This document shows, in pieces, positions 1 to 64,000 of a DNA stretch of 64,000 nucleotides. The DNA lies in NCBI GenBank assembly GCA_016210045.1, contig JACQUX010000009.1:65730-129729 (forward strand). The letters run 5' to 3'. This DNA is from Deltaproteobacteria bacterium (GTDB lineage Bacteria; UBA10199; GCA-002796325; JACPFF01). Numbering within the stretch: the stretch's first letter is position 1; the number at the start of each line of letters is the position of its first letter. The notes beneath the pieces are model-generated. The model was not told the origin of the DNA, did not search any database, and saw only the letters and a list, made by a program, of their open reading frames with translations. Both the position numbers and the translations under genes were made by a program.

Positions 1-780
1 ACCATCGAGCGCATTGCCTGTACGGGACGTGATGGCAGTCGGATTTGGCTCCCGCAGTTGACCGAAGCGGCACGGACCCAGTTGGGACTCCCGAGTGCAT
101 TGGAATGGGATGCACTTTTTCATCTGGCGTATCGTCTTTCATCACATGGCGAACCGTTGCGTCTCCAAGGTGCGCCGCAACCGCGCGTAGCCGCACTGCT
201 CCGCTTGCTGCGGCGGCTCCATCCGGATCAATCCCGGCTAGTGGAACACGGGACCGGATGCGTGATCCGCAACCTGGTTGCAGCGGCCGAAGCGGGGTTT
301 ACTGACCTATTCGCCGTAGAATCTCGTGACACAGATCGTTCGTATCTTGAGAGGACTCTCCCGACGGCCGACGTGCTCCCGGACACCTGCTCGCTGACGG
401 CCATGGACCCGGATGACTACGACGAACGTCCCGCTGCGGCCCGCGACACGGCCGTCAGCATCTGGACCCACCCAGCCATCCAGTGCGCGCTCGACGGCAG
501 TGAATACCCCTATCTCGGTCCCTACATGCGCCGTCATGTCCTCCCCGGTGGCGATGTGTTGCTGCAAACCGATCTGCCGGAGATGGTCTGGGCCGTGGTA
601 CACGGCGCGTTCCCGCTCCAACGTCCGCGGTGGTGGCAACGGTCGCGCCCCGAGCCCCTCGAATGGGTCGTTGTCCACACCGCCCGCGATCCGGTACTCG
701 GCAGTCCGTATGCCGAACGCGGCGTGTGGGTGATATGGCTCCGCCGCTTAGCGGAGCCGACGGTGTTTCTGCCGGTGTAG
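1..780 (+). CDS. Hypothetical protein, 5'-partial (frame is open back to the window edge; the listed start at 58 is TTG)
   Basis: Long ORF open from nt 1; no recognisable motifs; ends before REP copy 1. Confidence 0.35.
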   Translation, partial: TIERIACTGRDGSRIWLPQLTEAARTQLGLPSALEWDALFHLAYRLSSHGEPLRLQGAPQPRVAALLRLLRRLHPDQSRLVEHGTGCVIRNLVAAAEAGFTDLFAVESRDTDRSYLERTLPTADVLPDTCSLTAMDPDDYDERPAAARDTAVSIWTHPAIQCALDGSEYPYLGPYMRRHVLPGGDVLLQTDLPEMVWAVVHGAFPLQRPRWWQRSRPEPLEWVVVHTARDPVLGSPYAERGVWVIWLRRLAEPTVFLPV

Positions 781-862
781 GGTCCGGGTCCGGACGAGAA
801 GGCGATAGCAGCGCGTGCCGCGCGCTCAGCAGATGTTGGCCCACATTCTAAATCATCAGAGC

Positions 863-917
863 GGGGACAGGTACCTTCAAATGGCCGATCGATCGGCATT
901 TGAAGGTACCTGTCCCC
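863..917. repeat. REP hairpin copy 1: GGGGACAGGTACC...GGTACCTGTCCCC with a fully palindromic loop, inside an 88-nt unit (851-939)
   Basis: Perfect inverted repeat seen directly; the same 88-nt unit recurs at 4120-4208; sits between convergent genes. Confidence 0.85.
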
Positions 918-929
918 ATTCAAATGAAG

Positions 930-3194
930 TTACGCGGCGGTGGGTGACGCCGGCAACGCGACCAAATCGGCCGGCACTTTGGAACCGGCGGTCCATGCAG
1001 TATGCAGCGCAGGACCGAGCGGGTGATCACGGTTGATCCGGATAGCGCAGGCGGCGAAAAATCCGTATGGCCCGACATCTCGGACGATCTCAAGCAGCAG
1101 AACACCGCCGCATTGGAGCCGGATCCGTTCGGGGAAGCGCGCGGCGGCGATCTCGGCATCGATGGCTGAGGGGCGACTGGCGCGGATGACGCCGGCGAGC
1201 ATCCCTCCAAGCACCCACAGATGCCCAGTGCTCGCCAGCCACCATGGAAAGGCCACGTAAGATTGCGCGAGCAGCTGAAGACCGCCGAGTGCGATGCCGC
1301 CCAGAGCCCAATGGGCCATCGGGCTGTGCAACATCTCGCGCCGGACCTGTCGCTGCACACCGGCCTGCAGGTGTCCGCGATCGTGTGCAATCGGGGCCAC
1401 GACCGCCCAGATCGCTTCGAGCATACGCGGCACGGGCTCGCCCTCTATCGCGAGGTCGATCGTGACATCGAGCGGGCGCGGCAGCTCGATCGCCAGCGCG
1501 CGCAGTTCCGCATGGAGCGCGGTCCCCAACGTGGCGGCGGCGTGTTCCGCAGCCGGGAGGTCGTGCTGTAGCCGCACGGGTGGGGGATACGTGGCGTGCG
1601 CTTCGAAGATTGTCGGCGCGCTGCGATCGTTGCGGTCCAGCAACAGCAGTGGCGGCAGACCGCTGCATTCCATCAGTCGTGTCAACTGTTCCCGCAGTGC
1701 CGGTGTGACGCCAGCCGGATCGGTCGTGAATGCAATGCCGTCAAGCCCGAGCGACACCGGACGATGGGCATCCGGATAGGCAAGCGCGCCGATTGCCTCG
1801 ATCCACGCGGGAATGCGCGCAACGTCCGCCGCATCGGCCAAATCGATCCGCCACCAACGGTTGCAGTGCATATGGACCCGATCGCGATGGCTCCGTTCGA
1901 CCTGGAGGCGGCCGTATGGTGCGACGAGCTGTTGGATCGTGTCGGACAGCGGCGTTGCGACAAGTTCTCCCCGATACAAATCCGACGTGGGGAGCGCCGG
2001 CTGCCCTGTCGTGGGAAGCGATGCGACGAGCCGCGCGCGTGCTTGCAGTACGGCAAGTTGTTGGAGCTGTCGCTGCAATTGGCGCCGCAGGCTACGGGCG
2101 CGACGACCGGTGGTCTCGAGTAACAACGGGGCCAAGGCCTGCCGCGCGGCCGCCGCATGGTGTCGGCCGATCGCTTCCAGTGCCCGCTCTGCCGCGCGTT
2201 GAATGCCGCGCCGCGTGTCGTGTCGGCGGATACGATGCAACGCCGGAATCGTTGCTGCGGCATACGCGTCCTGCGCCATCGCAATCGTGTGTGCCAGTTG
2301 TCGCCGAGTTAAGAGTTCGGGCCGCGCCAACAACTGGAGCACCTCGTCGTCGCGTTGACCGCGTGCCGTCTGCAACCATGCGTCGAGTTCCGACATCGTG
2401 CCGACGCGGTCCAGCAGGTCCTGACATTGGAATGCCCGCGCAAGCCCAACCAGCGCTGGGAAGCGATCGCGCTCGGCCTGCCAGACATAATGCGCGGCCG
2501 CGTCAAATTGGGTGTCGAAATGTCCGGGCAAGGTCTCGAGCGCGTCACGCAGCAGTCGTTGCGGACGATGCTCAGTGGGGATGGCGTCCGAGGGGGCGAG
2601 CAAACGGCTGCTGCCGTAGATCGCCAGTGGCACGTTGCCCCACGGCGTGTTGATGGCGACGCGCGTGTCTGTGAGGACTGCGGCCAGCAGCGTGACGGCC
2701 GCTGCGCGATCGGCTCCTGTGGCCGTAAACGCCGCCGTCTCCAAGACCTCGAAGAGGGCCAGCAGCTGCGGGGCGTCGTGCTCCACGCGCGTCGCAGGCC
2801 ACCAGGTCGCGTGGATGCGTGCCGCGCCTGCCGCGCGATCCTGCGGTGCCGCAGCGGCCAATGCGCTCAGTTGCCCGGTCAGGAGTGCGGCGTGGTGTCC
2901 AGTGGAGGCGAGATGTCGTGCGTCAGCGGGGACGACGGCCGGCGGCGTAATGCCGATGCCGCCTGCAGCCGACACAGTATCCAGCGATTCGCCCGCCACG
3001 TCGCCGCGTAGCGCTGTCGGTTCGTCGACGCGCGTCATCCGTAACGGGTCCCCACGCACCGGTCGCGGCGCCCGCCGGTCCTGGGGACCCAGCGATCCGC
3101 CCGCCATCGCATAGGCCGGCCGCAATCCTCCCGGCAGCGAAATCAATTCATGAATTGCCCGACGAAGCCGGGGGAGCCCCACTCGCACCGCCAT
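930..3194 (-). CDS. Large hypothetical protein (754 aa, Ala/Arg/Leu-rich)
   Basis: 2.26 kb ORF; GAGGAAAGGG-like SD just upstream of the ATG at 3194; stop codon TAA lies inside the 3' flank of REP unit copy 1. Confidence 0.5.
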   Translation of the reverse strand: MAVRVGLPRLRRAIHELISLPGGLRPAYAMAGGSLGPQDRRAPRPVRGDPLRMTRVDEPTALRGDVAGESLDTVSAAGGIGITPPAVVPADARHLASTGHHAALLTGQLSALAAAAPQDRAAGAARIHATWWPATRVEHDAPQLLALFEVLETAAFTATGADRAAAVTLLAAVLTDTRVAINTPWGNVPLAIYGSSRLLAPSDAIPTEHRPQRLLRDALETLPGHFDTQFDAAAHYVWQAERDRFPALVGLARAFQCQDLLDRVGTMSELDAWLQTARGQRDDEVLQLLARPELLTRRQLAHTIAMAQDAYAAATIPALHRIRRHDTRRGIQRAAERALEAIGRHHAAAARQALAPLLLETTGRRARSLRRQLQRQLQQLAVLQARARLVASLPTTGQPALPTSDLYRGELVATPLSDTIQQLVAPYGRLQVERSHRDRVHMHCNRWWRIDLADAADVARIPAWIEAIGALAYPDAHRPVSLGLDGIAFTTDPAGVTPALREQLTRLMECSGLPPLLLLDRNDRSAPTIFEAHATYPPPVRLQHDLPAAEHAAATLGTALHAELRALAIELPRPLDVTIDLAIEGEPVPRMLEAIWAVVAPIAHDRGHLQAGVQRQVRREMLHSPMAHWALGGIALGGLQLLAQSYVAFPWWLASTGHLWVLGGMLAGVIRASRPSAIDAEIAAARFPERIRLQCGGVLLLEIVRDVGPYGFFAACAIRINRDHPLGPALHTAWTAGSKVPADLVALPASPTAA

Positions 3195-3255
3195 ACCCTT
3201 TCCTCACTCCCCCGCGGCCCTCTAACAGAGCCCACCCCCGCATGTCCAATACATT

Positions 3256-3318
3256 GCAGGGGGACAGGTACCGTCAACAGCCCATTTTATCGGCATCTGA
3301 CGGTACCTGTCCCCCTGC
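3256..3318. repeat. REP hairpin copy 3 (GCAGGGGGACAGGTACC...GGTACCTGTCCCCCTGC)
   Basis: Inverted repeat seen directly, about 110 bp upstream of the RAYT gene. Confidence 0.85.
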
Positions 3319-3430
3319 AATGACTATGTGATCGATTTTCGAACGGTGGGGTCGTGTGATTGAACAATGTTGTGCGTTCCGCGCGGACAATCATAGCGGG
3401 TTGGTGTGAATACTAGCTGGGATTTGCCCG

Positions 3431-4120
3431 GTGTCGCCGTTGGTCCCGTTTCTGCAACAGGGTATCTCTGGTATGGCTCGATTCCCTCGGTCGCTGCTGT
3501 CGGACCTCACATCGCACTTCCATGTCATCTGTCGCGGCAATAATCGCGGAAAATTATTCCTCGCGGAAGAGGACTATGAGCAGTTTCACGGGCTGATGCA
3601 GCGGGCCTGTGCCCTGTGGTCGGCCGAGATTTATCACTATGTCTTCATGACAACGCATACGCATTTCTTATGTTGTGTCCCGACCATTCAGACGTTGTCG
3701 AAGATGTTTCATTGGATCCAGCTCTTGTACTGCCAATATTATCAGCGAAAATATCCCGCGATTGGTCATTTGTGGCACAGCCGTTTTCGTTCGATCCCTA
3801 TTCTTGCAGAATCCCATCTGTTGCGGTGTGGGCGTTACATCGAGCTGAATCCCGTAGCGGCCGGATTAGCCCTGCAGGCTGCAACGTATCGGTGGAGCAG
3901 TTATCAACGGTATGCCTGCGGGAGACCCGACAATTTGGTCACACTCAGTCCTTGGGTCTTGGCGATGGGTGAAGATGTGGGCGAACGGGCATTCGCTTAT
4001 GCGGCGTATGTGGAAGAGGGGGCCACCGCGGGCAGTGACGAAGATGCGCTGCTGTTCGAACAAAAGACGACTCCCAGACTACCGGAGCAACCCCGCATTC
4101 CCAAATGGTGCACGCGTTAA
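3431..4120 (+). CDS. REP-associated tyrosine transposase (RAYT / IS200-like Y1 HUH transposase, COG1943)
   Basis: HUH motif HTHFL; conserved GHLWHSRFRS, YIELNPVAAGL and YRWSSY blocks typical of RayT/TnpA_REP; flanked by REPs on both sides. Confidence 0.85.
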   Translation: MSPLVPFLQQGISGMARFPRSLLSDLTSHFHVICRGNNRGKLFLAEEDYEQFHGLMQRACALWSAEIYHYVFMTTHTHFLCCVPTIQTLSKMFHWIQLLYCQYYQRKYPAIGHLWHSRFRSIPILAESHLLRCGRYIELNPVAAGLALQAATYRWSSYQRYACGRPDNLVTLSPWVLAMGEDVGERAFAYAAYVEEGATAGSDEDALLFEQKTTPRLPEQPRIPKWCTR

Positions 4121-4131
4121 ATCATCAGAGC

Positions 4132-4186
4132 GGGGACAGGTACCGTCAAATGGCCGATTGATCGGCATTTGAAGGTACCTGTCCCC
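4132..4186. repeat. REP hairpin copy 2 (inside 88-nt unit 4120-4208)
   Basis: Near-identical to copy 1 (2 mismatches); between the RAYT stop and the smc stop. Confidence 0.85.
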
Positions 4187-4198
4187 ATTCAAATGAAG

Positions 4199-7100
4199 TT
4201 ACGCGGCGGCGGTTTTGGTGTCGCGGTCGGTGCGGTCGCGGGCGTGGGCGCCGAGTTTGACGGAGACGATCTTGGAGATGCCGGCCTCTTCCATCGTGAC
4301 GCCGTAGAGCGTGTCGGCCAGTTCCATGGTTCGTTTGTTGTGCGTGATCAGGATGAATTGCGCGTAGTCGGTCATCTCCCGCACCATCTCGTTGAACCGG
4401 TCGATGTTCGCGTCGTCGAGCGGGGCGTCGACTTCGTCGAGCAGGCAAAACGGCGATGGCCGCACCAGGAACATCGCGAAGATCATCGCGACAGCGGTGA
4501 GCGCCTTTTCGCCGCCCGACAGCAGCGTCATGTTCTGCAGCTTCTTGCCCGGTGGCTGCGCGATGATTTCCACGCCGGCCTCCAACGCGTTGGATTCGTC
4601 GGTGAGCACCAGCTTCGCGTTGCCGCCGCGGAACAATTTGGGGAACAGTCGCTCGAAGCGTTCGTTGATCGCGGTGAAGGTTTCCACGAAGCGTTCGCGA
4701 CTGACGCGATTGATCTTTTGAATGGCACGCTGCAACGTGGTCAACGAATTTTCCAGGTCGGTGGCTTGGCGGACCAAGAAGTCGTGGCGTGATTGCAGCT
4801 CTTCGAATTCGGTGATTGCGTCGCTGTTCACGCCGCCGAGTTGTTGCACTTTGGCGCGCAGTTCTTCCGCGCGCGCGCTGGCGGGTTCCAGCGCGAAGTC
4901 GTCGCTGAGGTATTGCGGCGCGGCCTCGGCAATTTCCACGCGATATTTTTCCATGATGTCGTAGCGGAGGAAATTCTGCCGTTCCTGCTGTTGCGCCACT
5001 GTCAGTTCGATTGCGTGCTTCGCCTGGACGGCCGTTTCGTGGCGTCCACGAAGTTCCTTCAAGCCGGCCTCCCGGTCGCGCACTTGTTCCGTGGCATCGT
5101 GAAATCGCCGTTGCACATCTTGTTGCGCTTGCAACGCGGCCTCGGCCTCGCGTGCCGCGGCGGCGCGCAGTTCCTGCAATTGGGTGCGTTGCCGCTCCGC
5201 ACTGGCCACGGCCGCTTCGCCGTCACAGATCTCCGCCGCCTTCCGTTCGCTCGCGGTAATCGTTTCGGCGATCGAGTTGGCCAGTCGTTCGATGTCCCGT
5301 TCGCTCGCGCGCGCGCGTTCCTGTTGCGCCGCAAGGTTGGCGCGAATCCGCGCCAGTCGTTCGTTGGTCTGTTCGAGTTCTTGTCGCAACGCCGTTTCCC
5401 GTTCACGGGCCTCGGTCAACGCGCCGGTGGCGGCGCGACATTGCGTATCGAAATCACTACGCGTGGTGGTCAACGTGGCGGCTTCGGTGCCGGCTGTGTC
5501 GCGTTCCGTCTGAATGCGGAGCGTCGTCTGCTGGGCGTCCGTCTGGGCGCGTTGGATCCGCTCGCCTTCCTGTTCCAAGTGGCGCAGCTGTTGCCGATAT
5601 TGGGCGAGCTGCACTTCTTCCGCATGATGATCTTGGGAGAGCGCCGTGACGCGCTGTTGGAGGCCGGCGATTCGTTCCTGACAGCGCCGCTTCAATTCCT
5701 GCGCGGTCTGTAGCGCGGTCTGCGCCGTCGTCGCCGTGACGCGCAACGTTTCGCATTCCCGTCGTCGCGCGAGCAACAACTGCCCCGTCTCGTGGTCGCT
5801 CCCCCCTGTGACGATTCCGGCAGGGCTGAGCACTTCGCCGTCCAGCGTGACAAACGTCGTGGTCGGGTGTTCCTCCCACAGCCGAACGGCGTCCGCGAGA
5901 CTTTGCACGACGACGACATCCGCTGCGAGCAGCGGAACTAACGCCGTAAACGGTTCCGCCGCCGTGACGAATTGGGTCAGCGGGCCGAGCACTCCATCGC
6001 CGCTGAACGCATCGCTGTTCAGCGTGCCCGTACGTCCCGCCAGCGGAATAAATGTGCTGCGTCCATGTCCGCCGTGTTTCAAATAGTCGATCGCCGCCGC
6101 GGCTGCGCCGATCTCTGCGACCACCAGCGCCTGCAGCCGTTCTCCCAACACCGCAGCCACGGCGGTTTCATATTCCGGGACGACTTGGAGGGCATCGGCC
6201 ACCGTGCCGCGCAACCCAGCGCGCACCGGCTCTTCCACTGTGGGTTGGAGTAAGGCCTTGACGCCGACGCCATAGCCTTCCAAGTTGCGTTGCAATTCCT
6301 CCAACGAATGGAGTCGCGATTGCGCTTGCTGCAGCACCGCTTGGCGCGATTCCACTTCCGCTGCTTGCCGTGCCAATTCGGCTTGTTGTTCCGCAATCGT
6401 GGCTGCGACGCTGCCGCGCTCTTCCCCGAGTTGCAAGAATTGTTGTTCGCGGGCGGCGATCGTTCCGCGGACTTCGGCCAGCGTTTGCTGCGTGGTCCGT
6501 TGTTGTTTCGCCAGCGTGGCGGTTTCTTCTTCCGCACGGGCCAACTGGGTCGCCAGTTCCGCAGTGCGACGTTGCAAGGCCTCCGTTCGCGCCGTGACGG
6601 TGGCCAGTTCCCGCTCCGCGTTCATTTGAATCTGTTCTTGCGCGCGGACTGTTTGATGGACAAGTTCGAGTTCCGCGCGCGCCGCCTGACTGGCGGTCTC
6701 GCCCTCGCGCAGTTCGTCGTCGGCGCTCGCCACGCCAAGATCCGCCGCGAGCTTCGTGTCATTGGCGTGATGCAATGCCTCGCGCCAGGCCGCGACACGG
6801 GCCGCGGCCTCTTCCTGTGCCAGGCAAGCCGCGACGCGTTTCGCTTCCCATTCTTCCACTTCCTTCGCGCTGAGCGCCAAGCGGGTTTCGTACAAATGGA
6901 GTTGGTTCTGTAATGCGTAGCTGTGTTGTTGCGCGGCGGACAACGCGGTCTCGATGGCGGCCATTTCCAACCGCAACTCCGCAATCGCTGTTTCTTGGGC
7001 ATTCAACGCAGCCGCAGCGCTCGCTTCCGCCTCGCACTGTTGTTGCAACTCCGTCGCGGTCCGCGTCTGTTCGGTCTGCGCGAGCGTCCATTGATGCGCA

Positions 7101-7798
7101 GCGACGCGTAAATCGATGGTGCGGAGTTCGTCGGCCAGTTCCCGATACCGTTCCGCCTTCTTCGCCTGGCGCTGCAACGCCCCCAACTGGCGCTTCAGTT
7201 CTTGAATCAGGTCTTGCAGCCGCAGCAAATTTTGCTGCGTGGCTTCCATCTTGCGTTGCGCGGCCTCACGCCGATGGCGAAATTTGGAAATTCCCGCCGC
7301 CTCTTCCAATAAATAGCGCCGTTCCTCCGGTTTGGAAGAGACGATCTGGCCGATTCGGCCTTGTTCGACGATCGAGTACGCCTTGGTCCCCGTTCCGGTC
7401 CCGAGAAACAGGTCGATGATGTCTTTCAATCGGCACGGGGTCTTATTAATGAAATATTCGCTCTCGCCGGAACGATAGAGTCGTCGTCCGACTGTGATTT
7501 CGGCGTAGTCGGCGAATTCGGCCGGGGCGCGGCCGTCGCTGTTGTCGAACGTGATGAAGACACTCGCCATCCCCATCGGGGCGCGGGACTGGCTGCCGGC
7601 GAAGATCACGTCGAGCATTTCCCCGCCGCGCAGATGTTTGGCGGATTGCTCGCCCATCACCCAACGAATCGCATCGACGACGTTGCTCTTCCCGGACCCG
7701 TTCGGTCCGACGATCCCGGTAATGCCGCGTTCAAATTGGATGATGGTCCGGTCGACGAACGACTTGAATCCGACCAATTCGATAGATTTCAGATGCAT
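4199..7798 (-). CDS. smc: Chromosome partition protein Smc
   Basis: N-terminal Walker A FKSF...GPNGSGKSN; long coiled coils; hinge; C-terminal signature LSGGEKALTA and Walker B LLDEVDAPLD. Confidence 0.95.
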   Translation of the reverse strand: MHLKSIELVGFKSFVDRTIIQFERGITGIVGPNGSGKSNVVDAIRWVMGEQSAKHLRGGEMLDVIFAGSQSRAPMGMASVFITFDNSDGRAPAEFADYAEITVGRRLYRSGESEYFINKTPCRLKDIIDLFLGTGTGTKAYSIVEQGRIGQIVSSKPEERRYLLEEAAGISKFRHRREAAQRKMEATQQNLLRLQDLIQELKRQLGALQRQAKKAERYRELADELRTIDLRVAAHQWTLAQTEQTRTATELQQQCEAEASAAAALNAQETAIAELRLEMAAIETALSAAQQHSYALQNQLHLYETRLALSAKEVEEWEAKRVAACLAQEEAAARVAAWREALHHANDTKLAADLGVASADDELREGETASQAARAELELVHQTVRAQEQIQMNAERELATVTARTEALQRRTAELATQLARAEEETATLAKQQRTTQQTLAEVRGTIAAREQQFLQLGEERGSVAATIAEQQAELARQAAEVESRQAVLQQAQSRLHSLEELQRNLEGYGVGVKALLQPTVEEPVRAGLRGTVADALQVVPEYETAVAAVLGERLQALVVAEIGAAAAAIDYLKHGGHGRSTFIPLAGRTGTLNSDAFSGDGVLGPLTQFVTAAEPFTALVPLLAADVVVVQSLADAVRLWEEHPTTTFVTLDGEVLSPAGIVTGGSDHETGQLLLARRRECETLRVTATTAQTALQTAQELKRRCQERIAGLQQRVTALSQDHHAEEVQLAQYRQQLRHLEQEGERIQRAQTDAQQTTLRIQTERDTAGTEAATLTTTRSDFDTQCRAATGALTEARERETALRQELEQTNERLARIRANLAAQQERARASERDIERLANSIAETITASERKAAEICDGEAAVASAERQRTQLQELRAAAAREAEAALQAQQDVQRRFHDATEQVRDREAGLKELRGRHETAVQAKHAIELTVAQQQERQNFLRYDIMEKYRVEIAEAAPQYLSDDFALEPASARAEELRAKVQQLGGVNSDAITEFEELQSRHDFLVRQATDLENSLTTLQRAIQKINRVSRERFVETFTAINERFERLFPKLFRGGNAKLVLTDESNALEAGVEIIAQPPGKKLQNMTLLSGGEKALTAVAMIFAMFLVRPSPFCLLDEVDAPLDDANIDRFNEMVREMTDYAQFILITHNKRTMELADTLYGVTMEEAGISKIVSVKLGAHARDRTDRDTKTAAA

Positions 7799-7960
7799 AA
7801 GCAGCTCACAAATATCATGGCCTTTTGTGTCGCGTAAAGAATTCTCTGCATAATCCTATTGATTTTTCTCGGGGAAAGCAGGTACGAGGGCGGAACTTCA
7901 TCGGGGGCAGGGAATATTTTCTAACATTAATATTGTGCCACCGGCTAACAGGGGGATTCT

Positions 7961-9331
7961 ATGCGACAGAACGACAACATGCAGTCAACGGTCTGGGGCG
8001 CAGTGCGGGCATGCGGCGCGGCGTTGTTGCTCGTCACGGCGGCCTGCGGCAGTAGCACCGGCACCGACACGAGTAGCAGTAGTGGCGGATCGAGCAGCAG
8101 CAGCGGCGGGAGCTCCACCACCCGCAACGTGACCGGTTCGGTCTCGCTCAGCTCGCTTTCCACCTCGCTGAGCGCCAAAGGGGCCAAGACCGCAGTCGAT
8201 GCCTGTACCTCGGTCTCCATCTGTTGCACCGGCTACACCGGCGAATCCTGGACCGTGGCCACGTTGAACAGCGATTGTACCTTTACATTGGCGTTGCCGC
8301 TGGAAAACTACTGCTTCTGCGGCTTCTTCACCGGCACCGACGCCGACAGCGACAACTGCCCCGACACCTACGCCAACTACGTACTGGAAACCATCCCGGT
8401 CTTTGAAGACGTCGGCGGCGCGGTGGACGACATCGACCTCGGCGAATGCGACGGCGACGGCTGCGCAACCGATGTCGACACCCAAGTCGACGTGGACCAA
8501 GACGGTATTGCGAATAGCGACGACACCGACGACGACGGCGACGGCACCGCCGACACCGACGACGACTACACCGACGATGGCTGGCTCAACGCGTGGCAAA
8601 TCGACCTCGACGGCGACAGCCTGCCGGACATCTTTGAAGATCTCTGGGCCGACTACACCGATGCCGACGACGACGGGATTCCGAACTTCCTCGACTTCGA
8701 CATCGACGGCGACGGTGAAGACAACCTGACCGACACCGACGACGACGGCGACGGGACTGCGGACGACACCGACACCGACGACGACGGCGACGGCATCGCC
8801 GACAGCGAAACCTGGGACGACGACGACGGCGACGGCGTCTGGAACTTCCTCGACGGCGACAGCGACGGCGATGGCCTGTTCGCCGACTTCGACGACGACG
8901 ACGACAACGACGGCACGGACGACACGACCGACACCGACGACGACGGCGACGGCCTGACCGACGCCCAAGAAGAAGACGATACCGACGGCGACGGCTTTCC
9001 CGACATGATCGACACCGACGACGACAACGACGGCACGGCCGACACGGCGGACGACGACGACGACGGCGACGGCACGCCGGACGCCTCCGATCCGGATGCT
9101 ATACCGGACGATGAACAGGGATCGCCCTCGTGCTCGGACGACTTCTCGTGTCAACAGATCGTGGAGGAAAATTCCCCGATGCTTGGTGTGATCGGCGCCA
9201 CGTCATGTAATGATTCGAGCCGGTGTCAGACCGATTGCAACCAACTGACGTCGACCGAAGAGGTGTCGCAATGCACCGCCGGATTCGAATCGGCCGGGAA
9301 CACCTGTACGGATAACATCTGCACCTTCTAA
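7961..9331 (+). CDS. Secreted/lipoprotein with about 10 acidic DxDxDG(T/I)xD calcium-binding-type repeats (thrombospondin-type-3-like) and Cys-rich termini
   Basis: Signal peptide with LLLVTAAC lipobox-like site; tandem DTDDDGDGTAD repeats; C-terminal Cys-rich module. Confidence 0.6.
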   Translation: MRQNDNMQSTVWGAVRACGAALLLVTAACGSSTGTDTSSSSGGSSSSSGGSSTTRNVTGSVSLSSLSTSLSAKGAKTAVDACTSVSICCTGYTGESWTVATLNSDCTFTLALPLENYCFCGFFTGTDADSDNCPDTYANYVLETIPVFEDVGGAVDDIDLGECDGDGCATDVDTQVDVDQDGIANSDDTDDDGDGTADTDDDYTDDGWLNAWQIDLDGDSLPDIFEDLWADYTDADDDGIPNFLDFDIDGDGEDNLTDTDDDGDGTADDTDTDDDGDGIADSETWDDDDGDGVWNFLDGDSDGDGLFADFDDDDDNDGTDDTTDTDDDGDGLTDAQEEDDTDGDGFPDMIDTDDDNDGTADTADDDDDGDGTPDASDPDAIPDDEQGSPSCSDDFSCQQIVEENSPMLGVIGATSCNDSSRCQTDCNQLTSTEEVSQCTAGFESAGNTCTDNICTF

Positions 9332-9345
9332 CCAGCTAGGGGGCT

Positions 9346-11001
9346 ATGACGTTCACCTCCACAGGCGAGCTCCTCGGCGGGCTCGCCTTCTTTTTCTTCG
9401 GACTCCATTCCGTGCGCGAGGGGATGCAGCTCTACGCCGGCGATCGCCTGCGCAATATCCTGTTGCGACTGACCGACAACCGCGTGAAGGCCTTCAGCTT
9501 CGGCGCGTTGGTCACGATGATCCTGCAAAGCAGTTCGGCCACGTCCGCATTATTAGTGGGACTCGCGGATGGCGGATTGCTCACGCTGAACCAAGCCTTC
9601 GCCGTGATCCTCGGCGCCGACGTCGGGACTACGGCCGTCGTCTTTCTGTTGGCCGCCCATTCCGTGCACGCGTATGCGTTAGTGGCGATCACGATCGGAT
9701 TCGGACTCTATCTCGTCGCGTCGCAGCGTTCGTTGCGCTACCTCGGCCAAATCATCTCCGGGATCGGACTGGTATTTTACGGCATCGCGATCACGGTGCA
9801 CGCGATGGAGCCGTTCCGCGAGGCGCATTGGGTCCAAGAATTGCTCGCCGCGTTGGCCGTGAATCCCTTTTGGGCCGTGGTCGGTGCGGCGCTCTTTACA
9901 GCCTTAGTGCGCTCGAGTGCGGCCACGCTCGGTATCGCGCTCAGTCTCGCGTATTCCGGAATTCTCACCTTGGATGGCGCGTTGCCGTTCGTGCTCGGCG
10001 CCAATCTCGGGACCACGATCACGGCAGCGATGGCCGCGGTCGGTGGCAACGTGAACGCGCGCCGCGTGGCGGGCGCACATCTCGTCAGCAAATTAATCGG
10101 CGTTGTCATCGTGTTCCCGTGGATGGGCGCGGCGGCCGTGGGGCTGCACACGCTATCCGGCCTGCTGCGTACCTGGCAAACGCCGTTTGACGGCGGTGTC
10201 GGACTCGAAATCGCGCTGGCGCACTTTCTGTTTAATTTCGGTGTCACGTTGGTCTTTCTGCCGCTGCTGCCGATCGGCGTGCGCCTCATTTGTCGCCTGA
10301 TTCCGGAAGGGATCCAGCCGGAACGCTACGGCCCGCGCTATCTCGACGAACGCGCGCTGGAAACACCGTCGTTGGCGCTGGCCCAAGCCGCACGCGAAGT
10401 GTTGCGGATCGCGGGGCTGGCGCACGAGGCGTTTCATCACAGCATCGCGCTGTTCGAACGCGGTCCCGATTTCTTTGCCGTCGTGGAGCGCATTGAGGCC
10501 GTCGACGACAAACTCGATTGTCTGGATCGCGGCGTGCGTTTTTTTCTCGCGAAGATGAGCCAAGAACTGCTGACCGAAGAGCAAGTGAAGGCACAGTTGG
10601 GCCTCCTCGACATCGGGTCGAGCTTGGAAGAAGTCGGCGATATCGTCTCGAAGGAAATGATCCAGTTGGGCCGCAAGCGTCACGATCGGCAACGCACATT
10701 TTCCGATGAAGGACTCGACGAGCTGCGCGTGTATCACGCCAAATTGGAAGATTTGTTCACGATCGTCATCGGCTGTCTCACTACGCACGATCCCGTGTTG
10801 GCGCGCGATGCCGAAGGCCGGAGCCGGATGCTGATTTCGATGGAAGAAGATCTGCGGCTGGCGCATTTGCGGCGCTTACACGAAGGGGTGAAAGAGAGTA
10901 TCGAAACCAGTTCGATCCATATCGACTTGCTGAGCGACTTCAAACATGTGGCGCAGAAATTGGGCCATGTCGCGCGGATCAGTCTGGAACCGGGCCGATG
11001 A
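9346..11001 (+). CDS. Na+/phosphate cotransporter family protein (NptA-like, COG1283) with PhoU-like C-terminal domain
   Basis: Duplicated QSSSAT...G.N.GTT membrane repeats typical of Na/Pi cotransporter II-related proteins. Confidence 0.8.
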   Translation: MTFTSTGELLGGLAFFFFGLHSVREGMQLYAGDRLRNILLRLTDNRVKAFSFGALVTMILQSSSATSALLVGLADGGLLTLNQAFAVILGADVGTTAVVFLLAAHSVHAYALVAITIGFGLYLVASQRSLRYLGQIISGIGLVFYGIAITVHAMEPFREAHWVQELLAALAVNPFWAVVGAALFTALVRSSAATLGIALSLAYSGILTLDGALPFVLGANLGTTITAAMAAVGGNVNARRVAGAHLVSKLIGVVIVFPWMGAAAVGLHTLSGLLRTWQTPFDGGVGLEIALAHFLFNFGVTLVFLPLLPIGVRLICRLIPEGIQPERYGPRYLDERALETPSLALAQAAREVLRIAGLAHEAFHHSIALFERGPDFFAVVERIEAVDDKLDCLDRGVRFFLAKMSQELLTEEQVKAQLGLLDIGSSLEEVGDIVSKEMIQLGRKRHDRQRTFSDEGLDELRVYHAKLEDLFTIVIGCLTTHDPVLARDAEGRSRMLISMEEDLRLAHLRRLHEGVKESIETSSIHIDLLSDFKHVAQKLGHVARISLEPGR

Positions 11002-11014
11002 GCGCTGAATCTCG

Positions 11015-11034
11015 CCCTCTCCCGTTGGGGAGGG
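11015..11034. repeat. Short G/C hairpin repeat CCCTCTCCCGTTGGGGAGGG (copy 1 of 2)
   Basis: Palindrome seen directly downstream of the Na/Pi transporter; related copy at 11878-11907. Confidence 0.5.
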
Positions 11035-11137
11035 TAAGGGCGCGGCGACTGAGTCGCTGCATGGCCCGCGGCAGTGGTGACAACGATGCGACGAGCAGGA
11101 GCATCGTTCACCATTAACAGAAGGGTGAGGGGGAGGC

Positions 11138-11926
11138 GTGAAGAAGAATCCCATCTTCGTCGCACTGGATCGTCCCGACCTGGATGCCGCATTGCAATTG
11201 GCGCAGGAGTTGGCGCCCCACGTCGGCGGATTCAAAGTCGGCTTGGAATTGTTGAACACCGCCGGCGCTCCGCATGTCGTCGCTGCACTTCGCGATTATG
11301 GCCTCCCGATTTTTTTCGACGGCAAATTTCACGATATTCCAAACACGGTGGCCGGCGCAGTGCGTGCCGTCGCGCGGCTCGGCGTGACGTGGTGCAACGT
11401 ACATGCGGCCGGCGGTTCGGCGATGATGCGCGCGGCCGTCGCGGCGGCGCATGAAGGCGCCGAGGCCGCAGGCGTGGTGCCACCGGCGGTGTTGGCGGTC
11501 ACTGTGCTGACGAGTCTGACCGTAACGGATTTGCAGCAACTGGGCGTGTGGCAGATCCCGAACGACGCAGCATTGCAGACGGCGGTCGTCACGCTGGCCG
11601 AACGCGCGCAAGCCGCGGGATGCGCCGGCGTGGTGGCCTCGCCACAGGAAATCGCCACCATTCGTGCTGCATGCGGTCGCGAGTTCCTGATCGTGACGCC
11701 CGGTGTACGGCCGACGTGGACCGGAAGCCAAGACCAAGCGCGCATCATGACGCCGCACGACGCGCTGGCCGCCGGAGCGGATTATCTCGTGATCGGCCGT
11801 CCGATCACCAATCCGTCGCCGGATGTCGGCACTCCGGCGGCTGCAGCGCAGCGCATTCTGCAGGAGATTGATGGTACCCCCCCTCTCCCCGTTGGGGAGA
11901 GGGGAGGGCGAGGGGGAGGCCTATGA
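11138..11926 (+). CDS. pyrF: Orotidine 5'-phosphate decarboxylase
   Basis: FVALD, GGFKVG, FFDGKFHDIPNT, VLTSL, YLVIGRPIT motifs; atypical C-terminal tail encoded by a hairpin repeat. Confidence 0.85.
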   Translation: MKKNPIFVALDRPDLDAALQLAQELAPHVGGFKVGLELLNTAGAPHVVAALRDYGLPIFFDGKFHDIPNTVAGAVRAVARLGVTWCNVHAAGGSAMMRAAVAAAHEGAEAAGVVPPAVLAVTVLTSLTVTDLQQLGVWQIPNDAALQTAVVTLAERAQAAGCAGVVASPQEIATIRAACGREFLIVTPGVRPTWTGSQDQARIMTPHDALAAGADYLVIGRPITNPSPDVGTPAAAAQRILQEIDGTPPLPVGERGGRGGGL

Positions 11927-12546
11927 CCGCTGACGACATCTTCCGCCGCTTTGAAGAGCTCGGCGTGTTGATCACGAACAACCATTTCGTCTACGCCTCC
12001 GGACGTCATGGCAGCGCATATGTCAACAAAGACGCGCTCTATCCGCACACCGCCGCCGTGCGCGAACTCTGTCAGAGTTTGGCGGGGGCCTTTGTCGGCC
12101 ATGGCATCGAGGCTGTGGCCGGGCCCACAGTCGGCGGCGTGATCCTCGCCACGTGGACCGCGTATCTGCTCTCCCAAGCGGAGTTGCGCGACGTGTTGGC
12201 GTGTTATGCGGAAGAGCGCGTCGGTGCCGACGGCCATAAAGAGCGCTACTTCGGACGCGGCTATGACCAGCTGATCCGCGATCGCCGCGTCCTGATCGTC
12301 GAAGATGTGTTGAACACCGGCGGCTCGGTGAAGCTGGTGGTCGATGCCGTTGTCCGGGCCGGCGGCACGCCGGTCGCCGTGCGCGCGCTCTGTAATCGCG
12401 GCGCCGTGGCCGCCGAAGACGTCGGCGGCGTGTCGGTCAGCGCGCTCGTCGATCTCGCGCTCGAAAGTTGGCCCGCCGACGCGTGCCCGTTGTGTCGTCG
12501 CGGTGTCCCCGTCAGCCCGCTTGTCGGCAAAGGCGCGCGTTCTTGA
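11923..12546 (+). CDS. pyrE: Orotate phosphoribosyltransferase-like (type I PRTase)
   Basis: PRPP-binding motif VLIVEDVLNTGGS; ATGA start/stop overlap with pyrF. Confidence 0.7.
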   Translation: MTADDIFRRFEELGVLITNNHFVYASGRHGSAYVNKDALYPHTAAVRELCQSLAGAFVGHGIEAVAGPTVGGVILATWTAYLLSQAELRDVLACYAEERVGADGHKERYFGRGYDQLIRDRRVLIVEDVLNTGGSVKLVVDAVVRAGGTPVAVRALCNRGAVAAEDVGGVSVSALVDLALESWPADACPLCRRGVPVSPLVGKGARS

Positions 12547-12645
12547 AGCGCGTCCCCCGTGTAAGGGAATATGTTTTTAGCCTAATTTAAAGACGCCTTA
12601 ACAATATCAGTTGCCAATAAGCCCACTAAATATTAGGCTAATTTC

Positions 12646-14055
12646 ATGGAGGACAATTTCGCCGATCGGGATCGGGAGCTGGCGTTGCTGGATGGCTTGT
12701 GGATGAAAAAGCCGGCCCAGCTGGTCGTGGCCTATGGACGGCGGCGCATCGGCAAGACGGCCTTGCTCGATTACTTCGCTAAGCGGCGCAAACTGCTGCA
12801 CTGGATCGCGTATCGTTCGACCAGTCATGAATTGCTCTCCAGTTTTTCCCAAGCGTGTTACGCGTTCTTGCATCCGGGCGAACCGACGCCGCCGGATTTT
12901 ACGTACGGGAGTTGGCGCGTCGCGCTCGACACGTTAGCACTGCATGCGGAAAAGCAACGCGTCGGCATTGTGATCGACGAATTTCCATATCTGATCGAGG
13001 CCGATCCTTCCATTCCATCGCTGCTGCAAGCCGAATGGGACAAGAAATTATCTCGAACCAGAATCTTTCTTGCGCTGTCCGGATCGCGGATGGGGATGAT
13101 GCGCGACCAAATCTTGGCGCCGCGCGGTCCGTTGTATGGACGCAGTACGGCGCTGCTCCACCTCGAGGCGATTCCGATCACGGCCCTCCACGAATTTTTC
13201 CCTCGCTTCAGCCCGGTCGCGTTAGTCGAGGCATACGCTGTCACCGGAGGCGTGCCGAAATATTTCGAATGGCTGCACCCTCACCAACCGGTGCTGAAAA
13301 GCGTCGAAACCGCGTTGCACGAACAAACGACGTTTCTTACGGCGGAGCCGGAGTTCCTGTTGCATGAGGAATTTCGCGAGACGCGGATTTATCTCGCGAT
13401 CCTGCGGACCTTAGGGCGGCGGGCCTTGGAGGCTAGCGCGATCGCACAGGTCTGTGGCATCGACAGTAAAGTGCTCTCCCGCTATCTGGATCAACTGATG
13501 GCGCTGAAATTCGTGGAGCGCCGTGTGCCGGCCGATCAGGACCCTCGCAAGAGCCGCAAAGGGCGCTACGGCATCCGCGACGAATTCCTCAGTTTCTTTT
13601 TTCACTTTATCGCGCCGCATTTGCCCGATATCGAACGGGGGCGGCTGCAACACGTCATTCGCATGCTGCGCAAAGGCTTCGACGCGTACGTCGGGCGTGC
13701 GGTGTTCGAACGTTTGTGTCAAGATTGGGTGGCGCGCCAAGCCGATGCCGAACGGCTGAGTTTCACGCCGACGGCCGTGGGACCGTATTGGGACCGCACG
13801 ATGCAAATCGATGTGCTCGGCATCAGTGCGCGGGAGCGGGCAATGCTGGTCGGCGAGTGTAAGTGGACACCGCATCCGGTCGGCGTTGAAGTCGCCGACG
13901 CACTGTTAACCAAGGCCAAACGTCTGACGGCCGCGAATGATTACCACGCGCAACTGATGCTCTTCAGCCGCAGTGGTTTTACCCCCGCACTCCGCGAAGC
14001 GGCGCGCAAAAAGCATTACCAGCTGGTGTCGTTGCCCGAATTGCTCAAGCATTGA
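12646..14055 (+). CDS. AAA-superfamily ATPase (Arch_ATPase PF01637-type) with DUF234-like C-terminal domain
   Basis: Walker A GRRRIGKTALL, Walker B IVIDEF; C-terminal CKWT...motif typical of DUF234. Confidence 0.8.
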   Translation: MEDNFADRDRELALLDGLWMKKPAQLVVAYGRRRIGKTALLDYFAKRRKLLHWIAYRSTSHELLSSFSQACYAFLHPGEPTPPDFTYGSWRVALDTLALHAEKQRVGIVIDEFPYLIEADPSIPSLLQAEWDKKLSRTRIFLALSGSRMGMMRDQILAPRGPLYGRSTALLHLEAIPITALHEFFPRFSPVALVEAYAVTGGVPKYFEWLHPHQPVLKSVETALHEQTTFLTAEPEFLLHEEFRETRIYLAILRTLGRRALEASAIAQVCGIDSKVLSRYLDQLMALKFVERRVPADQDPRKSRKGRYGIRDEFLSFFFHFIAPHLPDIERGRLQHVIRMLRKGFDAYVGRAVFERLCQDWVARQADAERLSFTPTAVGPYWDRTMQIDVLGISARERAMLVGECKWTPHPVGVEVADALLTKAKRLTAANDYHAQLMLFSRSGFTPALREAARKKHYQLVSLPELLKH

Positions 14056-14071
14056 CATCGGGGCGCTGCGC

Positions 14072-14734
14072 CTAAATGCAAGCCGCCTTGAATTGGGTGG
14101 GGTTGTTTGCGGGCACGCCGCTACTAAAATCGCACGCGACGGTGGTCGTTCCGCCGGTTGTCGTGCAGGACGCGGCGAGGAATCCCGTGATCGTCTCCGC
14201 GGTCGGTGCGGCGATGATGGTCAGATCCACGACGAACGTATAGGTCAACTGATCCATCGTCAGGAGACATCCGTTCCCCCCGATCGCTCCGGAGAAAGTG
14301 GTCGTAAAGGTCCGGTTATTCCCGACGTCTGCATACGTGCCGCTAATGGCCATGATCCCATTTGTTCCGGCGCAATTCCCCATCTCTGCAGACAGGCTGA
14401 ATGCCCCATTCTCGTCTGTACCGCTGACGCTGGCCGGTCCGCCGGATGTGCAATGCACGTGTTGGCTCAGGGATTTCGCTGTCGCTGTGATGTCGGTCGG
14501 CGTGCCGACGTTGAGCGACGTGCTGACGACCTCGGCAATCGTATCCCATGTCGTGAAGATATCGGCGGGCACATCTCCGGTCCCACTGCCGGTTGCTGGG
14601 ACGCCGTCGCTCTCTTCATCCGCAGCGGAGTTGGAGGCGCTGACGTTTCCACATCCGCAAAGAACGCCGGCGACGACCCAGCACAGGAGTCTCGACGGAA
14701 CCTTCATGGGAGTGCCACGGACATTCATGTCCAC
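14072..14734 (-). CDS. Hypothetical secreted lipoprotein (Thr/Gly/Ser-rich)
   Basis: Signal peptide followed by LCGCG lipobox-like site; several Cys. Confidence 0.45.
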   Translation of the reverse strand: MDMNVRGTPMKVPSRLLCWVVAGVLCGCGNVSASNSAADEESDGVPATGSGTGDVPADIFTTWDTIAEVVSTSLNVGTPTDITATAKSLSQHVHCTSGGPASVSGTDENGAFSLSAEMGNCAGTNGIMAISGTYADVGNNRTFTTTFSGAIGGNGCLLTMDQLTYTFVVDLTIIAAPTAETITGFLAASCTTTGGTTTVACDFSSGVPANNPTQFKAACI

Positions 14735-14841
14735 TGACTCCTAGCACAGTTCTCTTGTTCGATACCACCATCACTCGCTGAGGATCCATTTGAATATGAA
14801 CGGCGCTTTCCCCAACCGATACGAAGTCCGCTTCCTGGCGA

Positions 14842-15861
14842 TCACCTCGGGACATCGGGATATAATTCGGCGTCGCTACTCCAGATCTCACGGGAGAGAC
14901 CGAGGGCATAATACTCGGCCGCGCTGATCGCAGGGGTCTCGTCCAACCGATGCACTTGGAGCCAGCGCCGCAGTGTCTGCATGACCTCCGGCGTCAGCAG
15001 GGAATCGTCCGCACGAGGACGTAGGCCTGGGCAATCGCCGACCAACATGGCCCCGGAGAGGAGGCACGCGGCCTTGATCTCGGGCGCGAGCACGCGATCC
15101 GCGAGCCACGGGACGACCTGGAAGCGGGGATTGGTTCGATCAATGGCGTCCTGCGGCCCCGCTTGCAGCCGAACCGCGAGTGGCGGCTCTGAGCTGGTGA
15201 GGCAGCGCCGCGGTGGAAAATCCGTTGGGAACGGCGGTGGTTCCGCCCACAATCGAACTGCGGCCCGCATTTCAAGATAATGCGCTGCGCCGGTTAATGC
15301 GGTAAAGAGGCCAAGATATCCGCTGGCCGGTGCGGCAATCTCGCCGGTTACGATCCAGCCATGGAGTTCTGAAATGCCGTCGCGCCAAACGGCTGGCACG
15401 TCCCTTGCCCACGCCGCCTCCACACGGAGTGCCTCGTAGTAGATATTGAACAGCGCGCCCGGATCGCCCTCGGGGAGGGGCTGAGTCCATCCGCCGCCGC
15501 AACGTCTTTGGAAGAGATCGCGTCCATGTTGCAAGAGCTTCGCGACGATCGGAGAATCTGCATAGAGCCATCCGGCGTGTGGCGCCACGCACTCTGAGAT
15601 GGCGGACCAATATCGCCATTGGTTGTCGCCGGCAGCGATGGCATCGTTGATCACTTCGAGCGCCGGCAGTGCCTGCTCCAGTGCAGTGGAAGTGTGCGCT
15701 GCGTCGCCGGCGGCCATATGGCGGGCCAGTTCCGCGCGCCGCACCAGCGTCGCAGGCGTCATTTTGGCGCCATCGCGAATCAATGGTTGCATTGCGCGCA
15801 GTTTTTCCAACGCACGCCACTGTGTGTTCGATCGTTGCGGTGGGGGTTTGAGTGTCAACAT
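14842..15861 (-). CDS. Hypothetical protein
   Basis: 1 kb ORF, no recognisable motifs. Confidence 0.4.
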   Translation of the reverse strand: MLTLKPPPQRSNTQWRALEKLRAMQPLIRDGAKMTPATLVRRAELARHMAAGDAAHTSTALEQALPALEVINDAIAAGDNQWRYWSAISECVAPHAGWLYADSPIVAKLLQHGRDLFQRRCGGGWTQPLPEGDPGALFNIYYEALRVEAAWARDVPAVWRDGISELHGWIVTGEIAAPASGYLGLFTALTGAAHYLEMRAAVRLWAEPPPFPTDFPPRRCLTSSEPPLAVRLQAGPQDAIDRTNPRFQVVPWLADRVLAPEIKAACLLSGAMLVGDCPGLRPRADDSLLTPEVMQTLRRWLQVHRLDETPAISAAEYYALGLSREIWSSDAELYPDVPR

Positions 15862-16028
15862 GGGATCTCCGTTGAGTCATCTGCGCCAGCGCCCCGACGC
15901 GTTGTTTATCCGACGTGTAGTCGCAACCAAACGCCGCCCGCAAGCGAAAAAATGCCGAGCCGCTTTCGCGTGCGAGAGGCACCCCGCATTGCTTCCCTTT
16001 CCCACGAGCCTGTGTTATCGCGCCCTCC

Positions 16029-16424
16029 GTGACTCCACGAGACGTCGCGGCGGTAGTGCGCTATTGGCGGGACGGGGCAACGAGCGATCTCCGTTCCGCC
16101 GGCCTGTTGTTGCGCGGACGACAATGGCTGCAAGGCCTCTTTTTTTGCCATCTCGCGATCGAGAAGACGTTGAAGGCGCGGATTGTCCACGATGGGGCGG
16201 GGCATGCGCCCCATGTCCACAATCTGCTCTACCTGGCCGGGAAGACAAGACTGGCGCTCGATAAAATCCAGTTGGCATTTCTCGAAGAGATGAACCGGTA
16301 CAACATCGAGGGCCGGTATCCCTCCTATCAGGCGGCGATGCGGAAAACGTTGGGACGAATGAACGCGCTTCCGTTGTATCGTCGGACGACGGAGTTTGTG
16401 ACATGGTGCCAAAAGGGCTGTTGA
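16029..16424 (+). CDS. HEPN domain protein (toxin-like partner of the downstream nucleotidyltransferase)
   Basis: HEPN signature FFCHLAIEKTLKA ... HNL ... YNIEGRYP. Confidence 0.75.
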   Translation: MTPRDVAAVVRYWRDGATSDLRSAGLLLRGRQWLQGLFFCHLAIEKTLKARIVHDGAGHAPHVHNLLYLAGKTRLALDKIQLAFLEEMNRYNIEGRYPSYQAAMRKTLGRMNALPLYRRTTEFVTWCQKGC

Positions 16425-16717
16425 AAAAATTGCAACGATTGCGGCAGTGTATCGAGACGGCGCGGATTCCGGTGTCGCACCTCGTGCTCTTCGGGTCGCG
16501 CGCCCGTGGCAAGCCTCGCCGCGAGAGCGACATCGATGTCTGTGTCGTTTCCCCGGCCTTGGGCAGAATGCGTATCGCGGAAGGCGTGCGACTCAGCTTG
16601 ATCGCACACGAAATCGACCTGCTCTTCGAGATTGTCCCGTGTTCTCTGCACGACTGGCGCAACGATCGCCGTTCTCCGCTCCTCCACGAGATCCGTACCA
16701 CGGGAATCGTGCTGTAA
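16403..16717 (+). CDS. Minimal nucleotidyltransferase (MNT) domain protein
   Basis: LFGSRARG...SDIDVCVV motif; 22-nt overlap with the HEPN gene. Confidence 0.8.
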   Translation: MVPKGLLKKLQRLRQCIETARIPVSHLVLFGSRARGKPRRESDIDVCVVSPALGRMRIAEGVRLSLIAHEIDLLFEIVPCSLHDWRNDRRSPLLHEIRTTGIVL

Positions 16718-16775
16718 TATGTTGCGCGAAGGCCTTCCCTTCACGGAATGAATCTGCTACGCCGCTCGCACGATC

Positions 16776-19700
16776 ATGTCATTTCAGGGGGAGCTCCAAG
16801 GATTGTGGCGGCCGGTGCCGGAGGCACTCGCACGGGCCTGCGCCGGGACCGGACAGGCGGTGGCCGCGCGGGTGCGGATCGTGGCGCCGCATCTGACGCC
16901 GCGACAACTCTGGCGCACTGCTCGCCAATTGCGGTGGCGCCACGTGCGACACGGCGGGCTTTTGCTGCGGCGAGGGCTGCATGCGTATCGCCACCAACTC
17001 GACGTCTCATTAGAATGGCGCGCCGCCTCCACCGGCGGATTGCTCGGTGTCTTCATCCTCTTCCTGCTGTGGGCCGGGCCGCATCTCCCCAAAGGGCCGC
17101 CGCCGCGCTTGGCCACGATCGCGACGCCGGAACTCCAAAAGTTGGCCGAAGCGGCCGAACCGCCCGATCCGGCGGCAGGGTTGCATGTGCTGGCGCGGAC
17201 TCCGGAAGGGCGTGTCTCGCCGCAGATCGACGGCATCAAGATATTGTTCGACCACTCGATGGTCGCGATGACCGACGTCGATCCCGACAAACATCCGACG
17301 ATTCCGCTGACGATTCAGCCGCCGATCCCCGGCGAATTTATTTGGTTCGGGACCAAAGGCGTCCGCTATCGTTTCACCGATCCGCTGCCGCCCGCCACGC
17401 AATTCACCGTCACGCTCCCGCGCGAATTGCAGGCCCTCGACGGCAAGACGCTGACCCACGACGAATCGTGGACCTTTTTCACAGCGGGACCGGAAATTGT
17501 CCGCGCCACGCCGGAGAGCGGGATGGCCTATCTGCCGCTCCGCACCCCGATCCGCGTCACGTTCTCGCTCCCGATGCAACGCACAGGCGTCGAACAGGCA
17601 TTCCGCTGCGATCAACGTCCCAGTGACGATCCGAAGGCCACGCCGCGCCCCTGTGCCGTGAAATTCCAATTCAGTTGGGAGACCGATCCGAAAGACCGCG
17701 AGGTGTTCGTCGCGACGCCGGAACAGCCGTACGCAGCGGGCGTCGATTATGTATTTTATCTCCCCGCCGGATTGTTGCCGGAGCACGGCGTGCAAGGGAC
17801 CGCAAAACTCCTTTCGGTGGACGCCTCCACGGCCGGACCGATGCAGCTCAGCACGGTGTCGATCGCGCATCCATTCCCGGCGAACGACGAGATCGCGACA
17901 GAGCTCTATGATCGCGAACAAGATGACGCGCCGAAAGGAAAAGCGTCGAAGTTCGAGACCCGCTACGCGACCGGCGACCTCTGCTTCGCGTTCAGCAATC
18001 CCGTCGATCGCAAGAGTTTCGAAACCGCAGTGCAAGTGGTGCCGCGCGGCGCCGCGAAGCCGGACCCGACTTTCCGCGTCAGTTACTATTACGAAGACGA
18101 GGTCGAGGCGAGCGACGACGATCGCGCGGCTGCGCAAACGCCGGCCGATCTCCCGCACCGCACCGCGTGCATCACCGCCGACCTCCGTTTCAATACCGCG
18201 TATGAAGTGCGGCTTGCGCGCGCGATCTTGGATCGCGACGGAAAGCCGGCGGACTTAGGCAAATTCCCGCAGCCGCTCCGCTTCACCACGTCGCACGCAT
18301 GGTTGGAAGGGCAACTGACCGTCACGAAGTCGTTGCTCAATGCCCGGACGCCGCCGTCGCTGCCGTTCACCAGCATGAACGCGGAGAAAGTCGAAGTCAC
18401 GTTGGTTCCGTGCGATCGGGCACGCCTGGCCGCGATCTTCGGAGAAGGAACGGCGTGTCATGAAGGCGACGAGGACGAGGAAGCAGAAGCGGAGTCGACC
18501 GAATCGGACGATGAAGGCGATGGCGACGCGGCGAATCCGCGCGCCGAGAAAAAGAATCCATGGGAACGGACGATTCCGATCGACAGCGAATACGACGTCT
18601 ATCACCACGGCCGGATCGACATCGCCGGACTCTATCCGGACTTGAAGCCGGGCCTCTACGAAGTGCGCGCCACGTTCCACCCGATGTCCGAGATCACGCT
18701 GAAGCGCAAACGCGTGACGCTCGGAATCGAACACGAGGCGCTCGTCGGTTCCGATCCGGTGACCGATTTCACGCAAGTGTTGCTCACTGAAACCGCGTTG
18801 GCGCTGAAGCGCTTCGAAAACCAATTCCTCATTTGGGCGGTCGATATCCAAAACGGCGCGCCGCGCGCCAATCTCCCGCTCCAAGTCTGGAACTTCGAAC
18901 AACTCGTCGCGACCGGCTGGACCGACGACCAAGGCCTGTTTCGTTTCCTCAGCAACACGATCGATCCGAATGCCGAGTTGACGGTGATCGCCGACGATCC
19001 GCGTCTGATCAGCGCGTTGCGGACGGAAAAAGATCAGCAAGGCATCACACCCGCCGATTTCGGGTACACCTATCAACGGCCGTGGTTCGTGAAGAATTAT
19101 TATGTATGGTTCCACACCGATCGGCCGCTGTATCGTCCGGAACAGACGGTGCATTTCGGCGGCTTCCTGCGCGGCCTGCGCGACGGTGTCTATCACTTGC
19201 CGCGCGAAGTCGATTATGTCGATGTCACGATCGCCGATTCCAACGGCGACGAGATCTACGCCAAACAACTGTCGGCATCCGCGAATGGCGTGTTCGGCGA
19301 TTCGATCACGCTCGGCGATGACGCCATCCCGCGCGGCCGTTATTGGATTACCGCGCGTGTGCCGACGGTCCGCTGGTCGGGCGAAGTGAGCACGCAGGCC
19401 TTCAAACAGGCGTTCTATGTTGCCAGTTATCGGAAGCCCGATTTCACCGTAGGCCTCACGCCGGAGCGCGCGGAAGTGGTCAGCGGCGAGCCGATTAAAC
19501 TCACGGCGTTCGGCCGCTACTTCTTCGGCGCTCCGTTAGCCCATGCTGAAATCGCGTGGGCGATCCGCCGCGAAGGCTTCCGCTTTACCGCAAAAAAGTA
19601 TCCCGACTTTACGTTCGTGGATGAAGAAGCGATCCAGCACGCCATTCAAGTGCGCACGGAAGCTGGTCGCGTCGAGCACGACGAATCGGAATATTACGAC

Positions 19701-22700
19701 GGCGATGGCGACGACGTGTTGGCCGGCGTCTACGCGACCGATTCGCACGATCGCCACGACGATCCGAAAGTGAAGATCGAAAAAGGGGCAGGGCCGTCGA
19801 AGACCACGCTCACCGGACGTGTAGTGCCGGGCACGGAAGCGGGGCTGGATGCGGATGGACTGTTCACGATCGAATACACGCCGACGCTGCAAGACGATTT
19901 GACCTCGCAAGTCTATACCGCTTCGATGACGGTCAAGGAATGGGGCCAGGAGCTGACCGCCGTGGCCGATCTGCGGATCCACAAAGCGGGCGTCTATGTC
20001 GGCCTCAAACCGGCGCGGCGCGTCTATTTGCGCGGCGAATCGATGCCGATCGCGCTCGTCACGCTCGATACGGCCGGCAAACCGATCGCACAACAGCGCG
20101 TCACGTTGACGCTGGCGAAGCGCGATTACATGACAATCAAGAAGCGGACTCCCGACGGCGATTGGGTCTTCGTCTCCGAACCGAAAGACACGGTCGTCGA
20201 GGAAACGAGTGTCACGACCGATGCCAAAGGGGAAGCGACCTACACGCCGCTCGCGGCGGAAGGCGGCAGTTATCGGGTCACTGCCACGACCGCCGATACG
20301 CGTGGCAACGCGATGCATGCCGGCTTGGAAGTGCGCGTCGGCGGCGCCACCGATGCGGCCTGGCCGATGCACACCGAAGATCACGTAGACCTCGTCCCCG
20401 ATCGCGCTGCGTATCACGTTGGCGATACGGCACGCATCCTGATCCCATTCCCGACCGAAGGGACGCGGGGATTGCTCACGATCGAACGCGCCGGGATTCG
20501 TGAATCGCGGCTGATGGAATTCGCTCCGGGTGAAAACGTGATCACGCTCCCGATCCAGGAAGCGTACGTCCCGAACGTGTACGTGGGACTGTTATTGTTC
20601 CGCCCGCAGGGCGCCGAATCCGCCGTGATGAAAGTCGGTTTGACCGAATTATCGGTCGATGCCGATGCGAAACGCGTCGCGGTCGACTTTACGCCGAATC
20701 AATCGGTCTATGCCCCAAAAGACACGGTGCGACTTGGGATCCGCACCACCGATCAAGCCGGACACGGCATTCCGGCCGACTTGATCGTCAGCGTCGCGGA
20801 CGAATCGGTGTTGCGTTTACTCGATTACCAAAGTCCCGACTTAGTCCGCCGTTTCTATTTTCCCCGCCATCTCGGCGTGCTGACCGCGGAGAACATGCTC
20901 CATTACAAGAGCGGCGATGTCGGCGATGCCGGTGTGGAACAGAAGAAACGCAGCAAGTTCCTCGATACGGCTTTTTTTACCGCGCAAGTCCACACGGACG
21001 CGAACGGGCAAGGAACGGTCGAGTTCACTTTACCCGACAACATTACGACTTGGGTGGCGGAAGCGTTCGCTATTACCGCAGACACGAAAGTCGGCTCCGC
21101 CTTCACGACCTTCCGATCGGTATTGCCGACGTTCCTCCGTCCGGCGTTGCCGCGTTTCTTGGCCGTCGAAGACACCACCAACGCGCCGATCTTTTTGGAA
21201 AATCCGTCGAAGGAACGTTTCAGCGGCGAGTTGAGCGTCCAGACCACGGCGCCGTTGCGGCTGACCGGCGCGAAGTCCTGGCCGGTCGTCGTCGAGCCGG
21301 AGGGCCGCACCACGGTGCTGCTCGGGCTCGAAGGAGTGAAGCCGGGACGCGGCACGCTGATGCTGACCACGCGCGACGCGCATGCCCGTCCCGTGGATGT
21401 CTTAGAGTTGCCGCTGCAAGTATCGGATCGTTCGATCCCCAGCATTTACAGTGCCGTCGGTGCGACGCGCGCCGAGGCGCGCGAAGTGTTCACGCTGGAC
21501 GTCGGCGCACGGCCGGAGCGCGGCGGTCTGGAGGTGAGTATCGGCACCACGCCGCTCAAGGTGTTGCGCGATGCGCTGCAATATTTATTCGAATATCCGT
21601 ATGGCTGCGCGGAGCAGCGCACGTCGGCGTTGCTCGGACTGTGGCAATTGCTCGACCTGTTGCCGGAGCGGGCAGAAGGTGCGGCCTCGCCGGTCTTGCC
21701 GCCGTTGTTGGCCGATTTAGTGGTGCAACAATACAAAGTGAAAAAGAAACCGGTCGATGTGGCTTGGCTGCAAGAGCGGTTACACCGTGGCCTTACCAGT
21801 CTGTACGACTTCCAAATGGCAGACGGTGGCTTCGCCTTCTGGCGCGAAGACGGTATGGCCGACCCAGTGCTGAGTGCTGAAATGGCGCGGGCGTTGGCGT
21901 TGTTCGAAGCGGTCGGTGTCGCAGTGGACACGAATCAACGCGACAAGCTCGCTCGCTATTTAGAAGATTTGTTATCCCGTCAGAAACCCTTCGTGGAACC
22001 GAAGCCCGGAAAAGTCGATCGCCGACAGTTCGACGCGGACGGACGCGCGCAATTGGTCTGGGGCTTGGCCGCGCTTGACGCGAAGCGCGCCAAACCGGCG
22101 CTGGCGAGTCTGCTTGAAGTGCGCGATTTGATGAGCGCGCGTGGTTTGGCGGCGCTCGCGCTGGCGATGCACGAGATGGGCGATGCCGCGGATAGCGGAG
22201 AGAAAAAGGCCACGGTGAAGCGGCTGCGGAAGTTGGCGCAGGTGACGAAAGGCGAGCGCGGTGAACAAGCCGCGTGGGCCGATCCGGCGCGGGTGTGGGA
22301 CGGCACGACCATGACCGCGATTGCGTTGGAGGCATTACTGACGCGGGATAATGCCGGAGAAGATCTGGTCGACGCCGCAATGCGCGCGGTCATGAGTCGC
22401 GCGCGCGGCGGGGATTTCGGCCATACGCGGGCCACGCGCGAGGCGTTAATTGCGTTGTGGCAATACAGCCAATCCAGCAAGACCGAAGAAAGCGGGATCG
22501 CGACCACGTTGCAAATCGGCGGACGGACGCGCACCGAGTCGTTAGCGGCGTTTTCTCCGACCGCGTGGCTGCACGAACGGCTGAGCATTGCGGAATTGTC
22601 CGCCGAGCCACAGCCAACGCCGCTCGTGATCCGCAAATCGGCGGATGTCCCCGGAGCGCTGTATTATCAAGCGCTCCTCACGACCTATTTGCCGATGGAA

Positions 22701-23201
22701 CAAGTCCCGCGACGGGAAGACGGGATCATCATCGCGCGCGAATTTTACGCGATGGACGACGTGCGCGAAGCACGCCCACTGGCCACATTTACCGTAGGAC
22801 AAAGTTACAAGGCCGTGCTGACCGTGATGCCGCTGACTGCACTTGATCAACTCGTCGTGGAACATTTGATTCCCGCCGGATTCGAGCCTGTCGATTTCAG
22901 TCTGGCCACTGCGAATCCGGAATTGGCCGCCGGGTTGCGCGACGCGGTCGATGCCGATATCAAGAGTCCCTCGCTGGTGCCGCCGGACTTCAGTCACGAA
23001 GAAATCCATGACGATCGCGTGATGTGGTACGCGCGCGTCGCGAGTGCGGGCATTTACAAATTACGCCACGTGGTGCGCGCCGCAACGGCCGGCACCTATC
23101 GCGCTCCCGGCGCGACCGCCCAACCCTTCTATGACGCCGCCTACGGCGCCCGCAGCCGTTCCCTGACAGTCACCGTGACTCCTGCGGGTTCGCAAAATTG
23201 A
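16776..23201 (+). CDS. Bacterial alpha-2-macroglobulin family protein (2141 aa); true start uncertain
   Basis: Thioester region EYPYGCAEQ (CxEQ); size and architecture of COG2373 proteins; N-terminal hydrophobic anchor GLLGVFILFLLWAG. Confidence 0.8.
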   Translation: MSFQGELQGLWRPVPEALARACAGTGQAVAARVRIVAPHLTPRQLWRTARQLRWRHVRHGGLLLRRGLHAYRHQLDVSLEWRAASTGGLLGVFILFLLWAGPHLPKGPPPRLATIATPELQKLAEAAEPPDPAAGLHVLARTPEGRVSPQIDGIKILFDHSMVAMTDVDPDKHPTIPLTIQPPIPGEFIWFGTKGVRYRFTDPLPPATQFTVTLPRELQALDGKTLTHDESWTFFTAGPEIVRATPESGMAYLPLRTPIRVTFSLPMQRTGVEQAFRCDQRPSDDPKATPRPCAVKFQFSWETDPKDREVFVATPEQPYAAGVDYVFYLPAGLLPEHGVQGTAKLLSVDASTAGPMQLSTVSIAHPFPANDEIATELYDREQDDAPKGKASKFETRYATGDLCFAFSNPVDRKSFETAVQVVPRGAAKPDPTFRVSYYYEDEVEASDDDRAAAQTPADLPHRTACITADLRFNTAYEVRLARAILDRDGKPADLGKFPQPLRFTTSHAWLEGQLTVTKSLLNARTPPSLPFTSMNAEKVEVTLVPCDRARLAAIFGEGTACHEGDEDEEAEAESTESDDEGDGDAANPRAEKKNPWERTIPIDSEYDVYHHGRIDIAGLYPDLKPGLYEVRATFHPMSEITLKRKRVTLGIEHEALVGSDPVTDFTQVLLTETALALKRFENQFLIWAVDIQNGAPRANLPLQVWNFEQLVATGWTDDQGLFRFLSNTIDPNAELTVIADDPRLISALRTEKDQQGITPADFGYTYQRPWFVKNYYVWFHTDRPLYRPEQTVHFGGFLRGLRDGVYHLPREVDYVDVTIADSNGDEIYAKQLSASANGVFGDSITLGDDAIPRGRYWITARVPTVRWSGEVSTQAFKQAFYVASYRKPDFTVGLTPERAEVVSGEPIKLTAFGRYFFGAPLAHAEIAWAIRREGFRFTAKKYPDFTFVDEEAIQHAIQVRTEAGRVEHDESEYYDGDGDDVLAGVYATDSHDRHDDPKVKIEKGAGPSKTTLTGRVVPGTEAGLDADGLFTIEYTPTLQDDLTSQVYTASMTVKEWGQELTAVADLRIHKAGVYVGLKPARRVYLRGESMPIALVTLDTAGKPIAQQRVTLTLAKRDYMTIKKRTPDGDWVFVSEPKDTVVEETSVTTDAKGEATYTPLAAEGGSYRVTATTADTRGNAMHAGLEVRVGGATDAAWPMHTEDHVDLVPDRAAYHVGDTARILIPFPTEGTRGLLTIERAGIRESRLMEFAPGENVITLPIQEAYVPNVYVGLLLFRPQGAESAVMKVGLTELSVDADAKRVAVDFTPNQSVYAPKDTVRLGIRTTDQAGHGIPADLIVSVADESVLRLLDYQSPDLVRRFYFPRHLGVLTAENMLHYKSGDVGDAGVEQKKRSKFLDTAFFTAQVHTDANGQGTVEFTLPDNITTWVAEAFAITADTKVGSAFTTFRSVLPTFLRPALPRFLAVEDTTNAPIFLENPSKERFSGELSVQTTAPLRLTGAKSWPVVVEPEGRTTVLLGLEGVKPGRGTLMLTTRDAHARPVDVLELPLQVSDRSIPSIYSAVGATRAEAREVFTLDVGARPERGGLEVSIGTTPLKVLRDALQYLFEYPYGCAEQRTSALLGLWQLLDLLPERAEGAASPVLPPLLADLVVQQYKVKKKPVDVAWLQERLHRGLTSLYDFQMADGGFAFWREDGMADPVLSAEMARALALFEAVGVAVDTNQRDKLARYLEDLLSRQKPFVEPKPGKVDRRQFDADGRAQLVWGLAALDAKRAKPALASLLEVRDLMSARGLAALALAMHEMGDAADSGEKKATVKRLRKLAQVTKGERGEQAAWADPARVWDGTTMTAIALEALLTRDNAGEDLVDAAMRAVMSRARGGDFGHTRATREALIALWQYSQSSKTEESGIATTLQIGGRTRTESLAAFSPTAWLHERLSIAELSAEPQPTPLVIRKSADVPGALYYQALLTTYLPMEQVPRREDGIIIAREFYAMDDVREARPLATFTVGQSYKAVLTVMPLTALDQLVVEHLIPAGFEPVDFSLATANPELAAGLRDAVDADIKSPSLVPPDFSHEEIHDDRVMWYARVASAGIYKLRHVVRAATAGTYRAPGATAQPFYDAAYGARSRSLTVTVTPAGSQN

Positions 23202-23202
23202 C

Positions 23203-23274
23203 GCTTCGCGAATATTCGCGAATATTCGCGAATGCGCGATTGACAGGCGTCGCGCCTTTCTGTACTCTAACAAT
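23203..23274 (+). promoter_or_regulatory. Putative sigma70-type promoter (TTGACA-17nt-TACTCT) preceded by three tandem palindromes TTCGCGAA; predicts a leaderless transcript
   Basis: Seen directly: TTCGCGAA at 23205, 23215 and 23225; TTGACA 23240-23245; TACTCT 23263-23268; ATG 23275. Confidence 0.45.
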
Positions 23275-24618
23275 ATGAAATTAGAAGAGATTCTCTCTGA
23301 AGGCGAGGGGTATCGCCAGGAATTCAAAGAGGGGCTTGCCCGGATTGACCGCGCGATGGTCGGATTCGCGAACGCCGGCGGCGGAACCATTTATGTCGGC
23401 GTGCGTGACGACGGCACGATTCTCAAAACGCCGCTGAACAACCGATTGCGGGCGCAGATCGCAAATATCGCGGCGGAGTGCGATCCGGCCGTCCCGATTA
23501 CCATTGCCGCGATCGGGCCGATCGTGGCCGTGTCAGTCCCGGAGGGAGAAGACAAGCCGTACAGTTGCAAAGATGGATTTTTTCTCCGCAACGGCGCGAC
23601 GACACAAAAGCTGACCCGCCAAGAGATGCTGGAATTCGTGGTGCGCGTCAATCGCGTGCAGTTCGATCGCCTGATCGCCGCCAGTGTCATCTACCCTCGG
23701 GACGTCGCGAAGGCCGCAGTACGGCGGTTTGTCGCGGAGGCCTCGTTGGAGACCGTGCTAGCCGACGTCGGCCAGGAACAATTTCTCCAATCGCTCGGGG
23801 TGGCACAGCGGCAACGTGGGCGGCTGTTGCTCAATCATGCCGGCGTGCTCTTTTTCGCCAAGCATCCCCAGTTGGTGATTCCCCACGCCACGGCCGGATT
23901 CACGCGTTATCAAGGCGTGGATAAAACGACCGTCGTGGAACGGAAACTCTATCGTGGGACGCTCATCGAACAAATTATGGAGCTGCTGCGAGATCTGCAA
24001 CGCGCTATTCCCACCGGCTACGGATTCGATCGGGAACTGCGGCGCCAGGACTTGCCGCACTATCCGTTAGTCGCAGTGCGGGAGGCGGTGCTCAACGCCG
24101 TGATGCATCGTGACTACTTCGAAAACGGCGCGGAGATCAGCGTCGATCTCTATGCCGATCGTCTCGAGATCACGAATCCCGGCGAATTGCTCCCGGTACT
24201 TTCGTTGGAAACCTTGGGACAGCGATCGCTGCGCCGCAATCCGTTGATCGGCGATCTCTTGTATCGCTGTGGATGGGTGGAGAAACTCGGTTCCGGAATC
24301 CAGCGAATGCGACGCCTGATGGACGAGTGGCGATTGAAGCCGCCGTTCTTCACGTCCGGTGGCGGCTTTTTTTCGGTGACCCTCTTCGGCCCCAAGACGA
24401 TGATCGACGTTACGGCCTTGCCGCAGTTGGCGGAGCGCGAGCGACAATTCCTTGCCGAGCAAAATCGGATCGACGAGCCGTTCGCCTCTCGTGTCTATCA
24501 ATCCCGCTTCGCCGTCACGTTGCGCACTGCACAAAAAGACCTGACCCATTTAGTCCAAACCGGCCACCTCACGCGCGAAGGCAACGGCAAAAACGCACGC
24601 TATCGGTTTCGGTCGTAA
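23275..24618 (+). CDS. AlbA_2 (Schlafen-like) putative DNA-binding domain + HATPase_c_4 protein (RecG-C-terminal-like regulator family)
   Basis: N-terminal EFK...GFANAGGGTIYVGV; C-terminal REAVLNAVMHRDY...LEITNPG. Confidence 0.75.
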   Translation: MKLEEILSEGEGYRQEFKEGLARIDRAMVGFANAGGGTIYVGVRDDGTILKTPLNNRLRAQIANIAAECDPAVPITIAAIGPIVAVSVPEGEDKPYSCKDGFFLRNGATTQKLTRQEMLEFVVRVNRVQFDRLIAASVIYPRDVAKAAVRRFVAEASLETVLADVGQEQFLQSLGVAQRQRGRLLLNHAGVLFFAKHPQLVIPHATAGFTRYQGVDKTTVVERKLYRGTLIEQIMELLRDLQRAIPTGYGFDRELRRQDLPHYPLVAVREAVLNAVMHRDYFENGAEISVDLYADRLEITNPGELLPVLSLETLGQRSLRRNPLIGDLLYRCGWVEKLGSGIQRMRRLMDEWRLKPPFFTSGGGFFSVTLFGPKTMIDVTALPQLAERERQFLAEQNRIDEPFASRVYQSRFAVTLRTAQKDLTHLVQTGHLTREGNGKNARYRFRS

Positions 24619-24624
24619 GATTTG

Positions 24625-25116
24625 TCAGGATGACGGCCTACGCGGCTTGGTCGGAGACTTCGTCGGCGGTGTGCTCATCAGGACTTGGCGGTCAATTAAG
24701 ACCCAGACTTCGTCGATGGCGGATTTATTGATGCGCTGTTCGCCGTTGCGCGCGGTCTTGACGCGCACGGAAGTGGATCGCTTGTTTTCCGGCTGAATCA
24801 GCAGCGTAATATTGTCGGTGATGCTCTTTTCACGCCAATGGCCGGGATGATGTTCGGTCCCGGAGACCCATTCGTTTTCGGTATGCTGTTTTTCTCCCAA
24901 CAGCACGCCGGATGAGCGTTCCGAATGTTTGATTAAATAGCCTAAATCGAACAATGCCTCGGTCGCAGCAGTGAAGACGACATCGACGGGGGCGTTAATC
25001 GTGCGTGTCTCGAGCTGCTTGATCTCCGCCTGACTCATTGGCGGCGTGCTACTGAAGAGAAACGCGCAGCCGGAGAGCGGCAGCGCCAGCCAGCATAACA
25101 GGAAATATTTTTTCAT
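24625..25116 (-). CDS. Hypothetical lipoprotein
   Basis: MKKYFLLCWLALPLSGC signal + lipobox. Confidence 0.55.
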   Translation of the reverse strand: MKKYFLLCWLALPLSGCAFLFSSTPPMSQAEIKQLETRTINAPVDVVFTAATEALFDLGYLIKHSERSSGVLLGEKQHTENEWVSGTEHHPGHWREKSITDNITLLIQPENKRSTSVRVKTARNGEQRINKSAIDEVWVLIDRQVLMSTPPTKSPTKPRRPSS

Positions 25117-25124
25117 AGATAGTC

Positions 25125-25511
25125 CTAGAAACTCGCAGCGCTCAGTCGATAGTCTTGTACGAGTTCTCGTTTATTGAAGTAAACGATCAGCATCGTGGAG
25201 CGGCGATGCGAGCTGACCCGTTGGCGACCATAGCCGGCCAAAATGATAGTGAGGAATCCGCCCGACGACGTAATTTCTTGCGACACTTGGTCGTAGGTCC
25301 AGATCTCGACGCCGTCTTTATGCGTGACGAGATTGGGCGGACCGAAAATTTCCAGCACCTCAGTCTGCGTGGTCTTCCCCGGCACGATGAATTTTTTCGT
25401 CATTCCGGGTGTCAGATTGCTCGGCCGCGTCGCGACCGATTCGGTGACACAGCCGACCGGGAGGAGGGCAGCGCCGACACACAGCAGGAGCCATACGCGA
25501 CGTATTTTCAT
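25125..25511 (-). CDS. Hypothetical lipoprotein (start taken at MKIRRVWLLLCVGAALLPVGC rather than the longer ORF)
   Basis: Lipobox-type signal peptide at the internal Met; the upstream extension is Pro/Ser/Arg-rich. Confidence 0.5.
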   Translation of the reverse strand: MKIRRVWLLLCVGAALLPVGCVTESVATRPSNLTPGMTKKFIVPGKTTQTEVLEIFGPPNLVTHKDGVEIWTYDQVSQEITSSGGFLTIILAGYGRQRVSSHRRSTMLIVYFNKRELVQDYRLSAASF

Positions 25512-25548
25512 ACGCCGGCCCTCTATCAGGAGGCGACCGCGATTGCAA

Positions 25549-27951
25549 TCACCGCCGTGTCGCGCGATGTTTGGCCAGGACGGCAGCGGCCAGGGCGTGC
25601 CATTGCGGATCGGAACTGGTCGTGAGTGCTTCGACCGCGGCGACTTGGGCGGCCTGCTCGGATGGGTCGCCGAAGATGCCGCTGTGCAGCGCATACAGGG
25701 TCCCGCGGCGCAACAATGGGTCAGGCGAGCGCAAGCCTTTCACCCACACCCGTTCGGTCGCTATGCTGGGACCACAGCCCAAGGCTTGGCGGCAAAAGAC
25801 TTCGAACAAATCCTTGAGGCTGCTGCGGGCATGCACGGGGGCATCGGACTGCGGATCGAGGCGTGTCAACAGCTTGCGTAAGTGGCCTTGCCGTGTGCTG
25901 GCGTCGAAGAGCGGCAGCAAACGCGCTAAACCTTGCTGCGCCTGATAGTCGATCCCTTGTACTCCCAGTTCGGCGCGGGCGAGCAGCGACACGACCGCCT
26001 CGTGGGCGAGTTCCATCGGGAGTTGTGGGGCCAATGCGGCCACGACTTGCGCCGCAGCTATGACTTGCAGTATGGCAGGACCGGTATCGTATCGGTTGGT
26101 GGTTCGGCTCAACAACTGCAAACTCCATCGACCGCCGGCGGTCGCTTCTTGCGCCGTCAACACGCCGGTCGTCGTGAGTGCGGCATAGGCTTTCAGATTG
26201 GTAATGACGCCGGCGGAATCCGGAAGCATCGCCCGCGTCCGTAGCCCTTGGGCCGCACGATTGGCACGCGCCGGATCCTTCGCGATCGCAGCCGCGAAGT
26301 CGGGAACGAGCTCCGCTGCTGCCTCGGCCACGCGCGCATCAGCGTCCTGCGTGAACGTCGCAATCCGCGCGGCCATGGTTTCGTTGCGGCGCCACGTATC
26401 CCGCAAGCCGGTATCATTCGCCCGCACTACTCCGCGATAGGCCTGGAGCAACGCGGCAGTCGTCCGAGCCGGCGGATCGGCCAGTAGTGCGCGCACGGCC
26501 TGCTCCTCGCTCCGTTGCGCGTTCGTGGTCAATGCGAGGACAGTGGCCGCATACTCTCGACCGACGGTCGCCGCGCCACCGCTGCGGACCAATAATTCAC
26601 GGAGCGCTGTGGCCTCGCGCGCGGCCATCGCTGGTGTGGGATCCGTATATTTGACGGCCATCCGGTACAGATGGTCGGCGACGTCCGCCATTTGCGGATT
26701 CCACACGCAGACCGCTAATAGTTCGCGGGCCACGGCCAGTTCCCGGGCCAACGCCGGTTTCGGCAATGCGGCCACGAGCTGACCGTAGACCGATTCGGCG
26801 ATATAAAATCCATCACGGTGCGGAGCGCTCAGGAACGCCGTGCGCAACGCCTCGATTTCCGCGATTAATTGGTCGGGCGGCAGCGTCTTTGCGAGGCCGA
26901 CATACGTGTGTCCGGCCGCCTCCCACTCGCTGATGGAGCGATCGGTAATCTTCGCGCGAAATGCCGCCAGCCGCTGCGCCGTCGGCACATGAAACTTCCC
27001 CAGATGTTCCGTGAACTGGTCGTGTTCGTTGGGTGGAACGAGGTACCGATTCCCTTCTCCGTCGACGAACATAACCGTCGGAAAGACGGTGGCCCCGTAT
27101 TGTTTGGCCAACGCCTCGTTCTCGGTCCGCAAAAAGCGGACTTGCCCTCCAAGGGCCTTCGCCTGCGCGGCAAAGGCCGGCGCGAAGGTCTTACACGGAC
27201 CGCACCAATCCGCCGAAAACAGCACGGCCGCATATTGTCCCGGCTGCAATTTTTTCAATGCGGCACGCAGTTCTGCAGCCGTCTTGATGTCGCCGACCGT
27301 CGTCGGGAAAGTCGGCCGGCCCGCATCCAGAAATCCTGCGCTCCGGACAAATTGCGGAAACGAGGCCTTCGTCTTGCCTTGGGCGATCGCGTACGCATAC
27401 CGCTCCTGCCAACTGGCGGTGCCGTCCCGATTCAAATCCGGGACTTTGCTACTCCAGAAATGCGGCGCGAAATCCTGACAGCAGACCGTTTCCCCTTTGC
27501 TGCCGGCCGCGATAAAGAGCGTGCGCGGATCGTCGGCAAAGCGATGGCTCCAGTTGCCGCTATAACATTGATCCATCACGACCACGCGCTGACCGTACGG
27601 CAATTCGTCCAGAAATTGGTCGACGCCCGGTGTCTTGCACCCCGTCGTGAGGCAGAGGCTTCCGGTCTCCTTTTTTTGGTCTCCGTGGCCAGTGGTATAA
27701 ATAACGAGCTCGTCGTTGTCGTCGAGTTGCGCGCGTGCCCCAGTCAGCAGCGTCTTGATCCCCTTCAAATCGGCCTTCGCATAGTGGTCGTCGGGTCCGA
27801 GCGGCGTGGTCGGACGCTGCGGACTCGCCACATGGACGGTATATCCCTGGGCTTTCAGCGTCCGGATACTCCGCTCGACATTCTCGAGATGTCGCCCTTC
27901 GGTGTCGCCGTTGATGATCACGGCATGTTTTTGGATCGGCGTGGTGTTCAT
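25549..27951 (-). CDS. Caspase-like (C13/C14 His-Cys fold) peptidase domain fused to a thioredoxin (WCGPC) domain and a long helical-repeat C-terminus
   Basis: HAVIINGD...YTTGHGD (His-Gly) and VVVMDQCYSG (Cys) dyad; thioredoxin active site ADWCGPCK; helical repeats. Confidence 0.55.
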   Translation of the reverse strand: MNTTPIQKHAVIINGDTEGRHLENVERSIRTLKAQGYTVHVASPQRPTTPLGPDDHYAKADLKGIKTLLTGARAQLDDNDELVIYTTGHGDQKKETGSLCLTTGCKTPGVDQFLDELPYGQRVVVMDQCYSGNWSHRFADDPRTLFIAAGSKGETVCCQDFAPHFWSSKVPDLNRDGTASWQERYAYAIAQGKTKASFPQFVRSAGFLDAGRPTFPTTVGDIKTAAELRAALKKLQPGQYAAVLFSADWCGPCKTFAPAFAAQAKALGGQVRFLRTENEALAKQYGATVFPTVMFVDGEGNRYLVPPNEHDQFTEHLGKFHVPTAQRLAAFRAKITDRSISEWEAAGHTYVGLAKTLPPDQLIAEIEALRTAFLSAPHRDGFYIAESVYGQLVAALPKPALARELAVARELLAVCVWNPQMADVADHLYRMAVKYTDPTPAMAAREATALRELLVRSGGAATVGREYAATVLALTTNAQRSEEQAVRALLADPPARTTAALLQAYRGVVRANDTGLRDTWRRNETMAARIATFTQDADARVAEAAAELVPDFAAAIAKDPARANRAAQGLRTRAMLPDSAGVITNLKAYAALTTTGVLTAQEATAGGRWSLQLLSRTTNRYDTGPAILQVIAAAQVVAALAPQLPMELAHEAVVSLLARAELGVQGIDYQAQQGLARLLPLFDASTRQGHLRKLLTRLDPQSDAPVHARSSLKDLFEVFCRQALGCGPSIATERVWVKGLRSPDPLLRRGTLYALHSGIFGDPSEQAAQVAAVEALTTSSDPQWHALAAAVLAKHRATRR

Positions 27952-28093
27952 AATGACGTTCGGAGACTCCTCTCTAATGATATCGGCCGTGGACAGAGGG
28001 CAAGTTGCCCGCGGGCCGCGCAGAAAAACTCCGCTGTTCTTCAGTGGTTCCCGCTTGACAGCGCGGCGGCAGACGGTTCATGTGGCCCGCGCT

Positions 28094-29473
28094 ATGTCAC
28101 CTGCCGCTCCCTTCGAGTCCTATTGCACCTCCGTCGTCCGGCCGTTGGCGCAGACGACGCGCGTGGAACGGGAACGCCTGATTGCCGCGGCGCACTATAA
28201 TTTATTCCGCCTCGCGTCCGACACGGTCACGTTCGATCTGCTCACCGACTCCGGCACCGGCGCGATCAGCAACCAACAACTTGCGGCGTTGATCATGGGA
28301 GACGAGAGCTACGCCGGCTCCACGTCGTTCGAGCAAATGAAGTCGGTCATTACGGAGCTGACCGGATTCCCGTTTGTGATCCCGACCCATCAAGGTCGCG
28401 GTGCCGAGAATGTCCTCCATTCGGCGTTAGTCCACGCCGGTGATGTGGTTCCCGGCAATACCCACTTCGACACGACGAAAGGCCATATCGAATTTCGCAA
28501 GGCCCACGCGATCGATTGCACCATTGAAGCAGGCAAAAATCCAACCAGCGATCATCCGTTCAAAGGCAACATCGATCTCGCCCGGCTGGAAGAAGTGTTG
28601 CAAGCGCATCCGCGGGAGCGGATCCCGTTTGTCCTCATTACCGTCACTTGCAATTCCAGCGGCGGACAGCCGGTCTCACTGGAAAACATCCAGGCCGTGA
28701 AGACGCTGTGTCATCGCTACGGTGTGAAGGTCTTTCTCGATATGGCGCGCTTTGCGGAGAATGCGTATTTCATCAAGACGCGCGAGGCCGCGTATCGCGA
28801 TTGGACGATCCGCGCGATTTGCCGCGAAATGTTCCGCGACACCGATGGCGCGACCATGTCGGCGAAGAAAGACGCGATCACCGCGATGGGCGGATTCCTG
28901 GCCCTGCACGACGAAGACCTGTATCGCCACTGCGGGACGTTCAGCATCTTATTCGAAGGCTTCCTGACCTATGGCGGAATGACCGGCGGCACGATGGCCG
29001 CAGTCGCCGCCGGCCTGCAAGAGGCGACCGACTTCGCGTATTTGCAATCGCGAGTCGAACAAGTGGGGCGTTTCGGTGCCTGGCTGCAACAAGCCGGCGT
29101 GCCGATCGTGCTCCCGGTCGGCGGCCACGCCGTCTATCTGGATGCCTCGCGCTTCCTGCCGCATCTGCAACCGACCGCCTACCCCGCGCAAGCGTTGGCC
29201 GTCGCCGCGTATGTCGCCGGTGGCGTGCGCGGTGTCGAAATCGGCACTGTCCTCGCCGACCGCGATCCGGAAACCCGCGCCGAACGCCATCCACCGATCG
29301 AACTCTACCGCTTGGCCATTCCGCGTCGCACATACTCCGACAATCACTTGCGTTTTGTCGCCGACACCTTCGCCGCCCTACTCCAACAACGCGACACCAT
29401 CCCCGGCCTCGAAATTATCTGGGAGGCCCCAATCATGCGCCATTTTACGTGCCAATTCCGAATTCAAGGGTAA
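28094..29473 (+). CDS. Tryptophanase / tyrosine phenol-lyase family (beta-eliminating lyase, PLP-dependent)
   Basis: Near-colinear motif match to TnaA/TPL: DLLTDSGTGA, IPTHQGRGAE, SNSAGGQPVSL, ARFAENAYFIK, MSAKKDA, GGHAV; start set at MSPAAPF (28094), not the longer ORF. Confidence 0.85.
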   Translation: MSPAAPFESYCTSVVRPLAQTTRVERERLIAAAHYNLFRLASDTVTFDLLTDSGTGAISNQQLAALIMGDESYAGSTSFEQMKSVITELTGFPFVIPTHQGRGAENVLHSALVHAGDVVPGNTHFDTTKGHIEFRKAHAIDCTIEAGKNPTSDHPFKGNIDLARLEEVLQAHPRERIPFVLITVTCNSSGGQPVSLENIQAVKTLCHRYGVKVFLDMARFAENAYFIKTREAAYRDWTIRAICREMFRDTDGATMSAKKDAITAMGGFLALHDEDLYRHCGTFSILFEGFLTYGGMTGGTMAAVAAGLQEATDFAYLQSRVEQVGRFGAWLQQAGVPIVLPVGGHAVYLDASRFLPHLQPTAYPAQALAVAAYVAGGVRGVEIGTVLADRDPETRAERHPPIELYRLAIPRRTYSDNHLRFVADTFAALLQQRDTIPGLEIIWEAPIMRHFTCQFRIQG

Positions 29474-29482
29474 CGAATCTGT

Positions 29483-29929
29483 ATGCACCTCGTCCTCGTC
29501 GCGCCGGAAATTCCACCGAACACCGGCAACGTGGCGCGGCTCTGTGCCGCGACGAACACGCCGCTCCATTTAGTGCGGCCGCTCGGGTTTTTTCTCGATG
29601 ACCGTCGGTTGCGCCGCGCGGGACTCGATTACTGGACGCATGTCGAACTCCGCATTCACGACTCGCTCGATGCGTTGTGGTCGGTGCTGCCGATCGCACG
29701 AGCGTACTTCGTCAGCACGAAGGGGACGATTCCGTATACGCAAGTGGCCTTTGCAGCCGACGATGTCTTGGTCTTCGGCAGCGAAGGCGCGGGACTGCCT
29801 GCGCCGCTCTTGGCCGCGCACCCGGACCGCACCATCACGATCCCGATGTCCGGCCCCGTTCGTTCGCTGAATCTCGCCACCGCCGCCGCGATCGTGTTGT
29901 TCGAAGGTCTGCGGCAGCAATCCCGCTGA
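29483..29929 (+). CDS. trmL: tRNA (cytidine/uridine-2'-O)-methyltransferase, SpoU/TrmL family
   Basis: About 150-aa SPOUT fold; PPNTGN, FGSEGAGLP, SLNLATAAAIVLFE motifs. Confidence 0.8.
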   Translation: MHLVLVAPEIPPNTGNVARLCAATNTPLHLVRPLGFFLDDRRLRRAGLDYWTHVELRIHDSLDALWSVLPIARAYFVSTKGTIPYTQVAFAADDVLVFGSEGAGLPAPLLAAHPDRTITIPMSGPVRSLNLATAAAIVLFEGLRQQSR

Positions 29930-29962
29930 ATGCGGGGCGCATCAGAGACGGCGAGTGCGCGA

Positions 29963-30709
29963 TTATTGCAACAGTCGGCGTCCGCTGCGAAACAACAGGG
30001 CACACGCGATAGTCGACAACAGCCAGACGGTCAGCGCGCCAAGCAGCGTGATCGGGACCGAGAGTTCGGCATGGCCGGAAAACCCGAAACGAAGCACCGT
30101 GCTAAAGTGCGAAAATGGATTTGCATACAACAACCAATGGTAGTGCGCAGGAATGTGTTCGAGAGAGAAAAAACAGCCGCTAAAAAAGAGGAGCGGAATG
30201 ATGACGTAATTTTCCATCACGCCGAACGAATTCCAATTTTTATAACTACACGCGAGCAAAATGCCGATGGACGCGAACGTGAATGTCATGAGCGTCCACC
30301 CGCAGATGAACATGATCGGATGCGCCGGCGGCTGTCGAAAAAAACAGAGCATGCCGGCTCCCAGCAACAACAGCGAGACGAGCAATGCACGCAAGACGGC
30401 GGCGAACAGATTGATGACGTAGAGATGGAGGCGCGAGATCGGGGCGGCGAGCAGATATTGTAAAGTTCCTTCGATGCGTCCGACGAAGAGCGCCATGCGC
30501 GCATTACTGGCGACCACGGTGAAGGTCGCGTACAGGATCACGCCGGGGAGCACGAGCGCGATTTTCGTCGGATCCACGAAGTACAATACGGTCAGCAAGA
30601 GGAAATTGGAAAAAACCGTATTCAATATGGTTTGCAATGGGCTTTGTAGGTAACGCCATATTTCGCGTTCGAGGCAACCAACGAAGGCGCGCCGTGCGGA
30701 TGCATTCAT
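29963..30709 (-). CDS. ABC-2 type transporter permease
   Basis: Six predicted TM segments; follows an ABC ATPase with a 4-nt overlap. Confidence 0.7.
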   Translation of the reverse strand: MNASARRAFVGCLEREIWRYLQSPLQTILNTVFSNFLLLTVLYFVDPTKIALVLPGVILYATFTVVASNARMALFVGRIEGTLQYLLAAPISRLHLYVINLFAAVLRALLVSLLLLGAGMLCFFRQPPAHPIMFICGWTLMTFTFASIGILLACSYKNWNSFGVMENYVIIPLLFFSGCFFSLEHIPAHYHWLLYANPFSHFSTVLRFGFSGHAELSVPITLLGALTVWLLSTIACALLFRSGRRLLQ

Positions 30710-31455
30710 AGATCGGCTCCGGCCGCGGGAAACACGGTGCGATACGTCTGGTGCAGCACCTGCGCGGCTGTAGTGGTGTTGGGGATCGGGAGGTCGCAGG
30801 CAATGACGCCCTGCGAGAGGAACAAGGCCCGAGTGCAGAGTGTTGCCACTTCTTCGAGGTTGTGGCTCGTCAGGATAATGGTCTTGCCTTGCTCACGATG
30901 GAGTCGCCGGATCATCGTGTAGAGAGTTTCTTTCAGATCCAGATCGATCCCGGCCGTAGGTTCATCCAAGAAAATGAGATCCGGATCGTGGACCAGCGCG
31001 CGCGCGAGTTGCAGCCGCCGTTGCATGCCGCCTGAAAGGGTTTCCGGGCGGCTGTGTTGTTTCGCGTGCAGTCCCACTTCGGCGAGGATGATCGCGGTCC
31101 GCTGTGTCGCCGGCGCGCGCGCCAATCCGTTGTAGCGGGCATGGAAGCGGACCGAAGCGTCGGTCCGAAAAAACCGATCCACGATCGTTTCCTGAAAACA
31201 GGTGCCGATGCGGTGTTTGGTCTGTTCGGGATGGTCGTGGATCGAGACGCCTTCCAGCCTCATTTCGCCGCAGTCGGGACGGACGGTCCCACAGACGCAC
31301 CCGATCAACGTGGTCTTCCCGACCCCATTCGGACCCAGCAATCCGACGCACTCCCCACGGGGAATGTGCATATCGAGGCCACGCAGGATATTGGCGGTGC
31401 CATAGCTTTTGGATAAGCGTTCGATCGTTAGCATGGGGTACCGTCTGTCGAGCAT
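30706..31455 (-). CDS. ABC transporter ATP-binding protein
   Basis: Walker A GPNGVGKTT, signature LSGGMQRRL, Walker B LIFLDEPTAGID. Confidence 0.85.
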   Translation of the reverse strand: MLDRRYPMLTIERLSKSYGTANILRGLDMHIPRGECVGLLGPNGVGKTTLIGCVCGTVRPDCGEMRLEGVSIHDHPEQTKHRIGTCFQETIVDRFFRTDASVRFHARYNGLARAPATQRTAIILAEVGLHAKQHSRPETLSGGMQRRLQLARALVHDPDLIFLDEPTAGIDLDLKETLYTMIRRLHREQGKTIILTSHNLEEVATLCTRALFLSQGVIACDLPIPNTTTAAQVLHQTYRTVFPAAGADL

Positions 31456-31577
31456 TCCACATGCGGCGATTCGAAATCAAGCGCCGTTCACCTGCCTCCA
31501 CGGTTACAATGATTCCGATTGTGCTTTCACGCCAATTTTCGTAAGAGCGGCTCCAACAATTACGAAGGGGAGGGCGT

Positions 31578-32423
31578 ATGGGGACGGTCGTGGTAATGCC
31601 GCAGGGGGGGGCTATGCGCTACAAGAAGCATTTGAATGTGATTTTGGGGGGCATCCTCGTGCTGATGATCCTCCTGATGATGAGTCCGTTCGTGCAGGTT
31701 GGGGCCGGGGAGCGAGGCATCGTGTTGCGGTTCGGCGCGGTGGAAGATCGCATTCTCGATGAAGGGCTGCATTTCGTGATCCCCTTCATGGAGACTGTGC
31801 AAAAAGTCGATGTCAAGATCCGCAAACTTGATGTCGAAGCGCCGTCGTATTCGCACGATACGCAAAATGTGCACACCCGGATCGCGCTGAACTATCACGT
31901 CGATGCGACGCGAGTGAACAAACTGTGGAAAGAGCTGGGGCGCGATTTCGAAGACCGGATCGTCAAACCGGCGGTACAGGAATCGGTGAAGGCGATCACG
32001 GCCCAATACACGGCCGCGCAACTGATCGAACAACGAGCCCGGGTGCGTGACGAAATCAAGGCGATTCTCCACGAACGGCTTGGGGGACGGTTTCTCATCG
32101 TCGATGAATTCTCCATCGTCGATTTCGAATTTTCCGACACGTATGAACACGCGATCGAAGAGAAGCAAGTGGCCCAGCAACAGGCGTTGAAGGCATCGAA
32201 CGAATTGCAGCGGATCAAGATCGAGGCCGAACAACGCGTGGCGACGGCCACGGCGGAAGCGGAATCGATCCGCATTCAAGCGCAGGCGTTGCTGCAAAAC
32301 CCGCATTTAGTCCAGCTCGAAGCGGTGAAAAAATGGGACGGCAAGATGCCGCAATACATGATGGGCGGCGAAGGCGCGTTGCCGTTCGTGAATATCACGC
32401 CGTCCCGTGAGGGATCGCGCTAA
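31578..32423 (+). CDS. SPFH/band 7 (prohibitin/HflC-like) membrane protein
   Basis: N-terminal TM then RGIVLRFG...; coiled-coil C-terminus typical of prohibitin homologues; start could be MRYKK at 31611. Confidence 0.8.
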   Translation: MGTVVVMPQGGAMRYKKHLNVILGGILVLMILLMMSPFVQVGAGERGIVLRFGAVEDRILDEGLHFVIPFMETVQKVDVKIRKLDVEAPSYSHDTQNVHTRIALNYHVDATRVNKLWKELGRDFEDRIVKPAVQESVKAITAQYTAAQLIEQRARVRDEIKAILHERLGGRFLIVDEFSIVDFEFSDTYEHAIEEKQVAQQQALKASNELQRIKIEAEQRVATATAEAESIRIQAQALLQNPHLVQLEAVKKWDGKMPQYMMGGEGALPFVNITPSREGSR

Positions 32424-35400
32424 TGCGTCTCGGTCGCCTGGTGCGACATGCTGGATGTGGGTTCCGATTCGTCATGTGTGTAGTTGCGCTGCTGAGTTTC
32501 GCGGCGCGGGTGGACGCCGCCAGCTTCGATCCGAAACTCAAGTGGCATCAACATAAGACTCCGCATTTCATGATCTATGCCGCGCGTTCGCTCGACGGAA
32601 TCGCGCAGCGCGTCGGCCAATTGGCCGAAGAAGCGTACGCGATCTTGCCGCAAAAGTTCGACTGGAAGCCGCTCGGCCGAACGGTGGTTGTTCTCACCGA
32701 CGTCCAAGATGTGGCCAACGGGCTCGCGACCGTGCTGCCGTACAACTATCTCCATCTGCGGGTCACCGCGCCGCGTCCCGACACCGCGCTGGCCAACTAC
32801 GACGATTGGCTGCGCACGCTGATCATGCACGAGTTCACGCATATCATTCATATGGATCAAGCGCGGGGCGTGATGAAACTCCCGCGGTTTCTGCTCGGCA
32901 AACTTGTCTCGCCGAACGGCGTGCTGCCGGGCTGGATGCGCGAGGGCATCGCCGTGTACGAGGAAACACAACAGACGCAAGGCGGACGCAATCGCGGCAG
33001 TTTCAGCAATATGTTGATCCGCACGGCGGTGGACCAACAAAAATTCCCGAAGATCGACCAAGCCGACGGCCTCGGTTGGCGCTGGCCCGGATTCCTGCCG
33101 CAGTACATTTACGGCGGGAAATTCCTGGAATGGTTGGCGAACACCTACGGCGAAGACAAATTGATCCGCTTTCAAAAGAAGTCCGCAGCCAGTCCGCTCT
33201 TTTTCATGAACAACCTGTTGGCGAAACAGGTCTGGAAAAAGAGCTTCTACCAACTCTGGCGGGAATGGCAGGCCGAAGTCTCGAAAACCGCACAAGCCGA
33301 AATCACTGCGGTCCGCGCGGCAGGAGAAACGCCGTTGGAGCCGGTGACCGACGACGGCACGCATCTCTCCGCATTGGCGCTGTCGCCGGATGGGACGCAT
33401 TTGGTCTACACGACCACCGATCCGCATCGGCCGACCGAAATTCGGCTGCGCGATCTTCGCAACGGCGAAGAACAGCGGATTCGTGCGAAGCAGGGGGCGA
33501 CGCAGGCCGCGTTCGATCCGAGCGGGAATCTGATTGCGTATGCGGCGTATACGGCGAATCACGGCTATCGCTACTATTCCGATATCTTCGTGTTCGATCG
33601 GCGCGACGGCAAACTGCGCCGGCTCACGGCGAGTCGCCGCGCACAAGACCCGAGTTTCGCCCCGGACGGAAAATCGCTGCTCTATGTCGTGGAAGACGCC
33701 GGCACGCAGCGCTTGGTCCGCTACGATTTGACCACGTGGAAGGAGCAGCCGCTGCCGATTCCGCACGCGCCGTTCACGCGCTTTAGTCATCCACAGTGGT
33801 CGCCGGACGGCCAATGGCTCGCGGTGTCGTCGTGGCAAGCGGGACAGCAAGATATCTATCTCTATCGGCCGGATGGCAGGCGCGTCCAACGGATCACGAA
33901 CGATCGCGCGCTCGATTTGAGTCCGTCGTGGGATCGGACCGGGCGATATCTCTATTTTTCCTCCGACCGCAGCGGGATTTCAAACGTGTACCGTTACGAC
34001 ATGCGCCGCCGGCGCGCGGAACGTCTGACGAACGTCGTCACCGGCCTGTTCGAGCCGCAGCCGGCGCCGGATGGCAAGACGCTGTACGCGCAGTATTATC
34101 ACGGTGCTGGGTTTGGAATTCGGAAGTTGGCGATCGAAGGGGTGGCTGGTGACTGGGGGCTGGTGACTGGGGATCGGACCATGGGTCACCAATCGCCAGC
34201 CACCAGCCACCAGCCACCAGTCACGAATCCCCAATCCCCAGCCACCAGTCACCAGTCACCGCTTTCCCCGTCACCCTTCCCCAGCAAGCGCTACCACGGT
34301 TTGAGTCCGCGGCTCTTTATCCCGCGCTACTTCATTCCCGGCTTTGTCGCGACGGGGAGCGGTGTGTTGCTCAGCGCGGTGACCGGCAGCAGCGATCCGC
34401 TGCGTTGGCATCTGTGGCAAGCGGGCGGCACGTATCGAACCGATGCGAAGTATCCCGGGTATTTTTTCAATTACACGCTGAATCGCTTCTCGCCGATCAT
34501 GAATTTCGGCGTACTCAATTACGCGACCGACTTCGGGAACCTGACCTTCCTGCACGCCGACGGCACGCTGCGGACCGTGCATATGTATGAAAAACGGCTG
34601 CGCGGCTATGCCGGCATCGCGGTGCCGTACAAACGCCAGATCTTTTCGCTCCAATATTTCATGGAGAATCGGGACAACATTCCGGCGCTGACGGCGGAAG
34701 AGCGCGCGTTGCTGAATCTGGACCGTTTCGCCGGATTCTCCGCGACGTATGGCTGGGGACGGCAGGAACAATATCCGGCCTCGATCAGTCCGGAAGAGGG
34801 GCATCGGTTAGTGATGAACTTCACGGTCACCGACAAGATCCTCGGCAGTAACGAACCGAACGAACAACAAATCTTCTCCGGCGATTTCCGCGAATATATC
34901 AAACTCCCGTGGCGGCATCATGTGCTCGCATTGCGCGTGAAGGGCGGCAAGACCTGGGGCGATACGCTGGTCCAAGGCACATTCGGCATGGGCGGAGCGC
35001 TCGGCGAAGGCGCGCTCGGCGGCGGGGGCGGCTTCACGTATTTCCCCTTGCGCGGACTCCCGGCTGCGGCGATGTCGCGCGCTAACGCGATGTTGATGTC
35101 CGCCGAATATCGCCTGCCGCTCGGTTCGCCGCAACGCGGGCTCGGTACCACGCCGTTCTTTTTACAAAACATCCATGCCGCATTGTTTGCCGATTTCGGG
35201 AATGCGTGGAACAACGGCGAAGACACCGGCAAATGGTTCTTCGATCGTTTTTTCCTCGGCACGGGTGTTGAACTACGCGGCGACTTCGTGGTCGGCCACG
35301 GACTCCCAGTCCAAGGTCGGCTCGGCTACGGCGTCATTGCCGTCAATCGTGGACGGCTCGGCGCCCTCACCGATTCGCTGCTCGGCAACCAAGTCAAATA

Positions 35401-35437
35401 CGGCACCCTCATCCTCCAATTCGGCGCCCAGTTTTAA
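32423..35437 (+). CDS. Outer-membrane/periplasmic multidomain protein: HExxH zincin-like N-domain, TolB-type (PD40) beta-propeller repeats, C-terminal beta-barrel ending in Phe
   Basis: Signal peptide; HEFTHIIH; repeated PDG..L.Y propeller blades; C-terminal ...LILQFGAQF. Confidence 0.6.
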   Translation: MRLGRLVRHAGCGFRFVMCVVALLSFAARVDAASFDPKLKWHQHKTPHFMIYAARSLDGIAQRVGQLAEEAYAILPQKFDWKPLGRTVVVLTDVQDVANGLATVLPYNYLHLRVTAPRPDTALANYDDWLRTLIMHEFTHIIHMDQARGVMKLPRFLLGKLVSPNGVLPGWMREGIAVYEETQQTQGGRNRGSFSNMLIRTAVDQQKFPKIDQADGLGWRWPGFLPQYIYGGKFLEWLANTYGEDKLIRFQKKSAASPLFFMNNLLAKQVWKKSFYQLWREWQAEVSKTAQAEITAVRAAGETPLEPVTDDGTHLSALALSPDGTHLVYTTTDPHRPTEIRLRDLRNGEEQRIRAKQGATQAAFDPSGNLIAYAAYTANHGYRYYSDIFVFDRRDGKLRRLTASRRAQDPSFAPDGKSLLYVVEDAGTQRLVRYDLTTWKEQPLPIPHAPFTRFSHPQWSPDGQWLAVSSWQAGQQDIYLYRPDGRRVQRITNDRALDLSPSWDRTGRYLYFSSDRSGISNVYRYDMRRRRAERLTNVVTGLFEPQPAPDGKTLYAQYYHGAGFGIRKLAIEGVAGDWGLVTGDRTMGHQSPATSHQPPVTNPQSPATSHQSPLSPSPFPSKRYHGLSPRLFIPRYFIPGFVATGSGVLLSAVTGSSDPLRWHLWQAGGTYRTDAKYPGYFFNYTLNRFSPIMNFGVLNYATDFGNLTFLHADGTLRTVHMYEKRLRGYAGIAVPYKRQIFSLQYFMENRDNIPALTAEERALLNLDRFAGFSATYGWGRQEQYPASISPEEGHRLVMNFTVTDKILGSNEPNEQQIFSGDFREYIKLPWRHHVLALRVKGGKTWGDTLVQGTFGMGGALGEGALGGGGGFTYFPLRGLPAAAMSRANAMLMSAEYRLPLGSPQRGLGTTPFFLQNIHAALFADFGNAWNNGEDTGKWFFDRFFLGTGVELRGDFVVGHGLPVQGRLGYGVIAVNRGRLGALTDSLLGNQVKYGTLILQFGAQF

Positions 35438-35453
35438 TGCGGTCAAGTCGGGT

Positions 35454-36269
35454 TTACTCAATCGTCTCTTTGCGGACGTTGCTGCCGAGAGAGGCGCCGT
35501 TGGCATTGGTGGCCTGGACACGGTACCAGTACGTGCCGGCGCTGACCGATTCGCTGTACGTGGTGGTATTCGCGCCGACGGTCCCTACTTGGGTGTATGT
35601 GCCGGTCAGGCTGTCTTTACGGAGGATGGAAAATCCTGTCTCGTCGCTACTGTTGTCGGTCCAAATGATCGTGACCGTGCGGCCGCTGACCGCCGTCGTG
35701 GCGCTACTCGGTTCCGCCGGCACGGTGTTGAGCCGAGTGACGCGCAGCAACCGGTACGCGCCGTTGGAGAGGAGGAGGCTGTTTTGCGATAACTCCACGA
35801 CGATCCACGAATAGCTGGAGATCCGCATGGGATCGCCTTCTGGTGCCTCAGAATTGGGATTGTCCGTGATGGCAATAAGCCCGCGGTTGCCGACCACTTT
35901 GAACCGTTCAAAGACGCGGGTCGGTGTCATCCCTTCATTCTCGATCCCGAAGATGCAGACATCATTCGCATCGCTGACATTTTCGTAATCAATGTCGGTG
36001 AGCGAGTGAATAGTCAAGATCCCGGTGCCTGGATTATCGACATCATCGGCTGTTTCCTCATCCCAACACTCCGTGGTCCACGTGCTGCCGACCAGGACCT
36101 CCGTGAGGTCTGGCTCGATGCGGTTGATCCGTTCATTGAGATAATCGGCGGAGACGATGTCGCCCGCTTGGAGCGACAAATCGATACCTTGGGTTGTGGA
36201 GATCGCTGCGCATGTCAGGACCATACACGTGGAAGCAAACAACCAGCGATGCGATGTGCGGCGGCCCAT
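35454..36269 (-). CDS. Secreted protein with C-terminal fibronectin type III-like domain (start set at MGRRTSHRWLFAS...)
   Basis: Signal peptide at the internal Met; FN3-like TVTIIWTDNSSDETGF...YWYRVQATN. Confidence 0.5.
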   Translation of the reverse strand: MGRRTSHRWLFASTCMVLTCAAISTTQGIDLSLQAGDIVSADYLNERINRIEPDLTEVLVGSTWTTECWDEETADDVDNPGTGILTIHSLTDIDYENVSDANDVCIFGIENEGMTPTRVFERFKVVGNRGLIAITDNPNSEAPEGDPMRISSYSWIVVELSQNSLLLSNGAYRLLRVTRLNTVPAEPSSATTAVSGRTVTIIWTDNSSDETGFSILRKDSLTGTYTQVGTVGANTTTYSESVSAGTYWYRVQATNANGASLGSNVRKETIE

Positions 36270-36429
36270 ACCAGTCCCCCCTCGGCGAAGTATCCCACGG
36301 ACTGAAAAGAGCAAATGCCTTGCCAGCGGGTGGCGCAGTAAATGTGGAAAAATGTCGGCAAGTTGCCGCGGGCGGAGATGTGTAGTGTCAGCAAATGCCT
36401 GGGTCACGGGGTACTGGATGGGGCCCTTC

Positions 36430-37446
36430 TCACCCGGCGGAACCGTGGGCTGTGCCTTGCCGGGGCACAAACCCGATCGCTGCGTAGACGCGATCGAGCG
36501 TTGACTGTGCGATGGCGCGCGCCCGGGCGGCGCCTTGTTGTAAGACGCGGTCCAACTCAGTGCGGTCGCGCAGCCATTGTTCGGTCCGTTCCCGAATCGG
36601 CGCGACGGCGCTGACGATCAATTCGGCGGTGTCGAGTTTCAGTGGGCCGTATTGTTTGCCCGCGTATGTGTTGACGATCTCAACCGGCGGGCGGCCCGTG
36701 ATCGCCGCTTGGATGTTGATCAAGTTGCGCACGCCCGGTTTCGTTTCGTCGTAGGTGATTTCGGTACCGGAGTCAGTCACGGCGCGCTTTACTTTGCGGC
36801 GAATCACGTCGTCGCTGTCGGTGAGGCTGATGGTTCCTTGCGGATCGTCGTCCGACTTCGACATCTTCGCGGTTGGATCGCTCAAGCTCATGATCCGTGC
36901 GCCGACCGGCGGAATGAATCCCTCCGGCACGACAAAGAGATCGGTGCCATAGCGGTTGTTCATTCGGATCGCCAAATCGCGCGCCAGTTCGAGGTGTTGC
37001 TTCTGGTCCGCGCCGACCGGGACGAGATTGGTGCGATATAACAAAATGTCCGCAGCCATCAGCGCGGGATAGGTGAACAGGCCGACGGGAATGTTGGCGC
37101 CGGCCGTGGCGGATTTGTCTTTATATTGCGTCATCCGATTCAGTTCGCCCATATAACTGGCGCAGGTCAGGACCCACGCGAGTTCGGCGTGTTGCGGGAC
37201 GTGCGATTGGCAACAGAGGATGGCGCGCGCCGGGTCGATGCCGGCGGCGATATAGTTTGCGGCGACGCGATACGTGTGCTCGCGCAACTGCGTCGGATTG
37301 TGGGCCACGGTGATCGCGTGCAGATCGACGACCAAAAAGATGCAGTCGTACTGCGCTTGCAACGCAACCCAGTTGTTGATCGCGCCGAGCAGATTGCCCA
37401 ACGTTAAGACGTTAGTCGGTTTCACTCCGGAGAGGAGAGTCGGCAT
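36430..37446 (-). CDS. trpS: Tryptophan--tRNA ligase
   Basis: Class I aaRS with KMSKS; strong TrpS-wide conservation (GADQKQHLEL, YPALMAADIL). Confidence 0.95.
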   Translation of the reverse strand: MPTLLSGVKPTNVLTLGNLLGAINNWVALQAQYDCIFLVVDLHAITVAHNPTQLREHTYRVAANYIAAGIDPARAILCCQSHVPQHAELAWVLTCASYMGELNRMTQYKDKSATAGANIPVGLFTYPALMAADILLYRTNLVPVGADQKQHLELARDLAIRMNNRYGTDLFVVPEGFIPPVGARIMSLSDPTAKMSKSDDDPQGTISLTDSDDVIRRKVKRAVTDSGTEITYDETKPGVRNLINIQAAITGRPPVEIVNTYAGKQYGPLKLDTAELIVSAVAPIRERTEQWLRDRTELDRVLQQGAARARAIAQSTLDRVYAAIGFVPRQGTAHGSAG

Positions 37447-37503
37447 ACGGACAGCTATAGAGAAACTTAGCGGTCACGGCCAGGATTTTTCACGGACGCG
37501 CGT

Positions 37504-38670
37504 TCAATCCGGCGCGGCAGTGGCGAGGGCGAGCAGGCGCGGCAGTGACATCGCGGCGCGCGCCGTGCAAGGGCTCAGCGAGAGGGCGGTTGCGGCGAGT
37601 CGGTGAATGAAGGCGGTCGAGCCGTCGGTGTCACGATTGTAATGCGCGAGTGTCTGTTCGTAAGCCAGCGCGAGCAAAGGATGCTCGGGATGTGCGCGGT
37701 GGGCGGCGTAGCTGTGCTCGAGCGCTTGTGAGTCGTGTTCATCCAGCATCAGCGCCAATGTGTACTCGATGTCGCCGAGCGGGGCGGGGCGGCACGGTCG
37801 GGCCAAGTCGAAGTACGTGGATGGCTGGCCGAGCGACCATGTGTTGGCGACGGCGAACATCGCGCCGGTGTCCAGATCGTTGTCGGCCAGCGGCGCGGTC
37901 ATCGGATAGAGGGCAAAAAAGACGTTCAGTGCGGACGGCATCGCGATGCCGCGGAATGGCCATTGGATCAACGCGGCGACCATGCCGATTCGTGCGACGT
38001 TGCGGGCGAGCGCGGCGGTCTGCGGAGTCCAGGGCACGGTGAGCGCGCTCCACGGCTCCGCGTATTGGTGCACGATATGCGTGAGCAAATAATCTTGCAG
38101 CAACGCATCCATCGGCGATTGTTGATGGACCCGCCGTTCCGTCCCGCAGGCCAAACGCGCCGCGTTTCGCACGATATGGCGGCACGTACTGGCTTCCGCA
38201 AAAGAAGGGGTGAGAATACGGGTGAGGAGATAAAGCCCTCCCGCTACTAAGACGTAATCGGCCGGTTCGAGTCGCGAGACGCCTGTGTTGTCAGCGAGGA
38301 GTCCGAAGGCCCACAACGTCTTTCGCAGATGGCGCGCCTGTAATACTGACGAGTCGCCGTCGCGCACGGCGAGGTGGGCGATGGCCAGCGAGTTGCATGC
38401 GGTGCGAAGCCGCATCGGGGTTTCGGGCCGTCGCCCAACGATCTCCAACTTATGCAGGAGATTGAGTTCCCAATCGGCTAATGGCACGCTGCCGTGATCC
38501 GGTGGACTCCCCGGCGGAGCCGCGCCGCGACCTGCGGGCGACGACGCCCCGCCTCGGCCGGATTTGTTGGACGCGCGGTCGCCGCAGACCAGTCGGTGCC
38601 CCGGTGCGTGTGGGGTCCCCGGAAGAACGCAATGCGGAGGGCGAGCGCCGCTGGTGATGAATCGCGCCAT
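37504..38670 (-). CDS. Hypothetical protein (start uncertain; possibly internal at 38415)
   Basis: ORF only; the N-terminal 85 aa is Pro/Gly/Arg-rich and may be untranslated. Confidence 0.35.
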   Translation of the reverse strand: MARFITSGARPPHCVLPGTPHAPGHRLVCGDRASNKSGRGGASSPAGRGAAPPGSPPDHGSVPLADWELNLLHKLEIVGRRPETPMRLRTACNSLAIAHLAVRDGDSSVLQARHLRKTLWAFGLLADNTGVSRLEPADYVLVAGGLYLLTRILTPSFAEASTCRHIVRNAARLACGTERRVHQQSPMDALLQDYLLTHIVHQYAEPWSALTVPWTPQTAALARNVARIGMVAALIQWPFRGIAMPSALNVFFALYPMTAPLADNDLDTGAMFAVANTWSLGQPSTYFDLARPCRPAPLGDIEYTLALMLDEHDSQALEHSYAAHRAHPEHPLLALAYEQTLAHYNRDTDGSTAFIHRLAATALSLSPCTARAAMSLPRLLALATAAPD

Positions 38671-38772
38671 GGTCGGGTCGGTTGCTCCTTACATCACTTG
38701 TCGGCCGGCGGCGGAAAAAAGTTGCGTGTCTCAACGTGTGGACAAAGCCAAGCCCCCCAAATACATCCGAAT

Positions 38773-38827
38773 GGGGACAGGTACCTTCGAAGGTGCGCCA
38801 AATGGGCATCGCATGGTACCTGTCCCC
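38773..38827. repeat. REP hairpin copy 4, inside the conserved leader of giant paralog A
   Basis: GGGGACAGGTACC...GGTACCTGTCCCC seen directly. Confidence 0.85.
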
Positions 38828-38904
38828 ACTGGGATGCAGTTGGGGGCGCAACTTTCTACGCGCGCTGCCGATGAACGGAGGCGAAGGGGTCCAAGGGAAC
38901 GAGC

Positions 38905-41613
38905 ATGCGGCGAGTGGGTTCACATGGGTTGGGAGTGCATCCGCGTATGGCAGCGCGACCGGGTGCGGTGCGGCAGGCGGACGCGGTGTATGACCACGCG
39001 CTGCGGACTGGGGGCACGGTCACGGAGGCGTGGCGCGCGGTGCGGGAGGGGCAGCATCAGATCTGCTTCGTCACTGCGGGGGATGACCCCGAGGCGGACG
39101 TCGCGGCAATGGCCACAGCGGGCACGAGTGCCGCACCGCTCACGTGGCCGCATCTCCTCGATGCGAGCGGGATTGGGAATGCGTTGGCCCAGTTAGCAGG
39201 GCGAGATGCGCAATCGGTGCAGCAATCGGTGCGTTTGGACTTGCGTCCGAAGCAAGACACTGCGGCCGTGTTGCGTGCGTTCCAGGTCGCCGCGACGACC
39301 AGTGCCAAAGTGGGGGATACGCGCGGAGCATGGCAGGCGGTCGTGGAATTGTACGATCATCAGCATACGCTGCTCGTGCGTTACGTCCCGGCAGCGGTGG
39401 ACCAACCGCCCCGCTTCGAATTCCCGTTGACCGCGACGACGCAGCTGGGAAAGGCGCTCCGCGACTTCGTGCGCGGACGGGCGGAGCCACTCGGCGCTGC
39501 ATACAGCGCGGAACGGATCGAGATCCTGTTGGCGGTCGAGTGCAGCGCGTTGCGCGAGCATGCGCGCCAGCAACTGCAGGAGGCCGCAACAGCAGTACTC
39601 GAACAATGCTGCGCCGCCGGATGTCAGAATGTTGTGATTCGAGACGCGACTGCAACGATGACTGCGTTGCGCGATGGTAGAATGGTTGGGCCGAGCGGAG
39701 CCCCTGTGGTTGTAGAGACGGCAGTATCTGCTGTTCCCCCGCCGACCACACCATCTGCCTCGCCGGCCTCGCTCGACCGTCAACGGATGGAAATCGCGCG
39801 TCTGCTCGATGCAAACGATCCGCCGTGGCCTGTGCCGACTCGTTTGCCCGTGCCGCTCACAGCGCGGGAACGGTGGCTCGCATACGGCGAGCCGGAGGAG
39901 TTTACCGTACCGCAAGCAGCCACGAGCGTGGCCGCAGTGGTGGGCACGATAACGGCTCGCGCGCGTACTGCCACGCGTCCGTTGAAGATCGTTTTCCCTT
40001 GTGTGTCGACGCAGGCGCTCCAGATATTATTATTAGTCAAAAGTCCGGTGCCGATCCTGATCCAGGACGGATCGAAAGTCGAGTATTGCCGATATCCGGA
40101 TCGGGGCGATGTCTTGGGCGGCATCGACGTGGCCGATATTGGAGAACATCTCCACCTGACCATTTTGGCAATCGAGGCGTTGGCTACTACAAAAACAGCT
40201 GAACTGTTGCAACTGTTCCCGCTCTCGATTACGCTGACCCCGTCGCTGCTCGCGCCGACCCGCGCGCAACAGGAGTGGGCCGAGGCGATGGTCGCACGAC
40301 TGGCGTTGGCTGGCTGGGGTCGAGTCGTGGTGCGGACGGACGCCGGCCAGGTGCTGGCGGCCGGGTATCACCCCATCGCAATGCCCGCCGCCTTCTGGCC
40401 CGAGCCTCTCTTTCAACGGGTCGACCCGGTCGATCCTGTCGTGGATGCAGGTGACGCGATCTTGGTTGACGGCGAGCGGATCGGGATCGAGGCGCTGCGT
40501 CGTCTGGTCGCTGCGCCGGCACGACCGATTGAGGTCTATTACACAGACCCTGAATTCCCTTCCGAAGTCGCAGCCATGTTCCCGGAATTGGAAGCGGCGC
40601 TGAGTGACGATGGGGATGTGTTGGTCAGCTTTTCTACCCCAGTGCGCCAAGTGGCCTTCGGGCGCTCGGCGATTATTCAACGCTACGCGACGCTGGCATG
40701 GGTGGTGCTGGATGCCGTCGGCGTGAAACTCAGTGCGCCCGAGGCGGTGCGTGTGGCGGAGTCGTGTCTCACGAATTTCGGGATCGAATCGTTGTCGGCA
40801 CGTGGGCGGGAACTCTACTTCCAAGGTGTGCGGGGTTCCGTGGCGCAGCTGCAACAACAGCGACGGGACTTTGGTTTTGCCGTTCCATCCTTTGCGGCGC
40901 TGGCCGGGGCGCTGCGCGAGGCCTATTACGCGCTTCGTTTCGGAGATGGCCGGAGCGCACGCGAACTTTCCGTAACCCTCGATTTGACGGCCGTGTCGTA
41001 TGGCTTGTTCCCGCATGTGCATCACAACGATCCGGACAAGCGCTTTCCCGCGTTTGAGCGGGCGTTGTCGAACCCACAGCCCAGCGCGGTTCCGCCAGTA
41101 GGGTTGCTCTCGTTGTTGGAACAATTCCCGCGACTCCTGCAACTGGCCGCGCGAACGTTGCAAGGCACGTGGCAGCTGCTGTTGCAGGAGGCGATTGTCG
41201 ATCCGCCGAAATACGTCCGCCGCTTTGCGGGGAGGGTCTCGCGGCGCGGGACGATCGCGCTCGACAACCCGAGTGCGGCCGACGAGGCGATCCGCATCGC
41301 GCTGCTGGCACTCGCACTGCAAGAAATTCCAAACGCCACTGCACGGCAAGTCGCGCGGGCGTATCGCGCGGTGAGCGTAATCGCAGTGCCGCAGCAGAGC
41401 ACACCCGCCGAGTTGGCCCGACCGCTCCGCGCGGCGCATCATCCGTGGCACGCGGCGTGGGCAGTGGCGCGCGCGGTGTTGACCGAACCTTCGTCATCGG
41501 GCGCCAGAGGGCTTTATCTTAGTGGAGTGCTGATCCGCGCCGATCTCGATCCAGTCACCGCCGCGTTACTGGACCAACTGCTCCCGCCGCCTGCTCTACG
41601 GCGCAAGGGGTAG
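38905..41613 (+). CDS. Giant modular protein paralog A (902 aa), uncharacterised family
   Basis: N-terminal 300 aa is about 75% identical to paralog B; shares repeated modules (xxLxxAGWxxVVVRTDAGQVLAA and PxRQVAFG) with the 1695- and 3114-aa ORFs. Confidence 0.6.
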   Translation: MRRVGSHGLGVHPRMAARPGAVRQADAVYDHALRTGGTVTEAWRAVREGQHQICFVTAGDDPEADVAAMATAGTSAAPLTWPHLLDASGIGNALAQLAGRDAQSVQQSVRLDLRPKQDTAAVLRAFQVAATTSAKVGDTRGAWQAVVELYDHQHTLLVRYVPAAVDQPPRFEFPLTATTQLGKALRDFVRGRAEPLGAAYSAERIEILLAVECSALREHARQQLQEAATAVLEQCCAAGCQNVVIRDATATMTALRDGRMVGPSGAPVVVETAVSAVPPPTTPSASPASLDRQRMEIARLLDANDPPWPVPTRLPVPLTARERWLAYGEPEEFTVPQAATSVAAVVGTITARARTATRPLKIVFPCVSTQALQILLLVKSPVPILIQDGSKVEYCRYPDRGDVLGGIDVADIGEHLHLTILAIEALATTKTAELLQLFPLSITLTPSLLAPTRAQQEWAEAMVARLALAGWGRVVVRTDAGQVLAAGYHPIAMPAAFWPEPLFQRVDPVDPVVDAGDAILVDGERIGIEALRRLVAAPARPIEVYYTDPEFPSEVAAMFPELEAALSDDGDVLVSFSTPVRQVAFGRSAIIQRYATLAWVVLDAVGVKLSAPEAVRVAESCLTNFGIESLSARGRELYFQGVRGSVAQLQQQRRDFGFAVPSFAALAGALREAYYALRFGDGRSARELSVTLDLTAVSYGLFPHVHHNDPDKRFPAFERALSNPQPSAVPPVGLLSLLEQFPRLLQLAARTLQGTWQLLLQEAIVDPPKYVRRFAGRVSRRGTIALDNPSAADEAIRIALLALALQEIPNATARQVARAYRAVSVIAVPQQSTPAELARPLRAAHHPWHAAWAVARAVLTEPSSSGARGLYLSGVLIRADLDPVTAALLDQLLPPPALRRKG

Positions 41614-41639
41614 TGTCTTCATTGATCACGGCGCACTAT

Positions 41640-41917
41640 TTACAACGACTTCAGATAGCGTCGTACGTCGTCGTGATTGCCAATGCGGTGGAGCACGGCA
41701 GTTTTGTCGTCGAGTAGTAAGATCAGCCGCAAATCGCGGCCGCAGCGGGCCTCGAAGATGCCGCTGGGTGCAATTTGCGCAATCCGAGCCCCGCGTGTTG
41801 ATGCGGCTGGCCGAAGGCGGCCGGCAGCAGCAGAATGGCGTCAAAGAGCTGTTGTCGTTGGTTCGCAGAGAGTTGGCGAACGTCTCGTTGGAATGATTCG
41901 GTGAACAGGATTTGCAT
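41640..41917 (-). pseudogene. RelE/ParE-family toxin disrupted by a single frameshift near 41745
   Basis: N-terminal MQILFTESFQRDVRQLSANQRQQLFDAIL...GLGLRKL in one frame; C-terminal GIFEARCGRDLRLILLLDDKTAVLHRIGNHDDVRRYL in the -1 frame. Confidence 0.6.
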
Positions 41918-41928
41918 ATAGAGAACGG

Positions 41929-42264
41929 CTAGCGGATTTTTTGAAGTGCGGCCGCGGCGGCCTTTGCCGAGCGGAAGGCCTTTTTGGGACCGGCCGCAGC
42001 CTCGGTCCAGAGTCGTTTGGCCTGTCCGTCGGTTAGTGCGGGCGCAACATCGAGATCTGCCTCCGTGAGCGGGCGGATCGTCGCGACGATTTTGGAATGG
42101 CGCAACAAGACGACATCTTCTCCGGCGATCGCCGCGTCGACCAACTGATTCAACTTCGCCTTGGCCTCTTGGAGCGCAGTGAAGTACTGGAGATTGGCGA
42201 CAAAGCCAGCGGCGAAGGTCGCCGCAGACTTGTATATGGTCGAAATTGTTGAATGAAATGTCAT
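41929..42264 (-). CDS. Phd/YefM-family antitoxin
   Basis: ...LNQLVDAAIAGEDVVLLRHSKIVATIRPL; immediately upstream of the RelE-like remnant. Confidence 0.65.
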   Translation of the reverse strand: MTFHSTISTIYKSAATFAAGFVANLQYFTALQEAKAKLNQLVDAAIAGEDVVLLRHSKIVATIRPLTEADLDVAPALTDGQAKRLWTEAAAGPKKAFRSAKAAAAALQKIR

Positions 42265-42337
42265 AGGCGGTCAATTGAAAGTTTGATTTTTAATTGTCAC
42301 AGTGTGACGCCCAGTCCATCTCCTCAACTCCATCCTA

Positions 42338-42394
42338 GGGGGACAGGTACCGTCAAATGTGCGCCAAATGGGCATCGCATGGTACCTGTCCCCC
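42338..42394. repeat. REP hairpin copy 5, inside the conserved leader of giant paralog B
   Basis: CCTAGGGGGACAGGTACC...GGTACCTGTCCCCCTAGG seen directly. Confidence 0.85.
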
Positions 42395-42468
42395 TAGGAT
42401 GTACTGGGAACGCAACTTTTGGCGGGTGTGGCCGATGAAGAGAGGCGAAGGGATCTCAGGGAACGAGC

Positions 42469-45400
42469 ATGCGACGCGTCGGTTCACATGGTTTGGGAGT
42501 GCATTCGCGTGTGGGAGCGCGTCCGGGCGCGGTGCGGCATGCGGATGCGGTGTATGACCACGCGCTGCGGACTGGCGGCACGGTCGCCGATGCGTGGCGC
42601 GCAGTGCGGGAGGGGCAGCATCGGATCTGCTTCGTCACTGCGGCGGGGGAGGACCCCGGGGCGGAGGCCGCTGCGCTGGCCTCTGCGGGCAGGGTCTCGG
42701 CGCCCCTCACGTGGTCGGAGTCGCTCGGCGCAACGGGGATTGGCAATGCACTGATCCAGCTCGCCGCGCGTGAACCCGATGCGGCGCAACGGCCGGTACG
42801 GCTCACGTTGCGACCGAATCCCGGCGACGTAGTGCCGGCATTTTTCCAAGCCGTGACGACGAGCGCCAAACTCGGTGACACGCGCGGGGTGTGGCAAGCG
42901 GTCGTGGAGCTGTACGATCATCAGCGTGCATTAGTGGTTCGCTACGGTCCGGCCGTTGCGGATCAACCGCGCCGCTTTGAATTCCCGCTGACCGCGACGA
43001 CGCAAGTGGCGAAGGCCTTGCGCGACTTGGTGCGCAATCGGGTGGTGCCGCTCGGCGCCGCATACGGCGCGGAACGGGTCGAGATCCATTTGGCAGTGAC
43101 GCTCGACGCGTTGCGCGAACATTCGCGGAAACAATTGACAACTGCGGCGACCGAGGCGCTCGAACGATGTCGCGCTGCCGGATGGCGCGAGGTCGTGATC
43201 CGGACGCTGCAGGAAGTCGTCGCGGCGTTACAACAGGGTGTCGTGGTTGCGAACACGGGACGTGCGCCGCATCCGAGCGGCACGGCCGTTGGGCAGGTCG
43301 ACGCTCCGGCGTCGATGCATGCGATAGTCGCGTTGATGAATCGAGCAGAGCTCGATCCCTGCTCCCTCCCGCTCCTGCCGCGTTGGGCTGTGGCACTGCC
43401 CATGGAGGGCTTCGCCCCGCCGCTGCCGGTGGAGACTCGCATCCCACGAGGCCCTTCACTGACGGCAACGGATGTGGCGCGCGAGTTGTTATCGGCCACG
43501 CCAGCCGGGGAGGGATGGACGGCTGCGCTGCTCCAGTCGACACTGCAGCAGCAGGCGCGGGATCGGCGTCGTGTCTATGCGCTGCTGCGGCCCTTCGCCG
43601 TGCCTCCGTTGCAGTTACTGGCCACGGTGGAGAGCGATGCCTCGTTCTGGTTGCTGGCGACGGACGGGATGTATCTGCGACATGTCGATGCGGCCGGACA
43701 GTTACGAGGCTATCAATATTGCACCGACGCCGACCGGGCCGCGCTCGTCGTGGAGGAATTATTGGCGATGGCTGCAGCGCCGGAATTTGAGTGTTTGCGA
43801 CAGACCCCGTTCGAATTGCAAATTGCGACCCGCGGCGTCCCCGCCGATCGGCACCTACAGCAGTGGGCGCAGTCTGTGGCCGCGTGGCTCCGCGACGCGG
43901 GCTACGAGCACGTCATCATCACGGCAGAACGAGGCCCGATTTTGGCCGCGACCGATATGCGGTTCGCAGAGGCCGCGACCGATGAGCCCGCCCTCTTGGC
44001 ATCGCCGCCGACCGATGCCGTGGAACTCGTGATGCCATCGGCCGCTGCCGCCGTGCGCGAGGCATGGGACGCGCTCCCGACGCGTCTGCCGCCGGCCGGG
44101 GCGTGCGTGATCGACGGTAGTGCGGATACCGCAGCCATGGTCTCGTTTTGGCTATTCGTACACGGGCTTTGGAGCGCCGCGAATCCGCGCCGTGGAGACG
44201 TGTTCTTGCGAGTCAACGGCCGCATCGTGGCGCACGCATTGTTCGATACGGCGAGCGGCGCGCCGTTGGGGCTGGAGATCGACGGCGCTGCCGTCACGGT
44301 AGCACAACTTCGTACGGTGTTGATCACTGACGAGGAGTTAGAGGGCGGGAAATCCCGATTGATCTTTGCCCCGCTTTTTGCGCCGGTCGAGATTCGCTAT
44401 CGCACGCCGACGCTTCCGGCCGGTGTGGCAGCCCTCTTCCCGTTGTTGGAGGAGAGCTATCATGACATGGGGTTTGCGGCGCTCGTCTTTTCCACGCCGC
44501 TGCGCCAATTCGAATTCGGCACCGCGGCCAGTATCGGACGATGGACGCATTGGCTGACCACAATGGCGGCGGCCTTCGATATCCCACTCCAACCCAACGA
44601 AGCGCGCAGCGTGGCCGAATATTTTTTGTGGCCGTTTGGCATCAAGCCGCTACTCCCGGCCGTCGCAACCATGCTCGGCGCGGATCGGGGTCGGATTTCT
44701 CGAAATGCGGAAGGCTATGGCACTCCACTGCCCGGCAGCGTCGTGGAGAGCTGCCGGCGGGCATTGGCGGAGCTGCGGCTGCTCCAAGTCGCGGCGCGGA
44801 GGCAAATTCGCGTCGTGTCGCTGGGTGGCACGGACTTGCCCGGATGGGTCGCGCAGCAAATAAAAACTGCGGAGGCGTTCGATGCCGCGCTCATGACGGC
44901 TCCTGACGACCCACGCAAATTGCCGTTTCTGCTGCTCTGGACGTTGGGCTTGATCCCCGATTCCCGATTTAGTCGACTCAGCCCGTTATTGCAAACGGTC
45001 TGGGATGCTGTGGTCAAGGGCATGGCTGATCCACGGTCGTATCTCCGCCTCTTTACCTTGATTTGGATGGTGAACACGGGAAGCGGGAAGGCAAAGGCCA
45101 AAGGTCGAAGACGGCTCGACCTGCCCGAGGCCGGACGCGTCGAGGTCATTCGCTTGCAACTGATCGCACTGGTGTTGGAGCTGGCGGACCGCGCCGTGGC
45201 CCCGGAGATCATCCGAGGACTGTATCAATCGATTCATCTGTTGCCGGTGCCGCTCGAGCTGGATAGTACGGCACCTCGTTATCCGCTCGCGTCCTCCCAG
45301 CACCCGTATGGAGAGCTCTTTACCACGCTGCAGCAAATGCTGCCGCGACTCGAACTCGCTGCGCAAGTCGCAGCGACCGTTGACACCGAGACCTTGTTGG

Positions 45401-47556
45401 CCGAGACTGATCAGCCCGCGTTGCCGGTCACGACGGCGTTGTCACTGCTTCCTACGATGGCTGCGCAGTTGTTGCACGCAGGTCTGGCGACGCCGGTCGA
45501 TGTCGGCGTCAATCGGACGCCGCTGAGCGATCGGGCCTGGCGCGCGACGGCTGCGCGCGTGCAACAGCGCTTGCGGGTCTTGGTTCCACCGACGGGCAAC
45601 GGCGCGGTCGTTACGCTGCCGTGTGCCTCGCGACAATTGTTCGCCGTGCTGGACGGACTCGATGTTTCGTACCCGCTCCTGTTGCAGATGCCAGGTGCGA
45701 TGTCGCTCCATCGTGCGGTCGATCCGGCCGGGCGGGTCAGCGGTCTCGAGTTCGTCTGCGCACTGGACGCCATCGGCATCGTGGCTCGCATGTTACTCGA
45801 ACACGCCGATATGGCGGTGCAAACGGGAGTGGCCCTGCGCGGCGTTCCAATCACGCTGACGCTGAGCACGACCCGCACGCGCCTGTCCCGTGCGCTGCAG
45901 CGGCGCATGGAAGCGGGACTGCGGCAATTACGGGACTTAGGCTTCCCGCATGTCGTCGTGCGGACCAGGGACGGCAATGTGCTTGCGGCCACGGATGCGT
46001 TGCCGGCGCCGGATGCCGTAGATGCAGAGCCGGCGGCCCATGCCCCGCCCGCCGAGCTGATTGGGATCGCGGCGGAAGGGCGCGCAGTGATTGCCGGACG
46101 TACTATGGTCACGACGTCGTTGGAACCGATCGAGGCCTGGCGCCGCGGGGACTGCGAGGCGGTGTTGTTGGACTGTACGACGGAACATGGGGCCCTCAGC
46201 GTACTCGAAGATCTGTTTGGCCAATACGAGTACCACTCCGAGCCGGTCGGTACCCCGCGCGGCGACGCCTTTATTCGCGTGGCGGGCCAGATTGTGGCCC
46301 ATGTGTCCGTGGATCCGCAACGGCGGGCGGTGCTGCGTGTGTGGTTAAATGGTGCCGTGATCGACGCGACGCGGTTGGTGTGGTGGGTTTTGCCACCCGC
46401 TGAGCAAGACAACGTGGGCGGCACAAGCCGCGGAGAAAAAATATATGCCGCCTATCCCGTGGAGATCCACATTCCGACATTGCAATTGCCGTCGCTCGTC
46501 GCAGAGGCGCTCCCTGCGTTCGAACAAGAATTTCGCGACCGACTGATTCCTGGGATCGTATTACGCACGCCGCTGGAAGAATTTGCGTTTGGGCATGCGG
46601 CCACGTTGGCCCGCTGGGCCTCGATATTCGTGGCCACGGCGGAGCCGCTGCAGATGGAATTTGACGGGGCTCTCACTCGAGACCTGTGCGTCGCGGATTG
46701 GCTGGCGCTCTACGGTGTTGGGGTATCGGGTTCTGGAGAGCTGCCATCGGCCGGGACCGATCGAGAGACGCTCCTGTATCGCCGCCACGAGCGGGGCTAT
46801 GCCCTCCCGCGGCCGGAGTTGGTCACCGATCCGCTGATAGCTTGGATTTGGGCCGAGAGTCTGCAGGGGTGGCTGCAGCGGATCGGGACGCCGGTGACGA
46901 CGGCGTCATTAGTCGATCTCGCAAGGCTGGGCGGTATCCTGACGGCCGCACAGGGGCGCAGGCGTGAAACGCCGACGCCCGAGACCGTGCGGCGCGAGCT
47001 CCCGGCGCCGCAAGCGGGCCCGGTGCCGCCACTCGGGCTGCTGCTCACGCAGGCCGGAATCGAACGGCTGCCCGCCCCGGACCCCGACCTCTTCCTGGCC
47101 GTCTGGGACGCGATGCGCGTGGGGCACCTCGACCAGCGCACGTGGGCTGCACAGTTCGTGGTCGAAGACCTCCAACAACTCACGTTCTCCGAGGCCGCAC
47201 GGCAGACCGCGCTGCGGATGCGGCTGCTCTGCTTTGTCGTGGAACATGACCAGCTGGACGAGCCGCCAGCGGAACTGCTGCGCCGTCTGTATGGCGCGAT
47301 CGCCACGCTCCCGCTCCCGGTCCGCGTGGAGGCGGGTACGATGCGTCGCCCGATGACAGACCCCGAGCATCCGTACTACGCCCCGGTCCATGCGATGCGC
47401 ACGCTGATCGCGGCATGGCGTGCGGAAGCGGCACAAGCCGCACCCGCCGCTGTGTCTCCACCGGCCGTACGCCTGTCATTGGGTGGTCTGTTGATCTGGT
47501 CGGACCTGGATCTGGAAGCGGAAGTGGTGGAGCGATTACTGCGGGAACGGGAGTGA
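42469..47556 (+). CDS. Giant modular protein paralog B (1695 aa) with internal module duplications
   Basis: Shares its N-terminus with paralog A; contains three LRDAGY-x-VVVRT-x-G-x-VLAA modules and two RQFEFG/EEFAFG modules. Confidence 0.6.
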   Translation: MRRVGSHGLGVHSRVGARPGAVRHADAVYDHALRTGGTVADAWRAVREGQHRICFVTAAGEDPGAEAAALASAGRVSAPLTWSESLGATGIGNALIQLAAREPDAAQRPVRLTLRPNPGDVVPAFFQAVTTSAKLGDTRGVWQAVVELYDHQRALVVRYGPAVADQPRRFEFPLTATTQVAKALRDLVRNRVVPLGAAYGAERVEIHLAVTLDALREHSRKQLTTAATEALERCRAAGWREVVIRTLQEVVAALQQGVVVANTGRAPHPSGTAVGQVDAPASMHAIVALMNRAELDPCSLPLLPRWAVALPMEGFAPPLPVETRIPRGPSLTATDVARELLSATPAGEGWTAALLQSTLQQQARDRRRVYALLRPFAVPPLQLLATVESDASFWLLATDGMYLRHVDAAGQLRGYQYCTDADRAALVVEELLAMAAAPEFECLRQTPFELQIATRGVPADRHLQQWAQSVAAWLRDAGYEHVIITAERGPILAATDMRFAEAATDEPALLASPPTDAVELVMPSAAAAVREAWDALPTRLPPAGACVIDGSADTAAMVSFWLFVHGLWSAANPRRGDVFLRVNGRIVAHALFDTASGAPLGLEIDGAAVTVAQLRTVLITDEELEGGKSRLIFAPLFAPVEIRYRTPTLPAGVAALFPLLEESYHDMGFAALVFSTPLRQFEFGTAASIGRWTHWLTTMAAAFDIPLQPNEARSVAEYFLWPFGIKPLLPAVATMLGADRGRISRNAEGYGTPLPGSVVESCRRALAELRLLQVAARRQIRVVSLGGTDLPGWVAQQIKTAEAFDAALMTAPDDPRKLPFLLLWTLGLIPDSRFSRLSPLLQTVWDAVVKGMADPRSYLRLFTLIWMVNTGSGKAKAKGRRRLDLPEAGRVEVIRLQLIALVLELADRAVAPEIIRGLYQSIHLLPVPLELDSTAPRYPLASSQHPYGELFTTLQQMLPRLELAAQVAATVDTETLLAETDQPALPVTTALSLLPTMAAQLLHAGLATPVDVGVNRTPLSDRAWRATAARVQQRLRVLVPPTGNGAVVTLPCASRQLFAVLDGLDVSYPLLLQMPGAMSLHRAVDPAGRVSGLEFVCALDAIGIVARMLLEHADMAVQTGVALRGVPITLTLSTTRTRLSRALQRRMEAGLRQLRDLGFPHVVVRTRDGNVLAATDALPAPDAVDAEPAAHAPPAELIGIAAEGRAVIAGRTMVTTSLEPIEAWRRGDCEAVLLDCTTEHGALSVLEDLFGQYEYHSEPVGTPRGDAFIRVAGQIVAHVSVDPQRRAVLRVWLNGAVIDATRLVWWVLPPAEQDNVGGTSRGEKIYAAYPVEIHIPTLQLPSLVAEALPAFEQEFRDRLIPGIVLRTPLEEFAFGHAATLARWASIFVATAEPLQMEFDGALTRDLCVADWLALYGVGVSGSGELPSAGTDRETLLYRRHERGYALPRPELVTDPLIAWIWAESLQGWLQRIGTPVTTASLVDLARLGGILTAAQGRRRETPTPETVRRELPAPQAGPVPPLGLLLTQAGIERLPAPDPDLFLAVWDAMRVGHLDQRTWAAQFVVEDLQQLTFSEAARQTALRMRLLCFVVEHDQLDEPPAELLRRLYGAIATLPLPVRVEAGTMRRPMTDPEHPYYAPVHAMRTLIAAWRAEAAQAAPAAVSPPAVRLSLGGLLIWSDLDLEAEVVERLLRERE

Positions 47557-47648
47557 GTGATGATTGCTGACCGACATTGCCAAAACGACATCCGATGTCA
47601 AATTGGGAAAGGCTTGTCTAAAATAACATCCGATGCTATTTTGAGCAT

Positions 47649-48866
47649 ATGCCGCATGAACGGCGCCGCGACGCGATCGATAATGTGCGTCGCATGCTCA
47701 AATATTCTCCGCTGGTCGGAATCCTGGGGCATCGGCAAGTGGGGAAGACGACGCTCCTCTCGCGCTTGGTGAAGCGCTATGTCACCTTTGACGATGCGGC
47801 CGAACGGGCTGCCGCCGCAGCGGACGCAGCCGCATATTTGCGGCGCCAAGCGTCCGCCGGCTGTGTGGGACTCGATGAATGCCAATTCGTGCCGGCGCTC
47901 TTTCCGGCGTTGAAAGAGTGGGTGCGTTCGCATCCGCGACCCGGTCAATTTCTGTTAAGCGGCTCGGTCCGGTTTACGAGTCGGCATGCCATCCGCGAAT
48001 CGCTGACTGGCCGCCTCGTCACCCAGGAACTGCTGCCGTTCACCATCGGAGAAATGGCGCAAGAGCCGTTGGCCGGCGGACTGCTGCGGGTGATCGGCCG
48101 GTCTTCTCTCGATCAGATCGGCACGCAGTGGGTGATGCCGCGTGCGCTGTGGCAGCGCCGCACTCGGGATATTGCGCTCTTTATAGAACGGGGCGGTTTG
48201 CCGGGCATTTGCATGATGCGCAATGCGGTGATGCGGCAGACCAAAATCGGGGCACAATTGCAAACGTTGTTGGATCGAGATCTGCGCCTGATTGTGCCCA
48301 CTTCGTTATCGTATCAAACGGTATACGACGTGGCCGCGTATGTCGCGACCCATGTGGGGCAACCGATCAACTGGTCGGATATGCAGCGGGCCGTGCATGT
48401 CACGCCGCCGACATTGAAGAAATTACTCTATGCGCTGGAAGCGATTTTTATTGTGCGAACCGTGCCGATCGAAGGATCGTCGAGCGGGCAGGTTTATTAT
48501 TTTGAAGATGTGGCGGAATGGCAGTCCCTGTGTGGCGGCCACGTGCCGCAGCCATGGCTCCTCGCGCAGTTGATTTTTCACCACGCGCGCGTGCAGTGGA
48601 TCTATCAACTCGAGCGCACTGCGGCCTTCTTTCAATATCGGACGCGGGGTGGCGCGCTAGTGCCGGTGTGTATCCGCAGTCCCGAAGGCGTGGTGGGGCT
48701 CTTGCCGATCGCCGCCGCGGAGCCGAATCGTTCCGAAGTCGCCATCGCGGCAAGTTTTCTGAAAACCTATGCGCAGGGCAAGCTGCTCTATCTGACCGAA
48801 GCAACCGCAGTGCCCCGAGGCAGCAGTCGCACCGCCATTCTCCCGCTGGCCGCGATTACGTTCTAA
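47649..48866 (+). CDS. AAA+ ATPase with DUF4143-type C-terminal domain (COG1373 family)
   Basis: Walker A GHRQVGKTTLL, Walker B GLDECQ; architecture typical of AAA_14+DUF4143. Confidence 0.8.
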   Translation: MPHERRRDAIDNVRRMLKYSPLVGILGHRQVGKTTLLSRLVKRYVTFDDAAERAAAAADAAAYLRRQASAGCVGLDECQFVPALFPALKEWVRSHPRPGQFLLSGSVRFTSRHAIRESLTGRLVTQELLPFTIGEMAQEPLAGGLLRVIGRSSLDQIGTQWVMPRALWQRRTRDIALFIERGGLPGICMMRNAVMRQTKIGAQLQTLLDRDLRLIVPTSLSYQTVYDVAAYVATHVGQPINWSDMQRAVHVTPPTLKKLLYALEAIFIVRTVPIEGSSSGQVYYFEDVAEWQSLCGGHVPQPWLLAQLIFHHARVQWIYQLERTAAFFQYRTRGGALVPVCIRSPEGVVGLLPIAAAEPNRSEVAIAASFLKTYAQGKLLYLTEATAVPRGSSRTAILPLAAITF

Positions 48867-48904
48867 AGGGATCTCGAAGCATGAGCGCGTCTGTGCACCG
48901 CTTG

Positions 48905-48940
48905 CGGTCCGCATTTTTTTAGCAACCTTTCTGCAGCGGG
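48905..48940 (+). terminator. Possible intrinsic terminator (imperfect GC hairpin followed by a run of 7 T)
   Basis: CACCGCTTGCGGTCCGC then ATTTTTTT, unusual in this GC-rich DNA; the stem is weak. Confidence 0.3.
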
Positions 48941-48958
48941 CGCCGATATAAGAGCGCG

Positions 48959-51900
48959 ATGACGCGTCCTATTGGAAAAGGGCCTGGTCTGGGTGGTGCA
49001 CTGCCGCCCGGACTCACGCGCGGTCTGGCGCGTACGCCGACACCGTTGCGCGGGCCGCTCGGGAGTGGGATTGGCGGACGCCAACCGCTTGGGGCTGGGA
49101 TTGGGACCGGATCCGGTCGAGGCGAGCGTTCGCCGTTGTCCTCGCACGGCGACGGGCCATTCGGGATGCCAAGCCGCGCATATCGTTTTTTGCTTCCTGG
49201 CGCTCACCATTTTTCCGCACATCATCTCGCCATCGAGTGCGCTAGCGGGCGGAAAGGTCCGCCGGATGGATCCGTCGGGAGTGGGAGTGGAAGCAGTAGT
49301 GATGCGCCGCAGGTCACGCGCGAGCCATCGCTTCGTCATGGTAAAGCGATCAAGGCCGGTGGGATTGTCGCCGCGCTCAATGCGTTGGCCGATCAAGATG
49401 CGAGTCGGACACGTGCCGTCATCGTGCGGCTCAAACCGCAGGCCTTGAGCGGACCTGAACAATGGGCCGTGTTGTTGGCGGAACTCGGCAGGGCTGTCTG
49501 GCACGGGACGGTGACGATTCTCGACGCCGAGAATCATCCGATCGTGCGCCGCGCGGCCCGTCCCGATGCGCGGCCGGCGCCATTCATTTTCGCATTGCAT
49601 CGCGAGAAAACGCACGCGGCACAATGGGAACGCCTGTGTGCGATATTGATGGACCCCGCAGTGGTGCGCGCCGTCGGCGCGACGCCGATCGTATTGCAAT
49701 ATGGATTTGTTCTGGAGTCGGCGGATGACGCCATGCATGCCCATGCCCGCGATGCAGTGGGGACGCTGGTTTCGAGTGGTTACGTGCAGGTGACGGCGGC
49801 GAATGCGGAAGGGGCCACGCTGCTGCGAGTTCAGCCGTGGATGATCTATGCACAACCGGTGCCTCTCGCGGTTGCTGCACCCGAACGCCATCGTTATCCG
49901 GAGGCGGTGGGGCGAGTGTTGCGGAGCGAGGAAGATGACGGCTCCGCGGAGTCGCCGCTTCCGGATCAACCCCATCGGGTCTTGGATGAACGCGGCGCGA
50001 GGGAGTACGAGGTGGCACAAGTGCGCGCGCTGTTGGAGCCAATTGATCCCGCCGTTCCAGTCGAGCTGACGTGTCCGCGCTCTTCACAACATCTCTATCC
50101 GCCCGCGCCTTTCTTAGGGATGCGTCGCCAGGCTGCCGTGACACTGGATGCGCGGGAATCGCCAAACGGATTTGGTGTGCATCGGATGGTATTGCACTTC
50201 GATCCGGCGCACGAGGGTGAGTTAGTGCGTGCCGACGTGACAGTGGCATTTGATGAATTACTCGAACAATCGGAACATCTAAAATTATCTCACTTAGATC
50301 CCAGTGCACGTACTTATCATTCCCTGGCCGTCGGCGCGCCGCCGGTGCCGGTCGTGATTAAGATTGTGAGTCGGCCGTCGTTGTCGTTGCAAGCGGTGTG
50401 GTCTGCGGCGCAGCTCTATTGCCGGCGGGCGCGGCAAGCGCGGATGTCGGATGTGACGATCGTCTACGGCGATCGCGTCATTACCGGCACCATCCCGGGG
50501 CGTATCTGGCGCAGCGGGGTGCCTCAACTGCCGGCCGTGGCGGCGGCTGCACCGTCGACTGATTCGGCGGATGTTGCCGCAACGGCGGCTGCCGAACACG
50601 TGCCGCCGGTCGCGGCGAGCGAAGGCCTGTCCGCAGATGCCGATGCGGAGCCACAATCCGGGGACGGCGCGTCGTTACTTCCGCCGCCTCCGCCGCCCCT
50701 ACCGCCCGACGATGGTGGACCGGCGTCGCAACCGGAACCGCCGCGCGGTACTCCCGAAGTGCCTCGAGCCGTGCCGGTGACCACGGCCATTCCGCAACCT
50801 CCGCTGCGCACGGCGGTCATTGCGCAGCGCGGGATGCCGGATCCGATCACGATGCCGGAAGCCGTCCAAGAGGGCGGATTGGCGGCAGTCGTCGTGTGGC
50901 TGCAAGTGCAGACGGTGCGGCCGCAAGGTGTCATCACGATGTGGGCGCGGCGGACGGACGCCAACCTAGCACTACTGGCGGCCACTGCGGATCGCGGGAT
51001 GCCGGTTACACTGATCGATCCGATCACAGCGGGCTATTTTCATCACGAACCGTCGATCGGATTCGACGTGGAAGTGAATCCGGATCGACTCGGCCATGTG
51101 GTGCGCGCGCTCTGCGCGGCTGCGGACGGAGACTTCGCTCCACTGCGTACGGATCCGCTGATGTTGACGTTGGCGCGGGTCGACGACCTGCCGGAGGCGG
51201 CGTTGCAACAATGGGTGACGCGTGCAGTCGCGCGGCTCCGCGACGCCGGATATGCCCAAGTGGTCGTGCGGACGGCGAGTGGCGCGGTGTTGGCGGCGAG
51301 TGATGCAATCACCGCAGTGATACCGGAGTCGAGTGACGATCCCTGGACTACCAACGGTGACGCTACAGATTCCACAACTCTGCAGACCATGATTGACGGA
51401 GATCTACGTAGTTCCCTCCCAGGCACGAGACTTATCCAATTCCACGGTACGACCGTGCCGGAGTGGTTGCGTGCCCGATTCGCCGCATACGAAACGGCGT
51501 TTGATGTGGCGGGATCCCAGAGGGGGCTGCTCATTGAAACCGATACGGAGCGCTACGAGTTTGGTTGTTCGGAACGGCTTCGACTCTGGACGTATCAGGT
51601 GCAGGCTGTGGCCCAACGGCACGGTCGGACCCTCACGAAAGCCGAAGCTGAACTGGTCGCCGAGGTCTTGTTGGCGCGCTATTGCATCGTTCCGCAATCG
51701 CCCGCCGCCGTCGCCGCAGCCAATCATTATCGCACCAGTCCGCTGGATGCCGCCGCGATGCAATCCTTTCGGGCGGAGGCCTTCCACTTTGCGACGCCGC
51801 ATGTAGTGATGGCGACCCCGGTAATCCTGCGCCTGACTGCCGATCTCGTGCCGGCCGTTGCGACGCAAGATGCAGCCGCAGAACCGGCACCACCAACGCC

Positions 51901-54900
51901 TGACACCGTGTTGCCACCGCCAGCGCCTACTGCTGATGATGCCACGGCCGCGTCCACCCCCAGTCACCAGCCACTAGTCACCAGCCACCCCTCCGCAGTC
52001 ACCAGCCCCCAGCCCCCAGTCACCCCTCCGCAGCCACTTCCGCTTGTGCAAACCCTTTGGGCCCGCATCGGCGCGACGGCACGGCCGGAACTTGCGTCGT
52101 TACTGGAACGCCTCTGGGTGATGGAACAGGCACGGCCCGGCGTGCCGTCGTGGGAGATCGCGGCCGACGGGGTGTTGACCGTGGCGCAAGCCGCCCAAGC
52201 GGTGCGCGTCAGCATCGCCGCAGCGACCGCGCACGATTGTGCGATGACCGATCCCGCGAGCCTGCGCTGGTTGCTCGATGATGTGATGCCGTCGCCGGAG
52301 ATGTTCGGCGATCCGGCGACCATGGGGATGGACCAGTGGCCGACGATATGTATTACGCCGGCGGATTTTCGCGATTTGGTTGAGGCGGCTGTTAGCGCGG
52401 TCAAGGCCGTGTTGGCGGCGCCGCCGCCGGCAGATGCAGACGCGGCGCCTGGTCCCACGGCCCCCGCGCCAGATCCAACCGCGGCCGCGTCGGCCCCAAG
52501 CGCCGCGGCCTCGTCGCACTCCCACGGTTTCCAGCGCCGCGCACTGGTCCGTTATCGTCTCGGTATATTGCGGACCATTCAGCCGCCGGTCGTCGACGCG
52601 TCCGTGTTGACGGCGCTCGAACGACTGCCTCCCGATATCGCGTTCAGTCTGCTGAGTCACAACGACGCCGCCATGATGGCCGGCTTCCTGCGCGACCAAC
52701 TTCCGCGTCCCGATCGGGACGGGGTCCCGCGCCTGGTCAAGCTGTTGTGGGCGTATTTAGGCTGTTACCAAACCGGCTATGCCGCCACGTTGGCAAAATG
52801 GTGGCGGACATTTGTGGCCGAGCAGATCGCACGCGATGCCACGCTGCAAGCCCGGCTGGAACAGCTCCGAACCTACGAGGCGGCCGATACGGTCAGCTTC
52901 AACGATCTCGATCCGGAATTGTTGCACGCTGCCGTGATGGTCGGCTTCACGGTGGCTGTGACCGCGGCGTTGCATCGCACCGGCGATACCAATCTGCTCC
53001 ATATTCAGACCGCGTTGGAATCGATTCGCGACGTGAACTCCGCCCGCACCTGGGAGTCCGTGGCGGGCTTGTCGTTCGATGCGGTGCTGGCATCCGTCTC
53101 CGCGCTGGAACCGCCCGAAGAAAGCGATCGCGAGGCGTTCATCACGCTCTCCGGCGATTGGCCGCAACCGTTCCTCGTGACCGACGCCGCGCAGACGGCC
53201 CAACAGCGCCTCACTGCCAATGCCCCACGGATCAAGGCGCTGGTCGAAGCGATGGTCGCGGGCCATCCGGTGTACCACGGCGATATTCGTGCGCTTGATA
53301 TCACGAAGCCGCCCGAGGAATCGGTGGCGCCGATCCAGCGGCGTTTCAAAACGAGTGATGGGCGACAAAAAATCGGGAATCGCCATTTGACGCTGGCCGC
53401 GCTGGCGGAAATCTACTGGGACTTGGTTACCGCGCCTGGCTGTCCCGGCGCGCATCTGCCGGAGCTGTTCGAGCCGACGCTCGCGGTGAAGCTCGATTGT
53501 CTCGTGGAACACCTCTTTGATCAGATCCGGTATGGCCGCACCCGCTTTACCCGGATGAGCCGCGCGGCCTTTGCGGCCAAGGCGAAGGAGTGGGACATTA
53601 ATCGACTCCTCCCGGTGTTGCGCGGCGACAGCAATGCCGTTGCCAAGTTGCTCGGGACCAAACTCTTCTCCGATCACTGGCGGATCCTCTCGCCATTGGA
53701 ACGCAAACGGTTCGTCGAAGGGTTTGCCCAGTTGCCGCTGGCCCAAGGCCCCGGGCCGACCGGCCGGCCAGCGCGCACGCGTGTGAGCCTGCACGAATTG
53801 GCGGAACAAGAGCGGGTCTTGATCGACTTCCTGCGCGCGCGGAACCTGCGTCTACAAGGACTTGGCGGCGAGGATATTTTTCATCTCTATGAAATTTACC
53901 GTTTCGTCACCCACGTCCGTTTCGGCCGCGACTATTCCACAGCGATGCACGAGCTCGCGTATCGATTAGGCGAACGACCCGACCCGAATCCGGATCCGGC
54001 CGCACGGATCACGGCGGAGACCGATCCGGTGCTGTTGGCCGTGTTGCGCCAGGCCTACAATTATTATCAGCGCCGGGAACAATTCGGTGCGCTGCCGGCG
54101 CGACTCCGGCCCGAGACGTTGAACTTGGCCCAATGGATCGGCGCGCAGTGGTTGACGGAGCGCAGTCCGGTCCCGACCGACGATCCGCAATTCCCGATCG
54201 ATCCGCATGTGAAATTCCTGCTCGACGGCGCTCGTCTTGGCAAGACGCGCCAAATGTTCGCCGCGTGGCAACAGCTCATCGCGCGGGGCGAGGTTGAGGC
54301 CGATGGCGCCGTCCTCTATGTGACGCGTTCCACGAACATGGACGAAGTCGCGAAGGAGTTGCAACTGATCTGCAACGACGGCCAGGCCCCGTCGGTCGGG
54401 ATGTTGCGCTGGGAAGAGGGACAGAAGGGCGTTGCGGTGACGGAAGTGGCCGGCAAACAAGTCCGGATCGTGCATTATCAGAATTTGTGGCGTCTCAATC
54501 CGTACGAATGGGAACGCGAGATCGCGAAGCGGCGGGCCCGAGCCGCGAAATTGCGTGCTTCCGTGGCGGATGCTGATCCGCGAGAGGCGAAGGGCGCACG
54601 TGCGTCGCAAGAGATTGCTGAACTCGATGCGGTGATCGAGAAATTGGAAGCGCAATTGCCGGCGCTGCGCACGCAGTGGGAGCAATTGCACGCCAATGTC
54701 GCGGTCACGATCGTCGATGAGGCCCAAGAGGCCGAAAATCCTTCCGAGGAGGTCAAACAAGCCAACGGGGTGCGCGATGCGATTGCGCATGTGCGGGGTC
54801 GGCGCGCGGAGGTTGGCAAGTCGCCGATGCGGCTCTGGTGGGCCACAGCGAGTCTCTATAATAGCGATCCGGGACATATCCAATCGTTGCTCGAAACGAG

Positions 54901-57900
54901 TTTCCCGACGCATGAGTTGTATCGGCACGGCGCGGCGTTCCGGGCCGCACATACGCACACGATGGATGGACTGCTGAAACTGCACAACGACCTGATGGGC
55001 CAGTTTTCGCTGCGTCGCACCGTGGAAGAGGTCTATGAAGTCGGCGAAGAAATTCCGGCGATTCGCGAAGTGCCGTATGCAGAGCTGGGACGGTACGAAC
55101 ATAGTCGCGAACAACTGCGCATTTATCGCGCGATCTATCTCCATTTCATGGAATGGGCGCGCGCCCGCAATGCGACGCTCCCGCCCGATAAACAGATCGA
55201 TCTCGAGCAAGTCAATCCGTTGCAGATCTTCCAATTGATGGAATGGACCACGCAACATCCTGCATTGGTCGGCGGCTCGGACGATTCGCCGATGATCGCC
55301 GAGGCGGTGCGGATCGCGCGCGAGAATGCCGCGGCAGGCCGTAAAACGGTGATCGTGTGCCAATACACCGCCGTCGTCGATCAATTCCTCGCGGCCTTCG
55401 CGGCCGCCGATGTCGGCGCCGAGCGGTTCGATGGGGCCGTCGAGGGCCTGACCGACCAACGCTATCGTTTCGCCGGACGGCGGCTGGTCGCAGATCCGGC
55501 CGGGGTTCGCGTGCGAAAAGTCTCCGTCAATTTGGACCGCTTCAATAGCGATCCCACCGTTCCGGTCCTCGTCGCCAACGTGAAGAGTATCCGCGCCGGA
55601 CTGCGGGTCAATGCCGACGATATTATATTGGCGACGGAACCGATCTCGGCCACGGAACGCTATCAATTGGTCCATCGCATCCAGAACTTGAACGCCTCGG
55701 GCGAGGCGAAGAAGGACGCCGTGCGGGTGATCACGATGGTCGGTGTACATCCGCCGCGCTTCCTGGACGACCTCGAGGATCCGGCGTTGATCGCGCTCTT
55801 TGAGGCCGGCTCGCTCGGCCAACTCATTCGGGCGTACGTCCAGGACAATCAGATCGTTTGGGAGTTGATCTTGAGTGGCGAAGTGAGTCCGGAGGGGATG
55901 GAACGCTTGTTACAGAAGAAAGTGATTGCCGGCGGCGTGTTGGATCCGCTGCGGCCACATTGGGGCGTCCGTTGGGGACGCCGCGATCCGGCGGTGGACG
56001 GCGCAGCGTCCCGCAAAACGGGGAAGCACACGGCGCATCTGTCACCGGCGCTCGCGCCCCTGTTGGACATGTGCGAGAACGGCGCCCTTACGCCGCGCGA
56101 CAAAGAACGGGCGCGGCATCAAATCGCGCGGTTGGCGCGTGGATTCCAGAGTGCCGGCGTCGCGCCGCATCGTTTAGTCACCGTGATTCAGAAACTGGCG
56201 CGGCGCGGAGAACGCGGTTTTTCCTGGGCCGATCTGGATGTCGTGGTCGATCTGCTCGAAGCGAGCGATCTCTCGACGCGCGATGTCGTCTTGGCCCAGC
56301 TCCCTCGGGCCATGGAGGCGATCGCCGAAGCGGGGCTCCGCTTTGCCGAATTGGCGGAGCAGCTCCAACCTGAAGCCAGTCCGCTCGCGTTTCTCACGAT
56401 CCCGGCGCTGCTGGCGGGCCGCTTATGGCACACCGACGCGGCCGGTGCGATCGTCTATTTCCGCTTCCTGTTGCGGACGCTGGCCGCCGTGCCGGACATC
56501 GCCGCGCGTGATGCATTGGCGCAGCGTCTCTTCGTGGCGTTGGCCCGATTCAGTAGCCGACCGGAAGACTTGTACGACGACACGCTGATGCAGTTGTTTG
56601 CGCGCCCGCGACGGGAGCCGCCGCTCGGACTGTCCGAGCAAGTGGCCGCATTGGAACAGTTGGCGGTGCTGCAGGTCGTCGATCGAGAGAACTTGCCCAT
56701 GTTGCTTGCGGAAGGGAGCGGCACACTGGGCAATGTGGACGACACGCTGGAGAGTCTGCAAGCGGGCGGTGCCGGGACGTGGCAACCGCTGCTCCATGCG
56801 CTGCGTGTTGCGTCACCAGGCCCCAGACTGCTCGCGGCACTCGATGCCCTCGGCCGGCGCCCCGGACAGATTGAGGCCGTCGGCACGATGTTCCAGCGGC
56901 TCGAAGGGGCACAAGCGGGAGCCTATCGGCAACTCCTGTTGGCGACGCTGACTGAGAATCTTCCCACGTATCGTGCCGCAGCGCCCGGATTCTTGGCGGA
57001 CGCGAAATCGCGCCGGGAATTTTGGGAACCGTGGGGACAGGAACGGACCACGGCCATGCCCGACCGCGTGGTGGGTGCCCAGGAAATGGTGACGCTGCTG
57101 CAACGCGAATACGAACGGCTGATGCATCATAAGTGGGGCTTAAGTCTCGAGCTGTTTGCCGCGTTGGAAGAACCATGGGTGGCCGAGGCATGGACACAAT
57201 ATCGGGACACTGAAGATCGCGAAGCGCGCGCGGCGCAGCACCACGCGGTGCAAGCGGATGTGGCACGCCTCAGCGGGCTCCGTTCCCAAGTCGAGGCGTT
57301 TTTCCAACCTCGTCGCCGCCGCCGCGCGAGCGACCCGGAAGTGCCCGCGATTGAGCTCTCCGCGGACGACCTGGCCTGTTTAGCAAGATATAGTGTGACA
57401 CCGCCCGACCTGGTGAATGCCGAAGCCGTGCTGGTCTACGGTCAACAACTGACGACTTGGGCCGGCCGCTTGCAGCGCGTCGCCGACTGGATGGAATTGA
57501 GCCGCACGTTGCATCAGATTTTCCACGACGATGCGGACGCCGATCCCGCGGCCGCGTTGGCGGCCGTGCAGCGGCAGATTTGGGCATTGGAAGACCGTCG
57601 CGAAGATGGACAGGGTTCACTACTCGCGGATCGCGTGCTCGATCAGTTGCATCAGCTCCGCCGCCAACTGCAGGCGTTGATCCAGTGCGCGGCGCAGGAA
57701 AAAGCGTCGACCGCATTTGCCGACGTCTCAGTGACCGACACCGATGACATAGCCGTGCTCCATCTCTTCACGCATAGCAATGCAGACTTGGTCCCGCGCT
57801 TCCGTCGCGGTGCGCGCGAGCATCTCGACACGTTGCTCGACGTGGCCGGCAGCCGCAATCGGCGCTGGGTCGTGGTCCGCAGCCACGGTCGACCAATAGC

Positions 57901-58303
57901 CGTTGCCGTGGCGTCGGTGGAAAAGAATCAGCCTGGACGCCCGCATATCCACCTCGAATGGGCCTGGTTTGCTGGCGGCTATGACTTCCGCAACGAAATG
58001 CTGGCGCATCTCCAAGCAAAAATCGCCGATCGCGAGAACGTTGCGGCACAGGGCGGAACTCCGCAGCCGATGCAATACGGACGCGAGGGGCCGGGGAAAA
58101 AGACGCCGTTGCTGACGCAGCCGCTACCGTTTTCGCCGTTGGAGGTGAGCCGGATCCCGAGCCAAGATCGTGTCACGCTGTCGTCGACCGGCAGCACGGT
58201 CGGCGACAACACCGTCGAGGCCTTCTCGCGAATCAATCCTCAAGGGACGGAAAAACACGACGCCGTGATCCTGCGTAGAGTTGTCTCCGCGTCCGGTTCT
58301 TGA
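48959..58303 (+). CDS. Giant modular protein C (3114 aa) containing a complete SNF2-family ATPase core (about 54200-55700) plus modules shared with paralogs A and B; start uncertain
   Basis: Motif I FLLDGARLGKTRQ; II TIVDEAQEAENPSE; III WWATASLYNSDPGHIQSLL; IV KTVIVCQYTAVVDQF...ERFDGAV; V/VI VLVANVKSIRAGLRVNADDIILATEPISATERYQLVHRIQN; shared QQWVTRAVARLRDAGYAQVVVRTASGAVLAASD and RYEFG modules. Confidence 0.65.
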   Translation: MTRPIGKGPGLGGALPPGLTRGLARTPTPLRGPLGSGIGGRQPLGAGIGTGSGRGERSPLSSHGDGPFGMPSRAYRFLLPGAHHFSAHHLAIECASGRKGPPDGSVGSGSGSSSDAPQVTREPSLRHGKAIKAGGIVAALNALADQDASRTRAVIVRLKPQALSGPEQWAVLLAELGRAVWHGTVTILDAENHPIVRRAARPDARPAPFIFALHREKTHAAQWERLCAILMDPAVVRAVGATPIVLQYGFVLESADDAMHAHARDAVGTLVSSGYVQVTAANAEGATLLRVQPWMIYAQPVPLAVAAPERHRYPEAVGRVLRSEEDDGSAESPLPDQPHRVLDERGAREYEVAQVRALLEPIDPAVPVELTCPRSSQHLYPPAPFLGMRRQAAVTLDARESPNGFGVHRMVLHFDPAHEGELVRADVTVAFDELLEQSEHLKLSHLDPSARTYHSLAVGAPPVPVVIKIVSRPSLSLQAVWSAAQLYCRRARQARMSDVTIVYGDRVITGTIPGRIWRSGVPQLPAVAAAAPSTDSADVAATAAAEHVPPVAASEGLSADADAEPQSGDGASLLPPPPPPLPPDDGGPASQPEPPRGTPEVPRAVPVTTAIPQPPLRTAVIAQRGMPDPITMPEAVQEGGLAAVVVWLQVQTVRPQGVITMWARRTDANLALLAATADRGMPVTLIDPITAGYFHHEPSIGFDVEVNPDRLGHVVRALCAAADGDFAPLRTDPLMLTLARVDDLPEAALQQWVTRAVARLRDAGYAQVVVRTASGAVLAASDAITAVIPESSDDPWTTNGDATDSTTLQTMIDGDLRSSLPGTRLIQFHGTTVPEWLRARFAAYETAFDVAGSQRGLLIETDTERYEFGCSERLRLWTYQVQAVAQRHGRTLTKAEAELVAEVLLARYCIVPQSPAAVAAANHYRTSPLDAAAMQSFRAEAFHFATPHVVMATPVILRLTADLVPAVATQDAAAEPAPPTPDTVLPPPAPTADDATAASTPSHQPLVTSHPSAVTSPQPPVTPPQPLPLVQTLWARIGATARPELASLLERLWVMEQARPGVPSWEIAADGVLTVAQAAQAVRVSIAAATAHDCAMTDPASLRWLLDDVMPSPEMFGDPATMGMDQWPTICITPADFRDLVEAAVSAVKAVLAAPPPADADAAPGPTAPAPDPTAAASAPSAAASSHSHGFQRRALVRYRLGILRTIQPPVVDASVLTALERLPPDIAFSLLSHNDAAMMAGFLRDQLPRPDRDGVPRLVKLLWAYLGCYQTGYAATLAKWWRTFVAEQIARDATLQARLEQLRTYEAADTVSFNDLDPELLHAAVMVGFTVAVTAALHRTGDTNLLHIQTALESIRDVNSARTWESVAGLSFDAVLASVSALEPPEESDREAFITLSGDWPQPFLVTDAAQTAQQRLTANAPRIKALVEAMVAGHPVYHGDIRALDITKPPEESVAPIQRRFKTSDGRQKIGNRHLTLAALAEIYWDLVTAPGCPGAHLPELFEPTLAVKLDCLVEHLFDQIRYGRTRFTRMSRAAFAAKAKEWDINRLLPVLRGDSNAVAKLLGTKLFSDHWRILSPLERKRFVEGFAQLPLAQGPGPTGRPARTRVSLHELAEQERVLIDFLRARNLRLQGLGGEDIFHLYEIYRFVTHVRFGRDYSTAMHELAYRLGERPDPNPDPAARITAETDPVLLAVLRQAYNYYQRREQFGALPARLRPETLNLAQWIGAQWLTERSPVPTDDPQFPIDPHVKFLLDGARLGKTRQMFAAWQQLIARGEVEADGAVLYVTRSTNMDEVAKELQLICNDGQAPSVGMLRWEEGQKGVAVTEVAGKQVRIVHYQNLWRLNPYEWEREIAKRRARAAKLRASVADADPREAKGARASQEIAELDAVIEKLEAQLPALRTQWEQLHANVAVTIVDEAQEAENPSEEVKQANGVRDAIAHVRGRRAEVGKSPMRLWWATASLYNSDPGHIQSLLETSFPTHELYRHGAAFRAAHTHTMDGLLKLHNDLMGQFSLRRTVEEVYEVGEEIPAIREVPYAELGRYEHSREQLRIYRAIYLHFMEWARARNATLPPDKQIDLEQVNPLQIFQLMEWTTQHPALVGGSDDSPMIAEAVRIARENAAAGRKTVIVCQYTAVVDQFLAAFAAADVGAERFDGAVEGLTDQRYRFAGRRLVADPAGVRVRKVSVNLDRFNSDPTVPVLVANVKSIRAGLRVNADDIILATEPISATERYQLVHRIQNLNASGEAKKDAVRVITMVGVHPPRFLDDLEDPALIALFEAGSLGQLIRAYVQDNQIVWELILSGEVSPEGMERLLQKKVIAGGVLDPLRPHWGVRWGRRDPAVDGAASRKTGKHTAHLSPALAPLLDMCENGALTPRDKERARHQIARLARGFQSAGVAPHRLVTVIQKLARRGERGFSWADLDVVVDLLEASDLSTRDVVLAQLPRAMEAIAEAGLRFAELAEQLQPEASPLAFLTIPALLAGRLWHTDAAGAIVYFRFLLRTLAAVPDIAARDALAQRLFVALARFSSRPEDLYDDTLMQLFARPRREPPLGLSEQVAALEQLAVLQVVDRENLPMLLAEGSGTLGNVDDTLESLQAGGAGTWQPLLHALRVASPGPRLLAALDALGRRPGQIEAVGTMFQRLEGAQAGAYRQLLLATLTENLPTYRAAAPGFLADAKSRREFWEPWGQERTTAMPDRVVGAQEMVTLLQREYERLMHHKWGLSLELFAALEEPWVAEAWTQYRDTEDREARAAQHHAVQADVARLSGLRSQVEAFFQPRRRRRASDPEVPAIELSADDLACLARYSVTPPDLVNAEAVLVYGQQLTTWAGRLQRVADWMELSRTLHQIFHDDADADPAAALAAVQRQIWALEDRREDGQGSLLADRVLDQLHQLRRQLQALIQCAAQEKASTAFADVSVTDTDDIAVLHLFTHSNADLVPRFRRGAREHLDTLLDVAGSRNRRWVVVRSHGRPIAVAVASVEKNQPGRPHIHLEWAWFAGGYDFRNEMLAHLQAKIADRENVAAQGGTPQPMQYGREGPGKKTPLLTQPLPFSPLEVSRIPSQDRVTLSSTGSTVGDNTVEAFSRINPQGTEKHDAVILRRVVSASGS

Positions 58304-58319
58304 TAGGGCGTGTGTCATC

Positions 58320-58988
58320 ATGCAATCGCTCTCCATTTCCATCATCTTGTTGCTTACGTTGTGCGGCATACGCATCGCCCACGCCGTTTCCTGCCCCGGC
58401 GCGTGTGGAGTGCTGCAGCGGCAGCTCGGAGCGACGGCCGTCGTGACGCCGGAACACGTGCGTCCATTGCGGGAGTGGTTGGGGCGCGCGGTGGTGCAGG
58501 CGCACGGCGCGCAACAATTACGAGCGAGCGGGACATTGCTGGCGCGGGGCTATGCGCAGTTGATGGCGGGCGCGGTGGGCGAGGGCATCCAAACATTATT
58601 GCGCGCGGCGGAACCCCACGCCTCGCATGCGGCGCTGGATGGCGCGTATCTGGGTGTCTTAATCTTGTGGCCGGAATTGACGCCGACCCAGCAAGTGGAT
58701 TGGGCGCGCGACCTGGCCGGCCGCTACGCGTTAGTGGCCGTGGGGGAGCGGCCGCAGCCGAACGGCGCGCCCCCGATACGTCTCCGCCCGCTGGATCTGC
58801 AGCGCCTGATTTGGCTCTACACCTCCGCCCAAGAACCGCGCGCGGTCCAACACTTTACTCAGCTGGGGCAGCGCTGGTTCCCGGAGGATCCCGCCTTTGC
58901 CCGGCAGGCGACGCCGTCGCCGCGTGTCGTGGCCGAACGTCCTACACCGCAAGCAACCGCACCCCACCGCGACCGGCGGGATTGGTAG
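58320..58988 (+). CDS. Hypothetical secreted protein (start set at MQSLSISIILLLTLCGIRIAHA)
   Basis: Signal peptide; last gene of the + strand block. Confidence 0.45.
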   Translation: MQSLSISIILLLTLCGIRIAHAVSCPGACGVLQRQLGATAVVTPEHVRPLREWLGRAVVQAHGAQQLRASGTLLARGYAQLMAGAVGEGIQTLLRAAEPHASHAALDGAYLGVLILWPELTPTQQVDWARDLAGRYALVAVGERPQPNGAPPIRLRPLDLQRLIWLYTSAQEPRAVQHFTQLGQRWFPEDPAFARQATPSPRVVAERPTPQATAPHRDRRDW

Positions 58989-59007
58989 GCCCGGAGGCGT
59001 GCTGCGC

Positions 59008-59760
59008 TCAATGTTTTGGACGTGTCACATCCGCTTCATACGGATGATGCAGCACCAGCGGACGATGGATTTGGCGGACGCGAATGTTGAGCATTTCAAC
59101 GCCGAGAGAAAACGCCATCGCGAAATAGATATAGCCCTTGCCGACGTGTTGCCCCATCCCTTCCGCGACGAGCATCACGCCGATCAGCAGCAAAAAGCTC
59201 AAGCCCAACATTTTCAAACTCGGGTGTCGTTCCACGAAACGGCTGATGGCCCCGGAGAACGCCAACATCAGCAACACGGCGACGACCATCGCGACGACCA
59301 TGACCCAGAGTTGCCGCGCCATCCCGACCGCAGTGATCACGGAGTCGAGTGAAAACACGAGGTCGAGCAAAATCAGTTGTACGATGATCAACCAAAACGC
59401 CGCGTGGCGGGATGACGTGCGGTCGTCCGGATGCGCGCGCTCCATCTTGTCGTAGATTTCGTGCGTGGCCTTCGCCACCAGGAACAGGCCGCCGCCGAGC
59501 AGGATCAAATGGCGTCCTGAGAACGCGTGGTCGAACAGCACAAAGAGCGGCGCGGTCAGTCCCATCACCCACGAAATGGCCGCCAATAATCCGAGGCGCA
59601 TCAATAACGCCAATGACAGCCCGATCAGCCGCGCGCGTGCTTGCTCTGCGAGCGGCAGTTTGCCGACCAATATGGAGAGGAAGACGATGTTGTCGATCCC
59701 GAGGACGACTTCCATCCCGGTCAGGGCCAGGAGCGCAATCCAGGTTTCTGAGGTTGGCAT
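59008..59760 (-). CDS. TerC-family integral membrane protein
   Basis: N-terminal ALTGMEVVLGIDNIVFLSILV; 7 TM segments. Confidence 0.8.
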   Translation of the reverse strand: MPTSETWIALLALTGMEVVLGIDNIVFLSILVGKLPLAEQARARLIGLSLALLMRLGLLAAISWVMGLTAPLFVLFDHAFSGRHLILLGGGLFLVAKATHEIYDKMERAHPDDRTSSRHAAFWLIIVQLILLDLVFSLDSVITAVGMARQLWVMVVAMVVAVLLMLAFSGAISRFVERHPSLKMLGLSFLLLIGVMLVAEGMGQHVGKGYIYFAMAFSLGVEMLNIRVRQIHRPLVLHHPYEADVTRPKH

Positions 59761-59773
59761 TCCGATGTCGTGA

Positions 59774-60106
59774 TTAGAACTGCTTTTGCAGTTCCTTGGT
59801 CCGGCCGATCGTCTTGGTAATGACGACCAACGCGTGGTCTTTTTGTCCGACCCGTGTCTGAATTCGACGCGCCACTGCGGCCTTTTTTGTGGCCTTCAGC
59901 TTGCCGACCAATGCGTCGCGCACGCCCGTCGTCTTGGTCTGCTGCCGCCCCAATCGGTCGAGCCGTTGCTTCAGATAGGTCTGAATGAAGGCCTTGTACG
60001 CCTGCTGAAACGCCTTCGCCCCCTCCGGCGACGTCCGTTTGACGCCCTTCTTGTCCGGGTTGGCCTTCAGAAAATCTGCCCACGTATATTTGTCATGGAT
60101 CGCCAT
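59774..60106 (-). CDS. Small basic hypothetical protein (110 aa, start at MAIHDKY with AAGAGG SD)
   Basis: Lys/Arg-rich; SD 10 nt upstream of the internal ATG. Confidence 0.4.
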   Translation of the reverse strand: MAIHDKYTWADFLKANPDKKGVKRTSPEGAKAFQQAYKAFIQTYLKQRLDRLGRQQTKTTGVRDALVGKLKATKKAAVARRIQTRVGQKDHALVVITKTIGRTKELQKQF

Positions 60107-60180
60107 AGTAGCGGGCCTCTTAGTGGCCCCAGCCACGGCTGTCAAGCGGGTTGTGGATAACAAGTGGAAGCCCCACGGGT

Positions 60181-61065
60181 TTACATATTGCCGGGTGCGA
60201 CGATTAAGCCGACTTGTGCCATCAAGTCGTGGTGGGCGTGATTACGACTGGAGATCCCGAGTCGGTGGAGATAGGCGTGGGCCGCTTCGTGGGCAAAGAC
60301 CGTTGCGCCGTTGGACCCGGCGGCGACTCCCACATTGACGAAGATCCGCCCTGAACCGGAGTCATACAGTCCACCGGGGGCGCCATTGCCCGGCACGTCG
60401 AAGGCATAATAGATCGTCTTGCCATCTTCGGAGAGGAGGGTTCGTTCTCCCCCGAGGAGTGCAGTCGTCTTCTCCTGCGAACGTCGCCGTTCCAACTCCA
60501 CCGGCGACACCCTCTGGAATTGTACGATTGTGGCATGGCGTAGTGCCGCAGTGGCGTGCGCTACCGCGGCCTGGTGTGCCTCGTCGGAGATAGTGGTTCC
60601 ACGGGCCGTCAGTAGTGGACGGAGTCGGGTGGCGGCTGCGGGAAAGTCGCGAATGGCAGTGGCGCGGTGCGCTTCAATCCGGACCTCCAGCGGCGACAGT
60701 ATCCGGACTTCAGTTTTTTCAGTCGTAGGGGGGACGGGGAGCGCCCTCCTGGTCGGTGCCGGCGCCGCGGGTCCTCCGGCCTGACTGGTCCCCACCGGCC
60801 TGGCCAGGATCGACTGCCGCACCCCTTGGCACCCCGCGACGCCGTGGAGCCGCTTGGCTGCAGCAGCCGCCTGTTCGGTTGTCAGCGCCGGCAGGCAGTT
60901 CGTTGCCCTATCGGCCGAACAAGTCCCATTCGCCGACACGGCAGCACCCAACCCCGCCGCGCGCAGACAACGTGCCGTTTGAGGCGTAGTGGGGGCAGTA
61001 ATCGGCAGGCGCGGCGGACCCATATCCCTATTATCGACGGATTGCGTCCTCCAGTTGCCACGCAT
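60181..61065 (-). CDS. Hypothetical protein with C-terminal HExxH (HEAAHAYLH) zinc-metallopeptidase-like motif
   Basis: Single HExxH motif near the C-terminus; start uncertain. Confidence 0.4.
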   Translation of the reverse strand: MRGNWRTQSVDNRDMGPPRLPITAPTTPQTARCLRAAGLGAAVSANGTCSADRATNCLPALTTEQAAAAAKRLHGVAGCQGVRQSILARPVGTSQAGGPAAPAPTRRALPVPPTTEKTEVRILSPLEVRIEAHRATAIRDFPAAATRLRPLLTARGTTISDEAHQAAVAHATAALRHATIVQFQRVSPVELERRRSQEKTTALLGGERTLLSEDGKTIYYAFDVPGNGAPGGLYDSGSGRIFVNVGVAAGSNGATVFAHEAAHAYLHRLGISSRNHAHHDLMAQVGLIVAPGNM

Positions 61066-61133
61066 GAGCCCCCTGATTGACGCCGCAGCCCAGTCGGCCT
61101 ATCAATCGCGCCTGGCATGATAATAACTGCATC

Positions 61134-61196
61134 GCAGGGGGACAGGTACCGTCGGATATAGGAAATATGCGGATTTGTCGGTACCTGTCCCCCTGC
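61134..61196. repeat. REP hairpin copy 6, immediately upstream of birA
   Basis: GCAGGGGGACAGGTACC...GGTACCTGTCCCCCTGC seen directly. Confidence 0.85.
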
Positions 61197-61222
61197 GAGG
61201 TGTTGAGGAATTGGCAGCGATT

Positions 61223-61855
61223 ATGGATATGATCCTCCATCACCACGATTGGCTCGATTCCACGAACGACGAGGTGATGCGTCTGGCCCGTGCCGGGGCG
61301 CCGGAGGGGACGGTGGTGGTGGCCGATGCGCAACGTCGCGGGCGGGGGCAGGCAGGAAGGGTGTGGGAATCGCCGCCGGGGAGGAATCTCTATTTTTCGC
61401 TGCTGCTACGGCCCGCGCCGGAACCGGCGGCATGCACGGAGTTGACAGCCGTGGTCGGGCTCGCGCTCGCGGAGGCGCTCGAAACGGCGTGTCGCGGGGT
61501 CGCTGGTGGTGCGGCCGTGCAGGTCGGCCTCAAGGCCCCGAATGACCTGCTGCTCGCGGGGAAAAAACTCGGCGGTATCTTGACCGAAGCGGTGATTTGC
61601 GAAGGGCGCTTCGTCTCTGTCGTGGTCGGGTGTGGGATCAACGTCAACGCGAGGCCCGAAGATTTTTCGCCCGCGCTGCGCTCAACCGCGACCTCCTTAT
61701 ATATGTCGACGCAAGTCACATGGGATCGCCCGACATTGCTGACGACGCTGCTCGACCGTCTGACCCGCGTCTACGCGCACTATCTCGCCGCAGGCTTCGC
61801 GCCGCTCCGTACCGCATATGCCTCGCGCTTGGTGGAACTACGAGGCGCGCGATGA
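61223..61855 (+). CDS. birA: Biotin--[acetyl-CoA-carboxylase] ligase, group I (no HTH domain)
   Basis: LDSTN, QRRGRGQAGRVWESPPGRNLYFSLLL, KAPNDLLLAGKKLGGIL motifs; start placed after the REP. Confidence 0.8.
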   Translation: MDMILHHHDWLDSTNDEVMRLARAGAPEGTVVVADAQRRGRGQAGRVWESPPGRNLYFSLLLRPAPEPAACTELTAVVGLALAEALETACRGVAGGAAVQVGLKAPNDLLLAGKKLGGILTEAVICEGRFVSVVVGCGINVNARPEDFSPALRSTATSLYMSTQVTWDRPTLLTTLLDRLTRVYAHYLAAGFAPLRTAYASRLVELRGAR

Positions 61856-62646
61856 CGCCGCCGATCGCCGACCTGTTCCTCGCCATCGACGTCGGCAATA
61901 CGAACATCGTCTGTGCACTGCACGATGGCGTGCAATGGCACGCGCCGACCCGCACCGTGACCATGCCGGCGCTGTCCGATCCCGCGCTGGAAGCCATGCT
62001 CCGCGCGGTCTGCGCGGCGAGCCGCGTCGCTGCGACGCAAATTGCCGGCATCGGTGTCGCCAGCGTCGTTCCATCGCTCGACGCCGCGCTGCATACGGCC
62101 GTGCAACGCGTTTGCACCCGGTCGGCCGTTTTCGTGACACCGGCCAATTACCCGCATCCGATCCGCTATCCGCTCCCGCACGAAATCGGCGCCGACCGTT
62201 TGGCCGACGCGGCTGCGGCCCTGGCCCAATTTGGAGCGCCGGCACTCGTGATCGACTTCGGCACCGCGACCACGTTCGATTACCTCGACGCCAGCGGCGC
62301 GTACTGCGGCGGCCCGATCGCGCCCGGCGTGCACCTTTCGCAGGAGGCGCTGTCCCGCGCGGCGGCCAAGTTGCCGGAGATTGCGTTCGCGCGTCCGGCC
62401 GGCTTGATTCCGCATACCACGGTCGAAGCGATGCAAGCCGGACTTTACTATGGTGCCGTGGGTGCCGTGGACGGGATCGTAGAACGGATGTTGACCGAAA
62501 TCGGCGCATCGCCGCAACTCATCGCCACCGGCGGCCTCGCGCCCGTGATCTGTCCGCATCTGCGCTATCCGACCACAATCGCTCCACTGCTGACGTTGGA
62601 AGGGATTCGGTTGCTTACGGCTATGAGGGCGTCAGAAAGTCCGTGA
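61852..62646 (+). CDS. coaX: Type III pantothenate kinase
   Basis: LAIDVGNTN, GADRLADAAAA, VIDFGTATTFD, IATGGLA motifs; ATGA overlap with birA. Confidence 0.85.
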   Translation: MTPPIADLFLAIDVGNTNIVCALHDGVQWHAPTRTVTMPALSDPALEAMLRAVCAASRVAATQIAGIGVASVVPSLDAALHTAVQRVCTRSAVFVTPANYPHPIRYPLPHEIGADRLADAAAALAQFGAPALVIDFGTATTFDYLDASGAYCGGPIAPGVHLSQEALSRAAAKLPEIAFARPAGLIPHTTVEAMQAGLYYGAVGAVDGIVERMLTEIGASPQLIATGGLAPVICPHLRYPTTIAPLLTLEGIRLLTAMRASESP

Positions 62647-62660
62647 CCAATTCGTTCCAC

Positions 62661-63983
62661 TCACACCGCCGTCGCGCCGAAGTCGAGGCGGATCACGAGG
62701 CCGGTCGTTGTCATCTCGGAGGTGATCGTCCAGCCCAGCGCTTGCGCCACGGCGGCGAGGATCGGGTCCGGGCCAGGGCGGGTCCAGTCAATGTGCCGGT
62801 GGAGGTACGAGGCGTCCGTCGGATGCGTCGCGGATGGGTATTGCAGTGTGAAGATCGTGCCGTCCCAGGTCTGCGCAGCAGCCGAACGCAGCAACGGGGC
62901 GAGGAAGAGTCCGGCGAGTTCACTCCGTGCAGTGGTCACGCGATATTCGCGCGTGGCGTCGATCCCGCGAGCGTGAGTGCTGCGATTGCGCAGTCCCGTC
63001 ACGCGGGAAGGGATGTCCCCCGATTCTCCGCAGCTGGGGGCCTCGCAGATACCGAAAGCGACTGCGGAGCATTTTTCGATCGCTTGTGTCCAACTGGAAC
63101 TGAATGCGATCACGAGCGCTCGTGGTGCCGCGGTGAGTCCTTCCCCAATAGCCAACTCGGCCGCGCGCAGCTTTGCCTTCGTGACGCGGATCCAGTCGGA
63201 AACGCGCTGCCACTCGGCCTGATCCGTTCCCGCCCATTCCATCCGCCGACAGCAATCCGCGTATACAGTATCGACATAATCGAACAGTTGAACCGCGGCC
63301 TGCACCTTACCGGCGCTGGTGAAGCTGGAAAGCAGAGCGGGGAGGTCCGCGGCGCGGTATTCGATTTCGTCCGCGATGGAAAAATCGGGCGCGGGGCGGA
63401 ACGAGTTGGCGGGGAATGTGAACGTGACGGTAGTCCCTTCTCCTACGGTCGATTCAATCGCCCACGCAATTCCGAATCGCGCGCACGTGGTGCGGATGCT
63501 GGCCCACCCCAGACCATGCCGATCCTCCGGCGCAACGGGCCGACCGTCGTGGATCCGCTCGCCGGCCCGCAATCGCTCCAACGCCTCCGGTGCAATCCCG
63601 GTTGCGTTGTCCTGGATGCTCAGGCGATTTCCGACGCGCTCCAGATCGATACAGACTTGCGTCTCCGAGCCAGGATGCGCGATCGCGTTGCGGATGCAAT
63701 TTTCAGCGAGAGCGCGCACCGCCTCGGCCAGTTCCGCAGCCGCTAAGCTCAGATACTCCAAGCCATGGAATGCGATGGCAATTCGATCGCCAAACGCGGC
63801 TTTCAAGCGCTGCGCCAGCGAGCGGAGACTCGTCGAGGCTGGGGCGCAGAGGGCACGGAGGTCGTCCCAGCGGCCCCGCTCAATGTCGCTTGGAATATGC
63901 ACATAAACATCCGTCACCCGATGCGCCACGTCGTGCGCGATGCGCTGAAGTGCCAGGTCAGGACCGGAACTCCACTGGCCCAT
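62661..63983 (-). CDS. Protein with histidine-kinase-like ATPase (HATPase_c) domain; may extend beyond the window
   Basis: NAIAH, LGWASIRTT, GEGTTVTFTFP Bergerat-fold motifs near the N-terminal half. Confidence 0.45.
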   Translation of the reverse strand: MGQWSSGPDLALQRIAHDVAHRVTDVYVHIPSDIERGRWDDLRALCAPASTSLRSLAQRLKAAFGDRIAIAFHGLEYLSLAAAELAEAVRALAENCIRNAIAHPGSETQVCIDLERVGNRLSIQDNATGIAPEALERLRAGERIHDGRPVAPEDRHGLGWASIRTTCARFGIAWAIESTVGEGTTVTFTFPANSFRPAPDFSIADEIEYRAADLPALLSSFTSAGKVQAAVQLFDYVDTVYADCCRRMEWAGTDQAEWQRVSDWIRVTKAKLRAAELAIGEGLTAAPRALVIAFSSSWTQAIEKCSAVAFGICEAPSCGESGDIPSRVTGLRNRSTHARGIDATREYRVTTARSELAGLFLAPLLRSAAAQTWDGTIFTLQYPSATHPTDASYLHRHIDWTRPGPDPILAAVAQALGWTITSEMTTTGLVIRLDFGATAV

Positions 63984-64000
63984 GCCGTCGTCGATCCGCC

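Follow-up and report, generated by a model that had tools for sequence, protein, structure and literature searches.

Much less is known about SNF2 proteins of bacteria than about the eukaryotic remodelers, and the well-studied bacterial examples are limited to RapA and a handful of defence helicases. Here, we describe an SNF2-family ATPase core in a protein of 3114 residues, referred to below as the giant, which is encoded in a 64,000-nucleotide stretch of DNA (the window) from a Deltaproteobacteria bacterium. Set against the eukaryotic Swi2/Snf2 remodelers (Ino80, ISWI/SNF2h, CHD4, CSB/ERCC6, and ALC1), the giant's core shares 14-21% sequence identity, carries E-N instead of K-N in motif II, has an asparagine (N2243) in place of the second motif VI arginine and a hairpin of ~60 residues before motif II, and is flanked by wholly different domains. 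The alignment of the giant's family also lacks the motif Va tryptophan that typifies canonical remodelers. Moreover, because the giant is bacterial, a nucleosome substrate is excluded, unlike for the eukaryotic remodelers. Among bacterial systems, RapA/HepA, the RNA-polymerase-associated SNF2 ATPase, resembles the giant in being chromosomal and in having large non-catalytic flanks, though a scan of the giant with NCBIfam, a library assumed to include a RapA model, gave no RapA match, and its only match was a chance one of 13 bits to an SMC-related coiled coil. ZorD of the Zorya system (PDB 8qy7 and 8qyc) has unrelated flanking domains and about a third of the giant's length, and the giant has neither a PADLOC match to ZorD nor ZorA/B/C-like neighbours. 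Finally, SsoRad54 (SSO1653) and Rad54 (1z63 and 1z3i) are free-standing cores of ~500-650 residues, whereas the core of the giant lies inside a conserved unit of ~1650 residues.

With a probability of roughly 0.75, we consider residues ~1716-2272 of the giant to be a genuine, highly divergent Swi2/Snf2 ATPase, situated in the ~1650-residue unit of an undescribed family, with a motor that is likely dsDNA-acting and attenuated. The gene and its core are located as follows.

48959..58303, + strand: gene of the giant, 3114 aa, genuinely coding as judged from the open reading frame, database identity, an ortholog, and dN/dS
54104..55774, + strand: SNF2-family two-lobe ATPase core, aa 1716-2272

The product is identical to HY696_02475 from an NCBI metagenome-assembled genome (MAG) of a Deltaproteobacteria bacterium, where it is annotated as a hypothetical protein. 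Its ortholog P0002 (3139 aa) shows 64% identity overall and 79% over the SNF2 core. In the comparison of these two, dN/dS is 0.09-0.37 in all 150-aa windows and 0.09-0.25 over the core in the + frame, so that few parts of the gene are constrained as strongly as the core. A long open reading frame on the opposite strand (53966-55822) was rejected as a shadow ORF, typical in GC-rich DNA.

Sequence and structural evidence for the core

The Pfam searches advised in the preliminary description came out negative, and yet SNF2 membership could be shown otherwise. SNF2-rel_dom (PF00176) gave no match at E up to 10, and Helicase_C (PF00271) none on lobe 2, whether the query was the full-length protein, the core alone, or the core without its hairpin. 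Likewise, NCBIfam and PADLOC did not detect the SNF2 domain of the giant, a PDB sequence search with its single sequence returned no match, and P0003, the nearest relative beyond the giant/P0002 pair, had no Pfam match. Whole SNF2 motor families can thus escape standard annotation, with Pfam, NCBIfam, and PADLOC all blind and the database record reading "hypothetical". As there was no direct Pfam match, intermediate homologs and structure were needed to place the core. In PHROG, residues 1753-2241 matched phrog_62 ("DNA helicase") with an E-value of 5.4e-16. A profile of the window protein and P0002, run exhaustively with HMMER against 1.84e9 representatives, produced 48 matches, nearly all of them giant proteins, and was linked (E 4.8e-33) to a protein in this library bearing Pfam SNF2-rel_dom. 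When distant matches were scanned directly, the gathering score was passed by nine of nine for SNF2-rel_dom and by seven of nine for Helicase_C, and P0049 and P0050 have SNF2-rel_dom in their precomputed annotation. Moreover, hhalign aligned the window protein, P0002, and P0003 with the other 23 sequences over 448 columns (probability 100%, E 2.4e-67), and the family profile found ISW1 (1e-43), SsoRad54 (9e-37), and ZorD (1.8e-32), and also SRCAP, CHD1L, and INO80, among the PDB sequences.

Structure modelling, likewise proposed at the outset, yielded an SNF2 fold. The AlphaFold2 (AF2) model of the core from 26 sequences (pLDDT 88.4, pTM 0.84), which owes its confidence to an alignment made up mostly of canonical-looking relatives, has a secondary structure of two beta-alpha-beta lobes, and with two sequences only the model was poor (pLDDT 50). 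The best 50 Foldseek matches were SNF2 ATPases without exception (E 1e-18 to 2e-14), structural alignments with Ino80, SNF2h, and CHD4 covered 380-408 residues, and RapA, which the preliminary description had suggested for comparison, was not among the top structural matches. PHROG, the HMMER-linked homologs, hhalign, and the model therefore agree, and the initial assignment of an SNF2-family ATPase core was correct.

Within the core, the family alignment and the AF2 model place motifs Q, I, Ia, II, III, IV, V, and VI in canonical order over two RecA-like lobes (nt 54131-55687).

54131..54133, + strand: Q-motif glutamine Q1725 (LNLAQWIGAQWL); Q in 39/42 family sequences
54227..54247, + strand: motif I / Walker A GARLGKT, aa 1757-1763, with K1762; K in 43/43
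aa 1784-1791: motif Ia AVLYVTRS
54716..54739, + strand: motif II / Walker B DEAQEAEN, aa 1920-1927; D1920 and E1921 invariant, N1927 in 39/43
54836..54865, + strand: motif III WWATASLYNS, aa 1960-1969; aligns with family W-L-S/T-A-T/S-P-Y
55004..55033, + strand: SNF2-specific block FSLRRTVEEV, aa 2016-2025, between motifs III and IV; aligns with family LRRxKxxV and ISW1 LRRIKSDV
55343..55369, + strand: motif IV strand KTVIVCQYT, aa 2129-2137; from the family alignment and model strand E415-419
55586..55609, + strand: motif V SIRAGLRV, aa 2210-2217; aligns with family SGGVGLxL
55664..55687, + strand: motif VI QLVHRIQN, aa 2236-2243; Q2236 and R2240 kept, second arginine replaced by N2243

Every motif falls inside the span first given for the core (54200-55700) or at most 70 nt away from it. 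K1762, D1920, E1921, and R2240 are invariant across the family alignment, in line with the early remark that the Walker A lysine and the Walker B Asp-Glu are intact, and Q1725, N1927, and Q2236 are nearly so. Between motifs III and IV, FSLRRTVEEV and IPAIREVPYAELGRYEHSREQLRIYRAIY align with family blocks and with ISW1, and the SNF2-specific region is thus present. At motif VI, the family consensus aligns with QAMDRAHRIGQ of ISW1, the glutamine occurs in 46 of 47 members, and the first arginine (R2240) in all 47. While the motifs are all recognisable and ordered as was initially described, motif VI retains one of its two arginines.

Motif II, the hairpin, and the second motif VI arginine

The preliminary description regarded DEAQEAEN as a variant motif II. 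In the family alignment, however, the residue before the motif II asparagine is D in 20/43, E in 14/43, A in 5/43, and K in 1/43 sequences, and with D or E in 34/43 the E-N pair of the giant is ordinary. Another feature precedes this motif.

54500..54688, + strand: clade-specific helical hairpin, aa 1848-1870 and 1877-1910, immediately ahead of the motif II strand

Spacing between the Walker A lysine and the Walker B aspartate is 158 residues in the giant versus 93-107 in most relatives, which amounts to ~60 extra residues, and the insertion shows up in hhalign as a gap. Its two helices (H133-155 and H162-195) are modelled with pLDDT 82-97, the heptad a/d positions are 86-90% hydrophobic, and the region is 56% identical to P0002 with no indels. 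The ~60-residue coiled-coil insertion noted earlier is therefore real, but it is modelled as an antiparallel hairpin broken at ADADPRE and not as one continuous coil. Among family members, it is confined to the giant and its two closest relatives, P0002 and P0003. The hairpin, which precedes the Walker B strand, would probably serve as a docking or regulatory arm.

At the second motif VI arginine, the 47 family members have R in 33, G in 11, and N, S, and L in one each, these last three being the window protein (N2243) and its two nearest relatives. The hairpin and the loss of this arginine are derived features common to the window protein, P0002, and P0003. The giant accordingly lacks a catalytic set with both motif VI arginines. 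N2243 corresponds in position to R1162 of CHD4, an arginine finger that contacts AMP-PNP and whose R1162Q mutant has 19% of the ATPase activity left and undetectable remodelling (PMC7338049, PMC5974244). The earlier view that ATPase activity is plausible is tempered by this alignment. Loss of the second arginine may make for a slow ATPase, or an arginine may be supplied from elsewhere.

Architecture of the family

We found this SNF2 family of giants solely in metagenomes and MAGs (search of 1.84e9 representatives). Members are 1300-5400 aa long, and their conserved unit of ~1650 aa is made up, in this order, of a pre-domain, then the SNF2 core, then a tail of ~770 aa with a conserved C-terminal domain, as it is in the giant. 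The position of the core 1700 residues into the protein, considered unusual at first, is therefore the normal layout among family members. P0003 (1857 aa), for instance, aligns with residues 1466-3100 of the giant.

53510..53986, + strand: conserved pre-core domain, aa ~1518-1676; directly upstream of the core in >25 family members (local jackhmmer)
55775..58108, + strand: conserved post-core tail, aa 2273-3050; common to the family
57656..58033, + strand: C-terminal domain, the best-conserved part of the tail, aa ~2900-3025; matched by 34 family members

Neither the pre-core domain nor the C-terminal domain of the tail found a match among PDB sequences, and Pfam recognised no HSA, chromo, SANT, or other accessory domain in the giant. 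The C-terminal domain is possibly GNAT-like, given a Pfam Acetyltransf_6 match (5e-4) in one of 22 members.

The window protein itself belongs to the giant SNF2 + DUF488 proteins, a family of uncharacterised proteins from uncultured bacteria, exemplified by MBL8024375.1 from Elusimicrobiota (3945 aa), that is undescribed and is defined in the present analysis. The pre-domain, core, tail, and C-terminal domain are common to both. These other giants have a C-terminal DUF488 or a DUF488 gene immediately downstream, whereas neither is detectable in the giant and P0002; the other giants also mostly keep the second motif VI arginine (G in 11) and lack the hairpin. A local DUF488 HMM made from four family members detected none in the giant, P0002, or P0003, nor in six-frame translations of the DNA that follows the giant and P0002 (E above 0.7), and the Pfam scan of the giant gave no DUF488. 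What emerges is a conserved giant architecture in which several domains are without a recognisable fold and a link to DUF488 recurs.

Proposed function and the neighbouring genes

The core comprises two RecA-like lobes, and the helical elements peculiar to SNF2 enzymes lie between its motifs III and IV. By analogy with all characterised SNF2 enzymes, the motor would most likely grip dsDNA and use ATP to drive translocation or the displacement of bound proteins, and the accessory regions may target it. The accepted view of how SNF2 enzymes function is unchanged by such a protein.

Other readings of the core were weighed against this one. That it belongs to another SF2 family (DEAD/DEAH, RecG/Mfd-like, or a Type I/III restriction motor), or that its motifs arose by chance in a GC-rich ORF, draws on the lack of direct SNF2-rel_dom and Helicase_C matches, but in fold the core is closer to the SNF2 ATPases than to the rest of the SF2 helicases, and we disfavour this as extremely improbable. 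The PHROG and HMMER matches and the dN/dS over the core also speak against a chance pattern. Somewhat less remote, albeit still quite unlikely, is an anti-phage defence helicase akin to ZorD, DrmD, or the BREX/Dpd SNF2 proteins, which would cooperate with the AAA_14/DUF4143 ATPase next to it and with the upstream paralogs, which evolve fast. PADLOC matches that ATPase gene to PDC-S01, but it has no match for the giant or its 902-aa and 1695-aa neighbours, and the AAA_14 gene is missing at the same position on the contig of P0002. Pfam and NCBIfam, moreover, reveal no nuclease, methylase, or other effector domain, tblastn against phage and plasmid collections gave no matches, and the window, like the loci of several relatives, is a neighbourhood of housekeeping genes (SMC, TrpRS, ClpB, TrpA/B, NusB, and NADH dehydrogenase).

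More serious, though we still think it unlikely, is a degenerate motor or nucleotide switch, in which the SNF2 fold and ATP binding are kept without processive translocation and the protein acts as an ATP-gated clamp or scaffold. That N, S, and L vary at the arginine-finger position of the window protein and its two closest relatives means that no particular residue is selected there, the glycine in 11 other members suggests repeated loss, and the missing motif Va tryptophan and the fall of CHD4 R1162Q to 19% activity (PMC5974244) point the same way. On the other hand, a mutant with 19% activity remains an ATPase, the Walker A lysine, Walker B Asp-Glu, Q motif, and motif VI glutamine and first arginine are kept throughout or nearly so, and the core is under some of the strongest constraint in the gene. 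Natural loss of the arginine finger, with the other catalytic residues under strong purifying selection, offers a direct test of how far SNF2 enzymes depend on it.

Returning to the attenuated SNF2 motor that we prefer, a broader proposal can be put forward tentatively, being possible but doubtful. Here, a deeply divergent and undescribed giant SNF2 family, with a new pre-domain, the core, a new ~770-aa tail, a possibly GNAT-like end, and frequent coupling to DUF488, would have lost the arginine finger at least twice, and the motor would be completed in trans, either by its tail or by partner proteins like the co-located paralogous module proteins, or would work as a slow ATP-gated DNA clamp. 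If true, each of these would amount to a way of regulating SNF2 enzymes that has so far not been described for bacteria. The module proteins in question are encoded upstream.

49295..51733, + strand: N, X, and Y modules of the giant, aa 113-283, 690-800, and 815-925; paralogous to two upstream genes (BLASTP E 9e-9, 1e-7, and 6e-5; local jackhmmer mapping)
42469..47556, + strand: 1695-aa paralogous module protein, N-X-Y-X-Y, upstream of the giant; adjacency conserved
38905..41613, + strand: second paralog, 902 aa, N-X-Y; leader DNA duplicated

In the giant, the ~1650-aa SNF2 unit has been fused to ~1450 aa of N-terminal modules paralogous to these two genes. An ortholog of the 1695-aa protein lies directly upstream of P0002 on contig L001, with an identity of only 36%, and the 902-aa paralog is 47% identical to the N-terminal 500 residues of the 1695-aa protein.

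Identity of the giant protein's core

All of the motifs under study fall within a single open reading frame, the product of which is identical to an NCBI hypothetical protein of a Deltaproteobacteria MAG:

48959-58303, + strand, gene of the giant protein, 3114 aa

In a 5.8-billion-protein collection, the only full-length relative was the 3139-aa ortholog P0002 (64% identity), encoded on contig L001. Codon comparison with this ortholog gave dN/dS values of 0.09-0.37 in every 150-aa window of the giant, which establishes the + frame as a real gene over its whole length. A 618-aa ORF on the - strand (53966-55822), antisense to the SNF2 core, was rejected as a GC-rich shadow ORF, with the + frame there having a dN/dS of ~0.1-0.25. 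The window itself is chromosomal DNA of an uncultured host, and its other genes include SMC, tryptophanyl-tRNA synthetase, alpha-2-macroglobulin, and TerC.

The motifs listed in the preliminary description were all recovered at the places given for them, with the Q-motif glutamine (Q1725) lying slightly upstream of where the core had been taken to start.

Conserved motifs of the SNF2 core (residues of the giant protein)
1757-1763, motif I, GARLGKT
1920-1927, motif II, DEAQEAEN
1960-1969, motif III, WWATASLYNS
2016-2025, SNF2 block, FSLRRTVEEV
2129-2137, motif IV, KTVIVCQYT
2210-2217, motif V, SIRAGLRV
2236-2243, motif VI, QLVHRIQN

The direct comparison with the Pfam SNF2-rel_dom and Helicase_C models, which had been proposed as the check, returned no match for the giant, its excised region, either half, or the core minus its insertion. 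As the core lacks a Pfam match even with the insertion deleted, the failure reflects overall divergence and not the insertion alone. Moreover, NCBIfam and PADLOC searches with the whole giant gave nothing relevant, and phmmer with the core as a single sequence found no match among PDB sequences. Despite this, the SNF2 assignment is supported by three independent kinds of evidence. To begin with, the PHROG profile phrog_62 ('DNA helicase') matches residues 1753-2241 (E 5.4e-16). Then, a HMMER profile built from the giant and P0002 only, and run exhaustively against 1.84 billion cluster representatives, retrieved 48 proteins, almost every one of them 1300-5400 aa long. Among nine distant relatives scanned (P0004, P0005, P0007, P0009, P0012, P0013, P0017, P0019, and P0040), SNF2-rel_dom scored above the Pfam gathering score in all nine and Helicase_C in seven, with the Pfam-matched stretches overlapping the region aligned to the giant; two others (P0049 and P0050) carry precomputed SNF2-rel_dom matches. 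P0003, the closest relative beyond the orthologous pair, has no Pfam match. Lastly, hhalign joined a profile of the giant, P0002, and P0003 to the other 23 sequences with 100% probability (E 2.4e-67, 448 columns), and the resulting 26-sequence family profile retrieved ISW1, SRCAP, CHD1L, INO80, SsoRad54, and ZorD from the PDB sequences at 1e-43 to 1e-32. Both the HMMER and hhalign links are independent of the AlphaFold2 (AF2) model, which relies on an alignment with many relatives of more canonical sequence, a two-sequence alignment having given a poor model (pLDDT 50). We consider it probable, at roughly three chances in four, that the giant is a true SNF2-family motor and belongs to an undescribed family of giants. 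What had been observed in the sequence was confirmed, and its interpretation holds in part, the SNF2 core being upheld and the 'variant' EN, the intactness of the core, and its unusual burial not.

The ATP site and the hairpin insertion

In the family alignment, K1762, D1920, E1921, and R2240 are invariant, and Q1725 and Q2236 nearly so. The Walker A lysine and Walker B DE had been described as intact, which is correct, but where motif VI (QxxxRxxR) would have its second arginine the giant has Asn2243, P0002 has Ser, and P0003 has Leu. Of 47 family members, 33 have Arg in this column and 11 have Gly, and the family consensus aligns it to the 'HR' arginine in QAMDRAHRIGQ of ISW1. We take the counterpart of Asn2243 to be R1162 of CHD4, placed on the CHD4 sequence (DWNPH...SRAHRIGQ) with W1148 and H1151 as anchors. 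In CHD4, W1148 and H1151 are positioned at and beside motif Va, and R1162 is the arginine finger that touches AMP-PNP (PMC7338049). The R1162Q substitution leaves 19% of the ATPase activity and makes sliding undetectable (PMC5974244). By analogy with these CHD4 data, the giant's core likely binds ATP, but its hydrolysis at full speed is doubtful unless another residue compensates.

The glutamate before the motif II asparagine had been seen as a peculiarity of the giant; it is instead a trait of the whole family. Here, among 43 aligned members, the residue preceding this asparagine is D in 20, E in 14, A in 5, and K in a single one, and the asparagine itself is kept in 39, the family form being DEaQxx(D/E)N, often (19 of 43) with P next.

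As for the reported coiled-coil insertion of about 60 residues, the extra length is real, the motif I lysine and motif II aspartate being 158 aa apart in the giant and P0002 and 174 in P0003 versus 93-107 in most other members, and hhalign places the additional residues as one gap opposite residues ~1846-1905. The AF2 model, however, divides the insertion into two helices (residues 1848-1870 and 1877-1910) with a break at ADADPRE, and so it is modelled as an antiparallel hairpin emerging immediately before the Walker B strand. Its heptad a/d positions are 86-90% hydrophobic. Within the core, its sequence is conserved least (56% identity to the ortholog), but its length is fixed, and it is common only to the giant and its two closest relatives. 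With its new accessory domains, a hairpin found in just these three, and a missing arginine finger, the giant represents a divergent SNF2 subfamily.

Architecture and the wider family

That an SNF2 core lies so deep in a bacterial protein had been regarded as odd, and this is explained by the family architecture together with an N-terminal fusion. The 1857-aa P0003 aligns to residues 1466-3100 of the giant; identity is 42% over the core and 33% over the tail. Directly upstream of the core, family members have in common a domain of ~150 aa (residues ~1518-1676 in the giant), and downstream of it a further ~770 aa, which single-sequence phmmer at full-library scaling also finds (P0004, 3.6e-13; P0016, 4.4e-13). 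The best-conserved piece of this tail, with the consensus ...NCFN...LGSRNK.L.VVR..G.I.AVAM.KV...EDG.PVLFLER.LYR.GYDF..EML, is as follows:

57656-58033, + strand, C-terminal domain of the tail (residues ~2900-3025), conserved in 34 family members

Neither the pre-core nor the C-terminal domain gave a significant match in profile searches against the PDB and Pfam. Among 22 C-terminal domains, one matched the GNAT family Acetyltransf_6 (E 5e-4), a single weak match that hints tentatively at a GNAT relationship. The first ~1450 residues of the giant hold modules N (113-283), X (690-800), and Y (815-925). These modules recur in the two genes immediately upstream, and the giant is thus an A-type module protein fused to an SNF2 unit typical of the family.

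Every family member looked up is of metagenome or MAG origin (Elusimicrobiota and 'Deltaproteobacteria') and is named 'hypothetical protein', 'superfamily II DNA or RNA helicase', or 'DUF488 family protein'. In at least five members (L004, L005, L007, L010, and L011), DUF488, which has no known function, forms a C-terminal fusion, and in a sixth it is a separate gene immediately downstream that overlaps the SNF2 stop codon (L009, 9659-10204), with several proteins that have faint HTH matches encoded after it. A local DUF488 HMM found nothing in the giant, P0002, or the DNA just downstream of either gene, nor within the P0003 protein. Literature searches in an incomplete library, in which absence is no more than absence of evidence, returned nothing on an SNF2-DUF488 link or on giant bacterial SNF2 proteins. 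A GTDB genome scan with A1-derived patterns matched 88 stretches, none of them relatives. An origin as a mobile-element or 'polyvalent protein' was dropped after tblastn with the core found no match in phage and plasmid collections.

Genomic neighbourhood and proposed mechanism

The genes flanking the giant are these:

38905-41613, 902-aa paralog upstream of the giant, layout N-X-Y
42469-47556, 1695-aa paralog upstream of the giant, layout N-X-Y-X-Y
47649-48866, AAA_14/DUF4143 ATPase, between the 1695-aa gene and the giant
58281-58988, frame of the conserved gene after the giant, likely start ATG 58320

The two paralogs are in tandem; their N-termini are almost identical, their leader DNA is duplicated, and neither has a Pfam domain. 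A counterpart of the 1695-aa gene lies directly upstream of P0002 and is only 36% identical, and this protein thus evolves much faster than the giant. The downstream gene, with a signal-peptide-like N-terminus, shares 61% identity across 181 aa with a 223-aa gene after P0002; a 245-aa ORF at 58310-59047, lacking a counterpart on L001, was discarded as a shadow ORF.

The analysis shows the fold and family of the core, the conservation of its ATP-site residues, the purifying selection on the gene, and its architecture. If the giant works as all characterised SNF2 enzymes do, its two lobes would close around ATP and move along duplex DNA in the minor groove, producing force by which bound proteins are displaced or repositioned. 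Judging from the sequence, the motor may be slow or may need an arginine from another source, the hairpin could serve as a docking or regulatory arm, and the N-X-Y modules might mediate the giant's association with its paralogous neighbours or with a shared ligand. The motor is about equally likely to be an active translocase or a switch.

Alternatively, the giant might have a role in defence. The adjacent AAA_14/DUF4143 ATPase matches the PADLOC candidate defence family PDC-S01 (4.8e-49). The ATPase gene is missing at the matching position on L001 and is probably a recent insertion; the AT-rich DNA upstream of it contains ACATCCGATG twice (at 47588 and 47626). Family loci are mostly housekeeping in content (ClpB with TrpA/B; HU; NusB with riboflavin synthase; NADH dehydrogenase), and an HU-type DNA-binding protein gene is found directly upstream of the 5384-aa P0049 on two independent contigs (L007, 2924-3220; L008, 411-707). 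One family member has a Type ISP restriction enzyme, a PIF1 helicase, and a transposase as neighbours. A defence role is conceivable but poorly supported and improbable.

Unrelated to the SNF2 finding, the window has two genes with domains common in conflict systems, these being an ATPase_2, DUF234, and MarR-like gene (12646-14055) and a Schlafen AlbA_2 and HATPase_c_4 gene (23275-24618). The window also has six copies of a 55-nt palindromic element, GGGGACAGGTACC-N29-GGTACCTGTCCCC (863-917, 3260-3314, 4132-4186, 38773-38827, 42339-42393, and 61138-61192), its 13-nt arm having 13 matches versus 0.8 expected. The sites are outside large ORFs, two of them just upstream of the 902-aa and 1695-aa genes, and the element looks like a REP-type repeat of the host genome.
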